Positions 1 to 64,000 of a DNA stretch of 64,000 nt are shown here, piece by piece. Numbering within the stretch: the first letter of the stretch is position 1; each line of letters opens with the position of its first letter. This stretch comes from Blastocatellia bacterium (lineage in GTDB: Bacteria > Acidobacteriota > Blastocatellia > RBC074). The notes beneath the pieces were generated by a model. The model made no database searches, had not been told where the DNA came from, and saw nothing but the letters and a program-made list of their open reading frames with translations. The stretch lies in contig JANNYF010000012.1 of NCBI GenBank assembly GCA_031409955.1, forward strand, positions 25,927 to 89,926, in the 5' to 3' direction. The position numbers were made by a program, and so were the translations under genes.

Positions 1-69
1 ACAGTCTGGCGAGTCCAGGGAGTCTGGAGAGCCTAGCGAGTCGGAAGCTTAGTTGACTCTCTGGACTTA
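1..69. repeat. Family A intergenic repeat (GAGTCTGGAGA units with inverted GACTCTC copies), upstream of skp
   Basis: Direct and inverted copies of gagtctggaga / gactctctggac seen in the sequence. The same motifs recur at 2638-2725. Confidence 0.45.
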
Positions 70-219
70 GTGAATGCGTTGATATTTTTGCGCCGTCACG
101 TACTTTTCTGCGCGGATTTGCTTCACAAATGCCGGACAAAAGCTGATGATGTTGATGACCCAGACCCCGCAGGCTCCGAAGCGGTCTACGGCATATTCTT
201 GATTGGAGAACCTTTTGTT

Positions 220-867
220 ATGAAGTTTTACTCTCGTTTGTTGTTAGCCCCGACGTTGTTGCTGCTGGCAGTGACAGCGTTCTCGCAAACCCCCACCCCT
301 AAACCGGGACAAGCCGCTCCCGCTGCTTCTGCCGCAGGCGCTGATTTACCGAAACCGAAGATTGCTTTCGTCAACACCGCCGCGTTCGCGGAAGGGATTG
401 GCGAGTTGAAAGTCCTCTACGACAAAATGGGCGCCGAGTTTGCTCCCCGCATGTCCGAACTAGGTTCCATGAAATCGGCAATTGAAGCCAAGCAGGAACA
501 ACTAAACAAAAACGGAGCGAAGCTGACTCCGCAACAGGCCCGCAAGTTGCAGGAAGACATTGAACAATTGACCAAAGAAGGAAAACGCAAACAGGAAGAT
601 TACCAGGCGGACATTCAAAAGCGCGAAGAAGAAGTGACTGGCGCGACTTACGGCAAGGTCAATGAATTTCTGAACAAGTATGTGGCCGAAAAAGGCATTA
701 CTATCGTGTTCAGCACCATGGCAGTCGCCGAAGCCAATCTAATTCTTTACATTGATCCAAAGGCCGAAGTTACGCAGGATTTTATCACCAGTTACAATAA
801 AGCCCATCCGGCTCCGGCAGCACCGCAAACGGCGACTGCCCCTGCTACCGCAAAACCAAAACCATAA
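220..867 (+). CDS. skp: OmpH/Skp family periplasmic chaperone
   Basis: Signal peptide MKFYSRLLLAPTLLLLAV, then a coiled-coil Skp-like body with a KIAFVN start and a C-terminal Pro/Ala tail. ATG at 220; the ORF-track N-terminal extension is rejected. Sits upstream of lpxD as in the canonical skp-lpxD-fabZ-lpxA cluster. Confidence 0.75.
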   Translation: MKFYSRLLLAPTLLLLAVTAFSQTPTPKPGQAAPAASAAGADLPKPKIAFVNTAAFAEGIGELKVLYDKMGAEFAPRMSELGSMKSAIEAKQEQLNKNGAKLTPQQARKLQEDIEQLTKEGKRKQEDYQADIQKREEEVTGATYGKVNEFLNKYVAEKGITIVFSTMAVAEANLILYIDPKAEVTQDFITSYNKAHPAPAAPQTATAPATAKPKP

Positions 868-898
868 CGCTCTTATACAAACTAGAAGGAGAAGAAGT

Positions 899-1522
899 AT
901 GAAAAAGATTTTCTTAACAATTGCAGTGTTGAGTTTGTTGGCCCTCGCGGTCGCTGCCCAAACACCTCGCCCGGCAGGCGGCGCGCCTGCTTCGGGAGCT
1001 GCGGCGCCACCAACTGGCGGCACCGGCGCAGAAGGCAAAATTGCCATCATCAATTCCTCCGCCTTCGACGCTGAAATTGGGGAACTCCGCGTCAAGCTCG
1101 AAGCTCTGGTAGGGGAATTAGAACCCAAGAAAAAAGAAATCGAAGGCCAACAAAACGAATTCACCCGGATCAAGAACGACATCCAAACCAAAGGTGGCAC
1201 CGTCACCGCGCAAGTCCGCGATCAATGGGTCGAACAGGCCACCGATCTGGAGAAAAGAATCAAACGGATGGCGGAAGATTACGAAGCCATGGCGCAAAAA
1301 CGCGTGGGCGAAGCGACCCAACCGACGTATGCCAAGATTAGCGATGCGCTCAACAAATACGCTTCGACAAAAGGCATTGCCGTCGTAATTGACGGCGTGG
1401 TCGCGCAACAGCAACGCTTCCTGTTGTGGGCGCTCCCGACCACCGACATCACGACGGATTTCATTAAAGAGTACAACGCGAAAAATCCGGTTCCGGCCCC
1501 CGCCGCGCCCGCTAAGAAATAA
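899..1522 (+). CDS. skp: OmpH/Skp family periplasmic chaperone (second paralog)
   Basis: RBS aggagaag precedes ATG at 899. Signal peptide MKKIFLTIAVLSLLALAVAA. Same architecture as the upstream Skp (KIAIIN motif, coiled-coil, FIKEYN end). Confidence 0.75.
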   Translation: MKKIFLTIAVLSLLALAVAAQTPRPAGGAPASGAAAPPTGGTGAEGKIAIINSSAFDAEIGELRVKLEALVGELEPKKKEIEGQQNEFTRIKNDIQTKGGTVTAQVRDQWVEQATDLEKRIKRMAEDYEAMAQKRVGEATQPTYAKISDALNKYASTKGIAVVIDGVVAQQQRFLLWALPTTDITTDFIKEYNAKNPVPAPAAPAKK

Positions 1523-1542
1523 CGCGTGCTCACTTTTCAATT

Positions 1543-1594
1543 GTAGGCAGTAGGCAGTAGGGAAGTCGCCCAATTGTCTACTGCTTACTTTTTA
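1543..1594 (+). terminator. Putative stem-loop terminator after skp2
   Basis: gtaggcagtag / ctactgcttac imperfect inverted repeat followed by ttttta. Confidence 0.3.
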
Positions 1595-1611
1595 TAGCGC
1601 ACCAACCAACA

Positions 1612-2640
1612 ATGACCCTCGCCGAACTAGCCAACTTAATCGGCACTGAATGGCGCGGCGCTGGCACGACCGAAGTCACAGGCGTTGCCGCGCTTGGTGC
1701 GACGACCGCCAGCGAAGTGACGTTCATTGCCGACGCGGCAAAGCTGAGCCATTGGCTTGAGCATGTGGATGAATTCGTTGCCGCTGCGTTAATCCTGCCC
1801 GAACGGTTTGCTGATCACGAAGCTCTGACGCAAACGCCGCTCTTGCTGGCCAAAGACGCCAAGCTCGCGTTTGCTCGTGCGATCCACGCGTTTCACGGCA
1901 AGCCCTACGAACCGCGCGGCGTCAGCGCAGATTTGCAACTTGGTGCTGGTTCGACGGTCGGCGCGGATTGTTCGATTCATCCGCGCGTGACGATTGGTCG
2001 TGCTTCGGTGATTGGCGACCGCGTGACCTTGTATCCCGGCGTCGTCGTTGGGGATCGTTGCAAGATTGGCGATGATTCCGTGATTTTTCCGAACGTGTCC
2101 ATTTACGACGATTGTGAGCTTGGCGCGCGCTGTCGCCTGCACAGCGGTGTCGTGATTGGTGCCGACGGTTTCAGCTTTACGCCCGACGAACAAGGTCATC
2201 AATACAAGTTGTTGCAGGTTGGGCGCGTTATTCTTGAAGACGAGGTCGAGATCGGCGCGAATTGTTGCGTAGACCGCGCTGGCTTTGGCGAAACGCGCAT
2301 CCGACGCGGCGCGAAGTTCGACAACTTAATTCAAATCGGCCACAACTGCGACATCGGCGAAGACACCGTCGTTGCTGCTTTGACAGGCTTTTCCGGCGGC
2401 GCAACCGTTGGGCGTAACGTCATCATCGCCGGACAGGTCGGCACGAACCAGCACATCACGATTGGCGACCGCGCCATTGTCACTGCTCGCACAGGCGTCA
2501 CCAAAAGTGTCGAAGCAGGCAAGATCGTCGGCGGTCTGCCCGTGCAAGACCACATGAAATGGCGCAGGCTCCAAGCCCTGATCGCCAAACTGCCAGAGTT
2601 GTTTGCGAGAGTGAAGAACCTGGAAAAAGACAGGTCTTGA
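1612..2640 (+). CDS. lpxD: UDP-3-O-(3-hydroxyacyl)glucosamine N-acyltransferase
   Basis: Left-handed beta-helix hexapeptide repeats (IGDRVTLYPGVVVGDRCKIGDDSVIFPNVSIYDDCELG...) with a LpxD N-terminal region. Conserved position before fabZ-lpxA. Confidence 0.9.
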   Translation: MTLAELANLIGTEWRGAGTTEVTGVAALGATTASEVTFIADAAKLSHWLEHVDEFVAAALILPERFADHEALTQTPLLLAKDAKLAFARAIHAFHGKPYEPRGVSADLQLGAGSTVGADCSIHPRVTIGRASVIGDRVTLYPGVVVGDRCKIGDDSVIFPNVSIYDDCELGARCRLHSGVVIGADGFSFTPDEQGHQYKLLQVGRVILEDEVEIGANCCVDRAGFGETRIRRGAKFDNLIQIGHNCDIGEDTVVAALTGFSGGATVGRNVIIAGQVGTNQHITIGDRAIVTARTGVTKSVEAGKIVGGLPVQDHMKWRRLQALIAKLPELFARVKNLEKDRS

Positions 2641-2725
2641 GAGTCTGGAGAGTCTGGAGAGTCTGGAGAGTCCTATTGCTGCATGACTCTCCAGACTCTC
2701 TGGACTTTATAGACTCTCTAGACTC
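2638..2725. repeat. Family A repeat filling the lpxD-fabZ intergenic: 3 tandem gagtctggaga units plus a perfect 16-bp inverted repeat
   Basis: gagtctggagagtctggagagtctggagagtc ... gactctccagactctc. The revcomp of the second arm equals the first, which predicts an intercistronic hairpin. Confidence 0.5.
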
Positions 2726-2733
2726 AACCCCTT

Positions 2734-3171
2734 ATGGACATTTTAGAAATTCAATCCCTGATCCCGCATCGTTACCCGTTCTTACTGATTGACCGCATTG
2801 TGGAACTCGAACCGCTCAAGCGCATCGTGGCCATCAAAAACGTAACGATGAACGAGCCGTTTTTTCAAGGCCACTTCCCCGGCGTACCCGTGATGCCCGG
2901 CGTGTTGATTATCGAAGCGATGGCGCAGGCGGGGGCGGTTTTATTGTTCCGCGAAGTCCCCGACCGCGCAAACAAACTCATGTATTTTGCCGCCATCGAA
3001 TCAGCCCGCTTTCGCAAACCCGTCACACCTGGCGATCAATTGCGGCTCGAAATTGAGGTGATTAAGTATCGCAGCGGCTACGGCAAATTGAGCGGGAAAG
3101 CCTACGTGGACGGCGCGGTCGTTTGCGAAGCCATTGTCACGTCCGTCACGACCGATAAGCCGAAGGCATAA
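2734..3171 (+). CDS. fabZ: 3-hydroxyacyl-ACP dehydratase
   Basis: Hot-dog fold motifs [13 protein letters not shown] and [23 protein letters not shown]. Confidence 0.9.
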
Positions 3172-3234
3172 ATATGCGGTTTGATAGGTGTGATTGGTTT
3201 GCCTTCCAATCCGCACTCCGCATTCTGCACTCCT

Positions 3235-4005
3235 ATGCTCCATCCCACCGCCATCATCAGCCCCAGCGCCACCATTGGCAACAATGTCTCCATCGGCCCC
3301 TATTCATTGATCGGCGATCACGTCACCTTGCACGATGAAGTCAACATCGCCGGGCACGTCGTCATCGAAGGCCCGTGCGAAATCGGCAGTGGCACCCAGA
3401 TTTTCCCCTTCGCTTCCATCGGACAACCACCACAGGATTTGAAGTTCGCAGGCGAAGAAACCCGCCTCATCATCGGCGAGCGCAACGTGATCCGCGAATA
3501 TGTGACGATGAATCGCGGCACAGCGGGCGGCGGCGGCCTGACTTCGATAGGCAACGACAATTTGTTTATGGCGCAAGCCCACATCGCCCACGATTGTCAC
3601 GTCGGCTCGCACACCGTCTTTGCCAATGCAGGCACGTTAGCCGGTCACGTCGAAGTCGCCGACCACGCCACCATCGGAGCCTACAGCGCCGTGCATCAAT
3701 TCTGTCGTGTTGGGAGGCACGCATTTGTCGGCGGTTTTTCGGTCGTCGTGAAAGACGCGTTGCCCTACGCGCGCACGGTCGGCAATCACGCCAGTTGTTA
3801 CGGCGCGAACGCGATTGGCCTGCGCCGCAAAGGCTTCTCGAACGAAGAAATCCGCCACATCCAACACGCCTTCCACATTTTGCTCACCTCCAAGCTCAAC
3901 ACTACGCAAGCCCTTGAACGATTGAAGGCTGAAATGACGGGGCTGCCAGAGATTGATTACTTGATTGAGTTCATCGAAACTTCGTCGCGCGGCGTGGTCA
4001 AATGA
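3235..4005 (+). CDS. lpxA: Acyl-ACP--UDP-GlcNAc O-acyltransferase
   Basis: MLHPTAIISPSATIGNNVSIGPYSLIGDHV hexapeptide repeats with a LpxA C-terminal helical domain. ATG at 3235 is chosen over the upstream TTG. Confidence 0.9.
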   Translation: MLHPTAIISPSATIGNNVSIGPYSLIGDHVTLHDEVNIAGHVVIEGPCEIGSGTQIFPFASIGQPPQDLKFAGEETRLIIGERNVIREYVTMNRGTAGGGGLTSIGNDNLFMAQAHIAHDCHVGSHTVFANAGTLAGHVEVADHATIGAYSAVHQFCRVGRHAFVGGFSVVVKDALPYARTVGNHASCYGANAIGLRRKGFSNEEIRHIQHAFHILLTSKLNTTQALERLKAEMTGLPEIDYLIEFIETSSRGVVK

Positions 4006-4023
4006 CGCTGCAACCGAAAAGCC

Positions 4024-5052
4024 ATGAAAGCCCCGAAAAATAAAGCTACAACCGAAGCCCCCTCCGATCAGGACAATGCATGGAAAGAGTTGCTTGACCT
4101 GCATTTCCGCGAGTTCATGGAGTTCTTCTTTCCGGCCATTGCTGCTGAAATCAACTGGGCGCGCCAGCCCGTGTTTCTCGACAAAGAATTGCCGAAGCTC
4201 GAACCTGCCAACACGTCGGGCGCGCGCATTGCGGACAAGCTGGCGCAAGTGTGGCGGCTCGATGGTGGCGAAATTTATGTGATGTTGCACAGCGAAATTC
4301 AAGGACGCGCAAGAGCGGAATTCAATCGTCGCATGTACGTGTATAACTACCGCATCAGCGACCGCGACAAAGCGGAAGTCGTGAGCCTCGGCGTCGTCAC
4401 TGGCAGCGTTAAGAATGTTGCGTTGGGACGCTACGAAACCGAACGCTGGGGCTGTCGGTTGGTGTTTGAGTTTCCGGTGGTGAAAATCACAGACTGGCGT
4501 GGGCGCGAAGCAGAACTGGAAAACAGCCGCAATCCGTTTGCGCTGGTGGTGCTGGCACAATTGAAATTGCTGGCAATCAAAGGCAAGCCTGAGCGAAAAT
4601 ACGCGGCGAAACGCGACTTGATGTTGCTGCTCTTGCAAGCAGGTTATAACAAGGACTACATTCGATCCCTGCTGCGCTTCCTGGATTGGATTATCCGCTT
4701 GCCCAAAGAAGTAGAAGCGCAATTGCAATTTGAGATCGAAAAAAAGACGAAAGGAAAAGCTATGCCATACGTGACAAGTTGGGAACGAAGAGGGATGGAA
4801 CGCGGTCAGGAAATTGGTCAGAAAATTGGTCAGAAAATCGGTCAGAAAATCGGAGAAGAGATTGGCAAGGAAAAAGGCCAGAAGGAAATGTTGCTCCAGT
4901 TGCTGAGGTGGAAGTTCGGCGAACTCGAAACGGAAGTCGCCGCCAAAATTGAGCAACTGCCAGTCTCGCGCCTCAACCGATTGGCCAAAGCCTTGCTGAA
5001 TTTTACGAAGCCGACTGACCTGACGCGCTGGCTCGACCGGAATGCAGGTTGA
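4024..5052 (+). CDS. Rpn/YhgA-like PD-(D/E)xK recombination-promoting nuclease (putative transposase family) with C-terminal DUF4351
   Basis: D...EIQ catalytic core (DGGEIYVMLHSEIQ). Internal GQKIGQKIGQKIG tandem peptide repeat encoded by ggtcagaaaatygg x3. C-terminal LLRWKFGELETEV...LTRWL matches DUF4351. The gene is not part of the conserved lpx cluster. Confidence 0.6.
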   Translation: MKAPKNKATTEAPSDQDNAWKELLDLHFREFMEFFFPAIAAEINWARQPVFLDKELPKLEPANTSGARIADKLAQVWRLDGGEIYVMLHSEIQGRARAEFNRRMYVYNYRISDRDKAEVVSLGVVTGSVKNVALGRYETERWGCRLVFEFPVVKITDWRGREAELENSRNPFALVVLAQLKLLAIKGKPERKYAAKRDLMLLLLQAGYNKDYIRSLLRFLDWIIRLPKEVEAQLQFEIEKKTKGKAMPYVTSWERRGMERGQEIGQKIGQKIGQKIGEEIGKEKGQKEMLLQLLRWKFGELETEVAAKIEQLPVSRLNRLAKALLNFTKPTDLTRWLDRNAG

Positions 5053-5107
5053 GATCACGACCACTCAATCCACAGCATACAAATGTTCGCTTTCAGGAGG
5101 AAAATCT

Positions 5108-7363
5108 ATGCAACCCCGTCTGCTTTGTTTGTTTGTTTCACTCTTCACCGTTTCTCTCTTATTCGCTTATCACGGCACGGCCAAAATGGAGATTCTGCAA
5201 GTCGAACTCCAACCACTCGCCGCACAAGCCAAACGCTTGATCGAAACGCTCAATTATCTCGGCGCGCCGCTCAGCAATGCCGATAAACAGGCGCTCGAAC
5301 GCGCGAGTGCGCAAACCGATGCGGCCAACGCGACGCGGCAAATCCAAGACATCCTTGACAAACATTGCCTCTACGAAATTCACATCAACCCGGAAAGTCG
5401 CGTCAAAGTCACACAAGCAAAAGCCAAGCCCGAACTCGTCGAAAACGGTTGGCGCACGTTCCTCATCAAAGTCCACAACGAGGCCGGCGTGACCGCAGAA
5501 CTCAAAGCCGAAAGCACGAATGCGCTGAAAGTTTATGTGGGCAGCAAAGGAAGCCCGAATCCGGCGCAAACCATCAAGCCGAGCGATGTGCGCGACCGCT
5601 GGCTGGATTTGAGTTTGTACACCAAACCGCCGATGAAACCGCAATTATCGGGCTTAAATCTCGAATACAAAATCATTCAACTCTACAGCCGCGATGTCGG
5701 CAAACGCGAAGCCAAAGTCAGTTTCAATGTCGGGCAAGGTTCGCAAGACATCGGCTTTCGCAACGACGCCGATATTTTGTTTACGTGTTTGCCTTCGACT
5801 GAAATTACGTTGAATGTGCTAGACGAAAAAGGTAAGCCAACGACCGCTTCGTTTATCATTCGCGACAAGCTGGGCAACGTGTATCCATCGCAGGCGAAAC
5901 GGCTCGCGCCCGACTTCGCGTTTCATCCGCAGATTTATCGCAGTCACGGCGAGAAGGTGAAATTGCCTGTGGGCGAATACTTGATTGAATTCACGCGCGG
6001 CCCGGAATATTTGGTCAAAACACAAACTGTCAACGTCGTCGCAGGCAGGCCGCAGACGTTGAATTTCAAACTCGAACGCTGGATTGACCTCGCCAAATTA
6101 GGCTGGATTTCGGGCGATCATCACATTCACGCGGCGGGTTGTATGCACTACGAAACGCCGTCGCAGGGCGTGCAGCCCGAGGATATGATGCGCCACATTC
6201 TCGGCGAAGATTTGAAGATCGGCAGCGTGTTGACGTGGGGGCCGTGCTATTACTATCAAAAGCAATTTTTTGAAGCCAAAGATCATAAGCTGTCGCAACC
6301 CGATTACCTGATGCGGTATGACCTGGAAGTCTCCGGCTTTCCGTCGAGCCACGCCGGGCATCTCGTGATGCTGCGGCTGAAAGAGCAGGATTATCCGAAC
6401 ACCAAAGTCATCGAAGATTGGCCGACGTGGGATTTGCCGGTGTTGCAATGGGGCAAAGCCCAAGGCGCAGTCGTCGGCTTTGCGCATTCAGGCTTTGGCT
6501 TAGCAATCAACGCGGACAAATTGCCGAGTTATGAAGTACCCAAGTTTGACGGCATCGGCGCGAATGAATACATCGTAGACGTGACGCACGACGCGGTGGA
6601 TTTCATCTCGACCGTAGACACGCCTGCGCTGTGGGAACTGAACATCTGGTATCACACGTTGAATGTCGGTTTTCGCACGCGCATCAGCGGCGAGACTGAC
6701 TTCCCGTGCATTTACGGCGAGCGGGTTGGCTTGGGTCGCAGCTATGTCAAGCTTGATGGCAAGTTGAATTACGAAGCCTGGGTGGAAGGCATCAAAGCCG
6801 GGCGCAATTACGTGTCCGATGGCAAGAGTCATTTGCTCGACTTTGCCGTCAACGGCGTGCTGATGGGCCTGAACAACAGCGAAGTGAAATTGACAAAGTC
6901 CGAAACCGTGCGCGTGACGGCGAAAGTTGCTGCGCGTTTGGACGCACAACCGAATGACGCGATTCGCAACTTGCGCAAGCCGTTTTGGGATTTGGAACGG
7001 TCGCGCATCGGACAATCACGCGAAGTGCCAGTGGAGTTGATCGTTAACGGGGAAGCGGTGGCGCAGAAAATGATTGTGGCCGATGGTCGCATTCAGGATT
7101 TGCAATTTGAGATTCCGATTGCGAAAAGCAGTTGGGTCGCGCTGCGTGTATTGCCTTCGTCGCACACGAACCCAATCTTCGTCCTCGTCAACAATCAACC
7201 GATTCGCGCATCGCAGCAAAGCGCCGAATGGTGCTTGAAAGCGGTGGATCAATGCTGGACGCAAAAAGCGCCGAAGATTTCGGCCAAGGAGCGCGGTGAT
7301 GCCGAAAAAGCTTACGAGCACGCGCGGCAGGTCTATCAGAAAATTCTCGCCGAAAGTAGGTAG
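5108..7363 (+). CDS. Secreted hypothetical protein, possible PHP/CehA-McbA-like metal-dependent hydrolase
   Basis: RBS aggagg precedes ATG at 5108. Signal peptide MQPRLLCLFVSLFTVSLLFA. GDHHIHAAGCMHY plus later His/Asp motifs (SHAGH, FAHSG, THDAVD) resemble a PHP-domain metal site. The family assignment is tentative. Confidence 0.5.
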   Translation: MQPRLLCLFVSLFTVSLLFAYHGTAKMEILQVELQPLAAQAKRLIETLNYLGAPLSNADKQALERASAQTDAANATRQIQDILDKHCLYEIHINPESRVKVTQAKAKPELVENGWRTFLIKVHNEAGVTAELKAESTNALKVYVGSKGSPNPAQTIKPSDVRDRWLDLSLYTKPPMKPQLSGLNLEYKIIQLYSRDVGKREAKVSFNVGQGSQDIGFRNDADILFTCLPSTEITLNVLDEKGKPTTASFIIRDKLGNVYPSQAKRLAPDFAFHPQIYRSHGEKVKLPVGEYLIEFTRGPEYLVKTQTVNVVAGRPQTLNFKLERWIDLAKLGWISGDHHIHAAGCMHYETPSQGVQPEDMMRHILGEDLKIGSVLTWGPCYYYQKQFFEAKDHKLSQPDYLMRYDLEVSGFPSSHAGHLVMLRLKEQDYPNTKVIEDWPTWDLPVLQWGKAQGAVVGFAHSGFGLAINADKLPSYEVPKFDGIGANEYIVDVTHDAVDFISTVDTPALWELNIWYHTLNVGFRTRISGETDFPCIYGERVGLGRSYVKLDGKLNYEAWVEGIKAGRNYVSDGKSHLLDFAVNGVLMGLNNSEVKLTKSETVRVTAKVAARLDAQPNDAIRNLRKPFWDLERSRIGQSREVPVELIVNGEAVAQKMIVADGRIQDLQFEIPIAKSSWVALRVLPSSHTNPIFVLVNNQPIRASQQSAEWCLKAVDQCWTQKAPKISAKERGDAEKAYEHARQVYQKILAESR

Positions 7364-7442
7364 CTTCTTTGCTCTTCCGAAAAGTCGGAGTACTATCCAG
7401 CCAAGCGGCTAAAATTCAACAAACTGAATACTGGAGGAACCC

Positions 7443-10400
7443 ATGCGTTTATTAACCCTGCTCGCGCTCCTTTGCTGTTGCCACTTGGCCTTTGCCCAAA
7501 CCAATGCAGCCCTTTCTGGCACAGTCACCGATAAAACCGAAGCAATGATTCCTGGGGCGACCATCATCGCCGAACACGTTAAGACAGGCGTCAAAAACAC
7601 GACGACTTCGAACGATTCAGGCGTGTACTCGTTTCCGACGTTGCAACCGGGCGTGTACCAAATCTCAGCAGAAAAACCAGGCTTCAAGAAATTGGTCATG
7701 ACGAATTTCGGCTTGGAAATCTCGGCGCGCGCGAGCCTCAATCTGGCGCTCGAAGTTGGCGAGATTACGGAAAGCTCTGTCAACATCAGTGCCGCTGTTG
7801 ATACCGCGCTGGCGCTCGGCACAAATTCTGTGGGCGGCGTCATCAATGGACAGAAGGTGCAAGAACTGCCCTTGCCCGGACGCGATGCGTTGGGCTTGGT
7901 GTTGACCCAGGCGGGGCTGGTGGGCAGCAACTTTGCGGGCGCGCGCATCGGCACGCTGAACGTCTCGCGCAACGGCATCAATGTGATGGATCAGCGCATC
8001 AATTCCGGCGTGAACTCTACGTTTTTTAATAGCGTGGATACAGTGGATGAAGTCAAAGTTATTACGTCCCCCGCTGACGCCGAATACGGGCGCGGCTCCG
8101 GGCAGGTTCTGATTACGACCAAATCCGGCGGCAATCAATTTCACGGCAGCGTCTTCAACTTTCATCGCAATACCGCGCTGAATGCTAACACGTGGTTCAA
8201 TAACCTGCAGGGCATTCCGCGCAATACGTTGATTCGCAATAATTATGGCGGACGATTGGGCGGTCCGATCTGGTTTCCCAAGAAAGCCTTTGGCCCCATG
8301 AACTATGACGGACGCAATCGCAGCTTCTTCTTCGTTGCCTTTGAAGGCACGCGCGAACGAGCGAAAGCACCAACGACGGTCACTGTCTTCACACCAACGG
8401 CCAAACAGGGAATTTACCGCTTTTATCCTGGCGTCCGAAACGGCAATGCCAATGCGGCGGTGCCGACCGTTGATTTGTCCGGGAATCCGATCAAGCCCGC
8501 AACAGCGACAGGCGACTTGCAAGCCATCAACCTCTTTGGACGTGATCCGCTGCGTTCGCGTCCTGATCCCACGGGGCTGGTGCAAAAACAACTGGCCGCG
8601 ATGGCACTTCCGAATAACTATCGCTTTGGTGATGGGCTGAACACCGCTGGGTATACGTGGGTGCGACCCTTCACGTTTGATTCCAATCAATTGACGATGC
8701 GCTTCGATCATCAATTCACCTCGAGTCATCGCGTCTCGGTGGAATACCTGCGCGAAACAAATGGCGGATTGAATCAATTCCTGGCGCAACCGTTGCCGGA
8801 TTCGCCGGGCGGGTCGTATCAAGACAACACGAATTTTTATTCGATCTCGTACATTGCTACGCTTTCGCCCCGGTTAGTCAACGAAGTACGCGGCGGTGCT
8901 TCCCGCACATTGATTCGCTTTGAAGCGCCGTGGGAGTCGTCAAGCGGGCGTGCTTTTTTACCCTCGTCAAATAATCAAATCTATGTGCCGGTCTACCTTT
9001 CGGTCACGACGCCCATCAATCAAAGCAACGATCCGCAAGGCCGGATTTCGCCTCTCTATCAATACAGCGACACAATCACCTGGTTGCGCGGCAAGCACAA
9101 TTTCAAAGGTGGCGCAGAGGTTCGCTTTGCCAGCACGAACGGCTTTAATTCCTTTACGGTGTTGCCGCGTGCGGCGATTGGAGTGGGCGGCCCTGCCATT
9201 ACCAATATTTCCACTATCCCAAACATTGGATTGAATTTGGGAGGGGCGCAAAACATGCTGAATGATTTGACCGGCTCGCTCTCGACGATTCAACAAGCCT
9301 TCAATTCGCCCGGCGGACAATCCCCGACCTTCCTCGCTGGCGAAGGCAAACAACGCACGTGGCGGCAGCGTGAATTCAGTTTGTTTTTCAAAGACGATTA
9401 CAAAGTGAGACCAAATCTGACGCTGAATCTGGGCGTGCGTTACGAATATTACGGCGTTCCGTGGGAGGCCAACGGCAAGACGGCGGGACTCGTCAATGGC
9501 TCCGCTGGCATCTTCGGAATTTCCGGGACAGGCTTTGCCGATTTGTATCAACCGGGCCGCAACAACGGGCAATTGACGCAAATCAAATTGGTCGGCAAAA
9601 AATCGCCGAATGGGGGCGAACAACTCTACCGTGACGATTGGAATAATTTTGCGCCAGCGGTCGGATTGAGTTGGTCACTGCCGTGGTTGGGACGAGATAA
9701 GACGGTACTGCGCGTGGGCTACGGTATTGGATATGAACGCAATTCGCTGCGGTTATTGGATGTCGTCGCGGGCGATCAACCGGGCTTGCGCACGGTGACG
9801 ACTTTTCGGCAAACCGCCTATCTGGATTTGTCCAAAGTGGTCTTGCCGCTCACGCCCGACGTGGCCCCGTTGACGACTGTGCCGTTGACGGATCGCACAC
9901 AAACTGTCCGCGCATTTGATTCCAACCTGCGCACCCCGTATGTCCAGAATTGGAATCTCTCGATCCAGCGCCAATTGTCATCCAACTTCGCGTTGGATGT
10001 ACGGTATGTCGGCAACAAAGGGACCAAGCTGATTCGCGGCGCGAATATCAACGAAGCCAATATCTTTGAGACGGGGATTCTGGAAGCCTTCAATGCCGTG
10101 CGCGCAGGCGGGACGCATCCATTTTTGGAAAACATGTTTCGCGGTTTGAATCTCGGTTCTGGTGCTATCAACGGTACAACGGTTACAGCAGGGCAATCGC
10201 TCCGCGCTAGCACGCAAACGCAAGGGTTTTTTGCGAACGGCAATGTAGGCGGTTTTGCCAACTTCGTGAACAGCACCAATCTGTTCACGGGCGTGGCGGG
10301 AGGGTTGTTGCGCCGCGCAGATTTGCCGGAAAACTTTATCGTTGGCAATCCGCAATTCGCAGCGGCGAATCTGACGGGGAACTACGCGAACTCCACCTAT

Positions 10401-11219
10401 CATTCATTGCAGGTGGAATTGACCAAGCGTCTTGCCAACGGCTGGACGTTGCAAAGCAATTACACGTTCAGCAAAGCCATCGGTGAAGAAGAAGGCGCGG
10501 GGCAAGAGCAATTGGATAGCTACCGCAACGGCCGCAATCGGCGGTTGGACAAACGGCTGATGAGTTTTCATATCCCGCACGTGTTGCGCAACAGCGGCAC
10601 ACTTGAGCTGCCTTTTGGGCCGGGTCGTAAATTCTTGAGCAGCGGAAATCGCGTCGTCGCGCGCCTGGTGGAGCGCTGGCAATTCGGGTTGATTTACAAC
10701 CTGTTCTCCGGCTCGCCGCTGGGCATTAGTTCCGGCGTCTCCTCGTTCAATCAATTCACCGACAACACACCCATGTTGGTGGGCAACTTTGCGCCCAACC
10801 TGGGCAAGATCAAGCGCGTAGACAATGGCGTGATTTTCTTTGATGGGTTGAAGCAAATTGCTGATCCTGCCATTGCCAACGTGACGACTTCGCAAAATCT
10901 GCGCGCTTTGAGTACGTTGCAAGCCATCACGGATGCCAATGGACAAGTCTTGCTCGTCAATCCGACGCCCGGTCAGTTGGGCAATATTCAGCAGTCCTAT
11001 TTGGTTGGCCCCGGATCATTTCGCTTTGACATGAATTTGATCAAGCAAATCCGATTCCGGGAAAAGGCGAATTTCGAGATGCGGCTGGATGCCATCAATG
11101 TTCTGAATACGCCGCAATTCGGTACGATTAACACGGACATCAATTCGACGAACTTTGGACGTGTTACGAATGCGGGCGGTACTCGCCTGTTCGCCGCTTC
11201 GTTGCGGATTAACTTCTGA
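7443..11219 (+). CDS. TonB-dependent receptor-like outer membrane protein with N-terminal CarboxypepD_reg domain
   Basis: Signal peptide, then GTVTDKTEAMIPGATIIAEHVKTG...GVYSFPTLQPGVYQISAEKPGFK (carboxypeptidase regulatory-like fold). About 1250 aa with a C-terminal beta-barrel ending in the aromatic residue F. A hallmark Acidobacteria family. Confidence 0.85.
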   Translation: MRLLTLLALLCCCHLAFAQTNAALSGTVTDKTEAMIPGATIIAEHVKTGVKNTTTSNDSGVYSFPTLQPGVYQISAEKPGFKKLVMTNFGLEISARASLNLALEVGEITESSVNISAAVDTALALGTNSVGGVINGQKVQELPLPGRDALGLVLTQAGLVGSNFAGARIGTLNVSRNGINVMDQRINSGVNSTFFNSVDTVDEVKVITSPADAEYGRGSGQVLITTKSGGNQFHGSVFNFHRNTALNANTWFNNLQGIPRNTLIRNNYGGRLGGPIWFPKKAFGPMNYDGRNRSFFFVAFEGTRERAKAPTTVTVFTPTAKQGIYRFYPGVRNGNANAAVPTVDLSGNPIKPATATGDLQAINLFGRDPLRSRPDPTGLVQKQLAAMALPNNYRFGDGLNTAGYTWVRPFTFDSNQLTMRFDHQFTSSHRVSVEYLRETNGGLNQFLAQPLPDSPGGSYQDNTNFYSISYIATLSPRLVNEVRGGASRTLIRFEAPWESSSGRAFLPSSNNQIYVPVYLSVTTPINQSNDPQGRISPLYQYSDTITWLRGKHNFKGGAEVRFASTNGFNSFTVLPRAAIGVGGPAITNISTIPNIGLNLGGAQNMLNDLTGSLSTIQQAFNSPGGQSPTFLAGEGKQRTWRQREFSLFFKDDYKVRPNLTLNLGVRYEYYGVPWEANGKTAGLVNGSAGIFGISGTGFADLYQPGRNNGQLTQIKLVGKKSPNGGEQLYRDDWNNFAPAVGLSWSLPWLGRDKTVLRVGYGIGYERNSLRLLDVVAGDQPGLRTVTTFRQTAYLDLSKVVLPLTPDVAPLTTVPLTDRTQTVRAFDSNLRTPYVQNWNLSIQRQLSSNFALDVRYVGNKGTKLIRGANINEANIFETGILEAFNAVRAGGTHPFLENMFRGLNLGSGAINGTTVTAGQSLRASTQTQGFFANGNVGGFANFVNSTNLFTGVAGGLLRRADLPENFIVGNPQFAAANLTGNYANSTYHSLQVELTKRLANGWTLQSNYTFSKAIGEEEGAGQEQLDSYRNGRNRRLDKRLMSFHIPHVLRNSGTLELPFGPGRKFLSSGNRVVARLVERWQFGLIYNLFSGSPLGISSGVSSFNQFTDNTPMLVGNFAPNLGKIKRVDNGVIFFDGLKQIADPAIANVTTSQNLRALSTLQAITDANGQVLLVNPTPGQLGNIQQSYLVGPGSFRFDMNLIKQIRFREKANFEMRLDAINVLNTPQFGTINTDINSTNFGRVTNAGGTRLFAASLRINF

Positions 11220-11239
11220 TTAGGAATCACGAAGTGGTT

Positions 11240-11303
11240 CGATAAACTACAGTTTGTCGGGCGTTATAACCTCTCACGCCGGACGACAAACTGTAGTTTA
11301 TCG
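11240..11303. repeat. Family B palindromic element: perfect 20-bp inverted repeat (cgataaactacagtttgtcg / cgacaaactgtagtttatcg), 24-nt spacer
   Basis: Seen directly. Related to the copy at 27517-27598, with shared core GACAAACTNNAGTTTNTCGGACAG. Confidence 0.6.
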
Positions 11304-11743
11304 GACAGTTGTCGCCAGTTATGCGCAAGCCCTACTGATTTTATACCTGCGGGCGTATTTGGAAATTCGATCTTTGCCGTTAGCTCCAGAGGAGCGAGCT
11401 ATTTATAGTAGGAGCGCGCCATTTTACCCAAGCTCCAGAGGAGCGAAATGTGTCCGATGCCGCTCCGATGGAGCTAGACAGTATCTGGCGATACGGTGGC
11501 TATAAAGATTCCGCGCCGCTGGCGCTAATTCCCAAACACGCTCTGAGAGGCATAGTGGTGAGTCAGCTCTGTGCCTCTTGTTTTTCCTCATCCTCACCAG
11601 ATTAACTCTCAGCAAAACTGACGCGCCGCTTTTTTTTCGCTGCGTCGCGGTGTCCCCGTGTCGCCCTTCTATGCTATTCTTGCGCCGCTGGAAACAGTGG
11701 TTGGTCACGCGGTATTCAGAATTCAAAATTAGTGTTCACGGTC

Positions 11744-12682
11744 ATGCCTGAATTTGTCTTCCAATTCGGCTCTTATTTCCCCACTATCGGGTGGAAAGAC
11801 CTGCTCGACATTTGCATCGTCGCGTTTTTGGTGTACGAAGTCTTGCGATTGATTCGCGGAACACGCGCCGTGCAGATGGCTGCCGGGCTGATCGCCCTTG
11901 CGTTTTTGTATCAAGTCTCGCGGTGGTTCGGCCTTGATACCGTGGAATGGGTGTTGCGCAATGCGGTGGTGTATTTGGGCGTGGGGATTATTGTGCTTTT
12001 TCAGCGCGAACTGCGGGCGGCCTTGCTGCATTTCGGCAAAAACTTTCGGCAACCCTTTGTGCGCCGACGTGCCAATGCTCACGCACACAGTTGGTATGAC
12101 GACGTCGTGCAGGCGGCGCTGGATTTAGCGAAAGATAAGATTGGCGCGCTGATCGTCCTTGAGCGCGATGTTGGGTTGAAGACCTACGTCGAAAGCGGCA
12201 TTCGATTGGATGCCCGGTTGACCTACGATTTGCTGGTGACGATTTTCAATACGAATACGCCTTTGCACGATGGCGCGGCAATCATCAGCAAACATCGGCT
12301 GGCAGCAGCGTCCTGCTTCCTGCCCTTGACCCAAGCCCCTTATACGGCACGAAAGCTAGGGGCGCGGCATCGCGCGGCGATTGGCATTACCGAAGACACG
12401 GATGCGTGCGCGGTGGTCGTTTCCGAAGAAACTGGCAAGATATCCTATGCCGTTGGTGGTCGGCTGACGCCCGATCTGGATGCGCCGCGCTTACGCCGTC
12501 TGATTCAACAAGCGCTGGAACCCTGGCATACAGACGAAGAGGCGGAGGCCATCGAAGTCGAAGAACGCGAGCATGAACTAGCCATGCAGAACATTCTGGA
12601 TGAGCGACGGGCCAGCGTCAGAGGCCATCATGAAATTCCCGAACCGTTCAGCGAAAATTTGCCAGAGGAGGTCAAGCCGTGA
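11744..12682 (+). CDS. cdaA: Diadenylate cyclase (c-di-AMP synthase), membrane-anchored CdaA/DacA
   Basis: N-terminal TM helices followed by a DAC domain (HDGAAIISKHRLAAASCFLPLT, LGARHRAAIGITEDTDACAVVVSEETGKISYA). GTG at 11732 is an alternative start. Confidence 0.85.
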   Translation: MPEFVFQFGSYFPTIGWKDLLDICIVAFLVYEVLRLIRGTRAVQMAAGLIALAFLYQVSRWFGLDTVEWVLRNAVVYLGVGIIVLFQRELRAALLHFGKNFRQPFVRRRANAHAHSWYDDVVQAALDLAKDKIGALIVLERDVGLKTYVESGIRLDARLTYDLLVTIFNTNTPLHDGAAIISKHRLAAASCFLPLTQAPYTARKLGARHRAAIGITEDTDACAVVVSEETGKISYAVGGRLTPDLDAPRLRRLIQQALEPWHTDEEAEAIEVEEREHELAMQNILDERRASVRGHHEIPEPFSENLPEEVKP

Positions 12683-13401
12683 ATTGGAAATCTGCCGCCG
12701 CCGCCGCCAAAGATTTGCACCCGCTTTCACTCTCCTGGGCCTGGTTCCGTAATAATGTGAAGGAAAATGGGCGGCTGACCTTGATGTCATTGGGCGTCGC
12801 GTATTTGTTTTTCGTGGTTTCGCGGCAGCCCGACCGGGACATTATGGTGGCGGGAGTCCCCTTGGAATTTACGAGCATTCCCGCCGGGTTAGAAATCAGC
12901 AGCGAGGTTCCCTCGACGGTCAATGTTCGCTTGCACGGCCCGCGCGATCTGGTGCAGGGGATCACCGCCAACGAATTAGAAGTCAAAGCCACTTTGGGCA
13001 ACAAAACTGCGGGCGAGCGCGTCATTCAACTCAAAGCCTCTGACGTGATCCTGCCGGACAAAGTTGAAGTCCGACGGATTGAACCGCCCGCCATCGAACT
13101 TAAACTCGAACCGACGCGGCGCAAAATTGTGCCTATCGAAACGCAATTCGTCGGGGTTGTCGCGGAAGGCTTTGAGCGAAGCCGGACGCAGTTGGAACCC
13201 GCCACGGTTCAGATCGAAGGCCCCGACTCGCGCGTGTCACAAGTGACCAAAATTTTGACCGAGAGCATTCCATTGGGAGACAAACGCGCCAGCTTTCAAT
13301 TGCAAGTTGATCTCGAACCTGGCAAGTCCGGCGTGCGCATCGTGCATGTGGCACCGATCAAGGTGGTGGTGGAAATCGCTGCCAAAAAGAATATCGAGTA
13401 G
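12679..13401 (+). CDS. cdaR: CdaA regulatory protein CdaR (YbbR-like domains)
   Basis: GTG start overlaps the cdaA stop in a GTGA arrangement. TM anchor plus YbbR-like repeats. Canonical cdaA-cdaR gene order. Confidence 0.7.
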   Translation: MNWKSAAAAAKDLHPLSLSWAWFRNNVKENGRLTLMSLGVAYLFFVVSRQPDRDIMVAGVPLEFTSIPAGLEISSEVPSTVNVRLHGPRDLVQGITANELEVKATLGNKTAGERVIQLKASDVILPDKVEVRRIEPPAIELKLEPTRRKIVPIETQFVGVVAEGFERSRTQLEPATVQIEGPDSRVSQVTKILTESIPLGDKRASFQLQVDLEPGKSGVRIVHVAPIKVVVEIAAKKNIE

Positions 13402-13473
13402 GTTGACAATCCCAAAGGCACTCCGTAAGATGGCGGCTCGCTGTAATCCCGAATAGTACAGCACTTCGGAATG

Positions 13474-13552
<79 letters not shown>

Positions 13553-13565
13553 TTATTTCAAGCAG

Positions 13566-13600
13566 TGAAGGCTTCCAATTGGAAGCCTTTTGCTTTTGCA
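13566..13600 (+). terminator. Rho-independent terminator after tRNA-Pro
   Basis: Perfect palindrome gaaggcttccaattggaagcctt followed by ttgcttttgc. Confidence 0.6.
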
Positions 13601-13691
13601 TAAACGCTATCCACAGATTCTCGCCCCCAGAAATTTCATACCTTCGCCGCATACGTTTTTCATACATATTCCGTCAGGATGAGGTAGACGC

Positions 13692-14570
13692 TTAATTGAG
13701 TTCGACCAACTCAATCGCCACCATATCTGGCCCTTCAATCAGGGCTGCCCGCATTTGGCTTTTGCCGAAGCGATGCGGTTCTTCCAGGATTTTCACGCCT
13801 TCTTTCCGCAATCGTTCCAGCGTGGCGTTGAGGTTGGGGACGCTGAGGGCAATGTGATCTACCACGTGTCCACGTGAGCTGACAAGCGCTTCAGGACGTT
13901 GGCGGGGGTAGATAATCAGACTGACTTCGCCAAATCGAATGGTGGTGGCTGGCGAGCGAATTACGCCGAGCGGTTCGCTTGGCGCGGCGAAAGGGACTTC
14001 GCACGCGCCTGTGCGTTGTGCGCGGCTCGTTGCGCCGAGATGTTTGATATACCAATCAGCAGCGCAGAGCGGCGCGGCGCTGACTAAATGGACGTGCAGA
14101 AACGCGCGCGTGTTGGCTGTATTGATTTCAACCAGAGCGTTGTCCGGCGCTTTCAGATAGGCGAAGAGCAAGTTGGCATTCAAGCGCGTCAGTGGCGTGG
14201 CAAAGGTGATGCCGTTGGCGAGATGCTTTTGATAATCGCTCTCCATCGCCGTACTGCCCCAGCCAAAATGCCAGATCGCGCTGTCCAATGAAGCGATGGG
14301 GGGCTTGCTCACTTGATTGAAGAGCAAGTGCATTTTTTCGCTTTGCACGCTCTCCCAGCCTGCTAGTGACGCTTTCTTCGTTACATCAAAAGTTTTTGTA
14401 TAGAAATCAATCGCGGCGGGCGGATTGGTGGAATTCAAGTGAACGTGATGGAAGCCAATGGGCGCAGGCGTTTCCTGCGCCTTTGCGATAAAGACGATAA
14501 GAATTGCCACAATGAGGCAAGGAAGAAATGGGAAGCCGTACGATAGACAATCCTTCCACTGCTTTTTCAT
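13692..14570 (-). CDS. Secreted two-domain VOC (glyoxalase/bleomycin-resistance/extradiol dioxygenase superfamily) protein
   Basis: Signal peptide, then two VOC-like halves (FHHVHLNSTNP..., HVVDHIALSVPNLNATLERLRKEGVKILEEP). Start taken at MKKQWKD. Confidence 0.6.
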   Translation of the reverse strand: MKKQWKDCLSYGFPFLPCLIVAILIVFIAKAQETPAPIGFHHVHLNSTNPPAAIDFYTKTFDVTKKASLAGWESVQSEKMHLLFNQVSKPPIASLDSAIWHFGWGSTAMESDYQKHLANGITFATPLTRLNANLLFAYLKAPDNALVEINTANTRAFLHVHLVSAAPLCAADWYIKHLGATSRAQRTGACEVPFAAPSEPLGVIRSPATTIRFGEVSLIIYPRQRPEALVSSRGHVVDHIALSVPNLNATLERLRKEGVKILEEPHRFGKSQMRAALIEGPDMVAIELVELN

Positions 14571-14590
14571 GGAGGTTCTCTTTCTCCGGT

Positions 14591-15139
14591 TCATTCGGCC
14601 TTGCGAAACCACGGATTGCCGAAATTGGTATACGGGCCATTGTCCACGGAAATCTGTACGAGCAAGCGGTAATGAGCGGGAGAGAGCATCAATGTTTTGC
14701 CTTTCAACTTGATCGTTTTGCCGTTTTTCTTGAGCGGCTCTGTTTCCCAGAAAATTGTGTAATACCCGCCGAGGTCGCCGCCAATTGGGCCGACTTTTTT
14801 CAGCACTAAATTACCGAACAGCCCGGTTTCAGACCGTGTGACCTGTTTCTGTTTCTCGTTGTAATCGGTAGTCGCGCGGCCTTTGAGGATGCCGCTCGGC
14901 CCTTCGCCTTCGATGATGCTTTCGTATTTTCCGTCGGCAATTTTCTTGTAGGTTTCTTTGCCCTTGAGCTTGCCTGCCGGGCCAAGTGGAGATTCAGGTA
15001 CGTTCCATTCAAACGTCCACGCGCCCACAAAGTAATCCATGTTTGGCGGTGGCGTTTGGTCAGTCGGCTCGGTTGGACGCGACGGTTGTTGCGGTGCTTG
15101 TTGGAATAATAACAAGGCTAAAATCAGGGCTTTAATCAT
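14591..15139 (-). CDS. Secreted hypothetical protein (DUF1579-like)
   Basis: Signal peptide [12 protein letters not shown], a Pro/Thr-rich linker and a roughly 140-aa beta-rich domain. Family assignment tentative. Confidence 0.5.
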
Positions 15140-15147
15140 AGGTTTTA

Positions 15148-15246
15148 GTGGTCGGTGGTCGGTGGCCGGTGGCTGGTGATCCGTTGTTGGTTATTAGTTG
15201 CAAAGGGAACCCATTGCTGACCACCGACCACCGTCCACCGACCACC
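15148..15246. repeat. Family C hairpin repeat built of GGTCGGTGG units (imperfect long inverted repeat)
   Basis: gtggtcggtggtcggtggccggtggctggtga ... tgaccaccgaccaccgtccaccgaccacc. A second member lies at 56880-56960. Confidence 0.5.
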
Positions 15247-15248
15247 AA

Positions 15249-16679
15249 TTATTTGCTCGCGCTCTGCGATGGTTTCGTTAAGACCTTGCTGTCAACGGTG
15301 TACTCAAACCACGGGATAAACATCTCATCCCAACTCTGCTCGCTCCAATAGACTTCCTTGTTGGGCGCGGGATTGTAGCGGTTCTTGATTGAGTTGTCGT
15401 AATGCGCAACCGCCTGAATCCGGCTTCCGGCGGGAATCTTGAGTGGTTCTTTTAGCTCATAATGCAACTGCCAATTGAAATCGAACTTCGGCACATAGAG
15501 CAAAACCTGCTTGCGACCATCCGGCCAAATCAACGTGTATTTGATGTCTTTGCCGCGCAAGTGCATGTGCGGCGCAAAGGCATACAACGTGATCGCTTCT
15601 TTGATCGGTGTTTCGGCGCTGATTTCCCAGTTGTCTACACGGGGCGGAATGTTCGGAATCCTGCCGCGCACTTTGACTTCTTTGCCGTTGACTGTGCGGG
15701 TCTCTGCTAACTCTTTGCCTTCGATGAAAACATTGTCCGTGACGCCTTTGGTCAGTACTTCGTACTTGGGCGGTTGCTTGGCAAACCAAAGCCCTAAACG
15801 CGAGCGATCTTTCTCCGCACGACCACTCGGTTGATAGTGCATATTGAACTGAACGTACATGCCCGGCAGGATGCGTTTCGCCGTACCTGCGGGATGTTTC
15901 TCAAAGCCCTTGCCCGGCGCTTGTCCGACTAACTTGAATGCGCCGGAACGCGTGAACGAATCCTGACTCTGCGCCACTTCGCGTGTTACGCCTTCACTCA
16001 GTCCACCGGTCTCACGGGCGGATTGGCTGTTGAGTGCCGAAGTGGCTCCATCCGCACGAACGGCTCTGCCATTGACGATCTTTGCGCCTTCCGGCAGCCG
16101 CACGACGTTGGCGATGGAGTGATGCACGACGGCTGGATTGCCGGGGCGAAGTTCGACTTTCTCGACCCATCGTTCTTCATTGAAGGGAAGCGGCACATAG
16201 AAGTTTTGCATCGGCAATTCGCCCTCCGCAGGAACTTCAAAATCAATCGGCATTTCGATGACTACATCTGGTTCGCCGAACGTCCAACCGGGCGTGTAAT
16301 TCGGCATCTTGGGCAAGTCTTTGTCATCGCCTTTTGGCGCGCCTGCGTCTACCCAAGTCGTGATGAGCTTGATCTCTTGTTCGGATAAGCGACGGTCGTT
16401 GCTGAAGTGGGCGGTCGAGATGTTTGGATCAGCAAACCACGGCGGCATCGTCCGTTCGACGACTTCTTCGCGGATGGCTTTGCTCCACGGACGCACTTCG
16501 GCATAAGACGTCAGCGGCATCGGCGCGACTTCGCCGGGGCGATGACAGTTGGCGCATTTGTTGAAGATGATGGGCGCAACGTCTTTGGTGAAGGTCACGC
16601 CAGCGGCTTCATTTTTGTTCACGAACCAAATAGTCGCGGCGCTTAGAACTGCGAACAGAATGATGGACAATCGTTTCAT
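15249..16679 (-). CDS. Fusion protein: N-terminal mono-heme cytochrome c domain plus DBH/PHM-like (copper type II monooxygenase-like) domain
   Basis: RBS ggagg precedes ATG at 16679. Signal peptide. CANCH heme-binding motif. Downstream HH...(about 70 aa)...H...(about 66 aa)...HMH...(about 75 aa)...DEMF spacing mirrors the PHM/DBH CuH (H,H,H) and CuM (H-x-H, Met) sites, with a conserved YDFNWQ. Confidence 0.65.
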
Positions 16680-16690
16680 GGCGTACCTCC

Positions 16691-18007
16691 TTAGCGGCTT
16701 GAACTGCTGGCAACTTGCGGCTGCGCTTTGCGCAAATCCTGTTTGTCGAGCGTGTAATCTACATACCCGATCATCATTTCTTCCCACGTCTGATCGCCCC
16801 AACGAACCGTTGCCGTTGGATCAGGATTGAATTTATTTTTCGGCGAATTGTCGTAATGGGCGACACAAATGAGCTTGCTGCCTTTCGGCACGGCGAGTTC
16901 TTCTTTTAGCACATACGTTAACTGCCAGCCAAAATCATAGCGCGGCACCGACAGAATGACTTTCGACGTGCCATCAGGATAGACGAGCGTGTATTTGAAA
17001 TCTTTGCCGCGCACGTGCATGTGTGGATGCAAACTGTCAACGTGGCTGTCTTCTTTGAAGACCATTTCAGAAATGACTTCGTGATTGTCTGCACCGGGCG
17101 GAATGGCAAAACTGCTTTGCACCGCGCCCGCCGTAATGACACGTTTCTGCACGGGTTCTTTGGCGAAGATTAAGCCAATGCTGGTGCGGTCTTTGCCCAC
17201 TTCGCCGTTCGTGGTGTAGTGAATCTGGAAGATCAGCACCGAACCTTTCTTGACGAGTTTGGCTTGACCGTTGCGCAGTTCCAGCGGCGCTTCACCCGGT
17301 GCCCATCCGACCAGACGGCCATCTGAATCGGCGGGACGTTCACTTGAACTTCGACGAACTGAAGCGAGGTCGGCGGGATTGATTTCACCGGGCTTCGGCA
17401 AATCGCCTTGATCCGGGTAACGCACGCTTACGATGACGTGATGCAAATGCGCGCGATCACCCTGTCGAATCTCAGCGAATTGCACATACTTGTCTTCGGT
17501 GAAGTTCGTCGGCACCGCGAAATATTTGTACGGAATGACGCCTGTGACGGGAATGTTGAATTCGGTCGGCATCGTCAGCACGACGTCTGGTTGCCCGATT
17601 TGCCAGCCCGTTGTGTACGTTGGATTGGGCGGCATATCTTTCGGCTCACCTTCTTTCGCGCCGCCCTCAACCCAGGCCACAATCGTATCAATCTCTTTTT
17701 GTGACAGGCGCGCATTGTTGGAAAATTCACCGTGATTGGGATCGGCGAACCACGGCGGCATGACGCGGGAAACGACCTGTTCACGGATGGATCGTGCCCA
17801 CGGGCGCACCTCTTTGTAGTTCATGAAAGACATTGGCGCGACTTCGCCGGGACGATGGCACATCTGGCAATTTTTTTGAATGATCGGTGCCACATCTTTG
17901 GTGAACGTCACAGTTGCGGCAGACGTTTGCCGCAACAAGACAGATGATAATCCGATGCCGAGCATTGCAATCGCGCCCAACACACACAGGAACAAAGTAC
18001 GTTTCAT
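16691..18007 (-). CDS. Fusion protein: cytochrome c domain plus DBH/PHM-like copper monooxygenase-like domain (tandem paralog)
   Basis: CQMCH heme motif. [17 protein letters not shown] and TWEEMM motifs at the same spacing as the downstream paralog. 11-nt gap to the next gene. Confidence 0.65.
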
Positions 18008-18141
18008 ATTGAACCTCTTAAATAATCTGCGAGCAGAGAAACTGAAATCGGAGCCAACAGCATCCGAACTCTAATACCGTCTTCCAGTCAGTGGAAGAAA
18101 AATTTCAATTCAAGACAGCTACGTGCGCCAGATGTGCCAGG

Positions 18142-18576
18142 TTACTTGCTGTCTTTTGACTTTGATCCAAGGCTGCGCAGGAATAGCACAACCTGCCAAA
18201 TTTGCTTGTCGTTCAACTTTTCTTTGTAGGCCAGCATATCCGCCGAAACGCCTTCTTTGACAGCCACAAAGATTTCACCATCGGTTGAACCGTAATCCCA
18301 CGCGTCATCCGTTAAGTCAGAAGGCGTGCCGCCCGACAACGCCATCCCGCCATCGCCTTTGCCATTCGGCCCGTGACACGAAGCGCAATAACGCGCATAA
18401 ACCTTCTTGCCTGCATCAATCGTTTCTGCGTTGCTCGGTTCTGGGTTCTTCAGCTTCTGCGCCTCCGCATTGCGGCGTGGTTCTTGCGATGCGTTCGCCG
18501 CTACTGCAACAAAGATCGCCCCCACCGCCAGCAGCCGACCGACCACCGACCAATTACTATTCCTGTGGTACATCAA
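18142..18576 (-). CDS. Class I c-type cytochrome (soluble/anchored mono-heme)
   Basis: Signal/anchor helix, then [17 protein letters not shown] (CxxCH) and a distal Met-containing segment. Confidence 0.8.
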
Positions 18577-19036
18577 AATTCTCCACTAAATACTCTGGGT
18601 GCATTTCGCGCAGGTACAAGAACAATTCGTGCACCAGATTCACCAGCCGATTCACCCCATACGCGTACTCATCGTTTTTGACCTTGAGCGAGATGGACAC
18701 CGCACCGCGCTGATTTGTACAAGACAACACGGCGCGCGCACGATCAATGCGCCGATGCTCCGGCAATTCGCCAGCGTGTCGCTCCGCCAAAAAGGTTTTC
18801 AATTCGCCGTACAATTCTGAACCCGTCGGAATGCCCGGCAGCAGTTGCTTGAAGCGCAACACCTGCTTTTCTGTATCTGCGATCAATTCCATCTCGCGGC
18901 GTAAGAGCCAAACGAAGGTGAACTGCCCGTTCTTGTCTTCACTGAAGCCGCGAAAGACGCCACGATCTGCGTAGGCTTGTAAACTTTCTCTGACTTCATC
19001 CAGAGGCTTATGGGTTCGTTTGGGAGCCGTTTTCAT
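18557..19036 (-). CDS. Hypothetical protein translationally coupled to doc
   Basis: ATG at 19036 overlaps the doc TGA stop in an ATGA arrangement. No recognisable motif. Confidence 0.45.
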
Positions 19037-19470
19037 ACACCTAACAGATTTTGAAACCAATCAGCTATTTCTGGAATTGTGCGCGGTGACATGTTTTCAC
19101 CGCGTGACTGGCGCAGATTTTCTTCTGCCAGCGAAACGCAGAAATCAATCACATCATTGATCGGTAACTTCTCCGGGATCACGTACCCGCAGTTGTCGAG
19201 AAAAAAGATCGCTGCTGCGAAGGCCGTTCGTTTCGTCCCGTCCATAAATGGATGGCTTTTGACCAGCGAATGAAACAGCGCAGCAGCCTTTTCAAAATCG
19301 GTTTCGTAAAGCTCCTGCCCGCCGAATGCCGCAAAAGGTCGTGCCACCGCCGAATGCCGCATCGTTGCTTCGCGCAATCCTACAATGCCGCCTGTTTCCG
19401 CGATGATGACCTCGTGTATTTCATAGACACGGACGAGTAAATTAGCGACCTCATCGGCATAATCAGTCAT
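19033..19470 (-). CDS. doc: Doc (death-on-curing) / Fic family toxin
   Basis: Fic/Doc signature [15 protein letters not shown]. About 145 aa. Immediately downstream of a small RHH-like gene. Confidence 0.8.
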
Positions 19471-19475
19471 CGGGG

Positions 19476-19697
19476 TTACCGTTGCGCCAGGGTCTCAAAT
19501 AGTTCACGGTTTTGCGTAATTAACTGCCGCACGAACGGGATGGCGCTTTCACTAAAGCGGCTACCGTTTGCTGTCGGTTGCTGCGCCAGCCAGATTTCTA
19601 CGGCAGCGATTGCAACGGCTTCCACATCTTTTTCAGGAATCGCGCGCGTGCGCAATTGTTCGGTCAAGGTTTCAGGTAATTCGATTGTTAGTGTCAT
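19476..19697 (-). CDS. Ribbon-helix-helix/Phd-like antitoxin
   Basis: 73 aa. N-terminal TLTIELPETLTEQLRTRA is RHH-like. 5-nt gap to doc. Confidence 0.55.
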   Translation of the reverse strand: MTLTIELPETLTEQLRTRAIPEKDVEAVAIAAVEIWLAQQPTANGSRFSESAIPFVRQLITQNRELFETLAQR

Positions 19698-19709
19698 GTC
19701 TTTACCCCG

Positions 19710-21653
19710 TCAGTGATTATACGACATGCAACCTGGTTCGACCGTGCCTAAAAAGCCCGGCTCATATTGCTGCCTGACCCAGAATTCTTTCTTCGCCTGA
19801 CAGTTGATGAGCGATGGCCGACTCTCTTTCACCGCGATTTGATAACAGCGTTCCAGCGCCGCGCGGAAATCACCCGGCTGGGTGACGTACTCGCCGTGCG
19901 CGCCGAGTCCTTCCGCGACTTTGTCATAACGCACGTTCTCTTGGAAGAGCTGTAAGCTCAGCGTCACGGGGCTGCGCGCGTTGCCCGTCCACGTGCCCCA
20001 GGCGTTGTTGTTGTAGACGATGACGATGATTGGCAGGCGATACTTCGAAGCGGTTTCGAGTTCCATGATCGTGTAGCCAATGCCCGCATCGCCCGTGACC
20101 GCAATCACTGGCGCGCCTTTGTACGCAGCTTGCGGGCCGATGCCGTGTCGCACCGCTACCGCCGCGCCGATTGCATAGCCGACATCCGGCCCGATATTGC
20201 CGTACTGATAAGCGCCGTTGAGAATCTGGCCCGGACGATAGCCACGCATCCGGCGGCGCACATAACGCGCGATGCCATAGCCGCCTGCGACAAAGGTCGT
20301 CTGTTCTTTGGGCAGCTTGCCATTGTACATAAAGTCAGTCAGCTCTTTGGCAATCACCGCCGGATGCACGGCGTCGGTGTAGCTCAAACCCTTCGCGTAA
20401 TGAGCATCATTCTCGTCCTCGAACTTTTTGCGCGCGGCAGCAATCTCCGCCACCCACGCATCGTGCTGCATTTTGGGCATTGCGTCAGCGAGTGCTTCCA
20501 AGGCGGCCTTTTCGCAACTGACCAGGCCAACATCAATCGGCAGATTACGGCCAATGTCTTCCACGCTGGGATCAATGCGGATGTATTTCGCATCCGGCCC
20601 AAAAGCGAAATCAATCACCGTCGGCATGCAGTACTGACCAACCAACATCACAACATCGGCGCTCGCCAATGCACCCGGCGACGCATTGGCCGAGAGTGGG
20701 CTTGCATCGGAGAATTGCCCTTTCATCGCGCCCGATTCAACCACCGGAATCTGCGCCTTTTCGGCCAGCGCCTTCAGTGCATCCCACGCGCGGCTGTAAA
20801 AGACGCCGTTGCTGGAAACGATGATCGGGCGCTGCGCCTGTTTGAGTAACTCGACCGCCGCCGCGACATCCTTCGGTCCCGGATGCGGCTTCGCAGTGGT
20901 ACGGTAGTGGGTCTTGTCATAGTAGTAATTCAAATCGCTCGCCGTTTTGAAGCTGGCACGCGCAACTTCAGCCGGAAAGTCCAGATGCACTGGGCGCGGA
21001 ATGCCGGAGCGCAACTGCCGAAACGCATACGCGCCATATTCATGCACACGGGCGGGCGTGATCAGACGTTTGCCGTATTTCTTCAAACCTTCGGTGGTTG
21101 GTTGCTGATATGCGAACTGGTTACCCGCCTCAGCGTCCTCTTCCAAGATTGTCTTGTTACTGGCCAGGACCAGCACCGGCGAGCGCGCTGCGTTGGCGGT
21201 GGCAATAGCGTTGATCATATCGGTAAAGCCAGGCCCTTCCGTACCCGAAGCCGCCGCGACCTCGCCCGTCACACGACAGAAGCCATCGGCAGCGGAGCAC
21301 ATCGCGCCTTCGTGCCGACCCGAGTAGGCCGGGACGCCTTCGAGTGCGATGGCGTTTATGATGGGATAATTGCCTGGACAACAGAACAGCGCGGCCAAGC
21401 CTTCTTCCTTGCAGATGCGGGCAAAGACCTGTGCGCCTGACATCGGAAAGGTTGCTTTCACGGGCGGCACGGCAACCGCTTTCGCAAACTCGTCAGGAAC
21501 TTTGATGGCGTTGGTTTCCGCCGCATGGGCTGGCTGATTCACCAGCGTCGCGGCAGCCGTCGCGCCCACGCCCGTCATCGCCTTGCGCATAAATTTTCTG
21601 CGTGAAACATCGGGTGCGGAGTCTTTTCCTGTTGGGTTGGTGATGTCATCCAT
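19710..21653 (-). CDS. Thiamine diphosphate-dependent enzyme (acetolactate synthase/benzoylformate decarboxylase superfamily) with twin-arginine (Tat) signal peptide
   Basis: RBS aggaaa precedes ATG at 21653. [30 protein letters not shown] Tat-type signal. Three-domain ThDP fold with the [15 protein letters not shown]...NN ThDP-binding motif. Confidence 0.8.
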
Positions 21654-21914
21654 AACTATTTTCCTGTTCAAGTACGGAACGAAGTAGGTTCGGCGATTAT
21701 GAATTCGCGTAAGTTGTTCGCAAAACTTCAGAATGTCAGTAACGGTTGTTTTCGGTAGCGCTTGATTGAATGCTTGCCCAGATGAAAATCCGCCCAGAAT
21801 ATACGCCCAACTAAACTACTTTTGCAATGAGTTGCTGACCGTCCGGTAAGCATAGTAGGATTCTCGCTCGTTCACCTTCTGGCGCAAATATTCAATTACT
21901 TACAGGAGACAGTG

Positions 21915-23846
21915 ATGAAGCTACCCCGCAGGTTATTTTTGACAGTCCCGCGAAGCACGTTCACGACCATTGTCATGCTTGTGATTCTTGCGGGCTTCTG
22001 TTGGTATGAGGCCATTGCTCCGGCAGCCGCAAACCTCAACATCAACCCATCTTCATTGAGTAATCTGCCCGCTTTGCAACAAGCCGCTGTCGCCACTTCG
22101 CCCGAAGGCGAGGCCATTTACAAACAACGATGCGCAGTTTGTCACGATAATCCCGGAGATCGGATTCCGCCGCTGTTTCTCATTCGGCGTCGTTATGCTG
22201 AAGACGTCATACAAACTCTCACCAGCGGTTCGATGAAGCAACAGGCGGCGGGGCTGAGCGCGGAGCAGATTAAGGCATTGGCGCTGCACTTGACTGGAAA
22301 GCAGCCGGGGCTACCTTTGCAGTTAAATAACAAAGTCAATCTTTGTGGTGGAACGCCTGTGCAGCTTAACCTCAAAGCGCCAAACTGGAATGGATGGGGG
22401 CGTGATTATGACAACTCGCGCTTTCAGCCGAAGCCGGGCCTCAAAGCCGAAGACGTGCCGCGCCTAAAAGTGAAATGGGCGTGGGCGCATCCGGGGCCAA
22501 TGGCGACAGGGCAGCCGACAATCATCGGAGATCGTTTGTATGTCACGACCGAGATGGGACAGCTTTATTGTCTCAACGCGCAAACAGGTTGCACCTATTG
22601 GACGATGAATGCGGGCGCAACAGTGGTGGCGGCGATGAGTGTTGGTGCCTTGCCCGCCGGATCACCGGCTAAATATGCCGTTTATTTTGGCGATGCGAAA
22701 TCCCAACTCCAAGCGGTGGATGCAATGACCGGCAAACTGTTGTGGAAGACCAAGGTGGAAGATCATTTTCTGGCCCGCATCACAGGCGCACCTGTACTCT
22801 ATCGCAATCGCATTTATGTGCCGGTTTCGTCGTATGAAGAAACGGCTGGACGCGATCCCAAATACGAATGCTGCAAGTTTCGCGGCAGCGTGGTGGCGCT
22901 TAATGCAAACACCGGCAAGATCATCTGGAAAACGTTTACGGTGCAAGAGGAGCCGAAGCCTTTCAAGAAGAATTCAACCGGCACACAAATGTATGGCCCG
23001 GCAGGAGGCGCGATTTGGTCTGCGCCGACACTTGATGTGAAGCGCAATGTTTTGTACGTCGGCACAGGCAATTCGTACACGGATGTTGAGACGGGCCAGA
23101 CCGATGCGATCATGGCGTTTGATCTGACCACCGGCAAAGTGAAATGGACGAATCAACTCACCCCGAAAGACAACTACCTCGTCGGTTGTCGGCAACCCGG
23201 CGTGGGCAATTGTCCGAAAGAAGCTGGCCCCGATTACGATTTCGGCAGTTCGCCCATTTTGCGCACCCTGCCCAACGGCAAGCAGATTCTGATCACAGGG
23301 CAGAAGTCTGGCGCTGTCTACGGCCTTGACCCGGACAACAATGGGAAGAAAATTTGGGAGGCCAAAGTTGGCGGCGGCGGTGCGCTCGGCGGGATCGAAT
23401 GGGGCTTTGCGGCGGACGCGGAAAATGTGTATGTGCCGATGGCCGATGTAGGTGGGCCAAACCGCAAACCCGGGATTACGGCCTTGCAGATTGCGACAGG
23501 TGCAAAACGCTGGTATGTGCCTGCTCCCCCGGCAAAATGCAATTGGGGGACGACCCGTTGCAATAACGCCCAATCCGCCGCCGCGACGCTTATCCCCGGC
23601 GTCGTCTTTTCCGGCACGATGGATGGTCACTTACGCGGATACGCCACCAAAGACGGCACAATCCTTTGGGATTACGACACTGCCGCGCCCATCCAGACAG
23701 TCAACGCCGGTCTGACGAAAGGCGGCACGCTGGATGGTGGCGGGCCAACGGTGGCGAATGGGGTACTGTATACCAATTCCGGCTACGGTCGAATCGTCGG
23801 GCAACCGGGGAATTTGTTGTTGGCCTTTACCGTAGACGGCAAGTAA
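21915..23846 (+). CDS. PQQ-dependent dehydrogenase with N-terminal cytochrome c domain (polyvinyl-alcohol dehydrogenase-like quinohemoprotein)
   Basis: RBS caggagac. N-terminal anchor/signal, CAVCH heme motif, then an 8-bladed PQQ beta-propeller with W/G motifs. N-terminal heme placement matches PVA-DH-type quinohemoproteins. Confidence 0.75.
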
Positions 23847-23868
23847 GCCGTGCGGGCAAAACGAAGCG

Positions 23869-26046
23869 CTACAAATTCTCCAAAATAAATCGCGTCATCA
23901 ACGTGCGCATGTGTTTGACCTGATACGGATCAACGACGCCGTGCCGCGCTTTCGGATAGACCATCAGTTCAAACTGCTTGCCCGCCTTTTGCAATTCGTA
24001 CACAAGCTGAATCGTGTTTTGCATGTGGACATTGTCGTCCATCGTGCCGTGAATCAGCAGCAGTTTGCCGCTCAGGTTTTTCGCGGCTTTGATGACCGAT
24101 GTTTTCGCGTAGCCGTCAGGATTGTTCTGTGGCGTCAGCATATAACGCTCAGTGTAAATCGTGGCGTACAAATTCCAATCCGTCACCGACCCGCCCGCGA
24201 TACCGATTTTGAAAACGTTCGAGTGCGTCATCGCATACGACGTCATAAACCCGCCATAGCTCCAACCGTTCAAGCCAATGCGCGAACCATCTACGAACGG
24301 CAATGATTTCAAGTACGCGACGCCATCTTCCAAATCGCGCAATTCGCCAACGCCTAAGTTTTTATAAGCCGTCCACGTAGATTCCGCACCTTTGCCAGAC
24401 GCGCTGCGATTGTCGCAGACCCAGATGACGTAGCCTTTCTGCGCCAGCATCTGATGCCACATGAAATTTTCACCGTTCCACCGATTCCCGACGCGCTGCG
24501 CATGCGGGCCGCTGTAAGTGAAGCTCCAGACGGGATATTTTTTGTTGGGGTCAAAATCCGGCGGCTTAATCATCATCGCTTCCATCAGAAAGCCGTCACG
24601 GTTTTTGACTTGCAGGAATTCGGGCTGGCTGAGCTTGTATTGTTTCAGCGCCTCCACTTTGTTTTCATCAATCGCGCGTACTAACGAGCCATCGTATTTG
24701 TACAAACGCGCCTGAATCGGCGTTGTGACATCGCTCGATGTATCAATGAAGTGGTTGAAGGTTGGGTCAAAGCTGGCGTTATGTGTGCCTGCGGTTTGGG
24801 TCAATCGTTGCAAACCGGAGCCATCCATCTTGATGCGGTAAGCATCGCTGCCGATGTAGCTGTGTTCCGTGCCGGAAAAATACACCCAGCCATTTTTCTC
24901 ATCCACGCCGTGCAGCGTGCGCGCTTCCCACTTACCCGACGTGATCTGTGACGACAGCTTGCCATCGTTCGAGTAGCGATAAATATGCTTCCATCCATTG
25001 CGCTCGCTTAAAAACAAAAACGTGCCGTCATTCAACCAGCGCGGCAATTCGGTGTCATCGGCTTCGATCCACGCAGGCGTTTGTTCACGAAACAGATTCG
25101 TCGTTTGCCCATTCGCTGGGTCAGCCAAATTCACATCCAGCCATGTCTGTTCGCGGTTTGTGATGTGATAGACAACGCGCGAACTGTCGGGCTTCCAACC
25201 GACGCGTGCGATGATGGCTTGGTCGTTGCTGTATTTCGCAATGTCTACCCATTTGGTATCGCCGCTGCTGATGCTCACAATGCCGAGCTTGACGTTCGGA
25301 TTGGGCTGGCCTGCTTTGGGGTAGTTATACAATTCGACATCTTGTTGATTTGGGATGTGGTCAACGACCGTGAATTCTTTGACAGGCGCTTCATCAAGCT
25401 GTAAATACGCGAGCTTCGATGAATCGGGCGACCACCAATAACTTTTGAAATCGCCACGTCCGTAGACTTCTTCCTGATAAACCCAATCGAGTTTGCCGTT
25501 GAAAAGTTTCGCATTGCCGTCCGTAGTCAGCGCGGTTTCCTGTTGCGTCGCAATGTCCACGACAAACAGATTGAAGTTGCGCACGAACGCCACTTTCTTG
25601 CCGTCGGGACTGAGGTCTTCGTTCTCTTCGGCGTCGCTGGTTTTGGTCAGGCGAAGCACGGTGTCGCTGCCAAATTGGTAGTAATACAAATCGTGCTTGA
25701 CGTTGACGAGTGCCGCATTAAATTTGGCTCTGACTTGCGTCGGGTTGGTGGCGAGACGTTTCGCCTCAGCCGCGGTAATGCCTTCGAGCTTGGTGAGCGC
25801 CGCTTCCATTTTCGCGGCATCATAAAACGGTTCGGCCTTGCCCGTCGCGGCTTCGACCTTCATCAACTGCGTGCCGCGCCGTTCCAGATAATAGTTGCCG
25901 TCAAGCCACGTCATTTGAAAGGTCAGCCGACCGCTGAAATTGACGCGCTTGTCGGGATCGTAAATGTCGTCGAGGGTGAGCAGTTTGTCCTGCGCAAAAA
26001 CGGTGAAGGAAAAAAGCAAGAAGGCAAAGGCCGCGATTCGTCGCAT
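23869..26046 (-). CDS. Dipeptidyl-peptidase IV family serine peptidase (S9B)
   Basis: Signal peptide. DPP-IV N-terminal propeller region plus prolyl oligopeptidase catalytic domain with GWSYGG nucleophile elbow and distal Asp/His. Confidence 0.85.
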   Translation of the reverse strand: MRRIAAFAFLLFSFTVFAQDKLLTLDDIYDPDKRVNFSGRLTFQMTWLDGNYYLERRGTQLMKVEAATGKAEPFYDAAKMEAALTKLEGITAAEAKRLATNPTQVRAKFNAALVNVKHDLYYYQFGSDTVLRLTKTSDAEENEDLSPDGKKVAFVRNFNLFVVDIATQQETALTTDGNAKLFNGKLDWVYQEEVYGRGDFKSYWWSPDSSKLAYLQLDEAPVKEFTVVDHIPNQQDVELYNYPKAGQPNPNVKLGIVSISSGDTKWVDIAKYSNDQAIIARVGWKPDSSRVVYHITNREQTWLDVNLADPANGQTTNLFREQTPAWIEADDTELPRWLNDGTFLFLSERNGWKHIYRYSNDGKLSSQITSGKWEARTLHGVDEKNGWVYFSGTEHSYIGSDAYRIKMDGSGLQRLTQTAGTHNASFDPTFNHFIDTSSDVTTPIQARLYKYDGSLVRAIDENKVEALKQYKLSQPEFLQVKNRDGFLMEAMMIKPPDFDPNKKYPVWSFTYSGPHAQRVGNRWNGENFMWHQMLAQKGYVIWVCDNRSASGKGAESTWTAYKNLGVGELRDLEDGVAYLKSLPFVDGSRIGLNGWSYGGFMTSYAMTHSNVFKIGIAGGSVTDWNLYATIYTERYMLTPQNNPDGYAKTSVIKAAKNLSGKLLLIHGTMDDNVHMQNTIQLVYELQKAGKQFELMVYPKARHGVVDPYQVKHMRTLMTRFILENL

Positions 26047-26176
26047 AGTGTGAGTCTCCTGTCAAAAATTGATTACATCACGAAGCTTAGCGAACGTTGC
26101 GAAAAAAACAAACCGCCAATAGGCTTCGCGCCAGGATTTTGCTATCCTGCGCCGCGACAAACATTCACCAATTGCA

Positions 26177-27169
26177 ATGCAACGTATGACGAACAAACTC
26201 CCAACCTCCATCACCGAACACACCGTTTTACCGCTCATCGCCGCCCCCATGTTTTTGGTCTCTGGTGTCGAGCTTGTCACCGCCGCTTGTAAATCCGGCG
26301 TCATCGGCACCTTTCCTGTCCTGAACGCACGAACCAGCGAAGCGCTTGATGATTGGATGCAACGCATCACGAGCGATCTTGCGGCGGTGAAAGTAGCAGA
26401 CCCAAAAGCACGCATCGCCCCGTGGGGCATCAACCTCGTCACGCATCGCACGAACCCGCGCTTGCAACCGGATTTGGATTTGACGGTGAAATACCAAACG
26501 CCCATCGTCATCACTTCGCTCGGCAGCCCCGCGCCTGCCGTCGAAGCCGTGCATTCGTATGGCGGTTTGGTCTTCAGCGATGTCATCAACATCAGCTTTG
26601 CGAAAAAGGCTGCGCAAGCCGGGGTTGATGGCCTCGTGCTGGTTTGCGCAGGCGCAGGCGGACACGCGGGAACGCTGTCACCGTTTGCGTTTCTGAAAGC
26701 CGTGCGCGAATTCTTTGACGGCATCATCGTGTTGGCTGGCGCAATGTCCAGCGGGCGTGACATTCGCGCGGCGCAAGTTTTGGGCGCAGATTTGATTTAC
26801 TTCGGCACATCGTTCATCGCTACGACCGAAAGTCTGGCGACGCAGGACTATCAGCAAATGCTGGTGGATGCGACGATGGACGATTTGATTTACACGAACG
26901 CGTTCAGCGGCGCATACGCGAATATGCTCAAGCCGAGCATCGTCGCGGCGGGCATTGATCCTGCCACGCTCAAGCCGAAAGAATCCGTAGATTTCAGCCA
27001 TCTGGTCAGCGGCGAAACCAAAGCATGGAAGCACATCTGGTCAGCCGGGCAAGGTGTGAGCTTCGTGCGCGAGATTCAACCTACCGCCGAACTGGTTGCG
27101 CAATTGCGCCGTGAATATGCGGAAGTGGTGGCGGAAGAGCGGCGCGGCGATGCGTGGATGAATTTGTAA
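26177..27169 (+). CDS. Nitronate monooxygenase (NMO; 2-nitropropane dioxygenase-like FMN enzyme)
   Basis: LPLIAAPMFLVSGVELVTAACKSGVIGTF motif and TIM-barrel FMN-binding signature. Confidence 0.85.
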   Translation: MQRMTNKLPTSITEHTVLPLIAAPMFLVSGVELVTAACKSGVIGTFPVLNARTSEALDDWMQRITSDLAAVKVADPKARIAPWGINLVTHRTNPRLQPDLDLTVKYQTPIVITSLGSPAPAVEAVHSYGGLVFSDVINISFAKKAAQAGVDGLVLVCAGAGGHAGTLSPFAFLKAVREFFDGIIVLAGAMSSGRDIRAAQVLGADLIYFGTSFIATTESLATQDYQQMLVDATMDDLIYTNAFSGAYANMLKPSIVAAGIDPATLKPKESVDFSHLVSGETKAWKHIWSAGQGVSFVREIQPTAELVAQLRREYAEVVAEERRGDAWMNL

Positions 27170-27218
27170 CGGAGCGGAACTGTGCCCGCGCTGCACCATC
27201 AATAACAGGAGCCATCGA

Positions 27219-27485
27219 ATGCGACTTTTGACTTTGTTCGTTCTGTTCGCCGTTTCTTTCACGATATTGAATCAATCCACCAGCGCGCAAAATCGCACAC
27301 GCATCAAACGCCTTGACGGCAGCACGATCACGACTGTCGAAATCGAAAGCCGAAATGCTGAAACCGCAAATTCAAATTTATTCCAAAGCCCAATTCCCAA
27401 CGCTCAGAACCGAAACGACGGACGAAAATCGCAAGATCAAATTGGCGTACGGGTTAGGCTAGGGCTTGTTTCAATCACCCGATAG
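27219..27485 (+). CDS. Small secreted hypothetical protein (uncertain)
   Basis: Signal-peptide-like N-terminus MRLLTLFVLFAVSFTIL, only 88 aa. Lies in a decayed segment next to a palindromic element. Confidence 0.3.
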   Translation: MRLLTLFVLFAVSFTILNQSTSAQNRTRIKRLDGSTITTVEIESRNAETANSNLFQSPIPNAQNRNDGRKSQDQIGVRVRLGLVSITR

Positions 27486-27516
27486 CGGTTTGCAGATGGG
27501 TGCGCCCTGCGCGAAA

Positions 27517-27598
27517 TGTCCGACAAACTTCAGTTTTTCTTGTGCTGGCGGTGAGTGCCACTTGCCGAAGCTGATGACAAACTGAAGTTTGTCGGACA
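27517..27598. repeat. Family B palindromic element: perfect 20-bp inverted repeat (tgtccgacaaacttcagttt / aaactgaagtttgtcggaca), 42-nt spacer
   Basis: Seen directly. Paralog of the 11240-11303 element. Confidence 0.6.
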
Positions 27599-27614
27599 GG
27601 GCGCACGCAAATGA

Positions 27615-27824
27615 AATCCGCCCTATGGCAAAGCCTATTTCAAGGAGGGCCACGACGATGGCTGGGAAAATCCTTGCGTTGTGTTTGCCGACAAAAAGAT
27701 CGGCCTCGCGCTCATGGCCAACAGCGGCAATGGCGACAGCATTTTCAAAGAATTGTTGGGCGTATTGCTGAAAGATACGTTCACGCCCTGGCAATGGGAA
27801 GGCTACGTTCCTTACAACTCGTAA
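27615..27824 (+). pseudogene. Gene remnant: C-terminal about 69 codons of an unidentified protein (possibly serine-hydrolase-like), no start codon
   Basis: An open frame beginning right after an in-frame TGA, with protein-like sequence ...GWENPCVVFADKKIGLALMANSGNGDSIFKELLGVLLKDTFTPWQWEGYVPYNS. Directly abuts the family B element. Confidence 0.3.
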
Positions 27825-27914
27825 ACGATGACTGCTCCTCGTACCTTATCGGACTTATTTTCTCCCGACGGAAGAGTACGGCGAGCAGTAGCGAGTTGGT
27901 GCAGCCGGACATTG

Positions 27915-29678
27915 CTATGGAGTCCTCGCGGACAGCACAACTCGCAACCCGATATTGTTGAGGCTGGTGACGCCGGGCTGAATAACGGAGCGGCTGGCGG
28001 AGTGGCAATAAATAGCGCTGCGGCCCCACGCCCCGCCCCGCACTACCCGCTTACTATTATCGTCTCCCGTCACCCAGGCGCTTCCGTCACTCGGCGCACC
28101 GGCATAATTTTCGTGCCACATATCTTCGCACCACTCCGCCACGTTTCCATGCATGTCATATAACCCAAATCCATTCGCCACCCCCAGACTTCCCACTGAC
28201 TTGGTGCGAAAACTATCCTTTGCGGCTTGCTGGTTGAGATAGATCCCATTGTAATTCTCAATCTGAGTGCTGAGCGTATCGCCAAAGGCAAACGCAGTTG
28301 TCGTCCCCGCGCGTGCGGCGTATTCCCATTCGGCTTCGGTGGGCAGCCGATAATTGTGTCCGGTTCGCGCGCTCAGTTTGCGGCAGAACTCCTGTGCCTC
28401 TTCCCAACTCACTTGTTCTACGGGCAGATCCATATCGCCTTTGAAATGGGCGGGATTGTTGCCCATGATTGCTTGCCACTGCGCCTGTGTCACCTCATAG
28501 CTGCCCATCGCAAACCCGCTGACGCGCACTTGATGCTGTGGCTGGTTATTAGTGAACCACCCGAGTTGCGCGTATTTGTCGTAGCGTTTGGCTTCTGCAA
28601 AAGCCTTTTGTGCTGCGCTGTTGGTCGAACCCATCTGAAATGTCCCGCCCGGAATTTCCACCATCGGTAATTTCACGCCGTTGCCCAAATCTTCGACGAA
28701 GCCCCAGCCTTGGTCTTGCCGTTGGTTCACGACGTTTCCATTCACCTCTACGCTGGCGGTCACAAAGCTCATGGCTGCGAGTGGCACGCCTGCCACACTC
28801 ATCCGCACCGTTGGCTTCGTGACGGGCGGCGCAGTCGCAGTTACGGGCGTGGGTATGATTACTGGCGGTGGTGGCATAGCACTATTGGGCGGAAGGAAGT
28901 AAAAATCTTCGCCTTCAACCGAGGTGTATTCATACGGCACTTGCTGACCGCCCGATTTGCTGCGCACGCTGGTGCGGGTGCGGCGGAAGACGGATTCCAA
29001 CGTCAGTCCCGGTGTCTTCAGGTTCGTCAACAGTTCTTGCGTGAAGAGTCCGTTGCGGCCTGCGCCATCGCTGGCGACATTATTCTCGGCGGTAGCATAC
29101 GCGACCAGGGTTCCGGTGGGTGCGCCGCGCGTTATGGCTAACCCGCGTGACTCCGTGCGGAAGCTGCGCGCAAACGGATTGTTGCGGCAGGCATCGAGAA
29201 TCACGATGTTGAGCTTGTTGCGTGCATCCTCCATTTGTGCCAGTACGAAATTCACGCTGACGGATTCATCTTCGACTTCGGTGTCTTTGGTGATCTCTGC
29301 GCCCACGGGAATCATGAAATTTGTGTTGTTCACCTGCACACCGTGCCCGGCGAAGTAGAACAATCCGACGCCACCGTTGCGAATCTTCTCGCCAAACTGA
29401 CGGATCAACTCGCGCATTTGTTTCCGATTTTGGTCCGCCCCGTGCAGCACTTCAAACCCGGCGGTACGCAATGTGGCCGCGATGTCGTGCGCATCGTTGA
29501 CGGGATTCGTCAGTGAGCCTTGCGCATACGCGCCGTTACCGATGACGAGCGCGATGCGTCGTTCGTTCGGGGTTTGTCGTATCACGTTGAGACTCCGATC
29601 CTGCTGGGCGTGAGAAATCATCTGTGGCATCAGCGCGATGACACAAAATAGGGTGAGAACCAATCTGCCAAGATACAT
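27915..29678 (-). CDS. Secreted caspase-like (peptidase C14) domain protein fused to a formylglycine-generating-enzyme (FGE/SUMF1) type domain
   Basis: RBS ggaga precedes ATG at 29678. Signal peptide. IALVIGNGAYA...HG...FYFAGHG...DACRN caspase His/Cys dyad context. C-terminal RLPTEAEWEYAARAG...GLYDMHGNVAEWCEDMW...VVRGGAW FGE-sulfatase motifs. Confidence 0.8.
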   Translation of the reverse strand: MYLGRLVLTLFCVIALMPQMISHAQQDRSLNVIRQTPNERRIALVIGNGAYAQGSLTNPVNDAHDIAATLRTAGFEVLHGADQNRKQMRELIRQFGEKIRNGGVGLFYFAGHGVQVNNTNFMIPVGAEITKDTEVEDESVSVNFVLAQMEDARNKLNIVILDACRNNPFARSFRTESRGLAITRGAPTGTLVAYATAENNVASDGAGRNGLFTQELLTNLKTPGLTLESVFRRTRTSVRSKSGGQQVPYEYTSVEGEDFYFLPPNSAMPPPPVIIPTPVTATAPPVTKPTVRMSVAGVPLAAMSFVTASVEVNGNVVNQRQDQGWGFVEDLGNGVKLPMVEIPGGTFQMGSTNSAAQKAFAEAKRYDKYAQLGWFTNNQPQHQVRVSGFAMGSYEVTQAQWQAIMGNNPAHFKGDMDLPVEQVSWEEAQEFCRKLSARTGHNYRLPTEAEWEYAARAGTTTAFAFGDTLSTQIENYNGIYLNQQAAKDSFRTKSVGSLGVANGFGLYDMHGNVAEWCEDMWHENYAGAPSDGSAWVTGDDNSKRVVRGGAWGRSAIYCHSASRSVIQPGVTSLNNIGLRVVLSARTP

Positions 29679-29910
29679 TGTTGCAATCTCCTGATGGAAC
29701 CAAGTATTGCTGAGCGATGCGCATTTTACACATCTCTCAAAATCAATGCACAGGAAAATTGGAACTCGGTACGGTACGAGGAGCGGTGGCAACTGGATAC
29801 TCTAGGTCTCTCAACTCGCTACCGCTCGCCGTACTCTACCGATTCTTCCGAAGTTTGCTACAATGCGCCCTCTTGCAATCCAAATATAGCAACGATTGAG
29901 GAACTCATCC

Positions 29911-31338
29911 ATGAAAACACTTGTGGCATTTTTACTACTTACTCTGACACTCAATGCTCTGTGCATCGGCGTCTTCGCGCAGGATGCCACCACGCTCAAA
30001 GGCGATTGGAGCGGCGTGCTGGACGCAGGCGCGGCAAAGCTGAAATTGATTCTGCACTTCACGCCAGAAGCCGATGGCACGTGGCGCGGCACGATGGACA
30101 GCCCCGATCAAGCGGCGAACGGATTGAAGATTGATACCATCACGGTGGAAGGCCAGACCTTGAAATTCACCATGCGAGCCATCGCTGCTTCGTATGAAGG
30201 TACGCTGAACGGCGGCGAAATTGCGGGCAAGTTTACGCAAAGTGGAATGACGTTCCCGCTCAATTTCAAACGCCCGACGGCGGCGGACTCTGCGCCACCG
30301 AAACGACCGCAGACGCCACAACTCCCATATCCCTACAATGAAGAAGAGGTCACGTTTGAGAACCCCGCCGCGAACGTCAAATTGGCGGGAACGCTGACCA
30401 CGCCGCGCACGAAAGCGCCGTTTCCAGTGGTCGTGTTGATTACCGGCTCCGGCCCACAAAATCGCAATGAAGAATTGCTGGGGCATCAGCCGTTCCTGGT
30501 GCTGAGCGATCATTTGACGCGGGCGGGCATTGCGGTGCTGCGCTTTGATGATCGCGGAGTGGGGAAGTCTACGGGCAAATTCGGCACGGCGACGAGCGCG
30601 GATTTTGCAACCGATGTGTTGGCAGCCGTTGCGTATTTGAAAACGCGCCCAGAAATCAATCCGAAGAAGATCGGCTTGGTCGGTCACAGCGAGGGTGGCT
30701 TGATTGCGCCGATGTGTGCGGTGCAATCAAAGGACGTCGCGTTCATCGTGATGATGGCGGGGCCGGGCGTACCGGGCGATGAAATTCTGTACGAACAAGG
30801 CGCGTTGATTATGCGCGCCGAAGGAACGCCGGAGGCTACGATTGCCGAGAACCGGAAGACGCAGGAAAAAATGTTTGCGATTATCAAAGCAGAGAATGAC
30901 GCGGCAGGCGCGGAAAAGAAATTGATGGAACTTGTTGCGACGGTCGTTGCCACTGCTCCCGACGCACAAAAGAAAACCGTCGAAGCATCGCTGAACGCGC
31001 AAGTCAAAACTGTCAACGCGCCCTGGTTTCGCTACTTCCTGACGTTCGATCCGCGCCCGACGTTGCGCCAGGTGAAAGTGCCTGTTCTCGCCATCAACGG
31101 CGAACTGGATTTGCAAGTCTCGCCCCAACAAAACCTGCCGGAAATTGCCAAAGCCTTGAAAGCGGCGGGCAATAAAAAATTCCAAACCGTTGCGTTACCC
31201 AAGCTCAATCACCTGTTTCAGACCACCCAAACCGGAGCCTTTTCTGAATACGCCAAGCTCGAAGAAACGATGTCGCCGACCGCCTTAACCTTGATGTCGG
31301 ATTGGATTGCGAAGCAAACGGGCGTGAAGAAAAAGTAG
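29911..31338 (+). CDS. Secreted alpha/beta hydrolase
   Basis: RBS gaggaa. Signal peptide. GHSEGG (GxSxG) nucleophile elbow with distal Asp/His. Confidence 0.8.
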   Translation: MKTLVAFLLLTLTLNALCIGVFAQDATTLKGDWSGVLDAGAAKLKLILHFTPEADGTWRGTMDSPDQAANGLKIDTITVEGQTLKFTMRAIAASYEGTLNGGEIAGKFTQSGMTFPLNFKRPTAADSAPPKRPQTPQLPYPYNEEEVTFENPAANVKLAGTLTTPRTKAPFPVVVLITGSGPQNRNEELLGHQPFLVLSDHLTRAGIAVLRFDDRGVGKSTGKFGTATSADFATDVLAAVAYLKTRPEINPKKIGLVGHSEGGLIAPMCAVQSKDVAFIVMMAGPGVPGDEILYEQGALIMRAEGTPEATIAENRKTQEKMFAIIKAENDAAGAEKKLMELVATVVATAPDAQKKTVEASLNAQVKTVNAPWFRYFLTFDPRPTLRQVKVPVLAINGELDLQVSPQQNLPEIAKALKAAGNKKFQTVALPKLNHLFQTTQTGAFSEYAKLEETMSPTALTLMSDWIAKQTGVKKK

Positions 31339-31374
31339 CCTGCGTAGATGGAATGGCTTCAAAATAATAAGGCC

Positions 31375-31513
31375 AAAACCACGGACACACGCGTGTGGGA
31401 GATCAGCACACGGAGAAACGTAGACAGGATTGACAAGATGAACAGGATCAATCAAAAGCCATCTTGTGCATCTTGTCAATCCTGTCTAAATTCCCCCGTG
31501 CTCCCTGTGGTTT
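31375..31513. repeat. Family D element downstream of the TonB receptor stop, containing a perfect 20-bp inverted repeat (tagacaggattgacaagatg / catcttgtcaatcctgtcta, 31421-31488)
   Basis: Outer arms are aaaccacgg... / ...ccctgtggttt. Shares the 20-nt segment cccccgtgctccctgtggtt with the 35238-35330 copy. Confidence 0.5.
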
Positions 31514-31530
31514 ATTGCTTTGCCAGACTT

Positions 31531-34500
31531 CTAAAACTCGAATCTGCCCACCAACTGCACGATGCGCGGCGAGAAGGTGCCGCTGAATCGTCCAAACGTC
31601 GCGCTGTTGATGTCGAACATCGCGCCTGTCCCAGCTTGCGATGCGCCGCTCAAACTGAAGTTCGCGCGGTTCAGCACATTGAAGGCTTCGACGCGCAATT
31701 GCAGCCGCGTCGTTTCGGTCATCTGAATGTTCTTGATGATCGAAGCGTCCCAATTCAAATAGAGCGGGCCATTGATGAATGCGCGTTCCAACGTTCCGGT
31801 TTGACCGGGGCCGTTATTGAAGAACGCTTGTCCGGCGAACGCCGTCGAGCCTAAACCTTCTGCCGCCCGGCCTGTGCCAGCACAAGTCGTTTGATTCAGG
31901 TTGATGACCGACGGGTTGATGTAATACACGCCGCACGCCGTTTTGTGGATGCCGATCAAATCCTTGATCTGACTCTTCGACAGGTTAGTTTGCGGGGTTT
32001 GCCGACCCGAACGCGAGACGCGGTTGAGCGTGCCGCGCACGTCTACGAACGTGAGCGGCGCACCCGTGGCGATGTTCATGATCGAAGTCAGTTGGAACCC
32101 GCCAAAGACACGATTGATGGTTCCGCTGTGATTCAACCATTTCTTGCCATTGCCGAACGGTAATTCGTAAATCGCGTTGACGTTGAAGACGTGCGTTTGA
32201 TCGTAATCGGCGCGCGAATATTCCAACTCAGGCCGCGCGTTATCCAGGTTCGTATTGAACTTGAACTGATCCGTACCCGTCGCATTCGTCAGCACTTTTT
32301 GGAACGTGTAGTTGGTTTGGAAATACAAGCCATTCGAGAACCGTTTGCGCAACTCAATCTGCAATGAGTTGTAGTTGTACTTCCCGCCGTTTTCCAGAAT
32401 CGAGATCGTACCCGCGTTTTCATTGGCTCGCAGCGGCACTGTGCCCTGTAAACCATTTTGCACATAAGTCAGCAACAAGGTTTGTGGATCGCCTGCGCGA
32501 ATCGTATTCGCAATCGTTGCGTTCGTGAGCAAACCGCCCGCCGCAAACTTCGGAAAGACAGTCAAGGTCTGGCACCCTGCTGTCGTGCAGCCTGCATTGC
32601 CGGTCAACAGAAGATTGGCACGGGCGCGATTGAAATCGGCCAGAAAGCCGTTGGTATTCATGTCAAAGTTGTTGATGTCCAACCCGCGCGGCAGATTGTT
32701 GCTTTGCCCGCCGACATAGCGCACTTCGAGCGCGGTTTGGAATCCCAACTCGCGTTGAATGCCAAAGCTGTATTCGTTCGACCGCGCAATTTGATAGTTC
32801 GGATCAATCGCAAAGACTGCGCCAAAGTTGGCGGCAATCTGGTTGTTCTGCAAAAACGTGCGCGGCAATGCAAACGCAGGCGCGTTGATGGTCGGCACAC
32901 TGCCCAGCCGTGCGTTGAGGTTGGCAAGCGTGACGCCTGTGCTGAGTCCGGCGTTGGTTTGTTGCGAGGAATCCTGTGACCGCAAAATTTCATCGTTCAC
33001 ATAACTCATGCGGAAGCCACCGCGCACGACGGTTTTGCCGCCACTACCGAAAACACTGCTCAGGAATTTGTTTTGGAAATTCGGCGAGTATGCAAAGCCC
33101 AACACCGGAGCAAAATTGTTTTTGTCTGTCTTGTGCAGTTTGTTGTTGCCGTACCCGTTGATGAAATCCACTTTGCCGTTGGGATCAAGCACGGCTTGCA
33201 GCACGGTTTGCCCAGGCGCGATGTACGGCTCCAACGCCAGTCCCTGCTTTTCGCGCAGCGGCGTGTAGAGTTCGTAGCGCAAGCCCATCGTCAACGTCAG
33301 ACGCGGCGTCGCTCGCCATTGATCGGACAAATAGAGCGAATGCACATCGAACGCATAATCGAACGCGGCTGCCGCGCCGGACGAATAGCCAGACGTGCGC
33401 GTCGCTGCATTGAAGGTTTGCGTGCCTGTGCCGACGATGCCGCCGAGCAAGGCTAACAAACCATTCGCGGTTCCCAATTGTGCCGTGCTGATGCCGCCTG
33501 TGAAATTGCCTGCGATAAAGCTCGGCGTGTTCGTGTTCGTGCCTAACGTGAAGCGCGGGACGGTATCGAACTTCGCTGATGTGAAGTCTGTGACGAATTG
33601 CGATTGCCCGCCAAAGCGCAGCGCGTGATTGCCCCATTGACGTTCGGCGTTGTCCTGGAGGTTGTAATTGGCGGTGTCGCGGCCTTGCTCTTGCTGATTG
33701 ACTTCGGGATTGTTGATGAGCGGGAGCGTCAAATAAAATGCGGGTTCCGCTTTGACGCGAGCGAAGAACGGATCGCTCAAAAACGCGCCGCTGCGCAATT
33801 CGTTGGTGAACGTTGCGCTCGGCGTCCAGCGCCACGCAACCGAGGTGAATTTGCGCGTCGAAGGCTGCACAATCGTCGGCGTGGATAAGTATCCCGAAGG
33901 GCTGTCCACGTCCGGGCGATCATTCACCTTTTCGTTCGTGTAACTCAGCACGCCGCTGACCGTGTGTTTGTCGCTGACTTCGTAATCGAAGCGACCCGTG
34001 TATTTGTCGGTGTCGGTATTGCTGCGTTGATTGAAGCGATAGCCCGTCGTGTTGCGTTGATCGCCACGATCTACGGCATTGCCAACCGCAGGGACGTTCG
34101 CCAGAATGCGGCTGCTGACAATGGGGTCAATGCCGGGCAGCCCCGCGTTGCCGAGCAATGTAAACAGATTCACAGTGCGCAAAACGGGGCCACCATTGGC
34201 TGCCGTCGTGTTGTCGAGGTAGGTGAAATTTCCGAGCCGTGCGCTCGGCGTCAGAATCGTGCGGACTTGCGTGGATTGCGTGCGTGTTCGCAAGCCTTCG
34301 TAAAAGCCAAAGAAAAACAATTTGTTCTTGATGATTGGGCCGCTGATTTTGCCGCCGAATTGATTGCGATTGAGAAAGGCTTTCGCTGTCCCGCTCGCGT
34401 TATTGAAATAGCGATTCGCCGCGAACTCCGAATTGCGATTGTAGAGTTGTGCGCTGCCGTGAAAAGCGTTCTGTCCGCGCGGCGTCACGAATTGGACTTG

Positions 34501-35178
34501 CGATGCGCCGTAGCCTAATTCTGCTCCCGCATTCTGCGTCGTCAACGTGAATTCGCTGACGTCATCTACGTTCGGGCGTTCGACCGAAAAGCTCGAAGCG
34601 TTGGCGCGAATGTGGTTGTCCTGAATGTTGATGCCGTCGCGTGTGATGTTCGTGAAGGTCGGGCGCTGACCATTGATTGATGTGCCTTGCGCGCCGTTGG
34701 ACGCGGTTCCGGCTTGCAGCAAAATCAAGCTTGTCGGGTCGCGCCCGTTGAGCGGCAGTTCGACGATTTGGCGCGGGCTGACGGTGTTGCTGATTTGCGG
34801 GTTCGTGGCGTTGAGCAAATCCGCGCCCGCCGTGATGGTCACGCTTTCCGCCGCCAGACCAATTTCCAGCCCCACGTTCAGCGAGTATTCCTGCCCAATA
34901 TCAATCTTGACGTTTTTCGCGTTGAAGGTTTTGAAGCCGTTCACGGTGACGGTGACGTTGTACGCGCCGGGATCAAGTTGCGGCAGGAGGAACGCGCCTT
35001 CGCCGTTCGACGTAATGGTGCGTTCTTTGCCCGTTTGATTGTCCGTGACCTTCACGGTTGCGCCGGGCAACACGCCGTCCGGCCCTGACACCGTGCCGAT
35101 CAAGCGACCTGTGTTAGACTGCGCAATGGCTGCTGCAGTGAGCAACAGCAGCATTGCAAAGGAGATGATTTTCTTCAT
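31531..35178 (-). CDS. TonB-dependent receptor-like OM protein with CarboxypepD_reg N-terminal domain
   Basis: Signal peptide, GTVSGPDGVLPGATVKVTDNQTGKERTITSNGEGAFLLPQLDPGAYNVTVTVNGFK, about 1215 aa, C-terminal F. Confidence 0.85.
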   Translation of the reverse strand: MKKIISFAMLLLLTAAAIAQSNTGRLIGTVSGPDGVLPGATVKVTDNQTGKERTITSNGEGAFLLPQLDPGAYNVTVTVNGFKTFNAKNVKIDIGQEYSLNVGLEIGLAAESVTITAGADLLNATNPQISNTVSPRQIVELPLNGRDPTSLILLQAGTASNGAQGTSINGQRPTFTNITRDGINIQDNHIRANASSFSVERPNVDDVSEFTLTTQNAGAELGYGASQVQFVTPRGQNAFHGSAQLYNRNSEFAANRYFNNASGTAKAFLNRNQFGGKISGPIIKNKLFFFGFYEGLRTRTQSTQVRTILTPSARLGNFTYLDNTTAANGGPVLRTVNLFTLLGNAGLPGIDPIVSSRILANVPAVGNAVDRGDQRNTTGYRFNQRSNTDTDKYTGRFDYEVSDKHTVSGVLSYTNEKVNDRPDVDSPSGYLSTPTIVQPSTRKFTSVAWRWTPSATFTNELRSGAFLSDPFFARVKAEPAFYLTLPLINNPEVNQQEQGRDTANYNLQDNAERQWGNHALRFGGQSQFVTDFTSAKFDTVPRFTLGTNTNTPSFIAGNFTGGISTAQLGTANGLLALLGGIVGTGTQTFNAATRTSGYSSGAAAAFDYAFDVHSLYLSDQWRATPRLTLTMGLRYELYTPLREKQGLALEPYIAPGQTVLQAVLDPNGKVDFINGYGNNKLHKTDKNNFAPVLGFAYSPNFQNKFLSSVFGSGGKTVVRGGFRMSYVNDEILRSQDSSQQTNAGLSTGVTLANLNARLGSVPTINAPAFALPRTFLQNNQIAANFGAVFAIDPNYQIARSNEYSFGIQRELGFQTALEVRYVGGQSNNLPRGLDINNFDMNTNGFLADFNRARANLLLTGNAGCTTAGCQTLTVFPKFAAGGLLTNATIANTIRAGDPQTLLLTYVQNGLQGTVPLRANENAGTISILENGGKYNYNSLQIELRKRFSNGLYFQTNYTFQKVLTNATGTDQFKFNTNLDNARPELEYSRADYDQTHVFNVNAIYELPFGNGKKWLNHSGTINRVFGGFQLTSIMNIATGAPLTFVDVRGTLNRVSRSGRQTPQTNLSKSQIKDLIGIHKTACGVYYINPSVINLNQTTCAGTGRAAEGLGSTAFAGQAFFNNGPGQTGTLERAFINGPLYLNWDASIIKNIQMTETTRLQLRVEAFNVLNRANFSLSGASQAGTGAMFDINSATFGRFSGTFSPRIVQLVGRFEF

Positions 35179-35237
35179 AGTTTAGTCCTCTTGAGGTGGA
35201 GTTATTAAGGGTGCGTAAAGAAAAGTTCCTGATGAAA

Positions 35238-35330
35238 TCAAACCACGGGGAACACGGGGAGCACTGGGAAAATCCAAGCCGCGCGCGCTATTTTTGCCCC
35301 GTGTCCCCCGTGCTCCCTGTGGTTCAAATC
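35238..35330. repeat. Family D hairpin element between the two TonB receptor genes
   Basis: aaccacggggaacacggggagcac ... gccccgtgtcccccgtgctccctgtggtt imperfect inverted repeat. Shares a 20-nt identity with the 31495-31514 copy. Confidence 0.5.
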
Positions 35331-35350
35331 TGGAAGTTAACTGTATACGC

Positions 35351-38300
35351 TTAGAACTTCAGCCGCAGCGCGAATTGAATCAGACGCGGATTGCTGCTGA
35401 AGACCAGATCGGGTTGATTGAATTGCGCCCGCCCGACGGTGTTGACGTTGCCCACCGCCTGCGTGGCAATCGGGACGACGCTGTTCGGCGTGCCGGACAC
35501 GTATTGCGGATGATTCAAGCCATTGATGAAATCTGCGCGGAATTGCAGCTTCTTCGTTTCCGTCACGGCAAAGTCTTTCGAGAGCGAAAAATCAATGTTG
35601 TTGATGGCAGGCAATGCCAGCGTGTTGCGCCCCGCCGTCGCACGCGCACCCAAGCCTGCTTGAATGTATTGCGCGTTCGGATTGGTGGCTAAGTAGCCCA
35701 CTGTTTTGCCTGCCGTATTCGTCAGCGCCGTCACCAAACTGGAAGTGTTTTTCACGCCATTGGTGTTGATGATCGAACGATCTCCGGCGGCGTCGCCATT
35801 CAGGTTGGCGTCAACGCCGCTCAGCACCGTGACGTGTTCGCCGGATTCATAACTGAACGTTCCCGCGAAGCTGAATCCACCGAACAACGACCGCGCCAGG
35901 CGATGACTGCTCTTGGCAAAAAACGGAAGGTCGTAGATGCCAGAGACGGCGAGACGATGACGATGATCGAGAATTGAATTGGCCTTCTCCGCCCGCATGT
36001 TTTGGAAGTCTTGCGCCCGGCGCGGGGCCAAGACTGTGCTGAAAACCTCGGCGGTCGAATCGTCAATGTTGTGGCTCCAGGTGTAGGCCGCATTCGCCAA
36101 AAATCCGCCTGTGAATCGTCGCGTCAAGGACGAAGAAAATGCGTGATAGGTCGAGCTGCCATTCGAGACAAACGCCACCACGTTCGCGCCATTGAAACCC
36201 GCATTGGCATAAGCCGGCACAAAGCGCGAGCGCGGGTTGATCGTGTCTTGCAACGTGACTGTCAACCTGTCTAAATCTGCTTGCGCAGGTCTCGACAAGT
36301 ACGTGGGAAGGAAGATCGTGTCGGTAGTTTTGGGCTGCACGTTCAGGCGATTCTGCGTGGGCAAGTGAACGCCGCGTGTGCCGAGATAGCGCGTTTCCAG
36401 CGACCAGTTGGTTAAGAACTGGCGCTGAATGCTCAGGCTGTATGACATCGCGTAGGGAACTTGTTGATTGTCTACCCACGCGCTGGTCGCGGCGCGTGCG
36501 GCTGCCGCTGAAGTTGCGGTGGCTGGCACGACGTTGTGAATCCCGCCATTCGCCAGGAAGTTGTTGATGTCAGGCGTCGCCGGGATGTTGACTGTGACCT
36601 GCGCTTGCGGCGGACTCGACAAAATATAGAGGTTGTCTACGATCACATCGTAGGCCATCGAGAAGCCCGCGCGAATCGAACTCTTGCCGCCGGAACCAAA
36701 CAAGAAACCCAGTGGGCCGGAGTCATAATTCGGCGCATATACCAAGCCGATACGCGGCCCGAAATTCTTCTTCTGCGCGGTGGGTGCGCCAAATTCAATC
36801 AGTCCCGGCACGTTGGAAATGGCGTTCAGTTTTTGCAAGCTCGCGCCGAACGGCACTTGCTGATAGACGTAGTTCACGCCCGCATTCAGCGTCAGGTTCG
36901 GACGCATCCGCCATTCGTCTTGCCCAAAACCGAAGAACAGAATTTGGTCGCCGTAATACTTCGACGCGCCCACGTTGCGCTCGGCTAAAAAGTCAGGATT
37001 CAAATCGCGCAGGAAGCGATCTGTCGTGTTGTATTGATAATCGCCGCGCTCGCGTTGCACGAAGGTTTGCGGCGAAATGCTCTTGCGCACATCCGCGCCA
37101 AACTTCAACGAGTGATTGCCCGCGAGATAGGAAATGTTGTTGATGAGTTGATAGTTGTTTTCGGTGTTGTACTGCGGCCCGTTTGGATCGGGGCCAATAT
37201 CAATGCCCAAATCTTTCAGCCCGACATTCGGAAATGAGTCAAACCCAGCGATGGGGAATTTGGTATCGGGGATCGAAACGTCATTTACAAAGCGACGATA
37301 GGACAGGCGCATTTCATACGTCAGCTTCGGCGTGAAGGTGTGCAGGAAGGTGTAGGAAAACAAACGACCATCGGTCGGGTTCAGGAAGAAGAACGCAGGC
37401 AGCGTGGCATTGTTGTCAATCGCGCGCAGACGGTTGTACGTGAAGCGACCGCGATGCTGTGTTTTCTCGCTTTGCGTGTAATCCAGATTCAGCACGAAGT
37501 TGCGCTGATTCGTCCAATTCGGCGCGTCGAACGAAATATTGCCGACCGGAATGTTGACGCCATTCACGGCAATCGTTCCGGCATCATTGGTCGGCGCGGT
37601 TGGCACATATTGTTTGAAGAGCGCGAGGTTGGGGGCAGAGAGTCCCGCGATGCGATCCAGCGCCGCGAAGCCTGCGGCAGTGGGCGAAGTCAGACCCGCC
37701 GGAGCGGCTGCGTTGCCGATGCCCAAACCTTCGTAGCTGACAAAAAAGAACAGGCGATCTTTGCCGTTGATGATCGGGCTGCCGCCTGTGCCGAAGCGCG
37801 GCAGATGCAGCGGGCCGCCGATGTTGCCGCCGTAGCGAGCGAAATCGTAACGCGGCATGAACGTCGTGCCGGGCGCATTCTGTTCGCGCACGACGCCCGC
37901 GTTTTTCTGCGTGGTATCAAGCGCGTTTAGGTAACGATTGCGGAAGAAGCTGTACAACGTGCCGTGATATTCATTGCCACCGCTTTTGGATGCGACGATG
38001 AATTGGCCGCCCGTCGAACGCGCAAACTCGGCAGCGAATTGATTGGTCAAAATTGAAAACTCGGAAACTGTTTCCGGCGACACATAAACGGCGGGGCCGG
38101 AGATGTCTTTGCGGTTGTTATCAATGCCATCCACGACAAAGTTATTGTTGCGCGGACGTTGCCCACCGACCGAACCGCCCGTGCCTAAACCGAGGCCGCC
38201 GCTGCCCGTGACGTTCGGCGCTAACAAGGCCAGGTTGTAAATACCGGAACTTGCGGAGTTCGCCGTGGTAATAGACGTTTGAGGAAGTTCGACGACTTGC

Positions 38301-38734
38301 CGGGAATTGAACCCTTTCGACAAATTCGTGGTGGTGGTTTGGATTAGCTCTGCACCTTCCGCCGAGATTTCGACGGTTTCTGTTTGAATGCCGACTTGTA
38401 ACGCGACGGGCACGTCGGTCGTTTGATTCAAGCCCACGCGGACATCGCTCAAGGTCAGCTTTTTGAAATTGGCTGCCTCGATGGTGATCTGGTAATCGCC
38501 CGCCAACAAGTTATTGAAGCGGAACTCGCCATCGCCGCTAGATTCGGCGGTCACGGTATGGCTGGTCTTGCGATCCGTGATGCTGATTTTGGCGCCGGGG
38601 ACAATCGCGCCGCTGGGGTCTTTCACGATGCCGCGCACATTGCCGGTGGTTTGCTGTGCCAGCACCGGGCAGAGAAGAGAGATGAGTAAGAGAAGTAAGG
38701 TTGTGACTTGCGTCATTGGCGATAGTTTTTTCAC
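35351..38734 (-). CDS. TonB-dependent receptor-like OM protein with CarboxypepD_reg N-terminal domain
   Basis: RBS aaggag. Signal peptide. GIVKDPSGAIVPGAKISITDRKTSHTVTAESSGDGEFRFNNLLAGDYQITIEAANFK. About 1127 aa. Confidence 0.85.
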   Translation of the reverse strand: MKKLSPMTQVTTLLLLLISLLCPVLAQQTTGNVRGIVKDPSGAIVPGAKISITDRKTSHTVTAESSGDGEFRFNNLLAGDYQITIEAANFKKLTLSDVRVGLNQTTDVPVALQVGIQTETVEISAEGAELIQTTTTNLSKGFNSRQVVELPQTSITTANSASSGIYNLALLAPNVTGSGGLGLGTGGSVGGQRPRNNNFVVDGIDNNRKDISGPAVYVSPETVSEFSILTNQFAAEFARSTGGQFIVASKSGGNEYHGTLYSFFRNRYLNALDTTQKNAGVVREQNAPGTTFMPRYDFARYGGNIGGPLHLPRFGTGGSPIINGKDRLFFFVSYEGLGIGNAAAPAGLTSPTAAGFAALDRIAGLSAPNLALFKQYVPTAPTNDAGTIAVNGVNIPVGNISFDAPNWTNQRNFVLNLDYTQSEKTQHRGRFTYNRLRAIDNNATLPAFFFLNPTDGRLFSYTFLHTFTPKLTYEMRLSYRRFVNDVSIPDTKFPIAGFDSFPNVGLKDLGIDIGPDPNGPQYNTENNYQLINNISYLAGNHSLKFGADVRKSISPQTFVQRERGDYQYNTTDRFLRDLNPDFLAERNVGASKYYGDQILFFGFGQDEWRMRPNLTLNAGVNYVYQQVPFGASLQKLNAISNVPGLIEFGAPTAQKKNFGPRIGLVYAPNYDSGPLGFLFGSGGKSSIRAGFSMAYDVIVDNLYILSSPPQAQVTVNIPATPDINNFLANGGIHNVVPATATSAAAARAATSAWVDNQQVPYAMSYSLSIQRQFLTNWSLETRYLGTRGVHLPTQNRLNVQPKTTDTIFLPTYLSRPAQADLDRLTVTLQDTINPRSRFVPAYANAGFNGANVVAFVSNGSSTYHAFSSSLTRRFTGGFLANAAYTWSHNIDDSTAEVFSTVLAPRRAQDFQNMRAEKANSILDHRHRLAVSGIYDLPFFAKSSHRLARSLFGGFSFAGTFSYESGEHVTVLSGVDANLNGDAAGDRSIINTNGVKNTSSLVTALTNTAGKTVGYLATNPNAQYIQAGLGARATAGRNTLALPAINNIDFSLSKDFAVTETKKLQFRADFINGLNHPQYVSGTPNSVVPIATQAVGNVNTVGRAQFNQPDLVFSSNPRLIQFALRLKF

Positions 38735-38798
38735 GATAACACTCCTTTGAAGGGGAAACTGATGTTGTCAATTGGCTTCATCCAAACGACAGACAAGG

Positions 38799-38812
38799 GC
38801 AAGTGATGTGCC
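38799..38812 (-). promoter_or_regulatory. Candidate sigma-54 (-24/-12) promoter for the TonB receptor gene at 38734
   Basis: Minus strand reads aGGCAC-atcac-TTGCc, i.e. a GG-N10-GC spacing exactly matching TGGCAC-N5-TTGC. About 65 nt upstream of the ATG. Confidence 0.4.
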
Positions 38813-38941
38813 TCAGTGCCTTGGATTCCCGTCAACTGATTGCAATGGAAATGGCTTAGCGGAGAAATCGGAAATTGGCGGGGTATAGATTTCGCAGCAG
38901 AATAAACAGGACTTTATAAAAAATAATTTGTACTGAAGGAG

Positions 38942-38962
38942 AAATCATATTCGATATGATTT
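38942..38962. promoter_or_regulatory. Palindromic putative operator AAATCATAT-tcg-ATATGATTT in a divergent promoter region
   Basis: 9-bp perfect inverted repeat with a 3-nt centre, located between the divergent TonB receptor and the winged-helix regulator gene. Confidence 0.3.
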
Positions 38963-39027
38963 TCTGAGTGGTTATTGAAACCTCTGTAGTGCTTCGATCA
39001 CTCACCGTATACAGATTGATGGAATCG

Positions 39028-39056
39028 AGAAAACCGAAGAAAAACCGAAGAAAAAC
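39028..39056. promoter_or_regulatory. 11-bp tandem direct repeats (aGAAAACCGAA GAAAAACCGAA GAAAAAC), candidate winged-helix (OmpR-type) binding site
   Basis: Seen in the sequence about 145 bp upstream of the regulator ATG. OmpR/PhoB-type domains typically bind direct repeats with about 11-bp periodicity. Confidence 0.3.
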
Positions 39057-39198
39057 ATCTGAACTTTTTTGTTAATAGATACGTTCTCGAAAACGTCCAT
39101 ACAACTGAACTCACACCGCTGTGAACTAATTCATAAGATCGAATAACCCCTCACGTCTACGGCGCAGAGACGTGACCAATGTTCTAAATCCAAATCTC

Positions 39199-41478
39199 AT
39201 GCAGAATCCAAACCGACATATTTATTCTTTTGGTCAGTACTCCGTGGATGTTGCCGAGCGCCAATTATTGCGGGCTGGAGAGAGCGTTGCGCTGCCGCCG
39301 AAAGTCTTCGATACGCTGTTGGTGTTGGTGGAAAACTGCGGTCGCATTCTGGAAAAAGATGTGCTGATGAACAAAATCTGGCCCGACAGCTTTGTCGAAG
39401 AAAGCAGCCTGGCACAGTACATTTTTCAATTGCGAAAAGCCCTCGGCGATGACGCGTCAGAGCATCGCTTCATCGAAACAATCCCGAAACGCGGCTATCG
39501 TTTCATCGCGCCCGTGCAAGCAGAACTTGGCACGCCCACCCCACTTTTACACGCGCACGGCAGCGCGGTTGTGACGGCGGAATATTTACCGCAGACGACA
39601 CCGCTTGTTGCTATCGCTATGCCAACGGTTCCCGTGCGGACGAATTTCAGGTCGCCGCTCAAATCTTTCACCGCTGCCCACAGCCCCAGTTCGTCACTGG
39701 TTCCGTTCCAGTCCAAATGGCGGCTCATCAATACTGGTTGGGCGGCGATGATGAGTGTGACAGTGTTGGCTGCGCTGATCGTGGGCGGAATTTGGCTGAC
39801 CAGAAATTACGCCGATGCCCGAATTACACCAACTCCCGTGCAAATTACCAAGCTGACTTCGACCGGGCGCGCCATTGCTCCCGCGATTTCGCCGGATGGC
39901 AAATATGTGATCTACATTGCCGATGATCTGGGCAAACAGAGCCTGTGGATTCGGCAAACCGAAACGCTCAGCAATGTCCAAATCCTGGCCCCCGCCGATG
40001 TGTCGTTTCAGGGGCTGACGTTTTCGCCCGATGGCAATTATTTGTATTACGTCATTTACAAAATGCCCAAGCATATTGGCGTTTTGTATCGCGTGCCGAT
40101 TTTGGGTGGCACGTCACAAAAAGTCCTGGAAGACGTTGATACCGCCATCACCTTCGCGCCCGATGGCCAACGGTTCGCTTTCGTCCGGCAATATCCGGCG
40201 ACGTTGGAAACAGCGGTCGTCATCGCCCAAACCGATGGCAGTAACGAACAAAAATTGGCGACGCGCAAATCGCCCAAAATGTTTGCGATTGATGGGTTGT
40301 CGTGGGCGCCGAATGGAGAGCTGATTGCCGTGGCCAGCAGCAACACCGGAGCCACCGGCCCCAGCATGCAATTGGTCGGCATTCGCGTCAAAGATGGCGG
40401 CGAAGAATGTCTCAGTGCCAAAGCCTGGGGCAATCTGAAACAGGTCGTGTGGCGCAACGATGGGCGCGGCTTGATGGTGATTGGTTGGCAACAGTCCGCC
40501 GCCGTGATGGCCAATCAAATTTGGTACATCCCGTATCCCGACGGCGAACCCCGCCGCGTCACGAATGACCTCATCAATTACAGTGGCTTGAGCCTGGCGG
40601 CAGACACCGGCAAAGTCGTGACTACGCAATCCACCAAGGTTTCGCGGATGTGGCTGGTGCCGGAAAATGATGTCGCACAGGCGACGCAAGCGGCTTCGGT
40701 GGGCATTGATAATTTCAGCGAGAAGTTGGGGCTGAATTGGTTGTCGAATGGGAAGCTGATTTATGGTTCGCGCGCCAGCGGCAATGCCGATCTCTGGTTG
40801 ATGGATGCCGATGGGAACAACCAAAAACAATTGACGGTAGACACCACTTTGGAAGGCCAGCCCACTGTGACTGCCGACGGACGCTACATTGCGTTCTTAT
40901 CGAATCGCGCCGGGACGTACAACATCTGGCGGATGAATGCCGATGGCTCGCACCTACAACGATTGACGAACGGTCCGTGGGAAAATACGCCGAGCTTTTC
41001 GCCCGATGGAAAATGGATCGTCTACAACGGCGTGTTTCAGGAAAAGCCCGTGCTATGGAAGATTCCGGCAGAGGGCGGAACCCCGGTGCGCTTGACGGGC
41101 GATGTTTCGATCCGTCCGGCAGTGTCGCCCGACGGCAAAATGGTGGCGCATTTGCACCTGGATGCGCAATCCCAGCGGATGAAATTGGCGGTGGTTCCGA
41201 TGGAAGGTGCATCGCAAGTCAAAATGTTCGCTACCAGCATTCCCGAACCCCATATCGTGAATTGGAGTCCTGACGGTCGGATGGTCACGTATGTGGACAC
41301 GCACGACGGCGTTTCCAACATTTGGGGACAGCCGTTGGATGGCTCGCCCTCCAAACCGCTGACACATTTCAAGAGCGATAATATTTTCCGCTTTGCCTGG
41401 TCACCGGATGGCAAAAAGCTGGCGTGCGAACGTGGCTTTTATATCAACGATGTCGTGCTGATTAGCAACTTCTCCTGA
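39199..41478 (+). CDS. Winged-helix (OmpR/PhoB-type trans_reg_C) DNA-binding domain fused via a TM segment to a TolB-like (PD40/WD40-like) beta-propeller
   Basis: YSFGQYSVDVAERQLLRAGESVALPPKVFDTLLVLVEN...IWPDSFVEESSLAQYIFQLRKALGD...ETIPKRGYRFIAP, then repeated SPDGK/FSPDG propeller blades. ATG at 39199 is preferred over GTG at 39172. Confidence 0.8.
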   Translation: MQNPNRHIYSFGQYSVDVAERQLLRAGESVALPPKVFDTLLVLVENCGRILEKDVLMNKIWPDSFVEESSLAQYIFQLRKALGDDASEHRFIETIPKRGYRFIAPVQAELGTPTPLLHAHGSAVVTAEYLPQTTPLVAIAMPTVPVRTNFRSPLKSFTAAHSPSSSLVPFQSKWRLINTGWAAMMSVTVLAALIVGGIWLTRNYADARITPTPVQITKLTSTGRAIAPAISPDGKYVIYIADDLGKQSLWIRQTETLSNVQILAPADVSFQGLTFSPDGNYLYYVIYKMPKHIGVLYRVPILGGTSQKVLEDVDTAITFAPDGQRFAFVRQYPATLETAVVIAQTDGSNEQKLATRKSPKMFAIDGLSWAPNGELIAVASSNTGATGPSMQLVGIRVKDGGEECLSAKAWGNLKQVVWRNDGRGLMVIGWQQSAAVMANQIWYIPYPDGEPRRVTNDLINYSGLSLAADTGKVVTTQSTKVSRMWLVPENDVAQATQAASVGIDNFSEKLGLNWLSNGKLIYGSRASGNADLWLMDADGNNQKQLTVDTTLEGQPTVTADGRYIAFLSNRAGTYNIWRMNADGSHLQRLTNGPWENTPSFSPDGKWIVYNGVFQEKPVLWKIPAEGGTPVRLTGDVSIRPAVSPDGKMVAHLHLDAQSQRMKLAVVPMEGASQVKMFATSIPEPHIVNWSPDGRMVTYVDTHDGVSNIWGQPLDGSPSKPLTHFKSDNIFRFAWSPDGKKLACERGFYINDVVLISNFS

Positions 41479-41490
41479 TTGTTTTGAATA

Positions 41491-41579
41491 GGGATGGGGG
41501 ATGGGAGACATGTTTTTCTCCCATCCCCCATCTCTCATCCCCAATCCCCAATCCCCAATCCCCAATCCCCAATCTCCAA
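41491..41579. repeat. Family E: hairpin (gggatgggggatgggaga / tctcccatcccccatctc) plus (CCCCAAT)x5 tandem repeat
   Basis: Seen directly, immediately after the regulator stop codon. Confidence 0.5.
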
Positions 41580-41748
41580 TGCAGACTTAATGCAGTACGC
41601 TTGCTCCTAACCCCTCTTCAGAACTTCATAATCATTCCTTAACGCAAACTACAGGACATTAACGCCGCGCTTTTTATACCTTGCCGCCAGTCAAGTTGGA
41701 GGACCCGAACAATTGCCCCATCCTGGGCACTTTTCCTGGAGGTACGTT

Positions 41749-42606
41749 ATGAAAAGAGCTGCTGAAATTTTGTTGGTAGTTGGTCTGTTGCTGAGTCCGC
41801 TGCTGGTTTTACGGGCGGAAGTGAATGCTCAAAGCGATCCACTCACGTATCGCGGGGGAATGCGCCATAGCACGGGGAAACACCGGTTGAAGGAAAAACA
41901 ACTGAAACAAGTCTTGGAAGGATTGGCGGAGAAAACAGGATTTCAAGAAATCGGATTTGATGGAGATGGCTTTTTGACTTTGGGGGATCGAAGGAACTTC
42001 GTCGCCGGATCAGCCACCGCCAGAGATTTGTTAATGGATGCGGTGGATTCCCCTTCCCAATTGCATTTAGAAAATCATTCGTATTCCGCGCAAGTCGTGT
42101 TTGCCAATTTGGGCAAGAGTACGCTCTTTTACAATATGCGGACGAAAGCGCAAATCGAACATCAGCCGATGCGCCTTGATTTCTCGGATTTCGGCAAGCT
42201 GATCGGGCCGAAAGAAGTGCTGGCTTCGTTCGATCTGGGGATGACGATTTTGCATGAATTGGTGCATGGCGTGCGCCAGCTCCACGATTCAGTGAACGAA
42301 TGGGAAGAGGTCGGCGACTGCGAGCGATATGTGAACAGGATGCGCAAAGAACTAAGCTTGCCCGAACGCCAACAATATATTGCCCGCAGCCACACCGTTC
42401 TTTCGCCGCTGGGCTGGACAGTGAAGATGGCGGAACTGCAATTTGCCCGCACCGATTTTCGCAACGGCAAACTGAAAACCGACGAATACAAATTAAGCTG
42501 GGACGTCAATCGGGTGGGCGTGGGCGATCAAGAGAGCGTCAATGTCACGCTGAAAGCCATCACGTCGAAGAAACCCGAACAGAAATCTACAGCGGCTGTT
42601 CATTGA
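41749..42606 (+). CDS. Secreted hypothetical protein with HExxH zinc-metallopeptidase-like motif
   Basis: RBS ggaggt. Signal peptide MKRAAEILLVVGLLLSPLLVLRA. ILHELVHGV motif. No further family recognised. Confidence 0.55.
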   Translation: MKRAAEILLVVGLLLSPLLVLRAEVNAQSDPLTYRGGMRHSTGKHRLKEKQLKQVLEGLAEKTGFQEIGFDGDGFLTLGDRRNFVAGSATARDLLMDAVDSPSQLHLENHSYSAQVVFANLGKSTLFYNMRTKAQIEHQPMRLDFSDFGKLIGPKEVLASFDLGMTILHELVHGVRQLHDSVNEWEEVGDCERYVNRMRKELSLPERQQYIARSHTVLSPLGWTVKMAELQFARTDFRNGKLKTDEYKLSWDVNRVGVGDQESVNVTLKAITSKKPEQKSTAAVH

Positions 42607-42694
42607 CTGGTGATGGAGATCGTGCAGCGTGTTATTACCAAAGTTGAAAACTGCGGCTTGGAAAACTGCGGCTACAATTCGAGTTCCTAACCTG

Positions 42695-44794
42695 TTACTG
42701 CTCGCGTCTGAACGTATAGCGCAGCAAGACAATATGATTTAGTGAAGAATGGCCGGAGGATTTGGAGGCGATATATTCAACCAGCAGGTTGGGGCGCAAC
42801 CGCCAGCCAATCCCGACATCGGTGAAATTGTCGATAAACCGTTCTTGCGTGCGACCATTCGGAACGAATTTGCCATAGCTATTGAGCAGCCGGCCAAACC
42901 GATCTGGAAACAGGTTCTCATCCGTCGTGCGTCGTTGCCAACTCGTCAGCGATGAGACGCTGATGAACATCTGCCGCCAGACATCCGTTTGCGCCGCCAT
43001 GTGCAAAGACGTGAAGCGCAGCCGCTGTTGTTTGTCTTCGATCTGATTGCCTGTTGCATCTTCAAACAACCGATCATGAATGTGGATTGATCCGATTGCG
43101 ACATCCACCCCAAACACCGTGCGCGGGCGTAGCGCGTAGCCGAGACCGCCGCTGATGGCAGTGCGGTGAATGTGTTCACGTTCGTTGGCATTCACGATGG
43201 AAAAGCGGCGGAGTTGTTCGGTCAAGCCGACGTGCAACCACGAAGCATCTACGCCATAAAACAATTTGCGCGTGACCAGTCCGCGCAATCGCAGTCCCAC
43301 TTCTTTTGTCTGCGCGCTAAACCGCACGGCATCCGGTGGCAGCGCCGAACCATTGAACCGGCGGGCTTGGTCTCGATCTTCGGCGCGTGTCACGCCGTGG
43401 CGGTAGAAAACGCCAAGCTTCTGGCTTGTGCCAAATTCGCGCGTGAGGCCGAAACGAAGGCGAGAGCGTTCGACCCAGGCGCGCGCTGTTAACTCTTCAA
43501 TAGATTTTGCTCCCAGCACATTCGTCAACGTCGTCAGACTTTGCAGGTTACTCACGCCGCTGGTGTGATCTACGCTAATGCCGACGCTGGTGCGACCGCT
43601 TTTGCCAAACTGCCGCGCAGCTAAGAGCGACGCCGAAAAGTTCGTTACGTCGGTACTCGCCGCGCCCGTGCTGACGCCCGGAATGCCGGTGGGATAGGCG
43701 GGCGTGACTGCGCCGGTAATCGGCGCGCTCAAAAATGTGCCGAGCGTGCTGTGCGCAGCGCCAACGCTCCCGCCCAATACCGTGCGCTTTTCTGCATTCG
43801 TGCGAAGCGGGGTGAAGAAGGTGGTTTGAAACAGCAACCCGCTGTCATTCGGAGCCGTGAGGTCAGAGCCAAAGACCAGCGAATTCTCGGCCTTCATATT
43901 GGCTTTGCTCCACGAGGGCAGGAGCGAAAAGCGCCCTTCCCTCTGACGAAACTCGGTGGCATACGCGGGGTTTTCGAGGCTGTCAAAATGCGAATCGGGA
44001 AACGCCAGGAAGCGCAAGAAGGGCGGGCTTTCGCCCGGTTCAACGACGCTGTCAATGTAGCGTTCGTAATCGCCCGCCAGATTGCGCCGCACATCGTTGG
44101 GCGTGTTCGCACTGCTCACGCCGTTCGCTCCGGCAGCATTGCTGTTGCGATGGCTCTCATCGCGGCTGCCACTGGGGCTGCGATCTCCGATTTCGCTGCC
44201 CGGCCCCGTCACGAAAAAGCGAATATCACCAGTGAGGGGAACGATCAAACCGCGTCCCGGTTGCACCATTGCTCGTTGCGCATTCGCCACGCTCACGACT
44301 TCGACTAAACCTTCATACACGATCACCTCCGTCTCACTCGTTGCCTCGACCGCAACGCTGAATTCTGTTCCCCGCACAAGAATAGAAGCCGAAGGACTAT
44401 TGACGCGATACGGATTCGGTTTGTTGCCGTAATGGTTGATTTTGACGCGGACGCGTCCCACCAGAACTTGCAATAATTCCCGCAGCGTGGGGGCATTCAG
44501 ATAATCCCGAATCACGATGCGGGAGTTCGGCTGCACCGTCACCACGCTGCCGTCGCTCAACTGAATCACGAGGCGCCCGTTGCCGGTCGTGATTTCGTCA
44601 CCCGGTTGCAGCACATCGCCTTTCGCTAAAGAAAAACTGCGTTGCTGGCTGAAGCGCAGCGCGCCGCCGCTCGTGCTGGCAATGCGCGCTTCGACCGCTT
44701 GTGCCTGCACGGAGAGGCAACCGAAGGGCGGAGCGGCGCAGCAAAGCACCGCCATCAGCATTCGTCTCAGCCAGCGCAGATCAGCACTCGTCAT
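42695..44794 (-). CDS. FecR-domain protein with C-terminal outer-membrane beta-barrel-like region
   Basis: Signal peptide. FecR-like fold ([37 protein letters not shown]...VRGTEFSV). Long beta-strand-rich C-terminus ending in an aromatic residue. ATGA overlap with the upstream response-regulator gene. Confidence 0.65.
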
Positions 44795-46229
44795 TCCTCG
44801 TCCTCCCCATTCTCAACGAAGTCAAAGCCCTCGCCTTCCGGTTCCACCATTTGATTGAGATTATGCCGCGCGATCAGGCGCTGCACAGTGCGCCGATTCA
44901 AGCCCAGCAACGTCGCCGCGTGCTGGCGATTGCCTGCGGTGTGCGTCAACGCGGCTACCAAATACCGTCGTTGTAATTCTTCCATCGTGGGCCAATCCGC
45001 AGCCAGTTGCCGCAATGCCTCCGCCGGGGCTGCTGTCTGAACCGGACTGATATGAGACGGCAAGCACAGCGGCGTAATCATCCCATCTGTAGTCAGCGCC
45101 GCCGCTCGTGTCAGCGCGTTTTCCAATTCCCGCACGTTGCCGGGGAATGACCATTGACACAGCAAATCCAGTGCATCGCGGGAAATATGCAAAGGTTTGG
45201 TTTCGCGGCTCAGGCGGTGCAGAAAAAATTGCACCAGCAGTTCGACATCGCCCGTGCGTTCGCGTAGCGGTGGCAGGTGGATCGTCAAAACGCTTAGGCG
45301 GTAATACAGATCAGCACGGAACGATTTCTGTTCCGCCAACTCGCGCATATCCTGATTGCTTGCGCCGATCACGCGCACATTTACGCGGCGTGTCTGCGTC
45401 GCGCCGACGCGTCGCACTTCGCCCGATTGCAGCACGCGTAACAAACTCGCCTGAAAAGACGAACTGGTCGAGGCGAGTTCATCCAGAAACAATGTCCCAC
45501 CGTCTGCCGCTTCAAATAGGCCGATGCGATCCGTGTTCGCGCCTGTGAACGCGCCGCGCATGTGGCCGAATAATTCTGCTTCCAACAGCGTGTCGGTTAA
45601 GCCTGAACAATTGACGGCGATGAAAGGCTTTTGTTTACGTGGGCTGAAATCGTGGATGGCGCGGGCGGTGACTTCTTTGCCCGTGCCGGATTCGCCGGTA
45701 ATTAAACGGTCGCATCCGTGCGCGCGGCCTGTGCTACTAATTTGTAGACCTGCACCATTGCCGCGCTACGCCCCACAAAACCACTGCGCGCGGAATCGGG
45801 CTGTGCATCTGGCGACGGTTGTGCATCCACTTCTTGCTGCGCATTTATGTAGCGGTGCAATAATGTGGTCAAGGCTTCGACTTCAAAGGGTTTGGCAATG
45901 AAATCGGTGGCACCTTCGCCCACCGATTGGACGGCCAAATCTACGGAGCCTTGCGCGGTCATCAAAATAACGGGGATGTCGCTGGAGAGTTGGCGCAGTT
46001 CTTGCAACAACGTTAGCCCATCGCCATCCGGCATATAGACATCCGTGATGATGCCATCGAACTTGATCGTTTGTGCGATTGCTAAGGCTTCGCGTCCGCT
46101 CCGTGCGCAAGTGATCTGAAACCCGCTCAGGGTGAGGCTGGTTTCCAGCATCAGCCGAATGAGCCGATCATCGTCTACGACCAGAATGTGCAGTTGTTTC
46201 TTGGACATGGTTATGAGTATCTGATTCAT
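44791..46229 (-). pseudogene. Sigma-54-dependent response regulator (NtrC family: REC + AAA+ sigma54-activator + Fis-HTH) interrupted by a single-nucleotide frameshift
   Basis: REC domain (ILVVDDD...DGIITDVYMPDGDG...) runs into ...AARTDATV then a TAA at 45702-45704. The -1 frame continues [35 protein letters not shown]...[15 protein letters not shown]...HTH in frame with ORF 44791-45585. One missing T in a T-run (GTTTAATT vs GTTTTAATT) would restore the frame. Confidence 0.7.
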
Positions 46230-46344
46230 TATAGCGGGCGAAGATGAACGCTGAATTAACCCGATTCACCGCAACTTTTGAGATCAAGAGCGGAGCGGCA
46301 TTCTCGGTCAATCGAGAGCTTCCATCTCACACAACCCCTCACGT

Positions 46345-48789
46345 TCACCCAGCATTTTGTTGCTCGTTGTTGAGTGGGAGCCGGAGCGTAAACGTTGATC
46401 CGACCCCGGTCACACTTTCGATAATGACGCGCCCGCCGTGTAATTCGGCGACTTCGCGCACCAATGCCAAACCCCGTCCTGTCCCCGGCGTATCAGCATC
46501 TTCAATGCGTGGGACGCGGAAGAATTTTTCAAAGACCCGCGTGCGATAATTCGGCGGAATGCCGTAGCCCTGATCTCTGACCGAAAGCAAAATCGTCTCG
46601 CCTTCGATTTTCGCCGTGACGGAAATTTCAGTTTTTTCCGGGCTATACTTGATGGCATTCGAGGCCAGATTCGTCACGGCGCGTGCGAGCAAATCTGCGT
46701 CTGCCAGCAGCGGCGGAAGATTCGGTGCAAAGTCGCGTGTCATCGTGATGCGTTTGTGCTGTGCGATAGGGTCAAGCAACAAAAGCGTTTTTTCGATCAG
46801 GGTTTCCAATCGCACGTAGTCCATTTTGAGCGCGCGTGCACCCGATTCCAGCCGCATCAAATCCAGATACTCATCAATCATGCGGCGCAATCGTTGCGTG
46901 GCTTCCTGAATCGCTTCGTGCATTTCGCGGCGTTTTTCTGGCGCGGGATCGAACTTCATTAGCACTTCGCTCATGCCTTGAATCGCGGTCAGCGGCGTTT
47001 TCATTTCGTGCGTCACCAACAGCATTACATCGGTTTGCATTTGCTGTAACTCACGCTGTTTCGTGATGTCTGACAGCGAGACAACAATGCCTGTTGGGGC
47101 TTCGTCCGGCTGGCGAATCGCGGCCATTCGTAAGAGGAAATGACGCGGTTGCGGCGTTGCAATCGTGAATTCACGCTCAATGCTCGCCCGCTCTTCAAAC
47201 AAGCGCCAAAGCGTCCCTTTTTGAAGCTGCATCACTTGTAATTCATCCGGTTGTAGTTGCCCTGTTTCCGCGACCGTCAAGCGCGCGAATAAATTGCTCC
47301 CTGCTAAATAGTGCTCCGACGTATTGAAAATGTTAGCGGCGCGCGGATTCGCGTAGACGATGATTCCGTTCGCATCCGTCATCAGCAAGCCGTCTTCTAC
47401 CGATTGGAGCGCCTGATCTACAAATTGTGTGCGCGCCATCAATCGCGTTTGCAACTCAGCCAAGGCGCGGGATTTGTCTTCGAGACGGCGCGGCAATTGT
47501 AACCGCGTCGAGGAATCAGTTTTGAGTTTGAAAGGGGAAAGTCGTGCGCTTTGTTGAATCAGCTCGCCGATGCGTTGATCCAACTGCGTGCTGGCGGACA
47601 ATGTGCGGTGGAGTAACGTCAAAGGCGTCGCAATGACCAATGAAATCAGGGCTGGAACCAGTGGCAGCACAATCAACCAGCGCGTGAAAACAAAATAGGA
47701 TGCCAATAAAATCAGCGCGGCGAGGAAGATCACCACGCCAAGTTGTTTGAGGATTTCCCAACGCCCCTGCGCCAGTCGTAACCCGCCGACCACCGCCGCC
47801 GCAATTAGCGCCGCAAACAGCGCGGCAAACCCATCGGAGGAAGGCTGATAAAATCGTTGTTGCAAAATCGTCGTGACTGCATTCGCTAACACTTCAACGC
47901 CGGGCATCAGCGTTCCATGCTGATTGCCGTCATCTGTCGCAAAGCGCACAAAAGGTGAAGCAACGCGATCTCCCATTGCCGCCGCTGTTGCGCCAATCAA
48001 TACATACTTGCCCTGCAATTTTTCCGGCGTAACGTTTCCGTCAATGACATCTGCGATGCTGTAGGTATGTGCGGCGAAAGTACCAGCCGGGCCGCGATAA
48101 TCAATCGTCATGCGGGCGGCGCGGATGCGTTCGGTCATTTGTTCAGATGAAGCAATAGCAAGGGTCGGCGCTTCAAACGTGACCGGAATTGTGCGGGAGC
48201 CAATGTTGACAGACTCCGGCAGTTCGCGGACTTCATTGCGCGGCGTGCCTTGACCAACGCGCACCATCTCAACCGCCAGCGCCCAAAACGATTGCCCTTC
48301 GTCATCCGTTGCGCGCAAGCCCAACCCGCGCGCGACGCCATCGTAATCGGTCAAGACATTGCCGTGTCCCACTCCGGCGGCAGCTTGCTCGATAGCAAGT
48401 AAGGGACGCGCCCATTCCGCACCTTGCCCTGCTGTCTCGACCAACTGCGCCGTCACCACCACCTTGCCTGCGCGTTTGATGGCAGCAGCTAACGCGGCAT
48501 CATCGGCTTCGTTGGTGGGATCACTGTAGAGGACACTTAGTGTGACGGCTTTTGGTTGCGTGGCGGCAATGCGATCCAATGCCTGCGCCATGATCTGACG
48601 CGACCAGGGGAAGCGTCCGAAGCGTTTGATGCTGGGTTCATCAATCGCCACCAGCACAACTTCATCCGGGGCTGACAATTGGCCCCGCGCCCGCACCAGA
48701 CTATCCTGTGCCAATAAATTCAGGCCGGGCAACCGCCACGACCCAGCATTGCCAGGATCGTGGCCAGCACGATGATGACAAGTCCCCAA
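46345..48789 (-). CDS. CHASE2-domain sensor histidine kinase (CHASE2, TM segments, PAS, HisKA, HATPase_c); N-terminal TM helix encoded in a different frame (48720-48827)
   Basis: CHASE2 region (LNLLAQDSLVRARGQ...VVLVAIDE), TM cluster, PAS-like region, HEMKTPLTAI H-box, and GTGRGLALVREVAELHGGRVIIESVTGVGSTFTL G-boxes. An upstream ATG at 48827 encodes MSNSPLHLRQPRFWGLVIIVLATILAMLG (the expected leader TM helix) but stops after 35 codons, out of frame with the main ORF. Confidence 0.75.
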   Translation of the reverse strand: MGTCHHRAGHDPGNAGSWRLPGLNLLAQDSLVRARGQLSAPDEVVLVAIDEPSIKRFGRFPWSRQIMAQALDRIAATQPKAVTLSVLYSDPTNEADDAALAAAIKRAGKVVVTAQLVETAGQGAEWARPLLAIEQAAAGVGHGNVLTDYDGVARGLGLRATDDEGQSFWALAVEMVRVGQGTPRNEVRELPESVNIGSRTIPVTFEAPTLAIASSEQMTERIRAARMTIDYRGPAGTFAAHTYSIADVIDGNVTPEKLQGKYVLIGATAAAMGDRVASPFVRFATDDGNQHGTLMPGVEVLANAVTTILQQRFYQPSSDGFAALFAALIAAAVVGGLRLAQGRWEILKQLGVVIFLAALILLASYFVFTRWLIVLPLVPALISLVIATPLTLLHRTLSASTQLDQRIGELIQQSARLSPFKLKTDSSTRLQLPRRLEDKSRALAELQTRLMARTQFVDQALQSVEDGLLMTDANGIIVYANPRAANIFNTSEHYLAGSNLFARLTVAETGQLQPDELQVMQLQKGTLWRLFEERASIEREFTIATPQPRHFLLRMAAIRQPDEAPTGIVVSLSDITKQRELQQMQTDVMLLVTHEMKTPLTAIQGMSEVLMKFDPAPEKRREMHEAIQEATQRLRRMIDEYLDLMRLESGARALKMDYVRLETLIEKTLLLLDPIAQHKRITMTRDFAPNLPPLLADADLLARAVTNLASNAIKYSPEKTEISVTAKIEGETILLSVRDQGYGIPPNYRTRVFEKFFRVPRIEDADTPGTGRGLALVREVAELHGGRVIIESVTGVGSTFTLRLPLNNEQQNAG

Positions 48790-48973
48790 AATCTGGGCTG
48801 GCGAAGATGTAACGGAGAATTACTCATTTACAAATCAATTTTGTCAGGGCAAAACGGCAATTGTATCCAAGTGTCATCGAATAACAATCACGGGTGAGGC
48901 ACTTCCCCTGATGGTGCCTCGCCCTTTTCGTAGAAGCCGATTGCGGGGGAGCCACAATCGCTTCTACAAACTG

Positions 48974-51028
48974 TTACTGCAACGAGATCGTGATCGTGTT
49001 CCCTTGTTTGATAGTTCCTTCACCGTCACGCAATTTGACTTTGACTTCGGCAGCAGGATTTGCCAGCGCCGCATCCGGGATGAGGACATTGATTTGATCG
49101 AGTCCGGCAAACCCCGGAGCCACGCCGGCATAATGCACTTCGGCTTTGACGCCGCCAATCGTGATTTCCACGCGCTCGGCGACACCATTGGCAGCATTGC
49201 CGTCTTCGTCTTTCGCGCCGCGCAAGCCCGTGCCGAACAACACCAGAAATAGTTTGTCGCCATTGCGCCGTTCAATCGTTGCGGGTACGAGTTTGTTTTG
49301 CGTGGTATCCAGGCGTGCGACCGATTCACTGCTTTGCTCACCGTTGGCTTTGACGCGGGTCACATAGCCTGCCGGAGCGCCTTGCCCATCAGAATTGGCG
49401 GCAAAGAAGGCCAGCTTGGATTCCGTCACCAGAATCGTGCCTTGCGAGACGACTACGCCCCCGCGCATGATCGCCACATTCGCCAAGCCGAGCGGTGTGC
49501 TGGCAGGGATTTGATAGTTGATCTGATGGGGCGAGACGAAGAACAAACGTGCCTGTTTGCCATCCACCAGCACTGTCACATCGCTGAGCGTTTGCGGCAA
49601 AGGTAATGTACTTGCTGCCGCGACGCCTGCCGCTAGGTTAGAGCCAAACGCCGACACGATGGATTCCGGCGCACTTTCTTCTGCATAGTCTGCTGCCTCG
49701 ACCGTCGCGACCGGGTTATAGCTCATAAACGCACCGCCACCTGCGCCCTGTTTGACTTCAATTTCTCTGGCATTCAGCGAGCCATCTGCTTGTGCCAGTC
49801 CTTCGGCTTCGACATACGCGCCGACTGCGACTGTGCCATATTTGCGTTTGATGCGCGTGTAGAGTGTGACATTGACCTTGCGTCCGGCTACCGTCCATTG
49901 CCCAATAAAATTGGGGTCATTGGGCAAGCTGTCAATTTTTCCGTAGACCTTGTTGTTGCTGCCGGGGTTGCCGGAACTCGTGCCACTCTTGATTTCGATT
50001 TTGGTGGCATTGATGGAATTGTCGGCTTGCACCGGCCCTTTGACTTCCACCAAAGAACCTACGATCAGACCACGCTCAGGATGCTCGATGTAAGTTCCAG
50101 TTGTGACATTGACTTTGCGTCCGCTCACCGTCCATTGCCCAATGTTGCCAGCCGTTCCGGGTAAGCTTTCAACTGTGCCATAAAATTCGTTGTAGCTCCC
50201 TCTGCTGTCCGAAGAACTGCCACCGCCTGATGAGCCTGCGGCGTTTTTGGTTTCGATTTTGGTCGCATCAATTGAGCCATCGGCGCGCAACGTCCCGTAA
50301 ATTTCGACGTAGACGCCCACGGCCACCGCAGCATATTGCTGCACAATTACGGTAGCGGCTGACACATTCACCTGACGACCACCAATGCTCCACACCCCAA
50401 TGCGTCCGGCAGTGCTGGGTAAAGTCTCGATATAGCCTTTGAAGAGATCATTGCTGCTGCTGCCGCCACTGCTGCCTCCTTGTTTGGTTTCGACCTTGAA
50501 GGCGTCAATGGAACCGTCCGTACGGACATTGCCTTCCACCTCGACGTAAGCCCCCACTGCGAGTGATCCGTGTTCTAACTTGATGTAAGTCGTCGGCGAG
50601 ACATGCACGATGCGCCGGTTGACCGTCCAATCGCCGATGCGATTCGCCGTGTTGGGCAGCGTCTCGACATTGCCGTAGAGTTTGAAATACGTGCCGCCGC
50701 CGGTGCCGGATTTGGTTTCGATTTCTTTGGCATTGACAGAACCATCTGCTTGTAGCCAGCCTTCAATTTCTACGGTTGCACCGAGCGCGATCAGCCCTTT
50801 TTCCTGTTTGACTTTGGTGCTGGCGAGCACATGCACCGTGCGTCCATTCACGACCCAATCGCCGCTCCAGCCGGATGCGCCCGGTAGGCTCTGAATCGTG
50901 CCGTACAGTTTGTAATCACCATCATCATCGGCGCGTGCTGCCTGAAAGGGGATGAGGCAAACCATCATCGCCAGCCCCAGTAAGATCATTTTCGTCCATT
51001 GTTTCCGGCCATTTGTTACAGGTTGCAT
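48974..51028 (-). CDS. Secreted protein with five tandem DUF5666-like repeats and a TIGR03437-type (Solibacter-type) C-terminal domain
   Basis: RBS gaggag. Five units of roughly 85 aa with pattern YG.I.SLP......G.W.V.GR.V.V...T.I......GA.VE.EG....DGS..A..IE.K separated by Gly/Ser linkers. C-terminus ...EVHYAGVAPGFAGLDQINVLIPDA... matches the TIGR03437 signature. Confidence 0.75.
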   Translation of the reverse strand: MQPVTNGRKQWTKMILLGLAMMVCLIPFQAARADDDGDYKLYGTIQSLPGASGWSGDWVVNGRTVHVLASTKVKQEKGLIALGATVEIEGWLQADGSVNAKEIETKSGTGGGTYFKLYGNVETLPNTANRIGDWTVNRRIVHVSPTTYIKLEHGSLAVGAYVEVEGNVRTDGSIDAFKVETKQGGSSGGSSSNDLFKGYIETLPSTAGRIGVWSIGGRQVNVSAATVIVQQYAAVAVGVYVEIYGTLRADGSIDATKIETKNAAGSSGGGSSSDSRGSYNEFYGTVESLPGTAGNIGQWTVSGRKVNVTTGTYIEHPERGLIVGSLVEVKGPVQADNSINATKIEIKSGTSSGNPGSNNKVYGKIDSLPNDPNFIGQWTVAGRKVNVTLYTRIKRKYGTVAVGAYVEAEGLAQADGSLNAREIEVKQGAGGGAFMSYNPVATVEAADYAEESAPESIVSAFGSNLAAGVAAASTLPLPQTLSDVTVLVDGKQARLFFVSPHQINYQIPASTPLGLANVAIMRGGVVVSQGTILVTESKLAFFAANSDGQGAPAGYVTRVKANGEQSSESVARLDTTQNKLVPATIERRNGDKLFLVLFGTGLRGAKDEDGNAANGVAERVEITIGGVKAEVHYAGVAPGFAGLDQINVLIPDAALANPAAEVKVKLRDGEGTIKQGNTITISLQ

Positions 51029-51411
51029 ATCATTAACTCCTCGTTTATGAAAAATAATTTCAGGGGATTGAGAGGAAGCCTGTCGGTCTCGGCAGTCTCC
51101 TCTCGCAGTGCCGCTGCATCTGTGAACGGCACTACTCTCTTGGGCAAACCTGATGCCAGAGGTGATGATTCGCTAAGCTCTTGATTTATAAGGTGGTGCC
51201 GTGACCAAAGGAGTGACAGGCCAGTGAGAACTGCGACTCTGTGCCGCGTCTTGGCGGAGAGTGGTGCGGCAATTTGCCGCCGTTCCTTCTACTGGCGATT
51301 CAAGGCAAATTTTACGAAAAATTGAGATGGGGTTCCTGTCAATCTAACCTGCCGAATGGTATAGTCTGCCTCTCTCAAACGACTAACAACCAACCAGCAG
51401 GAGCAACCCAA

Positions 51412-54018
51412 ATGCGGCACGTCAATCAACTCATCGCAGTTCTTCTCGTCTTCTCGTTAACCCTTCCAATTACCGCCCAAAAGCCCGCGCGCGCCATCGA
51501 AACGCCCGGCCAAAAAGCGTCTGGGATGCTGTTGCCCAACGGCTGGACGCTGACGCCGGAAGGCAAACAAATCCCGATCAGCGATTTGCCGATGAATATG
51601 GAATTGAGCGCGGATGGGCGCTATTTGCTGGTCACGACGAATGGTAACGGTGTGCAGGAAGTGGACGTCATTGATGTGCAGACGCAGCAACTGTTGCAGC
51701 AAATCGAAGTCAAAAAATCCTGGCTCGGTCTGGCGTTCGCACCCGATGGCAAACGCTTTTTTGTGTCGGGTGGAGATGACAACGAAGTGCTGATCTTCAA
51801 CTTTGCGGCAGGCAAGGCAACGGCGGCGGGCAAGATCAATCTGGGCAGCAACGAATTTCACGCGATGGACAATCGCCAACGTGCCGCTGCTCGCAATGCA
51901 GGCAAGGGCGAATTCGCGTTTCCCGCTGGCATCGCCGCGACACCGGATGGCAAACGGTTGTTTGTCGCGGAAAACCTCTCGCACAAAGTTGCCGTCGTTG
52001 ATCTGGCAACCAATCAAGTCCTTACGAAAATTGCGGTCGGCGAATACCCTTACGATGTCACGATTGCGCGCGATGGCAAGCGTGTCTATGTCAGCAATTG
52101 GGGCGCACGCAGTGTGGCGGTGATTGATCCGAACACCAATCAAGTCCTCGGCAACATTGCCACGGGCGATCATCCGAATGATTTGGAATTGACGCGCAAT
52201 GGCAAACTGCTCTACGTCGCCAACGCGAACAGCAATTCAGTTTCTGTGTTGGACACCGCACAGATGAAAGAGCTGGAAGCGATCAATACCGCGCTGCATC
52301 CGAAATCGCCCATCGGCAGCACGCCCAACGCCGTCGCGCTTTCGCCCGATGAAAAGACGCTCTACATCGCCAACGCCGACAACAACAACGTCACCATCGT
52401 AGATGTCAGTAAGCGCAGCGCGAGCAAGGTCAAAGGCTTCATTCCGACGGGTTGGTATCCGACTTCTGTGCGCGTCAGTAAAACGACCAAACAGATTTTT
52501 GTCGCCAATGGCAAAGGCACAGCATCGGCGGCGAATCCGAAAGGGCCGCAACCGTTACCCGGTCAGTCGCGCGCCGAAAACAAAGAGGTGCAATACATCG
52601 GTAGCTTGCTCAAAGGCACTGTTTCGCTGATTGATCTGCCAGGCAATACGAAGCTCGCGCAACTGACCAAACAAACGTACGCAAATTCGCCGTACACCGA
52701 CGAATTGCTCAAGCAAGCGCGTGCGCCCAAAGCCGGGACAGCGATTCCGACCAATGTTGGCGGGGCTTCGCCGCTCAAACACGTCATTTATATCATCAAG
52801 GAAAATCGCACCTACGATCAAGTTCTCGGCGATATGCCCGAAGGCAATGGTGATCCGAATCTGTGTTTGTTCCCCGAAGAAATCACGCCCAATCAACACG
52901 CGTTGGCGCGCGAATTCGTGTTGCTCGATAACTTTTATGTGGATGCCGAAGTCTCTGCGGACGGACACAATTGGTCAACCGCAGCTTATGCGACGGACTA
53001 CGTTGAGAAAACCTGGCCGACGAATTATTCGGCGCGCGGTCGCACTTACGATTACGAAGGCAGCAAGAAGGTCTCGCGTCCGACCAAAGGTTACATCTGG
53101 GATTATTGCAAAGCGGCAGGCGTGAGTTATCGCAGCTACGGCGAATTCATCGGCGTGCGCGATGTCAAAATCGGTGGCGGCAGCGGCAATGAAGCGCCCA
53201 CGGCGGCGGCGGTGCGCGCGCAGCGTGAAAATTATACCAGTGAAGAAGCCCTGCTCGGTCATTTCAGCCCGAACTATCCGTCGTACAATTTGGGGATTAC
53301 CGACAACACCCGCGTAGATCGCTGGCTGGAAGAGTTTCGGGCCTACGAACAGAACAACCAACTGCCGCAATTTCAAATCGTGCGCCTGGGCAACAACCAC
53401 ACCGAAGGCACTACGCCCGGCAAGAAAACCCCGCGCGCCCACGTCGCCGACAACGACCTCGCCGTCGGGCGTTTGGTTGAGGCCGTGAGTGCCAGTAAAT
53501 ACTGGGCGACGACCGCCATCTTCATCATCGAAGACGATGCCCAGAACGGCCCCGATCACGTAGACGCGCACCGCTCGCCCGCCTTTGTCATCAGCCCATA
53601 CACGAAACGCAAATTCGTAGATTCGACGATGTATACCGGTTCCAGCATGTTGCGCACAATGGAGTTGGTTTTAGGTTTGCCGCCGATGAGTCAATACGAT
53701 GCCGCCGCGATTCCCATGTTCAATTCGTTCACGAACACGGCTGATTTGACGGCCTACAAAAAGCGCGACGCGCGTGTTGACCTCAATGAAATCAATGCTC
53801 CGAACGCGCCCGGCGCACAGAAATCTGCGAGCTGGGATTTCAGCAAAGAAGACACGCTCCCCGACATTGAATTCAACGAAGTGATTTGGAAATCAGTGAA
53901 AGGCGCAAACTCTGCGATGCCCGCGCCCGTGCGCAGCGCGTTTGTGCGCGTGATTGATGATGATGACGAAGAAGAGGAAGAAGCACGACGCGAGAAAAAA
54001 GCGCGCCGCCGCAAGTAA
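51412..54018 (+). CDS. Secreted fusion: YVTN/lactonase-like 7-bladed beta-propeller plus phosphoesterase family domain (phospholipase C / acid phosphatase AcpA family)
   Basis: RBS caggagc. Signal peptide. Repeated ...DGKRLFV..N....V.VID... propeller blades. C-terminal HVIYIIKENRTYDQVLGD phosphoesterase signature. Acidic/basic tail (EEEEEARREKKARRRK). Confidence 0.8.
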   Translation: MRHVNQLIAVLLVFSLTLPITAQKPARAIETPGQKASGMLLPNGWTLTPEGKQIPISDLPMNMELSADGRYLLVTTNGNGVQEVDVIDVQTQQLLQQIEVKKSWLGLAFAPDGKRFFVSGGDDNEVLIFNFAAGKATAAGKINLGSNEFHAMDNRQRAAARNAGKGEFAFPAGIAATPDGKRLFVAENLSHKVAVVDLATNQVLTKIAVGEYPYDVTIARDGKRVYVSNWGARSVAVIDPNTNQVLGNIATGDHPNDLELTRNGKLLYVANANSNSVSVLDTAQMKELEAINTALHPKSPIGSTPNAVALSPDEKTLYIANADNNNVTIVDVSKRSASKVKGFIPTGWYPTSVRVSKTTKQIFVANGKGTASAANPKGPQPLPGQSRAENKEVQYIGSLLKGTVSLIDLPGNTKLAQLTKQTYANSPYTDELLKQARAPKAGTAIPTNVGGASPLKHVIYIIKENRTYDQVLGDMPEGNGDPNLCLFPEEITPNQHALAREFVLLDNFYVDAEVSADGHNWSTAAYATDYVEKTWPTNYSARGRTYDYEGSKKVSRPTKGYIWDYCKAAGVSYRSYGEFIGVRDVKIGGGSGNEAPTAAAVRAQRENYTSEEALLGHFSPNYPSYNLGITDNTRVDRWLEEFRAYEQNNQLPQFQIVRLGNNHTEGTTPGKKTPRAHVADNDLAVGRLVEAVSASKYWATTAIFIIEDDAQNGPDHVDAHRSPAFVISPYTKRKFVDSTMYTGSSMLRTMELVLGLPPMSQYDAAAIPMFNSFTNTADLTAYKKRDARVDLNEINAPNAPGAQKSASWDFSKEDTLPDIEFNEVIWKSVKGANSAMPAPVRSAFVRVIDDDDEEEEEARREKKARRRK

Positions 54019-54475
54019 GGAACATGTAAAAAATAACTTGTCACAACGGACAGGCGACTGGAGCAGGCGACTGGAGCGCAAGCGTCCCGCATGCCGAGCG
54101 CGCCCGAGCGTCGCTCGCCTACGTGCTGAGGGAATCTCTTCAACTTCGGCAGATTCCCTCACCAAATGATCTGCTTCGCTATCGCTTGCAAATGGCAAGC
54201 GGGGACGCCCCGCGCTCCAGTCTGACAAGCCATTTTCTTACCTCCCGATCCCACCGACAGCGACTGAACCTCGAATCCGTTTTTGGGACGACTGCTTCCC
54301 GAAAGCGGACACTGTTGATGGCTCACACCTGAGCGATCAACCCGCGCCAATTTGCCACGAGGCTCTATTGACACACCGTTGCGCGAAGCTCGCCAACCCC
54401 TACCCCATCCATTCATGACTGGCACGCTGTTTGATTTACCTCACTAGAAACATCACAAGGAGTGTCATCAATTTT

Positions 54476-56878
54476 ATGTGGAAAGACTTCAAATATGCCG
54501 TGCGAATGTTGCGCACGAAACCGACCTTCACCCTAACCGCTGTGTTGTCGCTGGCGCTCGGCATCGGCGCTTGCACCGCGATTTTCAGCATCGTGGATGC
54601 TGTGTTGCTGCGTGCGCTGCCGTACCCGGAGGCGGAGCGCATCATGCAAATCCGCGAAGTTAACGAGAAAGGCATTCGCATTCCCGTCGCTGAGCCGAAC
54701 TATCAGGACGTGCGCACGCGCCAGCAGAGCCTCGCCGCCATCGCGCAATTTGCTGGCGGCGGAGTCGTCGTCACGGGGGGCAAGGAACCCGTGCGTTCCC
54801 GCGCGTTTTGGGTCAGTGGCGATTTCTTTTCAGTGTTTGGAACCAAGCCAGTCATGGGGCGCGGCTTTCTGCCGGAAGAATCGAAGTCGGGCGCGGGCGC
54901 TTATGTCGCCGTCGTCAGCCACGGATTCTGGCAACGCGTGCTGGGCGGCAAGCCTGATTTCAGCGGCATGAAAATTAATGTGGACGGCCCGGCGTTTACG
55001 GTGATTGGCGTGATGCCGCCCGGTTTCAGTTATCCGAAAGACGCCGACATCTGGGTGCCGCGTGAAGTCGAACCGCCGCAAGCTTCACGCACCGCACACA
55101 ATTGGTCAGTCGTGGCGCGAGTGCGACCGGATGTGACGCTGGAACAAGCGCGCGCCGACCTCAACAATATTGGCGCACAACTGCGCCAGGAACACGGCAA
55201 GGGCGTTGATTTGACGGGGCTGGCAATGATCCCGCTGCAAGAATATCTGACCGACAATGTGCGCAGCGGCTTGCAATTGCTGCTCGCGGCGGTCGCCTTA
55301 TTGCTACTGGTCGCGTGCGCGAACGTCGCCAATATGATTCTGGCAGATGCAACGACCCGCACTTCGGAATTCGCTGTGCGTGCGGCAATGGGCGCGACGC
55401 CGTGGCGGATGATGCGACAATTCATCACCGAAAACTTGTTGCTGACGCTGCTCGCCGGAGCGATGGGAATACTGCTTTCCTTTTGGGGCTTGGATGTTTT
55501 GTTGAGTCTCAATGCCGACAATTTGCCGCGTGTGGACGAGATCGCCATCAATGGACGTGCGCTGAGCTTCACGCTGGGTCTGGCGTTTGCTGTTGCCATC
55601 GTTCTGGGCATCGTTCCGGTGGCGCGGCTTGTCTATGCTGATTTGCACACCAGCCTGAAAGAAGCGGGGCGCAGCGTGGCTTCGGGTGGGTTCAGCCAAC
55701 GCATGCGTCATGCCTTGGTTGTGGCGCAAATCGCGTTGACGCTTGTGCTGTTAATTGGCGCAGGGTTGATCGGGCGCACCTTCCTGAAGCTGATGCAAAC
55801 TGATCCGGGCTTCAAGCCGGAAAGTGCGGTCGTGATGACACTCACGTCGCCGACTACGTTGACGAAAGAGCAGGAACAGCGTTTACAGCAACAGAACGAA
55901 GCTTTGCTGGAAACCCTCACGCAACTGCCCGGCGCGCTTGCTGTCGGTAGTATGAGCGCCTTGCCGCTGACGGGGCGCGGGGGCAATGGCACATTCCTGA
56001 AAGACAACAACCAAGCCACAACAGGGCAGGCGGAATATCGTTTGGCGAGCGGCGGCTATTTTTCAGCGATGGGCATTCCGTTATTGCGCGGTCGTTTCTT
56101 TGCGTCGAGCGATACCGGCGCTGTGCCTGATGCAGCGGTCATCAGTCAATCGCTGGCGCAAAAATACTGGCCGAACGAAGACCCCATCGGACACACCATT
56201 CAATTCGGCAATATGGATGGCGACAAAGATTTGTTGCACATCGTCGGCATTGTGGGAGATGTCCGCGACGATGGTTTGGATCAGCCCGCGCAACCGACCG
56301 TGTACGCGCACGCGCTGCAACGTCCGCAATGGTGGCAGGTCTCGAACCAATCGTATGTTGTGCGTGCGCAAACCGATCCACAAGCCTTGATCGCCACGCT
56401 GCGCAGTACAACGCAAGCACTCAACCCGGATGCACTGCTGCGCTTTCAAACGCTGGACGCCGTCGTGTCCGAATCGCTCAACACGCGCCGCTTCAGTCTG
56501 GTGCTCTTCGGCGTTTTTGCTGCCGTAGCATTGCTGCTGGCGGCTACAGGCGTCTACGGTGTGATGAGCTACAGCGTGACACAGCGCACGCACGAAATTG
56601 GCGTGCGGCTGGCACTGGGGGCGCAGGGGCGTGATGTTTTGCGACTGGTCATTTGGCAGGGAATGAAATGGGCGCTGATCGGCGTCGTGCTGGGGATCGG
56701 CGGAGCCTTCGCTGCCACGCGTTTGATGGCGACGATGGTCCATGGCGTGACGACAACTGACCCGTGGACATTCACCGGAGCGGCGATTTTATTGGCTGCG
56801 GTGGCACTGCTGGCTTGTTACCTTCCGGCGCGGCGGGCAACGAAAGTTGATCCCATGATGGCGCTACGTTGTGAGTAG
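54476..56878 (+). CDS. ADOP-family (acidobacterial duplicated orphan permease) FtsX/MacB-like ABC permease
   Basis: RBS aaggag. [33 protein letters not shown]-terminus. Two FtsX-type 4-TM modules, each preceded by a periplasmic MacB_PCD-like domain. C-terminal [15 protein letters not shown]. Confidence 0.85.
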
Positions 56879-56879
56879 A

Positions 56880-56960
56880 CGGTGGTCGGTGGTTGGTGAT
56901 TGGTGGCTGGTCAGTCTTTTACCGACCGCTAACCACCGACCACCGACCACCATTTCAGGA
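56880..56960. repeat. Family C hairpin repeat (GGTCGGTGG units) between ADOP permease genes
   Basis: ggtggtcggtggttggtgattggtggctggtcag ... ctaaccaccgaccaccgaccacc. Same family as 15148-15246. Confidence 0.5.
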
Positions 56961-56966
56961 GAATCT

Positions 56967-59405
56967 ATGCAAACCCTCTTACAAGACCTGCGCTACGGCG
57001 TGCGAATGTTATGGAAGAACCCTGGTTTCACCTTGATTGTCGTCATGATCCTCGCGCTCGGTATCGGCGCGAATACGACGATTTTTAGCAATGTGGATGC
57101 GACGCTGCTCAGGCCTTTTTCATTTTCGAATCAGGAACGGCTGGTCGTGCTCTTTGAGCAAAAGCCGTCCATCGGCATCACGCAGGCAAAAATTTCGCCG
57201 GGCAATGTCATCGAGTGGCGCGCCCAGTCGCAAACCCTGCAAGAGGTCGTCGTGATGCGTAATCGCGAATACACGCTGATGAGCGATGGACCGGCGGAAC
57301 GCTACATGAGTTACGGTGTGTCAGCCGCATTCTTCGATGCGCTCGGCGTCAAGCCTTTACTGGGCCGTACCTTTCAGCCCGGCGAAGATGAAGCCGGGCG
57401 CGCGCAGGTTGCGGTGCTGCGGCACGCCTTCTGGCAAACACGCTTTGGCGGCGATCCGAATATTGTCGGTAAGCAACTCCTGCTTGATGATAAACCGTTC
57501 ATCGTAATCGGCGTGATGGCGAAGAATTTTGATTTTCCGTTTGGCGGGGGCGAGATGTGGACGCCGTTCGTCTTTGACCCGCAGATGAAGCAGGATCACA
57601 GTGGCCATTATCTGAGCGTGCTGGCGCTGCTCAAACCGGGCGTGACCGTGGCACAGGCCAATGCCGAACTCGATCAAATCTCGCAACGCATTGAGCAAAA
57701 GTATCCGAATGATGAAGCCGGACACAGCGCTTATGCGGTCGCTGTCAATGACGAGTACACGCGCGGAGCCAAAATGTATTTGCCGATCTCAATTGGCTCA
57801 GTGATCTTCGTGCTGCTGATTGCCTGCTCGAATGTCGCCAATCTGCTGCTGGTGCGCGCGTCGGCGCGGCAGAAAGAAATGGCCGTGCGGCTGGCGCTGG
57901 GCGCGACGCGCTGGCGGCTAATGCGCCAGTTGCTGACCGAGAGCGTGCTGCTCGCGCTTGCGGGGGGAACGCTGGGAATCTTGCTGGCGAACTGGGGCAT
58001 TGAAGCCGTGATCAGAGGCGTTCCCACCGCCCTGTCGAAATACATTCCCGGCTGGAACCATCTGGGACTCAGCTACCGCGTGCTGGGGTTCACCATCTTG
58101 ATCTCAGTTCTGACTGGCGTGATTTTTGGTTTAGTTCCTGCGCTGCAAGCGACCAGAACCAATCTGAATGAAACGCTCAAAGAGGGCGGCGGCAAAGGAG
58201 CATCGGACAAGGGGAGCAGAGGCGGGCCGTTCTCAATGCGCAATGTGTTGGTTGTGGCTGAGATTGCCTTGTCACTGGTTTTGTTGATTGGCGCAGGGTT
58301 GTTTGTGCGCAGCTTTATTCAGATGCTCCGCACGGATCTGGGCGTCAAAGCCGACAATGTCATGACAATGAATGTGGCGTTGCCGCGCGACAAATATCCT
58401 GACCCGCAACAGTACCGCAATTTCTTTGGGCAGTTGATCGAACGCAGCGCCGCCCTGCCCGGCGTTACAAATGTCGGGGCTGTCCACTCCTTACCGATGA
58501 GCGGTGGTAGCGATGTCAATAGATTTCAGATCGTTGGCCAACCTGCTTTTGAGAATGGCAAAGAGCCGCACACGGATTTTCGTATCGCCACACCGGATTA
58601 CTTCGCGGCCATTGGCACTGAGTTGCGCCAAGGCCGGTTATTCGCTGCGCAGGACGATGCGCAGGCACCCCGCGTGGTGTTGGCGAATGAAGCTTTTGTG
58701 GCGCGCTTTTTGAAAAGTGGGGATGCCATTGGCAAACGCATCACCATGGGCAGCGACAAAGAGAAGGCGATGGAAATCATCGGCGTCGTCACCAATGTGA
58801 TGAACGAGGATTTGGATAATCTGACAGAGCCGTGCGTCTATTTGCCCTTCGCGCAAAATCCGGTTGCCCGCCTGAGTCTGGTGATTCGAGCGCCAGGTAC
58901 ACATACCCAGCTTGTGCCCGCCGTGCGCCGTGAATTGACTGTGCTTGATCCGCGCTTGCCGTTGTCGGAAGTGAAAACGATGGAGCAGGTGATTGACGAA
59001 CGCCGCTCGCCGCTGAAGATGATGATGTGGATGTTGGTGATCTTTGGGCTGATGGCACTGGCAATGGCGGCGGTCGGAACGTATGCAGTGATGGCTTACG
59101 CTGTGGCGCAGCGCACCCACGAAATCGGCGTACGTGTCGCGCTCGGAGCGCAAACCAGTGACATTCTCAAACTGGTATTGCGGCGCGGTCTGTCGCTGGC
59201 CCTCGTCGGCATCGGCCTGGGATTGGCGGGAGCGTTCGCGTTGACACGGGCGTTAGCGCAACTGTTGTACGGCGTGACGGCAACCGACGCACTGACGTTT
59301 ACGAGCGTCACTCTGCTGCTCGCCGCCGTCGCGGTGCTGGCTTGTTGGATACCAGCACGACGAGCCACAAAAGTAGACCCGATGATTGCGCTTCGGTGTG
59401 AATGA
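56967..59405 (+). CDS. ADOP-family FtsX/MacB-like ABC permease (second tandem paralog)
   Basis: RBS caggagaa. [35 protein letters not shown]. Same duplicated architecture. C-terminal [15 protein letters not shown]. Confidence 0.85.
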
Positions 59406-59501
59406 TGAACTCGGAACGAGGAAGGATGAAGGAAGGAACAAGGATCGCTTAGTGATTCATCGCTCATCAATCAGCCTTCCTCATTTTCTTTGGGAGAATC
59501 T

Positions 59502-61910
59502 ATGCAAACCTTATTACAAGACCTGCGCTATGGGGCGCGAACGTTACGCAGAAAGCCTGGCTTCACGTTGATCGCGGTGCTGACACTGGCGCTCGGCATT
59601 GGCGCGAACACGGCGATTTTCAGCGTCGTGAATGCGCTCGTATTTCGGTCACTGCCATTCCAGGACGCGGGGCGGCTCGTGTGGATTGCGAATGTCCATG
59701 AAGGCGGGCTGTCGGGGCAGACGACGCGCGTCAGCAATTACCAGGACTGGCGCACGCGCAATCAATCGTTTGCAGACATCGCGGCCTATTACGCGTTCTC
59801 GGATTACGAAAGCTTCAATCTGACGGGCGGCGGCGAGCCGGAGCGGTTGATGGGCTATTTCGTGACGCAGAATTTTCTGGGGCTGCTGGGCGTGCAGCCC
59901 ATGCTTGGACGCGGTTTCGATGCGGATGAAAGTCGCATCAATGGGCGGAAAGCCGTGATGCTCAGCTATGGATTTTGGCAGCGGCGCTATGGCGGTGACG
60001 CGAAGATCGTTGGGCAAACGATCACGCTGAAAGATCAAGCTACGCTGGTGGTGGGCGTCTTGCCGCCGAGCTTTGATTTTGCTTCGATGTTCACGCCGGG
60101 CGCGCGGGTAGACCTGATCGCACCGTTCCCGGTCAGCAAAGAAACTGATCGGATGGGCAATACGCTGGCCGTCATCGGCAGGCTGAAACCGAGCGTCAAC
60201 ATTTCACAGGCACAGGCAGAATTCGATGCACTCAATCAGCAATTGAAACAAGCGTACCCGGAACGCGGGGCGGATTTTGGCGCACGTCTGACAGGCCTAC
60301 AGCAACAGATCAATGGACGCTTTCAGCGCGGCTTGTGGGTGCTGTTTGCGGCGGTCGGCTGTGTGCTGTTGATTGCCTGCGCCAATCTGTCGAATCTGAT
60401 GCTGGTGCGCGCATCTTCGCGACGGAAGGAGATTGCGTTGCGGCTCGCACTTGGTGCCACGCGTTGGCGATTGGTGCGCCAGATGCTGACCGAAAGCGTT
60501 TTGCTGGCGGCGGGTGGCGCGATAATTGGCTTGCCGTTGGCACTGTTCGCTACAGAAGCCATTGCGTCAACCACTTCGTTTAGCCTTCCGCTGCTGCAAA
60601 CGATCAAGGTGGATATGACGGCGCTGCTGTTCACACTGGCTGTCACGGTCGGCACGGGGCTGCTCTTTGGCGTGATGCCCGCGTCGCAAGCGACGGGAAC
60701 GAATGTGCAGAAAGACTTGCAGGACGCGACGCGTGGCTCAAGCGAAGGCAAGCAGAGTGGACGGTTGCGCGATGTGCTGGTCGTTGCCGAAATCGCGCTG
60801 GCGTGTGTGCTGTTGATTGGCGCAGGTTTGCTAATTCGCAGTTTCTGGCAAGTGCTGCAAACCGATCCCGGTTTTCGTGCCGAACAGACGGCAGTCTGGC
60901 GCATTGAGCCGGGGCGAAAGTATTCAACCGCTGCGCAAGTCATGGCGCTGTACACCACGCTTACCGAACGCGTCGCCGCGCTCCCTGGAGTCGTATCCGT
61001 CGGCCTGACCGATACGCTGCCGCTCGGACGCAATCGTAGCTGGGACGTGCGCGTCAAAGGCCAGGCTCCGCGCGAAGGCGTAGACGTATTTCCGCGCATG
61101 ATTGATCCCGGCTATTTCAAAACAATGAATATCGCCTTGCGCACTGGGCGCGACTTCACGAAATTCGATACCGACAAAACGGAACAGGTGATGATTCTCA
61201 GCGAAGCCCTCGCCCAACGTTTGTTTCCCGGTCAGGACGCCATCGGACGCCAAACTGTGACGGGCAACCGCGAATATCGCGTGCTCGGCGTCGTGAGCAA
61301 CGTGCGGCACAGTTCGCTTGAAGCAGCAGCCGAACCAGAAATGTATTTCCCGTTGGCACAAGCTACGCAAGGTTCCGTCGAAATGGTCGTGCGCACCACG
61401 CAGCCACCGGAAGCGATGGCTTCAGAGATTCAACGCGCCCTACAATCCGTGGACGCGAATTTGCCTGTGCGTGACTTTCGCACGCTGGAAGGTATCGTCG
61501 CGCAATCGGTTTCGCCTCGGCGTTTTGTGATGCTGTTGCTGGGCGGATTTGCGGGGCTGGCGTTGTTGCTGGCGGCGCTGGGGATTTACGGTGTGATTTC
61601 TTTTTCCGTCGCGCAACGCACACAGGAAATCGGCATTCGCCTCGCGTTGGGCGCACAGGCCGCTGACGTGCTGAAGCTGGTGATGGGGCAGGGCGCAAAG
61701 TTGATCTTCAGCGGAGTGGCATTGGGTCTACTGATGGCGTTCTTGTTGGCACAGGTGATGCGCAGCATGTTGTTTGGCGTGAGCGCGACCGACCCCCTGA
61801 CCTTCGGTATGATTGCGCTGTTGTTGACGATAGTTGCGCTGCTGGCTTGTTATCTACCAGCCCGCCGCGCGACGAAGGTTGATCCAATGATTGCGTTGCG
61901 GTGCGAATAA
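59502..61910 (+). CDS. ADOP-family FtsX/MacB-like ABC permease (third tandem paralog)
   Basis: RBS gggagaa. [35 protein letters not shown]. The 5' end is nearly identical to the previous paralog at nucleotide level. Confidence 0.85.
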
Positions 61911-61954
61911 TTGAAGTCTGTCACCTACTCGTGGCAGGATTCCAGGCGGATTGG

Positions 61955-62104
61955 CTATACCTGGTTTGCAGCTACGATCCGCCGGATGGCGGGTTCAAGC
62001 GCGGGCAAGTCCTCGGTGGCCGTTTTCCATTCGACCACCAGATTCACGCCAAAGTAGTTATGGGTGAGCTTGTCACGCATCCCGCCATTGCCCGCCCTGG
62101 CGCT
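61955..62104 (-). pseudogene. Truncated HEPN (DUF86) toxin gene: C-terminal fragment only
   Basis: Minus-strand frame encodes ...GMRDKLTHNYFGVNLVVEWKTATEDLPALEPAIRRIVAANQV*, with an R-x(4)-H HEPN motif in DUF86 context. The frame is closed by a TGA only about 8 codons upstream of the Met, so the N-terminal half is missing. Sits immediately downstream of an MNT gene, as in HEPN/MNT modules. Confidence 0.5.
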
Positions 62105-62148
62105 TCAGAATAAGCGTCTCGCACGGAAGCCGGAATCTGCTTCGTAAC

Positions 62149-62421
62149 TCATACTTGCACGACCTCGGCAAGAATCCGCTGGCCCAGCACCGGTTTCAGC
62201 GCCTCTTGCATGACCAGATCAACTTTGATTTCCAACAGGTCTGTCAGGTAATTCTCCAACGCGACGAATTGCAACAGGCCCGGCGGTTCATCGAAGGTTA
62301 TTAACAGGTCTAGATCGCTATCCGGGCGCTCTTCGTGGCGGACATACGAGCCAAAGACACCCAATGATTTCACCCGAAATCTTTCCGCCAGTGACGGCAA
62401 GCACTGCTGAAGCTTCGCCAT
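62149..62421 (-). CDS. Minimal nucleotidyltransferase (MNT) antitoxin-type protein
   Basis: GVFGSYVRHEERPDSDLDLLI (G-S...D.D) nucleotidyltransferase signature, about 90 aa from MAKLQQ. Confidence 0.7.
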   Translation of the reverse strand: MAKLQQCLPSLAERFRVKSLGVFGSYVRHEERPDSDLDLLITFDEPPGLLQFVALENYLTDLLEIKVDLVMQEALKPVLGQRILAEVVQV

Positions 62422-62536
62422 GATGCTGATGAGATCAGTTTGTTTAGACAGCAATGGCTCGGTTTCGATTGGAATCGTTGGTATAACACGCGGCTCCTTG
62501 TGATTGACACGGCAATGATAAACCACGTGTCAGACT

Positions 62537-62814
62537 TTGGCGAATTTCAATTGCCGTGCCGCTCGTGACGTGATGAATGAAGGCTGGATGAGCCGCTTGG
62601 GCTACGACCTGACGCAGCGCGTGAAAGACGCCATCGAAGTCTTCAAGCTGAACACGAAAGACTACCCGCAATCAGCGAACGTGGGGGACAGTCTGGGCGA
62701 GGCGTATCTGGACGATGGGAAGAAGGAATTGGCATCAAGAATTTTCAGCGTGTGGTCGAACTTGATCCGCAGAATGCAGGCGCGGTTGAGGCGCTGAAGA
62801 AACTTAGAGAGTAA
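62537..62814 (+). pseudogene. TPR-repeat protein C-terminal fragment with frameshift
   Basis: ...DAIEVFKLNTKDYPQSANVGDSLGEAYLDDGKKELA in one frame continues as IKNFQRVVELDPQNAGAVEALKKLRE* in another. No credible N-terminal domain. Confidence 0.35.
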
Positions 62815-62834
62815 GAGTGAGAGCAATTAGCTGG

Positions 62835-64000
62835 TCAGGCAAGCATAGATTCCTGAATCACCAGAATTGGTTCAATGAATCTCTTCAGTTCTTCCTTCTG
62901 CTCTACTAAGAATGGTGCATCTTTGACCTTGGAGTGGAGATTGAGTAGGCGCTTTTCAGCACGGTTGAGAATTGTGTCGTAAAGCATGGGAATTATTTTT
63001 ACTTCCTCGCCTTCCTTTCTAGGTTCCTCTTCACCAGCTTCAATCTCATCACCAAGAACGAATCCATCAACTCGGGTGGTCTTGCGGATATGTCCCTTCG
63101 ACTTCAGTTCCTTCACATACTTCCAAACTTGCTCTTTTTCCTTGGAACCCAATGGCAAGCCGGTTGTTTTGAGGTCGACAATAACAACATGCTCAACACC
63201 GTCTTCGTTGTAATTATCATCGTACGAAGAACGGGCATAGAAGCCAGCACTGCCATCTGGCAAAACAACAAAGTCTGGGCGGTTCCGAGATCCCTTACCT
63301 TTCTTGTCTCCAAAAAGCTCACGAATGACAGTAGTCATACCTCTATTAGAAGTAAACTCAATTGATTCAAACTGAGGGCCAAACATCCACAAGCCTTTTT
63401 CGAATAAGGGCTGTAGCTCGTGGACTTCATCAATGCCTACGATTTTAAGCTTTTCTTTCAACTCACTGATTAGCTTGAGTCTGTTCTGGATTTCGTCCAA
63501 CACAATTTTGGCCATCCCAATAGTCCATTGGGTCAGAACTTCATGGAGTGCATCCAGATCATGCGGGTCTTGGTTGTGAAGCAACTCCAGAAGTCCATAC
63601 CTAGACTTGGCTTTCTCAAGCTTGGTTAGAATTGAAGTTAGTTGCACGATTTCCTGCTCTCCAAAGTTTGGGCATTTATCTACAACCTCGTTCACAAACC
63701 CTTCAACCCTGTCCTTGCTCAGCGGGGGTAAGCTGTTGACTTCTCCCCCAACCTTTTCAATGACAGACTGTCGTTTTGTCTCTCTCTCGGCTTTATTACT
63801 TTGAAAAATAATGTCCCGAATCTTGTCTTGAACGATTGGCCTGACAGTGTTCCAAATCGCATTGTCTTCTTTGAACCATGACCAGTCTTCAAGAACCGCG
63901 TTGGCTTCATTAAGAAAATCCGCCTGGACAATGAAAGTGTAGCGCTTTGCCTCAGAAGTTCTGCCGTCCAGAATTCGCTCGAAGTCACTGCCCCGCCATT
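62835..64000 (-). CDS. Partial (5'-truncated by window edge) PD-(D/E)xK nuclease-family protein, possibly defence-related; lies in AT-richer DNA
   Basis: The frame stays open from 64000 to the stop at 62835, so the GTG at 63695 in the ORF track is not the real start. C-terminal region carries RPDFVVLPDG ... VVIVDLKTTG ... QVWKY (PD...(D/E)xK...QxxxY) preceded by ELQPLFEKGLWMFGPQFE. Base composition is visibly lower in GC than the rest of the window. Confidence 0.55.
   Translation of the reverse strand, partial: WRGSDFERILDGRTSEAKRYTFIVQADFLNEANAVLEDWSWFKEDNAIWNTVRPIVQDKIRDIIFQSNKAERETKRQSVIEKVGGEVNSLPPLSKDRVEGFVNEVVDKCPNFGEQEIVQLTSILTKLEKAKSRYGLLELLHNQDPHDLDALHEVLTQWTIGMAKIVLDEIQNRLKLISELKEKLKIVGIDEVHELQPLFEKGLWMFGPQFESIEFTSNRGMTTVIRELFGDKKGKGSRNRPDFVVLPDGSAGFYARSSYDDNYNEDGVEHVVIVDLKTTGLPLGSKEKEQVWKYVKELKSKGHIRKTTRVDGFVLGDEIEAGEEEPRKEGEEVKIIPMLYDTILNRAEKRLLNLHSKVKDAPFLVEQKEELKRFIEPILVIQESMLA

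Follow-up and report, generated by a model that had tools for sequence, protein, structure and literature searches.

The minus-strand element aGGCACatcacTTGCc at 38798..38813 of the 64,000-nucleotide stretch of DNA that was analysed as a whole (the window) is best explained as a functional sigma-54-type -24/-12 promoter of a large receptor gene, and from the comparison of related loci we consider this explanation probable. The sigma-54 promoter had been proposed in the original prediction and was upheld: the site does not vary among orthologues, it is directional, and motifs of its kind are enriched upstream of receptors of this family. The promoter interpretation draws its support from this conservation among orthologues and in the family, and not from the quality of the motif. 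For the window taken alone, the outcome is an ordinary promoter annotation together with the correction of an over-extended circuit model.

The -24/-12 element and its conservation

On the minus strand the motif reads aGGCAC-atcac-TTGCc (38812..38799; window sequence there ccaaggcactgaGGCACatcacTTGCccttg), with GG at 38812-38811, GC at 38800-38799 and a spacer of 10 nt (38810-38801) that makes the GG-N10-GC spacing exact. It is intergenic and points at the gene of receptor 1, the C of the promoter GC lying 65 nt from the first base of that reading frame (38734). The coordinates, the spacing and the distance of about 65 nt to the receptor start had been given correctly and could be read directly from the sequence. 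The start codon had been taken as an ATG at 38734; the actual codon at this position is GTG, with AAGGAG in front of it (ribosome-binding site AGGAG, 38746-38742).

Receptor 1 (1127 aa, 35351..38734, minus strand) consists of a CarboxypepD_reg domain and an OMP_b-brl_4 barrel, and the exact protein was also present in Logan assemblies. Receptor 2 (1215 aa, 31531..35178, minus strand) belongs to the same family, and the pair is conserved in the loci L001, L003-L007 and L009. The 172-bp gap between the two genes holds no sigma-54 motif scoring at least 9, and receptor 2 is probably co-transcribed with receptor 1. Both proteins fall into a 22-strand TonB-dependent barrel family (PF25183, E-values of 9e-122 and 6e-143 in the two receptors), PF00593 matched receptor 2 alone and below its cut-off, and the Pfam search of both returned CarboxypepD_reg and barrel families only, with no STN domain. 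No solved structure was related to the receptors by sequence. The arrangement of CarboxypepD_reg followed by an OMP_b-brl_4 barrel in more than 1000 aa resembles the Oar-type proteins of Myxococcus, from which the pair differs in its plug domain (PF07715), which gave no match in receptor 1 and in receptor 2 reached only 18.9 bits, the cut-off being 23.9. A third member of this receptor family (1258 aa) is encoded at 7443-11219 (plus strand); the 79-bp gap upstream of it has no sigma-54 motif, and it is probably co-transcribed with the preceding gene for a 773-aa protein.

The original prediction had described the promoter as being of consensus quality, which overstates the match. The core GGCAC-N5-TTGC is matched at nine of nine positions, but T(-26) is replaced by A and position -11 is C, and T(-26) is missing from the promoters of all the orthologues too. 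On a sigma-54 matrix that is an approximation made from the published consensus, the site scored 11.3 out of 18.5, a value that 12 mostly intragenic sites of the window reach or exceed. GGCAC-N5-TTGC was found once on the two strands of the window (128 kb of strand), with 1.17 occurrences expected from shuffles, and TGGCAC-N5-TTGCW with up to two mismatches was found 45 times, with 45.8 expected. The motif sequence taken alone is no better than chance or background. By position, five of the 32 matches scoring at least 10, the flagged site among them, are intergenic and precede a gene by no more than 300 nt; such promoter-eligible positions make up 3.8% of strand positions, and about 1.2 matches were expected in them.

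When species-representative genomes were scanned with receptor 1, 80 loci were obtained, and by its closest relatives the organism was judged to be an acidobacterium of the Blastocatellia. Eight Blastocatellia loci with upstream sequence and 77-90% protein identity formed the orthologue set and, with the window, gave nine aligned intergenic regions. GGCACA.C..TTGCC was invariant in all nine, with four different spacers among them (ATCAC, ATCGC, AGCCC and ATCCT), an essentially unalignable 20 nt on each side, and a distance from promoter to ribosome site that varied from 47 to 63.

The motif was also assessed in the wider family. Among 66 non-orthologous homologues with 38-61% identity, 34 had a forward motif scoring at least 10 within 400 nt upstream. 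The identical matrix gave matches on the reverse strand of only two of the same 66 upstream regions, and in 10 of the 182 intergenic regions that served as controls and precede other genes at the same loci (8 if two receptor genes are removed), or about 5%. The difference between homologues and controls was pronounced (Fisher p ~4e-16), bearing in mind that the family matches were picked by an approximate matrix and that the loci are mutually related, so that the counts are not fully independent. TTGC was present in all 34 matches, many of which are near-perfect (for example TGGCATCCGGCTTGCA and TGGTACGGGGTTTGCA), and their median distance to the start codon was 136 nt. These results bear directly on whether the flagged match might be a product of chance without function. 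The window counts equal the shuffle expectation and many intragenic sites score as well, as chance would have it, but the conservation of the island in nine sequences, the fixed phasing of an upstream palindrome (described below) and the family-wide enrichment make such an explanation scarcely credible.

The same data speak to readings of the island that do without a promoter for the receptor. GGCA and TGCC are reverse complements, and the island could thus be a palindromic operator, GGCA-N7-TGCC, of a dimeric regulator, or a small RNA hairpin; alternatively it could be a sigma-54 promoter on the opposite strand, directed toward the divergent regulator gene, the reverse reading TGGCAAGTGATGTGCC scoring 11.9 in some orthologues. 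However, two conserved pairs of bases, the CA that follows GGCA and the TT that precedes GC, break the symmetry and fit the sigma-54 consensus, and 22 of the 34 family matches carry A or T at position -11, which destroys the symmetry. The 4-bp stem of a hairpin is too weak and shows no covariation. Reverse-strand matches are rare in the family (two of 66 regions), and in the window the reverse reading scores only 9.1 and would lie 387 nt from the regulator start. We regard this group of readings as very unlikely.

Two further conserved sigma-54-type sites in the window, at 51143-51158 and 54420-54435 (both described below), were counted in favour of the promoter reading. An activator gene with the GAFTGA motif is present in the window, and many intact relatives occur in Blastocatellia, which implies that the lineage uses sigma-54. 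A search with an approximate E. coli RpoN query gave no rpoN in the sequence searched, which included only 64 kb of this genome, so that the negative result is uninformative.

Upstream sites and the divergent regulator

The original prediction had suggested a search of 38850-39000 for upstream activator sites, and a candidate was indeed found there. It is a conserved 23-bp palindrome, (G/A)AAATCATAT-N3-ATATGATTTC, at 38941..38963, centred about -165 from the inferred start, whose arms (also written GAAATCATAT-N3-ATATGATTTC) are perfect over 9 bp (38942-38950 and 38954-38962). The palindrome was present in all orthologues, and its centre lies 138-140 bp from the GG in nine of nine sequences; this fixed phasing ties it to the promoter, as expected of an upstream activator site. 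The window has no other palindrome match with fewer than three mismatches, and the palindrome was not found in the distant homologue loci, being specific to the orthologous group. A scan of public metagenomes with GAAATCATA-N5-TATGATTTC for members of a regulon or for the activator returned 68 matches, none with a properly placed sigma-54 motif or in a locus resembling this one. They came mostly from low-GC contigs and from a high-GC group of one metagenome, where the site stood near contig ends.

Between palindrome and promoter lies an invariant AT-rich block on the minus strand (ACAAATTATTTTTTATAAA, or ACAAATTATTTTTTATAA, 38913..38931), which extends over about -126 to -144 relative to the inferred start. 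In 17 of its 18 columns (38931-38914) eight or more of the nine sequences agree, and the block may serve as a second activator site, as a bend or as a site of the neighbouring regulator. Closer still to the promoter is a partly conserved CAA-N4-TTG (38833..38842, minus strand, about -46 to -55), of which AGTTG at 38837-38833 is conserved in the alignment. This is only the weak core of an IHF site; the full consensus WATCAANNNNTTR was found neither at this position nor anywhere between palindrome and promoter. No Rfam family, riboswitch or other known RNA was found in the intergenic region or the leader.

The palindrome and the AT block are conserved at least as well as the -24/-12 island itself, and the regulator gene is the one conserved neighbour. 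Both facts would suit a working promoter of sigma-70 type in or next to these two elements (38912-38963), controlled by the CadC/ToxR-like regulator or by a Fur-family repressor, with GGCAC..TTGCC merely part of a long leader; metal-responsive repressors commonly control outer-membrane receptors. Read as a 7-1-7 arrangement, TCATATC-G-AATATGA, the palindrome matches the Fur/Zur/PerR type at five of seven positions per half-site. The Fur/Zur box was rejected on this partial match and on its wrong distance from any promoter, and there are no metal-related genes nearby. A simple consensus scan of 38600-39300 found no sigma-70-type promoter or hexamer pair and no terminator-like site. Furthermore, the fixed 138-140 bp between palindrome and GG would be unexpected if the two were unrelated, and the directional enrichment of -24/-12 motifs in palindrome-free loci of the family would be left unexplained. 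A sigma-70 promoter is, for these reasons, an unlikely source of receptor transcription.

Under the preferred reading, the element at 38812-38799 would serve as an enhancer-dependent (sigma-54) promoter for receptor 1 and probably for receptor 2. By the established mechanism of sigma-54, we infer that the polymerase would form a closed complex at the site, that transcription would start near 38787 with a leader of about 53 nt, and that an AAA+ activator bound upstream would be needed. The best candidate site for this activator is the palindrome at 38942-38962, with the AT block about 30 bp on its promoter-proximal side. The activator itself is probably encoded elsewhere, and probably is not the product of the nearby frameshifted NtrC-type gene discussed below.

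The layout can be compared with well-known promoters of this kind. At E. coli glnAp2 the NtrC sites lie near -140 and -108, about three helical turns apart. The receptor promoter is like glnAp2 and the Pseudomonas Pu promoter in its GG-N10-GC core of GGCAC and TTGC, in a palindrome about 140 bp upstream at fixed distance and in a leader of typical length, and it is like glnAp2 in having a second conserved block about three helical turns nearer the promoter. Unlike these two, it lacks T(-26), has C at -11 and has no full IHF consensus between palindrome and promoter. Its conserved neighbour, moreover, is not an AAA+ activator, of which none is encoded beside the target, but a winged-helix protein anchored in the membrane.

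This neighbour, the divergent regulator (759 aa, 39199..41478, plus strand), has an N-terminal winged helix (Trans_reg_C, with partial matches to CadC and HilA), a hydrophobic segment at about aa 181-200 and a TolB-like PD40 propeller. The layout fits the ToxR/CadC-like class, the membrane segment (WAAMMSVTVLAALIVGGIWL) having been judged by eye alone. The gene is kept in divergent orientation beside the receptor in all close orthologues with enough sequence, and a gene for a 297-aa protein is likewise conserved. Transmembrane transcription regulators of the ToxR/CadC type form a described class (PMC10269533), which the protein resembles in its N-terminal winged helix, single membrane segment and periplasmic sensor, and in a gene that adjoins its presumed target. 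It differs from that class in that the sensor is a TolB-like PD40 propeller and that the presumed target has a sigma-54-type and no recognisable sigma-70 promoter.

About 150 bp upstream of the regulator gene and near its own promoter, a perfect tandem 11-bp direct repeat (AAAACCGAAGA twice, 39030..39051) forms a candidate winged-helix site. The repeat is kept in the five 86-90% orthologues with upstream sequence and not in the 77% group. Tandem direct repeats are a geometry typical of winged-helix dimers. The regulator probably binds in the receptor intergenic region, the AT block and the 11-bp repeats being the candidate sites. Winged-helix regulators of this class normally work with sigma-70 polymerase, and by the established mechanism such a protein cannot itself open a sigma-54 complex. 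Most likely the regulator would supply a second, local input at the AT block, the 11-bp repeats or both, modulating either the receptor promoter or its own gene.

The NtrC-type activator, CHASE2 kinase and FecR-domain genes

The original prediction had coupled the receptors to an activator, a CHASE2 kinase and a FecR-domain protein encoded nearby. These genes were located as it had said, at 42695-48789, in a convergent four-gene unit beyond the gene for the 297-aa protein that encodes a DUF5666 protein, a CHASE2-PAS histidine kinase, an NtrC-type activator and a FecR-domain protein. The further proposal, that the receptors belong to a Fec-like circuit rewired through sigma-54, did not survive the comparison of loci: the unit is not beside the receptor in relatives, it has a promoter of its own, and its activator gene is frameshifted.

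The activator gene (44791..46229, minus strand) encodes a receiver, a sigma-54 AAA+ domain with GAFTGA and an HTH_8 domain. Its frame is broken by a 1-nt deletion at about 45702, in a T run of the minus strand (45690-45710), where GTTTTAATT has become GTTTAATT with the loss of one T. The break falls directly before Walker A (GESGTGKE), with no start codon between the two. Intact relatives of the activator have 465-491 aa, the closest (82% identity) 472-491 aa. The identical split was present in the Logan contig L151 (SRR20217191_125253), which is 100% identical over 11 kb and probably derives from the same population, so that it is not an independent check of the frameshift. The gene is either a pseudogene or carries an assembly error shared with SRR20217191_125253. 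Programmed frameshifting at GTT-TAA was judged unlikely on sequence grounds.

Intact copies of the unit exist in relatives, where the activators have 465-479 aa and the downstream neighbours differ. In the sister MAG GCA_964631865.1 it is on contig 109 and the receptor orthologue on contig 53, with PmbA/TldD genes in the receptor's place. Conversely, the flanks of up to 6 kb of the eight orthologous receptor loci contain no FecR, CHASE2 kinase, DUF5666 or activator gene, the genes beyond that for the 297-aa protein being unrelated. The unit is headed by a sigma-54 motif of its own, TGGCATCAGGTTTGCC (51143..51158, minus strand), which is absent from the original prediction, with a score of 12.2 outscores the flagged one, and is conserved as TGGCATAGACCTTGCC in L152 and TGGCATCGGGTTTGCT in L157. 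Sixteen nucleotides upstream of it stands an exact IHF consensus (AATCAAGAGCTTA, 51174..51186, minus strand), also kept in L152 and L157. With its own conserved sigma-54 promoter and IHF site, the obvious target of the unit is itself.

The receptor promoter might nonetheless be real and be activated by this neighbouring response regulator, driven by the CHASE2 kinase. The window has no other activator gene, this one lies 6-7.5 kb away, and a 17-mer links the two regions: AAATTATTTTTYATAAA (minus strand; AAATTATTTTT(T/C)ATAAA) occurs in the window only at 38913-38929 and 51044-51060, with 0.03 occurrences expected from shuffles, and both copies are in sigma-54 promoter regions, one in the receptor AT block and the other in the leader of the activator operon. 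In GCA_964631865.1, in addition, GAAATCATAAT is found both in the operon leader and in the left arm of the receptor palindrome of that genome. The 17-mer pair itself is not maintained in this sister genome, however, and we therefore do not take the 17-mer as evidence of co-regulation. The receptor palindrome is absent from the promoter region of the unit, the unit is beside the receptor in no orthologous locus and on a separate contig in the sister MAG, and the activator is interrupted before Walker A with no rescuing start codon. Control of the receptors by this activator is on these grounds unlikely.

The label Fec-like could not be retained either. The likeness to FecA-FecR-FecI lies in an outer-membrane receptor near a protein with the FecR Pfam domain. 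In contrast to that system, an STN domain is missing from the receptors, no ECF sigma gene or sigma-70 family domain was seen among the annotated genes of the window, and relatives do not keep the FecR-domain gene next to the receptor. The protein with the FecR domain carries a signal peptide, scored 20.9 bits on the FecR equivalog model against a cut-off of 385, and finds its best matches in LipL45 and Lsa33 of Leptospira. Judged from its sequence features, it is a secreted LipL45-like protein and not an anti-sigma factor.

Sigma-54 motifs in the receptor family and elsewhere in the window

Acidobacteriota, which are abundant in soil, encode these receptors in very large families, and to our knowledge almost nothing is known of how the receptors are regulated. 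No paper that connects sigma-54 with acidobacterial receptors turned up in full-text literature searches. A -24/-12 motif before about half of the sampled Acidobacteriota Oar-like receptors is perhaps the broader point worth following, the family-wide enrichment suggesting a general rule for the control of nutrient uptake in the phylum. The conserved promoter with an upstream site at fixed distance offers a concrete handle, and a motif for genome scans.

Some of the homologue loci have an activator gene adjoining the receptor, sometimes with a kinase as well, and all five of the sampled non-orthologous receptors with a winged-helix neighbour also carry a sigma-54 motif. It is conceivable, if doubtful, that sigma-54 is the predominant switch for the expanded Oar-like receptors of Acidobacteriota and that here a CadC/ToxR-like sensor, not a neighbouring AAA+ activator, supplies the local input. 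If that were true, a transmembrane one-component regulator would feed an enhancer-dependent promoter as a co-activator, as an anti-activator or as the recruiter of a distant activator.

A common upstream palindrome was sought among the distant homologues with adjacent activators, and no shared site was found. In L075, L078 and L014 the sequence (A/G)TTATCCAAAT(C/T)C(G/A)GCAA stands once or twice in front of distant receptor homologues, some 100-130 bp before their sigma-54 motifs, where an activator of another subgroup of receptors may bind.

The original prediction had also named a weaker match upstream of the first ADOP permease gene, at a distance of 45 bp. The motif is present and conserved as proposed; its extent is 54420..54435 (plus strand, TGGCACGctgtTTGAt, or TGGCACGctgtTTGA), and the distance to the true permease start (ATG 54476) is 41-42 nt. 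At -12 the C is replaced by A. The 87% orthologue (L159) retains TGGCACG-N4-TTGA, its spacer differing at three of the four bases, the 70% ADOP orthologue (L161) has CGGCACG-N4-TTGG, and the motif is missing from a 71% ADOP relative. Upstream of it, a palindrome-like block, TTTGGGAC-N8-TCCCGAAAGCGGACA (54283..54313, plus strand), is a candidate activator site. This block (GGGAC-N8-TCCCGAAnGCGGACA) is conserved about 90-140 bp upstream of the motif in the window and in the 87% and 70% orthologues. We take the ADOP motif, too, as a probable sigma-54 promoter, one whose -12 box is atypical.

Directly before the start codon of the ADOP relatives in L160 (2930-3000) and L161 (1140-1200) there is a run of GGACAAA heptamers, which is missing from the window. 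Two more sigma-54-like sequences in the window are intergenic and on the minus strand: TGGCACATCTGGCGCA at 18124-18139 is oriented to a gene for a 438-aa Cu2_monoox_C/cytochrome c protein, and TGGCAGGATCAATGCC at 26951-26966 to a gene for a 233-aa hypothetical protein.

Follow-up and report, generated by a model that had tools for sequence, protein, structure and literature searches.

Secreted FecR-domain proteins paired with CHASE2 sensors have already been described (PMC5192318, PMC9239204). The Burkholderia 'BiofilmReg' operon (BCAL1443 region) and P. aeruginosa PA4035/PA4036 combine a response regulator, a secreted LysM-FecR protein, a CHASE2-PAS kinase and a DUF4136 gene (PMC5192318). In a published system with cAMP output, the gene of a CHASE2 sensor is linked to that of a FecR-domain protein of the outer membrane, and the further components are a cyclase, a phosphodiesterase and a TPR protein.

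We analyzed a window of 64,000 nucleotides from a Blastocatellia bacterium (contig JANNYF010000012.1), which harbors a comparable cassette on the minus strand. The genes are read in the order DUF5666 secreted protein, CHASE2-PAS histidine kinase, response regulator with REC, sigma-54 AAA+ and HTH domains, and FecR-domain protein. The kinase and the regulator are each divided between two reading frames:

48974-51028, minus strand: DUF5666-repeat secreted protein, intact, 684 aa (five stretches matching DUF5666 in Pfam, 6.9e-57)
48720-48827, minus strand: 5' fragment of the kinase gene, with the start codon and first transmembrane helix, an out-of-frame tail and TGA (collinear with the N-terminus of the orthologue in L002)
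46345-48789, minus strand: kinase body in the -1 frame, with CHASE2, three transmembrane helices, PAS, HisKA and HATPase_c (Pfam)
45702-46229, minus strand: 5' fragment of the regulator gene, with the receiver domain and linker, 175 aa, ended by a TAA that the deletion created (ORF list, Pfam)
44791-45703, minus strand: 3' part of the regulator gene in the -1 frame, with Walker A (GESGTGKE), GAFTGA, AAA lid and HTH_8 (ORF list, Pfam)
42695-44794, minus strand: FecR-domain protein, intact, 699 aa, with a signal peptide, FecR (PF04773) and a predicted 16-strand outer-membrane beta-barrel (Pfam, AlphaFold2)

As in BiofilmReg and PA4035/PA4036, the gene of a CHASE2-PAS-HisKA-HATPase kinase lies by those of a signal-peptide FecR-domain protein and the cognate response regulator, the reading frames lie close together, with starts and stops that overlap, and the FecR domain is situated outside the cytoplasm and acts without an ECF sigma factor. 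The regulator is of the OmpR/CreB type in those operons and an NtrC-type sigma-54 activator here; their FecR protein carries LysM, whereas the one in the window has no LysM and a predicted outer-membrane barrel of ~410 aa; and the accessory gene is DUF4136 there and DUF5666 here. The host here, moreover, belongs to Acidobacteriota, and both signalling genes are frameshifted. Like the cAMP-output system, the locus couples the genes of a CHASE2 sensor and of a FecR-domain protein in the outer membrane, suggesting a common unit for sensing across the envelope; the output here would be a phosphorelay to a sigma-54 activator. A literature search for CHASE2, sigma-54 and Acidobacteria gave no paper with all three terms, and one on DUF5666 gave incidental mentions only.

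The order kinase, regulator, FecR-domain protein is common to the window and to L002, L003, L005, L006 and L007, the Blastocatellia relatives examined, in which the cassette genes are conserved and intact. In L002, L003, L006 and L007 the kinase gene is preceded by the DUF5666 gene, which is missing from L005; the product encoded in the window also matches the Solibacter C-terminal domain TIGR03437 (143 bits). A scan of the genome collection with the FecR-domain protein returned one relative only, L002, and the wider context was taken from protein-match look-ups. The adjacency of a CHASE2 sensor gene and an exported FecR-domain protein gene is kept across these genomes. The architecture is a conserved acidobacterial (Blastocatellia-type) envelope-signalling cassette; it is not unusual, since it is intact and conserved in the relatives examined and the CHASE2/FecR-domain pairing is already published. 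Besides its members, the cassette has as a neighbor a convergent ORF of 297 aa without a family match in Pfam.

The FecR-domain protein starts with a cleavable-looking signal peptide only (residues 1-33, ...VQAQA), followed by the FecR domain (residues 66-165, 3.9e-16); no other Pfam family matched. In the AlphaFold2 model, residues 286-699 have pLDDT mostly above 90 and form 16 long strands (286-696), so that the protein combines a signal peptide with an even number of long antiparallel strands, as is typical of outer-membrane beta-barrels. The top PDB matches in Foldseek were all outer-membrane barrels (FepA, BcsC, FadL, AlgE and BAM components), with probabilities of 0.99-1.00, yet TM-scores of only 0.2-0.5. 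The C-terminus has a conserved Y-T-F five residues before the end, and 808 homologues were found at E 1e-10 or better. The system shares with FecA-FecR-FecI the periplasmic PF04773 fold and an outer-membrane barrel in inward signal passing. In contrast to that system, Pfam and the sequence reveal neither a cytoplasmic anti-sigma domain nor a single inner-membrane helix as an anchor, the operon contains no ECF sigma factor gene and no gene of a TonB-dependent transducer (both are absent next to the FecR gene in the window and in the relatives), and barrel and FecR domain form one polypeptide. Judged by its domain content, the FecR-domain protein is not an anti-sigma factor. The first-pass annotation had correctly named the CHASE2 kinase, the sigma-54 activator and the FecR domain fused to a region resembling an outer-membrane barrel, and the ATGA overlap by which it linked the third gene to the regulator is seen at 44791-44794, where the FecR-domain ORF overlaps the regulator stop (44791). 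Its proposal that the locus unusually replaces the ECF logic of FecI/FecR is not supported, given the missing anti-sigma domain and membrane anchor and the known CHASE2 pairing.

The frameshifts were defined base by base against L002, the closest orthologue:

45704-45706, minus strand: frameshift site of the regulator, TTT where the orthologue has TTTT (alignment to L002)
48741-48744, minus strand: frameshift site of the kinase, GGG/T with one base gone, between AMLG and SWRL (alignment to L002)

The first regulator ORF (45702-46229, minus strand) ends with ...ARTDATV and a stop (GCG ACC GTT TAA TTA CC), and L002 reads ACC GTT TTA ATT ACG at exactly this spot, which identifies the change as T4 to T3. 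The -1 frame is open from the junction to the stop at 44791, and its first canonical start codon (ATG, GTG or TTG) is at 45585, past Walker A. Adding one T at 45704-45706 yields a regulator of 479 aa collinear with the intact orthologues, in which the Sigma54_activat match (residues 152-318, profile positions 2-168 of 168) spans the junction unbroken. The repaired protein matches PF00072 (1.2e-28), PF00158 (3.6e-67), PF25601 and PF02954, that is, it carries Response_reg, AAA_lid_14 and HTH_8 in addition to Sigma54_activat. This is the domain set of the NtrC family (receiver, AAA+ with Walker A and GAFTGA, Fis-type HTH), which in the window is not in one continuous frame, as TAA follows ...ATV at 45702-45704. 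The NCBIfam models ntrC (425 bits) and AtoC (392 bits) both scored under their equivalog cut-offs, and therefore the regulator is not an orthologue of any named system.

In the kinase gene, the ATG ORF at 48720-48827 (minus strand) has 35 codons and the product MSNSPLHLRQPRFWGLVIIVLATILAMLGRGGCPA, whereas L002 reads ...ATVVALFISWRLPSLNLLAQDSLVRARG in a single frame over the matching region. From this single-frame reading, the missing base is placed at GGG/T 48741-48744, giving AMLG/SWRLPGLNLL. The N-terminal transmembrane helix is in frame with CHASE2 in L002 and out of frame with it in the window. The body ORF has 814 aa, with homology to the orthologues beginning at ~48741, and its Pfam matches are CHASE2 PF05226 (1.8e-49), HisKA PF00512 (6.6e-16), HATPase_c PF02518 (1.2e-26) and PAS; CHASE2, transmembrane helices and the HisKA/HATPase_c core mark it as a histidine kinase. 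The repaired kinase of 827 aa is as long as the orthologues in L003 and L006, and relatives in the protein database are intact at 816-857 aa. Thus single-base frameshifts in both signalling genes, as proposed by the first-pass annotation, were confirmed in their details: the regulator is split after RTDATV by one missing T with its downstream domains intact in the -1 frame, and the 35-codon ORF holds the N-terminal helix out of frame with the CHASE2 body. The comparison with orthologous loci suggested there showed the cassette in frame in every relative examined.

Candidate regulatory elements were found upstream of the DUF5666 gene and of the kinase:

51143-51158, minus strand: sigma-54-type promoter TGGCAT-N5-TTGCC (-24/-12), ~115 nt upstream of the DUF5666 start (motif, conserved position)
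51267-51279, no strand assigned: palindrome CGGCAAATTGCCG, ~120 nt upstream of the -24 element and possibly bound by the sigma-54 activator as a UAS
48860-48887, minus strand: sigma-70-like promoter TTGTTA-16-TACAAT directly before the ATG of the kinase (a consensus match, with a regional count not above chance)

The sigma-54-type match reads TGGCATCAGGTTTGCC. Equivalent sites are situated upstream of DUF5666 at -115 in L002 and at -108 in L006 and L007; in L003 such a site precedes the second DUF5666 gene, and in L005 the kinase gene. The sigma-54 consensus is not enriched above chance across the window (45 matches found, 45.8 expected), and only the site upstream of DUF5666 was kept, for its conserved position. 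The palindrome is also present at -119 in L002, and GTGACAAATTGTCAC at -88 in the distant L005; a relaxed version of the motif has 11 matches in the window. A predicted -24/-12 promoter (GG-N10-GC) at the target gene is as expected for the NtrC family. Like NtrB/NtrC-type systems (AtoS/AtoC, ZraS/ZraR), the cassette has a REC, AAA+ (GAFTGA), HTH_8 regulator and a predicted -24/-12 promoter with an upstream palindrome; unlike them, it has a CHASE2-based sensor and a DUF5666 surface protein as the putative target.

The DUF5666 gene is likely a sigma-54-dependent target. From gene order and motifs only, we infer signalling from the FecR barrel through CHASE2 and the activator to the DUF5666 promoter. 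In the relatives, the outer-membrane FecR-domain barrel protein would act with the periplasmic CHASE2 domain of the kinase, which would phosphorylate the NtrC-type regulator, and the latter would switch on the sigma-54 promoter ahead of the gene for the DUF5666 surface or secreted protein. Both signalling genes of the strain have most likely suffered a real loss of one base, each from a short homopolymer. Since the kinase loses its first membrane helix, CHASE2 could not be placed in the periplasm; the regulator would be cut between the receiver and Walker A, with no usable start in the downstream frame before the ATP-binding loop. With both lesions the pathway would be shut down, and induction of the DUF5666 gene is no longer to be expected.

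The pattern of selection bears on the age of the lesions. Against L002, kinase and regulator have dN/dS ratios of 0.12 and 0.11, and those of the intact neighbors are 0.11 (FecR-domain protein) and 0.08 (DUF5666 gene). Lineage-specific changes at conserved sites are balanced between the window and L002 (19 and 23 in the kinase, 8 and 9 in the regulator). By these two measures neither relaxed selection nor secondary lesions were found in the kinase or the regulator, from which it follows that the lesions are very young or else not real.

The first-pass annotation had left genuine inactivation, homopolymer error and programmed slippage unranked. We consider both deletions to be probably genuine, as a very recent knockout of the pathway, because they recur in separate read sets, no intact allele is present in the database, the window is otherwise clean and the signatures of selection are those of young lesions. 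The same frameshifts are present in the Logan assembly of SRR20217191, with 100% identity over 11,514 nt, and in that of SRR20217190, two SNPs apart. The exact truncated receiver product of 175 aa was found on four contigs, three of 10-20 kb, two of which were identified as run assemblies from Logan, and a fourth of 50-200 kb. A database of 5.8 billion proteins contained no intact allele of the regulator or of the kinase at >=90% identity; the sole kinase entry at this level (P0244) is a truncated call of 783 aa. Each disabling lesion thus stands against intact orthologues and recurs across assemblies, as is characteristic of recent pseudogenes. The genome could instead have both bases, dropped from every consensus by systematic under-calling of homopolymers. 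Both sites are indeed short homopolymers, neither gene shows any other decay, as expected of an artefact, and all carriers seemingly come from one project, the run accessions being adjacent and probably from one study, so that a context-specific systematic error, for example in nanopore basecalling, would recur in all of them. However, a different assembler and separate runs gave the same sequence, in one case with a distinct consensus (the two SNPs). No frameshifts were found among the other long ORFs tested in the window (~46.5 kb), and those scanned have full-length Pfam matches; these ORFs contain 473 homopolymers of 4-7 bases (360 of four, 93 of five, 19 of six and one of seven), all in frame. 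Against under-calling, the 113 longer runs (5-7 bases) there and the seven runs of 5-6 bases inside the kinase and regulator genes are in frame. The probability that two random frameshifts in coding sequence strike one partner gene each is ~0.003. A sequencing or assembly artefact is therefore unlikely.

Full-length proteins might also be produced at a regulated low level by programmed -1 ribosomal frameshifting or transcriptional slippage. The same -1 shift is needed at both sites, both are at short runs, and the zero frame of the regulator hits TAA directly after the run. Such recoding is nevertheless extremely improbable: neither site has an X XXY YYZ heptamer (C GTT TAA; G CTG GGT), runs of three bases are far below the length for transcriptional slippage, downstream RNA folding is unremarkable (z-scores -1.55 and +0.61), and all orthologues examined, including those with 82% identity, are in frame. 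Hence, of the three options, the slippage found no support and homopolymer error appears unlikely. It is very unlikely, too, that the split genes are still useful, with the 175-aa receiver serving as a phosphate sink or connector, the truncated kinase restarting at an internal GTG or TTG, and the locus rewired. Gene callers do predict proteins for the receiver (175 aa), the C-terminal part of the regulator (256 aa) and the kinase (783 aa), and the DUF5666 and FecR neighbors are intact and under purifying selection. On the other hand, the C-terminal regulator fragment, starting at 45585 at the earliest, lacks Walker A, a kinase without the first membrane helix cannot export the CHASE2 domain, and none of the relatives examined has the split arrangement. 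Phase variation is ruled out by the tract lengths of 3-4 bases; known contingency repeats are far longer.

If the two deletions are genuine, they resemble other recent pseudogenes caused by single-base indels, in which one base is lost from a short homopolymer and the gene is otherwise orthologue-like, without further decay; they differ in that both partner genes of one pathway were hit while the surrounding 46 kb of ORFs are clean. Two independent lesions without further decay are somewhat unexpected under pure neutrality. The second hit may have been neutral after the first, or it may have been favored by selection, perhaps because it suppressed mis-activation of the regulator after loss of the kinase/phosphatase. 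A bolder view is that the cassette is an uncharacterised trans-envelope device with the FecR-barrel as the true CHASE2 ligand receptor, and that the paired knockouts were selected, not accidental, either through kinase/phosphatase loss and then a suppressor frameshift in the activator or as an adaptive shut-off of the surface protein. We regard this combination as doubtful; if the paired knockouts were selected, the population would be a natural double mutant of the pathway.

By itself, the double frameshift is ordinary, a case of routine recent gene loss, and the useful by-product is the cassette. With it, a CHASE2 sensor gains a FecR-barrel partner in the outer membrane, a sigma-54 activator and a candidate promoter as target, which offers a concrete hypothesis for culturable Blastocatellia or Pyrinomonadaceae. 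For annotation, the kinase and the regulator should be flagged as frameshifted pseudogenes and not given as four proteins (175, 256, 783 and 35 aa); public gene calls treat at least three of the four fragments as separate proteins.

Further frameshift candidates elsewhere in the window, namely a set of three overlapping ORFs on the minus strand (18142-19470) and several other pairs of adjacent ORFs, proved to be separate genes with domains of their own (cytochrome c, Fic/DOC, glyoxalase and others).

Four consecutive genes were identified by ORF calling and Pfam assignment on the minus strand at 42695-51028, the ATG of the last overlapping the TGA of the third as ATGA.

48974-51028, minus strand: DUF5666 protein, 684 aa (Pfam, five DUF5666 repeats, 6.9e-57), with the C-terminal domain TIGR03437 (Solibacter; NCBIfam)
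46345-48827, minus strand: histidine kinase (Pfam CHASE2, 1.8e-49; PAS, HisKA, HATPase_c)
44791-46229, minus strand: response regulator (Pfam Response_reg; Sigma54_activat, 3.6e-67; AAA_lid_14; HTH_8)
42695-44794, minus strand: FecR-domain protein, 699 aa (Pfam FecR, 3.9e-16)

Inspection of the reading frames bore out the first-pass annotation: each of the two signalling genes is interrupted, in exactly the way described there. In the regulator, the zero frame ends in GCG ACC GTT TAA (...ATV stop) and the next frame runs on past GAFTGA and the HTH until it stops at 44791; adding one T at TTT 45704-45706 gives a 479-aa regulator with an unbroken sigma-54 domain match (Pfam profile positions 2-168 of 168). 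In the kinase gene, the start codon and the first membrane helix lie in a 35-codon ORF (48720-48827, minus strand), one frame off from the CHASE2 body; one extra base is needed in CTG GG(N) TCG TGG (48741-48744) to read AMLGSWRLPGLNLL, and the repaired kinase, at 827 aa, has the same length as its orthologues in L003 and L006, two of the relatives' loci. With the FecR protein as query, a scan of a genome collection yielded a sole relative, the MAG contig L002 (~78% nucleotide and ~81% protein identity), which carries the same four genes, all of them (4/4) intact. Its kinase reads ...LFISWRLPSLNLL within a single frame, and its regulator has ACC GTT TTA ATT ACG at the site where the window has ACC GTT TAA TTA CC; relative to L002, the regulator lesion is the clean loss of a single base, T4 to T3.

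The first-pass annotation had left three options: inactivation, sequencing error and programmed slippage. As to error, the Logan assembly of run SRR20217191 contains an 11,514-nt contig that matches window positions 41551-53064 at 100% identity and has both frameshifts; both are also present in a contig from SRR20217190, which differs from the window at two positions (44346 and 44324, in the FecR gene). The exact 175-aa truncated receiver occurs on four contigs: three of 10-20 kb, the two examined being Logan run assemblies, and one of the 50-200 kb class; the cluster records name a 91-kb NCBI contig for this protein, presumably the source of the window. Among 5.8 billion protein clusters, no intact allele at at least 90% identity was found for the repaired regulator or kinase: the best matches of the regulator reached 82% identity, and the only near-identical entry for the kinase was a 783-aa truncated call. 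No other long ORF tested (46.5 kb of the window) is frameshifted, and those that were scanned gave full-length domain matches; the homopolymers in these ORFs (360 of four bases, 93 of five, 19 of six and one of seven) are all in frame. A homopolymer-error process is expected to affect the longest runs first; in the kinase and regulator genes themselves, seven runs of 5-6 bases are unbroken. The probability that two random frameshifts land one in each partner gene is ~0.003. Judged from assembled contigs of runs that probably belong to one project, both deletions are likely to be genuine. Programmed recoding, which would yield full-length proteins from the interrupted genes, is highly improbable and was rejected: the X XXY YYZ heptamer is absent at both sites, the three-base runs are too short for transcriptional slippage, the downstream RNA folds are unremarkable (z-scores -1.55 and +0.61), and the orthologues are all in frame.

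The age of the lesions was estimated from the pattern of substitutions. The dN/dS ratios between the window and L002 (Nei-Gojobori) are 0.12 for the kinase and 0.11 for the regulator, vs 0.11 and 0.08 for the intact neighbours, FecR and DUF5666. When lineage-specific changes were counted at otherwise conserved sites (outgroups L003, L005 and L006), the window-specific and L002-specific changes numbered 19 vs 23 in the kinase and 8 vs 9 in the regulator, a balance like that in the two intact neighbours (7 vs 6 and 12 vs 9). The kinase and the regulator contain no secondary stops and no further shifts, and the catalytic motifs are still readable. By these measures the lesions are very recent relative to the L002 divergence (dS about 1).

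Each of the two lesions is predicted to be a null mutation. In the downstream frame of the regulator the first ATG/GTG/TTG is at 45585, past Walker A, so that any C-terminal fragment would lack the ATP-binding loop, and the sole possible product could be the 175-aa receiver. Without its first helix, the kinase would be unable to place the ~300-aa CHASE2 domain outside the cytoplasm. Most likely, a conserved two-component pathway has been knocked out twice at this locus, genuinely and very recently. This is ordinary biology and a useful annotation correction, of mild interest for the non-random pairing of the two lesions and for the cassette to which they point.

The same gene order recurs in contigs of Blastocatellia and other Acidobacteriota, with kinases of 827-831 aa, regulators of 477-483 aa and FecR proteins of 692-729 aa. 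All copies are intact (L003/L004 and L006/L007; regulator identity ~63-65%); in L005 the cassette consists of the three core genes and DUF5666 is missing, and L003 (414-5100) has a tandem DUF5666 duplicate upstream of the kinase. L002 (CAZWAK010000109.1) is titled 'uncultured Heliobacteriaceae bacterium'; its cassette and all its protein relatives belong to Blastocatellia/Acidobacteriota, and the label is probably wrong. Three putative regulatory elements accompany the genes.

51143-51158, minus strand: near-consensus sigma-54 promoter TGGCAT-CAGGT-TTGCC, ~115 nt upstream of the DUF5666 ATG
51267-51279: palindrome CGGCAAATTGCCG, ~120 nt further upstream of the sigma-54 promoter
preceding the kinase ATG: sigma-70-like promoter TTGTTA-16-TACAAT, a consensus match whose count is not above chance

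Across the window the sigma-54 consensus is not enriched (45 matches vs 45.8 expected). The site ahead of DUF5666 has positional equivalents in L002 (-115) and L006/L007 (-108), and sigma-54-like sites lie ahead of the second DUF5666 copy in L003 and upstream of the kinase in L005. The palindrome, found also at -119 in L002 and as GTGACAAATTGTCAC at -88 in L005, is a plausible candidate for the activator binding site. An envelope signal would be sensed by the FecR barrel and CHASE2; the kinase would then phosphorylate the sigma-54 activator, which in turn would switch on DUF5666. In the window strain this relay would be broken at both steps, kinase and activator.

The proposed fusion of a FecR fold to an outer-membrane barrel-like region is supported by structure prediction. 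The FecR protein has 808 homologues at E 1e-10 or better, and its model (61-sequence alignment, mean pLDDT 76.6) has three regions: a signal peptide, the FecR region, which is beta-rich and of lower confidence, and residues 286-696, mostly with pLDDT above 90, which fold into 16 long antiparallel strands. The top Foldseek matches in the PDB are all outer-membrane barrels (FepA, BcsC, FadL, AlgE and BAM partners) with probabilities of 0.99-1.00; the TM-scores are only 0.2-0.5, and the similarity is thus generic. Over 11.5 kb, the window and the SRR20217190 contig differ only at 44324 and 44346, two positions within the FecR domain region; at least one of these differences is non-synonymous (E150A).

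A FecR-type anti-sigma factor was rejected: the protein has neither a cytoplasmic domain nor a membrane anchor, and the operon, in the window as in the relatives' loci, encodes no ECF sigma factor and no TonB transducer. The 'unusual replacement of FecI/FecR logic' suggested earlier is a misreading of the Pfam name. Overall, the observation made in the first-pass annotation was confirmed and its interpretation partly supported. Linkage of a CHASE2 sensor to a secreted FecR-domain protein is already published: the Burkholderia 'BiofilmReg' operon and P. aeruginosa PA4035/PA4036 combine an OmpR-type regulator with a LysM-FecR protein (PMC5192318). The acidobacterial cassette, of which our literature search found no published description, is a variant of this linkage with three differences: its output is a sigma-54 activator, its FecR domain is fused to a barrel, and its likely target is DUF5666.

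Several other features of the window were recorded. The region 18142-19470 (minus strand), considered as another frameshifted gene, was rejected as such: it holds three short, slightly overlapping ORFs with unrelated domains (cytochrome c, an unknown 167-aa ORF and Fic/DOC). Three TonB-like outer-membrane proteins with CarboxypepD_reg and OMP_b-brl_4 (7443-11219, plus strand; 31531-35178 and 35351-38734, minus strand) have 1127-1258 aa and full-length profile matches. In a 625-aa protein (27915-29792, minus strand), a caspase domain, Peptidase_C14 (1.4e-38), is joined to an FGE-sulfatase domain (4.7e-49). The 768-aa product of 39172-41478 (plus strand) carries an OmpR-type winged helix (Trans_reg_C) at its N-terminus and PD40/WD40 beta-propeller repeats after it, and resembles a one-component ToxR/CadC-like envelope sensor. 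Three tandem ORFs of 806-844 aa lie at 54431-61910 (plus strand), with no ATPase gene visible between them; of these, 54431-56878 and 59490-61910 were scanned and proved to be duplicated MacB_PCD/FtsX permeases. The segment 62001-64000, with a G+C content of 0.484 vs 0.52-0.59 elsewhere in the window and a minimal nucleotidyltransferase gene (NTP_transf_2; 62149-62526, minus strand), may be a toxin-antitoxin or mobile island. Finally, cdaA (DAC domain, c-di-AMP synthase) and ybbR form a pair with a 4-nt overlap at 11732-13401 (plus strand).

Follow-up and report, generated by a model that had tools for sequence, protein, structure and literature searches.

Single-protein defence by a GHKL ATPase joined to a nuclease has one validated example, VcSduA. 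This type I-D Shedu protein from Vibrio cholerae (WASA lineage, VSP-II island) carries a GHKL ATPase at its N-terminus, defends as a single gene, and loses its defence function when either E27A or K557A is introduced (Adams et al., 2025; PMC12137116). Canonical Shedu proteins (SduA; Bacillus cereus 8ti8/8ti9, E. coli 8ps4) have a sensor domain in the N-terminal position instead. A related description is that of paraMORC3, in which GHKL and S5 domains are followed by a C-terminal nuclease with E-D-ExK motifs, encoded by stand-alone and laterally mobile genes (Iyer, Abhiman and Aravind, 2008; PMC2292703). Most paraMORCs sit in restriction-modification (R-M) operons with SF2 helicases, whereas the nuclease-bearing paraMORC3 genes stand alone (Iyer et al., 2008; PMC2292703).

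We analysed a stretch of 64,000 nucleotides of Blastocatellia DNA, here called the window, whose last part carries a gene with the same architecture. The architecture is that named 'paraMORC3', now classed as type I-D Shedu. The locus is best explained by a stand-alone, horizontally acquired GHKL ATPase-nuclease of this paraMORC3 or type I-D Shedu-like kind, with VcSduA as its validated relative, and we give this reading a probability of about 0.72.

Extent and domain architecture of the nuclease gene

The original prediction was of a long minus-strand ORF, still open at position 64000, with PD...(D/E)xK...QxxxY nuclease motifs, and the sequence bears this out. In frame 2 of the minus strand, an ORF of 387 aa runs from 63998 to a stop codon at 62835-62837, is open at the window end, and contains RPDFVVLPDG, VVIVDLKTTG and QVWKY exactly as first quoted. 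As scans of this fragment against Pfam, PADLOC and NCBIfam matched no family, homologues were gathered. Over its 387 aa the ORF is 100% identical to a 643-aa protein (P0001), of which it represents residues 257-643. The window thus holds the 3′ 60% of the gene plus the stop (62835-64000, minus strand). An independent contig (L001) overlaps the window for 1383 bases without a mismatch and supplies the rest of the gene, which reaches window-equivalent position 64766; the full gene thus corresponds to 62835-64766 on the minus strand. For its GHKL half, beyond the window end, this identical overlapping contig is the sole source. The gene was correctly expected to extend past the window, but the missing remainder, proposed to be further genes of a multi-gene system, is instead the front of this very protein, with its GHKL ATPase and middle domain. 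Beyond the far end, an OmdA/YdeI-like gene of host composition follows.

From N- to C-terminus, the 643-aa protein begins with a GHKL ATPase, continues through a middle domain of Hsp90/MORC-like type and a helical linker, and ends in a PD-(D/E)xK nuclease. In full-length P0001, residues 24-133 match HATPase_c_3 of Pfam (E 3.8e-16), and GHKL ATPase motifs I-IV, encoded outside the window on the identical contig L001, are intact. The motif residues E30, N34, D60, G62, G64, G107 and G109 show no variation across 92 diverse relatives, in which G104 reaches a conservation of 90% or more. Sequence matches in the PDB are to MutL, Mlh1, Hsp90 and MORC. The full-length AF2 model has a pLDDT of ~90 up to about residue 340, and Foldseek against the PDB recovers the ATPase-middle modules of Hsp90/TRAP1 and MORC2/3/4 over ~380-470 columns (E ~2e-12). 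Model and Foldseek matches together place the C-terminal end of the GHKL-associated middle domain (Hsp90/MORC/S5-like; residues 257-302) at 63861-64000 on the minus strand. Between this domain and the nuclease, the model shows helices at residues 303-440 (63450-63860, minus strand), a linker that aligns with the matching helical region of the VcSduA family. MutL N-terminal profiles also match the ATPase domain (TIGR00585, E 3.3e-9; Mlh1, MutL), as would suit a MutL-like housekeeping factor of host DNA repair or recombination; these matches, however, are confined to ~55 residues around the ATP-binding motifs.

The nuclease domain occupies approximately residues 440-620 (62907-63449, minus strand). 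Its catalytic residues are all conserved: E447, P-D498, (D/E)531-x-K533 and Q546xxxY550 are invariant or nearly so across the 92 relatives. On the minus strand their codons lie at 63426-63428 (E447), 63273-63275 (D498), 63174-63176 (D531), 63168-63170 (K533), 63129-63131 (Q546) and 63117-63119 (Y550). A first AF2 run with 50 close homologues (70-88% identity) gave a pLDDT of 30-65 for this domain and was unusable, and the domain was remodelled from 128 diverse sequences. Foldseek with the nuclease-domain model returned no match at E ≤ 1e-3, and a nuclease-domain profile found no solved relative among PDB sequences, its sole match being a chance one to a ribosomal protein. The domain is structurally like solved SduA. 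Among 46 diverse C-termini of the family, 13 match HSDR_N_2 and 11 match SduA_C weakly (best E 6.4e-4).

Relation to Shedu, paraMORC3 and BbrUII/HgiDII enzymes

Like VcSduA, the protein is the product of a single, stand-alone and laterally mobile gene of ~650 aa, with the same order of GHKL ATPase, middle domain, helical region and C-terminal PD-(D/E)xK nuclease. The two proteins share no pairwise sequence similarity. Because a BLASTP comparison of P0001 with VcSduA gave no significant match (E 0.98), we compared profiles. The first 399 residues of VcSduA and its hit table came from the bioRxiv version of the paper. With hhalign, the profile of this family aligned to that of the VcSduA family with a probability of 92.2% (E 5.9e-7) over 502 collinear columns. 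In this alignment K533 pairs with K535 of protein P0396, which is VcSduA K557. The essential E27 and K557 of VcSduA correspond to E30 and K533. The homology appears remote but full-length, and judged from sequence the protein appears to be a distant relative of VcSduA and not a close family member. Unlike VcSduA, which has no HATPase_c_3 match in the same scan, it matches that family clearly, and the N-terminal hallmark strings of this family are missing from all 543 published hits of the VcSduA model.

A Shedu/DUF4263-like effector had been proposed on the basis of the nuclease motifs. The fold and the profile-profile match to VcSduA agree with this proposal, and it is on these two kinds of evidence that the Shedu link rests; the DUF4263/SduA_C profile (PF14082) itself finds no match at E ≤ 1 in either the window protein or P0001, which sets both apart from canonical Shedu. 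The Shedu models of PADLOC likewise match neither, no PADLOC model recognises the nuclease protein, and no Shedu-type model of NCBIfam does so. The other candidate families, Cap4/DUF4297 and NERD, gave no match.

The published description of paraMORC3 fits on each point. As in that set, GHKL and an S5-type middle domain precede a conserved C-terminal domain of restriction-endonuclease fold with E-D-ExK motifs, the gene stands alone without conserved neighbours, and its distribution is sporadic and laterally mobile (proteobacteria, Bacteroidetes). The comparison was made with the published description, and the sequence family may belong to the paraMORC3 set, be VcSduA's family or form a sister group.

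By sequence, the nearest named relative of the ATPase domain is NF050001, the NCBIfam profile for BbrUII/HgiDII (E 6.4e-21), to which the ATPase domain is closer than to that of VcSduA. With 659 positions, the profile is also of similar overall length. The gene might accordingly encode a GHKL-bearing restriction endonuclease of BbrUII/HgiDII type (Type II or modification-dependent), with its methyltransferase elsewhere or with modified DNA as its target, rather than a Shedu-like sensor-nuclease. We consider this unlikely. The NF050001 match covers residues 27-205 only, which is the GHKL part, and at 74.5 bits falls short of the cut-off of 550; no cognate methyltransferase adjoins the gene, nor is one present within 4 kb around it; each R-M system adjoining a relative is complete by itself, and these systems differ in type; and the full-length collinear match is to VcSduA.

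For the favoured GHKL ATPase-nuclease of Shedu-like kind, an anti-phage function, ATP-gated control of the nuclease and DNA as the substrate are suggested by analogy. Going by VcSduA and by GHKL enzymes generally, the protein would most probably dimerise through its ATPase heads. The middle domains may then form a clamp round DNA that is opened and closed by ATP binding and hydrolysis, and this clamp would gate the nuclease, leading to the cutting of invading phage or plasmid DNA with a proposed active site formed by E447, D498, D531-x-K533, Q546 and Y550.

The protein belongs to a known kind, of which it is an uncharacterised representative, and does not define a new one. A bolder idea, which we hold only tentatively, is that the family, comprising ~520 clusters at 50% identity, is a distinct lineage of GHKL ATPase-nuclease immune proteins, possibly with its own trigger or self/non-self rule. 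Since the ATPase domain is nearer to BbrUII/HgiDII than to VcSduA, either property could differ from known Shedu; one such trigger could be a certain DNA structure or modification on which the protein clamps, driven by ATP. In evolution, the lineage might also link GHKL-bearing restriction enzymes to Shedu.

Composition, mobility and genomic context

The region had been described as an AT-richer island beginning immediately after the ADOP gene. The drop in GC is real, but it starts later: in 500-base windows GC runs from 0.56 to 0.52 over 61750-62749 and is 0.45-0.46 only from ~62750. The foreign block coincides exactly with the nuclease gene; the MNT gene (GC 0.513, only mildly lower) and the HepT and TPR remnants are near host composition and form no single island with it. 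The nuclease gene has a GC of 0.452 where the window averages 0.549 (z -5.3 relative to windows of equal size), a GC3 of 0.466 against 0.65-0.675 in flanking genes, and a tetranucleotide distance of z +10.6.

Relatives of the gene in other high-GC hosts are likewise lower in GC than their flanks. Identities of 72-88% between relatives in unrelated classes, together with full-length relatives on eight plasmids, indicate lateral transfer. The gene is therefore horizontally acquired, as the original prediction held, and its strongly foreign composition, this transfer and the variable defence-island neighbourhoods described below leave a MutL-like host repair factor an extremely improbable identity for it. 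As signs of insertion, we found neither a tRNA gene nor direct or inverted repeats of at least 10 bases flanking the gene. It occurs in none of 50,697 phage records, a result uninformative either way on defence.

Across 11 loci that were compared (nine chromosomal and two plasmid), the flanking genes vary from locus to locus and are mostly defence or mobile genes, in keeping with the proposed defence setting. They include TIR, DUF4365, Kiwa, a second Shedu and Type I, III and ISP R-M systems, as well as AbiEii, HepT, recombinases and MobC. At one locus (L011) the gene is flanked on either side by metabolic genes, the sole exception being a PIN/PhdYeFM toxin-antitoxin pair ~6 kb upstream. Because neighbours differ in every locus examined, the nuclease gene stands alone, and it has no conserved partner.

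Downstream neighbours are mutually unrelated except in one subclade. Delftia and Ralstonia share a 249-aa ORF, 72% conserved between them, that overlaps the stop of the gene by 4 bp. This arrangement, and the residence of most paraMORCs in R-M operons, would be expected if the gene belonged to a multi-gene paraMORC/MORC-type system and were inactive alone after a helicase, methylase or small partner was lost or unlinked. However, neither the window nor any other locus compared has the 249-aa ORF, neighbours otherwise share nothing, and both the nuclease-bearing paraMORC3 genes (PMC2292703) and VcSduA (PMC12137116) act or occur singly, which makes dependence on a lost partner improbable. In addition, tblastn detected in the window no decayed copies of the genes that lie downstream at other loci, namely DUF4365, the 249-aa ORF, the 317-aa and 325-aa proteins, KwaA and TIR (E > 0.1).

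Beside the gene lie remnants of other functions. An intact MNT-type nucleotidyltransferase (antitoxin-like; 62149-62526, minus strand; probable start ATG at 62421) is present as predicted, and matches NTP_transf_2 (E 7.7e-14) and Polbeta (E 4.4e-12) of Pfam and PDC-S09 of PADLOC (E 2.8e-25); with MntA_antitoxin of NCBIfam it scores 48.3 bits, below the equivalog cut-off of 60. About 45 bases separate its stop from a truncated HepT/HEPN (DUF86) toxin remnant (61955-62104, minus strand), which has an in-frame stop upstream. HEPN homology runs from 62104 to 61958, followed by a stop at 61955-61957. The predicted truncation and R-x4-H motif are both there, but since the match is limited to positions 85-120 of the 120 in the HepT-like profile (E 2.8e-8), about the last third is kept, not half. 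As in MntA-HepT type VII systems, a HepT-like reading frame with R-x4-H comes after the MNT gene, both on one strand; unlike in those systems, the HEPN partner is not intact, and with ~70% of HepT lost the pair is unable to act as a toxin-antitoxin module.

On the plus strand, convergent with the nuclease gene, lies the 3′ remnant of a TPR gene (62537-62814). It is frameshifted, as had been noted: TPR families match only after repair of a +1 frame change near 62737-62749, and the uncorrected ORF has no match in Pfam. The repaired tail reaches 24.1 bits with TPR_2 (E 3.3e-5; cut-off 27), TPR_2, TPR_1 and TPR_8 are all below gathering scores, and NCBIfam TPR families match weakly. The window contains no 5′ part of this gene, and no paralogues of the MNT, HepT or TPR gene elsewhere. 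The MNT gene and HepT stub are a type VII toxin-antitoxin pair minus its toxin, and the TPR stub is a truncated host gene; both are separate debris and not part of the nuclease system.

This decay of the immediate neighbours, together with the lack of promoter or terminator signals above chance, might suggest that the whole stretch is non-functional debris in which the nuclease gene is a recently arrived silent or decaying passenger. Such a fate is very unlikely, as all 643 codons form an unbroken ORF that retains the full set of catalytic residues, and the same gene sequence was obtained in an independent sequencing run (contig L001).

Significance of the family

To the one validated GHKL-nuclease defence protein, the window adds a large sister family that shares the VcSduA architecture and has been transferred widely. 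This family is unflagged by PADLOC-DB 2.0.0, by Pfam SduA_C and in the published VcSduA hit list; being missed by the profile libraries tried, it is probably under-counted in defence inventories. For annotation, 'ATP-binding protein' should be corrected to Shedu-like GHKL-nuclease, and the protein is a candidate for studying how an ATPase gates a nuclease. In this genome, the locus amounts to one foreign, putative defence gene in a small gap between host genes, beside a dead toxin-antitoxin pair.

The AT-rich gene and its surroundings

The inventory drawn up for positions 61901-64000 in the original prediction was borne out by six-frame translation of this stretch and its ORF list. Tandem MacB_PCD/FtsX permease genes of the 'ADOP' type lie directly upstream (window 54000-61910), and the third of these ends at 61910 (MacB_PCD, 1e-39; FtsX, 2.5e-29). 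It is followed on the minus strand by a HepT-like remnant of 49 aa (62104-61958, stop 61955-61957; HepT-like profile, E 2.8e-8), which keeps the R-x4-H motif as RDKLTH. Because only positions 85-120 of the 120 in the profile are matched, an in-frame stop lies just 5' of the remnant, and the stop of the neighbouring MNT gene is only ~45 bases away, we conclude that ~70% of the toxin gene has been deleted. The MNT nucleotidyltransferase gene (62149-62526, minus strand) is intact and matches NTP_transf_2 (7.7e-14) and PADLOC PDC-S09 (2.8e-25), while its score against the NCBIfam MntA equivalog (48.3 bits) is under the cut-off of 60. As listed, its ORF begins at a GTG 36 codons 5' of the region matching the MNT profile; an ATG at 62421 is more likely to be the true start. 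Deletion of the HepT partner leaves MNT as an orphan of antitoxin type, whose expression may continue. A TPR tail is encoded at 62537-62814 (plus strand); TPR profiles match it only once a frame change near 62737-62749 is repaired, and the repaired version is still under the Pfam cut-offs. MNT and the HepT stub together form a defunct type VII toxin-antitoxin pair, and the TPR stub represents a truncated gene's tail. No link between either of these and the adjacent nuclease gene was seen beyond the gap between host genes that they have in common.

The nuclease ORF occupies minus-strand frame 2, open from 63998 to a stop at 62835-62837, and specifies 387 residues that include RPDFVVLPDG, VVIVDLKTTG and QVWKY. 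Pfam, PADLOC and NCBIfam give no match to this fragment alone. Among 5.8 billion proteins searched it has 1207 relatives, the best being a complete protein of 643 aa (P0001) with 100% identity across all 387 residues. The contig that carries the P0001 gene (L001, 3350 bases) comes from a different sequencing run, overlaps the window by 1383 bases with 0 mismatches, and adds 1967 bases past position 64000. This exact overlap and extension therefore establish the gene as intact and place it at 62835-64766 in window numbering continued past 64000. The gene does run off the window, as had been proposed, but the missing remainder of the system, expected as further genes, is the ATPase of the same protein.

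The fall in GC reported for this region is real, from 0.56-0.52 over 61750-62749 to 0.45-0.46 from about 62750. For the complete nuclease gene, GC is 0.452 against 0.549 +/- 0.018 in windows of equal size (z -5.3), GC3 stands at 0.466 where the flanking genes have 0.65-0.675, and the tetranucleotide distance exceeds the spread of the window itself by 10.6 sd; measured in this way, all three are atypical and uphold the proposed horizontal acquisition. MNT is mildly deviant (GC 0.513, GC3 0.60), and the next gene beyond the nuclease gene, which is OmdA/YdeI-like (E 6.7e-24), has host composition (GC 0.546). An AT-rich island is not what we find, as the nuclease gene alone is AT-rich. Since the drop is confined to one gene, the 'island' is a ~2.1-kb foreign gene in a short gap with older debris.

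Domain architecture and conserved residues

The complete protein begins with a GHKL ATPase domain (HATPase_c_3 at residues 24-133, E 3.8e-16), and its family profile matched the N-terminal domains of Mlh1, MutL, Hsp90 and MORC among solved structures. Residues 20-340, which include a middle domain, were modelled by AlphaFold with a pLDDT of ~90, and a Foldseek search with this model retrieved the ATPase-plus-middle modules of Hsp90/TRAP1 and MORC2/3/4 (E ~2e-12). A helical linker (residues ~303-440) leads to the nuclease domain. The first model was unreliable in the nuclease domain because the alignment was too shallow; a second model of this domain, built with 128 diverse sequences, reached a pLDDT of 78.8 overall and 81-95 in its core.

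When 1.84 billion representatives were scanned exhaustively with HMMER, the family comprised 523 clusters (50% identity), of which 223 had an E-value under 1e-30. Almost all full-length members are 615-705 aa long and have the same layout. When conservation was scored in 92 members (28-58% identity), the invariant residues of the ATPase half were E30, N34, D37, D60, G62, G64, R100, G107 and G109, which make up GHKL motifs I-III. Those of the nuclease half were R429, E447, L459, W460, R496, D498, K533 and Y550, with P497, (D/E)531 and Q546 at least 90% conserved. The conserved nuclease residues are the classical E...PD...(D/E)xK...QxxxY signature, so that the PD...(D/E)xK...QxxxY motif originally read from the fragment was correctly identified. 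When 46 family C-termini were scanned singly, sub-threshold Pfam matches were almost only to PD-(D/E)xK families: HSDR_N_2 in 13, SduA_C in 11 (best E 6.4e-4), and Cas4, Uma2, VRR_NUC, YhcG_C, NucS_C and PDDEXK_3 in one or two each.

Relationship to known GHKL-nuclease proteins

Proteins of this layout have been described before. The paraMORC3 group comprises GHKL+S5 proteins with an extra C-terminal domain of restriction-endonuclease fold bearing E-D-ExK motifs; many stand alone, and the family is patchily distributed (Iyer et al. 2008, PMC2292703). Shedu homologues with HATPase_c_3 and an Hsp90/MORC-like 'N24' middle domain have been classed as type 1D Shedu (Gu et al. 2023). One GHKL-plus-nuclease protein, the 673-aa VcSduA of Vibrio cholerae, confers phage protection on both E. 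coli and V. cholerae, which the substitutions E27A and K557A abolish (Adams et al. 2025, PMC12137116). Protection was seen at all multiplicities of infection tested, which its authors read as direct phage restriction with host survival (PMC12137116).

For comparison with VcSduA, the first 399 residues were taken from the preprint supplement and the full length from P0396. Pairwise BLASTP of P0001 against VcSduA was not significant. Profile-profile comparison of the two families, however, gave a probability of 92.2% (E 5.9e-7), with 502 columns aligned collinearly between GHKL motif II and the C-terminus, revealing remote homology. In this alignment RPDF, IVELK and Q..Y of the window-gene family face EPDL, VVEIK and Q..Y of the VcSduA family, and K533 aligns with K535 of P0396, which corresponds to K557 of VcSduA as published. 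The N-terminal hallmark strings of the window-gene family occur in none of the 543 hits published for the VcSduA model. VcSduA itself (P0396) has no Pfam match at E <= 1, SduA_C and HATPase_c_3 included, and no NCBIfam match at E <= 0.1, in the library versions scanned; detection by profile libraries is therefore incomplete for both GHKL-nuclease families.

The nearest named sequence relatives of the P0001 ATPase domain are the BbrUII/HgiDII restriction enzymes (NF050001, E 6.4e-21), in a match that scores 74.5 bits, where the cut-off is 550, and covers only residues 27-205 (window-equivalent about 64150-64690). Two PADLOC 'REase_II' models also match P0001 weakly. Together these matches hint that restriction enzymes with a GHKL domain are linked to the GHKL-Shedu proteins.

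Genomic neighbourhoods, mobility and proposed function

Gene neighbourhoods were read at eleven further loci. In Delftia (L005-L008) the homologue is accompanied by Type III R-M, an AAA_13 ATPase and PIN7; in Jeongeupia (L009) by a resolvase; in Ralstonia (L010) by Type ISP R-M, HNH and MobC; and in Sulfuriferula (L012) by a Gp49/HI1420 toxin-antitoxin pair and DUF3800. One metagenomic contig (L013) carries H-NS, a Type I methylase with S subunit and an integrase fragment, and another (L011) metabolic genes only, with a PIN/Phd pair 6 kb away. Two recombinase genes flank the locus on Tritonibacter plasmid NZ_CP136706 (L014, 6017-9441), where an AbiEii/AbiGii nucleotidyltransferase toxin adjoins, and a HepT-like gene adjoins that on Agrobacterium Ti plasmid pTi_CFBP2177 (L015, 5983-8592); these plasmid neighbours echo the MNT/HepT remnant of the window. 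In Collimonas (L003/L004) the neighbours are NOV_C, a canonical SduA_C gene and Kiwa KwaA/KwaB. The Collimonas arenae homologue sits in a dense defence island (CP009962; L003 4327-5181 and 10043-11529) that also holds H-NS and a D5-type primase, a layout in which canonical Shedu and the GHKL-nuclease coexist within 3 kb.

The genes immediately downstream are mutually unrelated across loci, save for a 249-aa ORF common to Delftia and Ralstonia (9947-10696 in L005, also in L006-L008; 9947-10696 in L010). It lies 3' of the nuclease gene, overlaps its stop by 4 bp, and is 72% identical between the two genera. The Delftia ORF, the sole copy scanned, has no Pfam match. This ORF may be a subclade-specific partner; it was not found in the window or at any other examined locus. 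Nor is there a trace within the window of any downstream gene from the other loci, and the window gene lacks a partner.

An ADOP-rich genome (L002) has a homologue with 88% identity among several ADOP genes (L002 182-8418), but its immediate neighbours differ, with TIR on the upstream side and DUF4365 on the downstream side; similar genomes have thus received the defence gene at sites that are not syntenic. Identities of 72-88% to genes in Betaproteobacteria and a methanotroph point to recent lateral spread. Full-length relatives occur on eight plasmids (44-49% identity) and in none of the phage records, and in three other high-GC hosts the gene is well under its flanks in GC (0.43-0.50 versus 0.56-0.59). 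Variable neighbours, plasmid carriage, low GC and high cross-taxon identity thus mark the gene as mobile, stand-alone and often located in defence islands.

The interpretation with the best support is an ATP-regulated nuclease, encoded by a single gene, that belongs with paraMORC3 / type I-D Shedu. The original reading of a Shedu-like, horizontally acquired gene that continues past the window was largely right in kind. The analysis demonstrates the architecture, the conservation, the foreign origin, the absence of a partner and the remote homology. For function and mechanism we infer, by analogy with VcSduA and GHKL machines in general, that the protein would dimerise through its ATPase heads and clamp DNA with its middle domains, after which turnover of nucleotide would allow the PD-(D/E)xK site to cleave invading DNA. 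Within this known kind the gene is a new and untested member, and its main use is in pointing to an annotation gap for defence-system catalogues.
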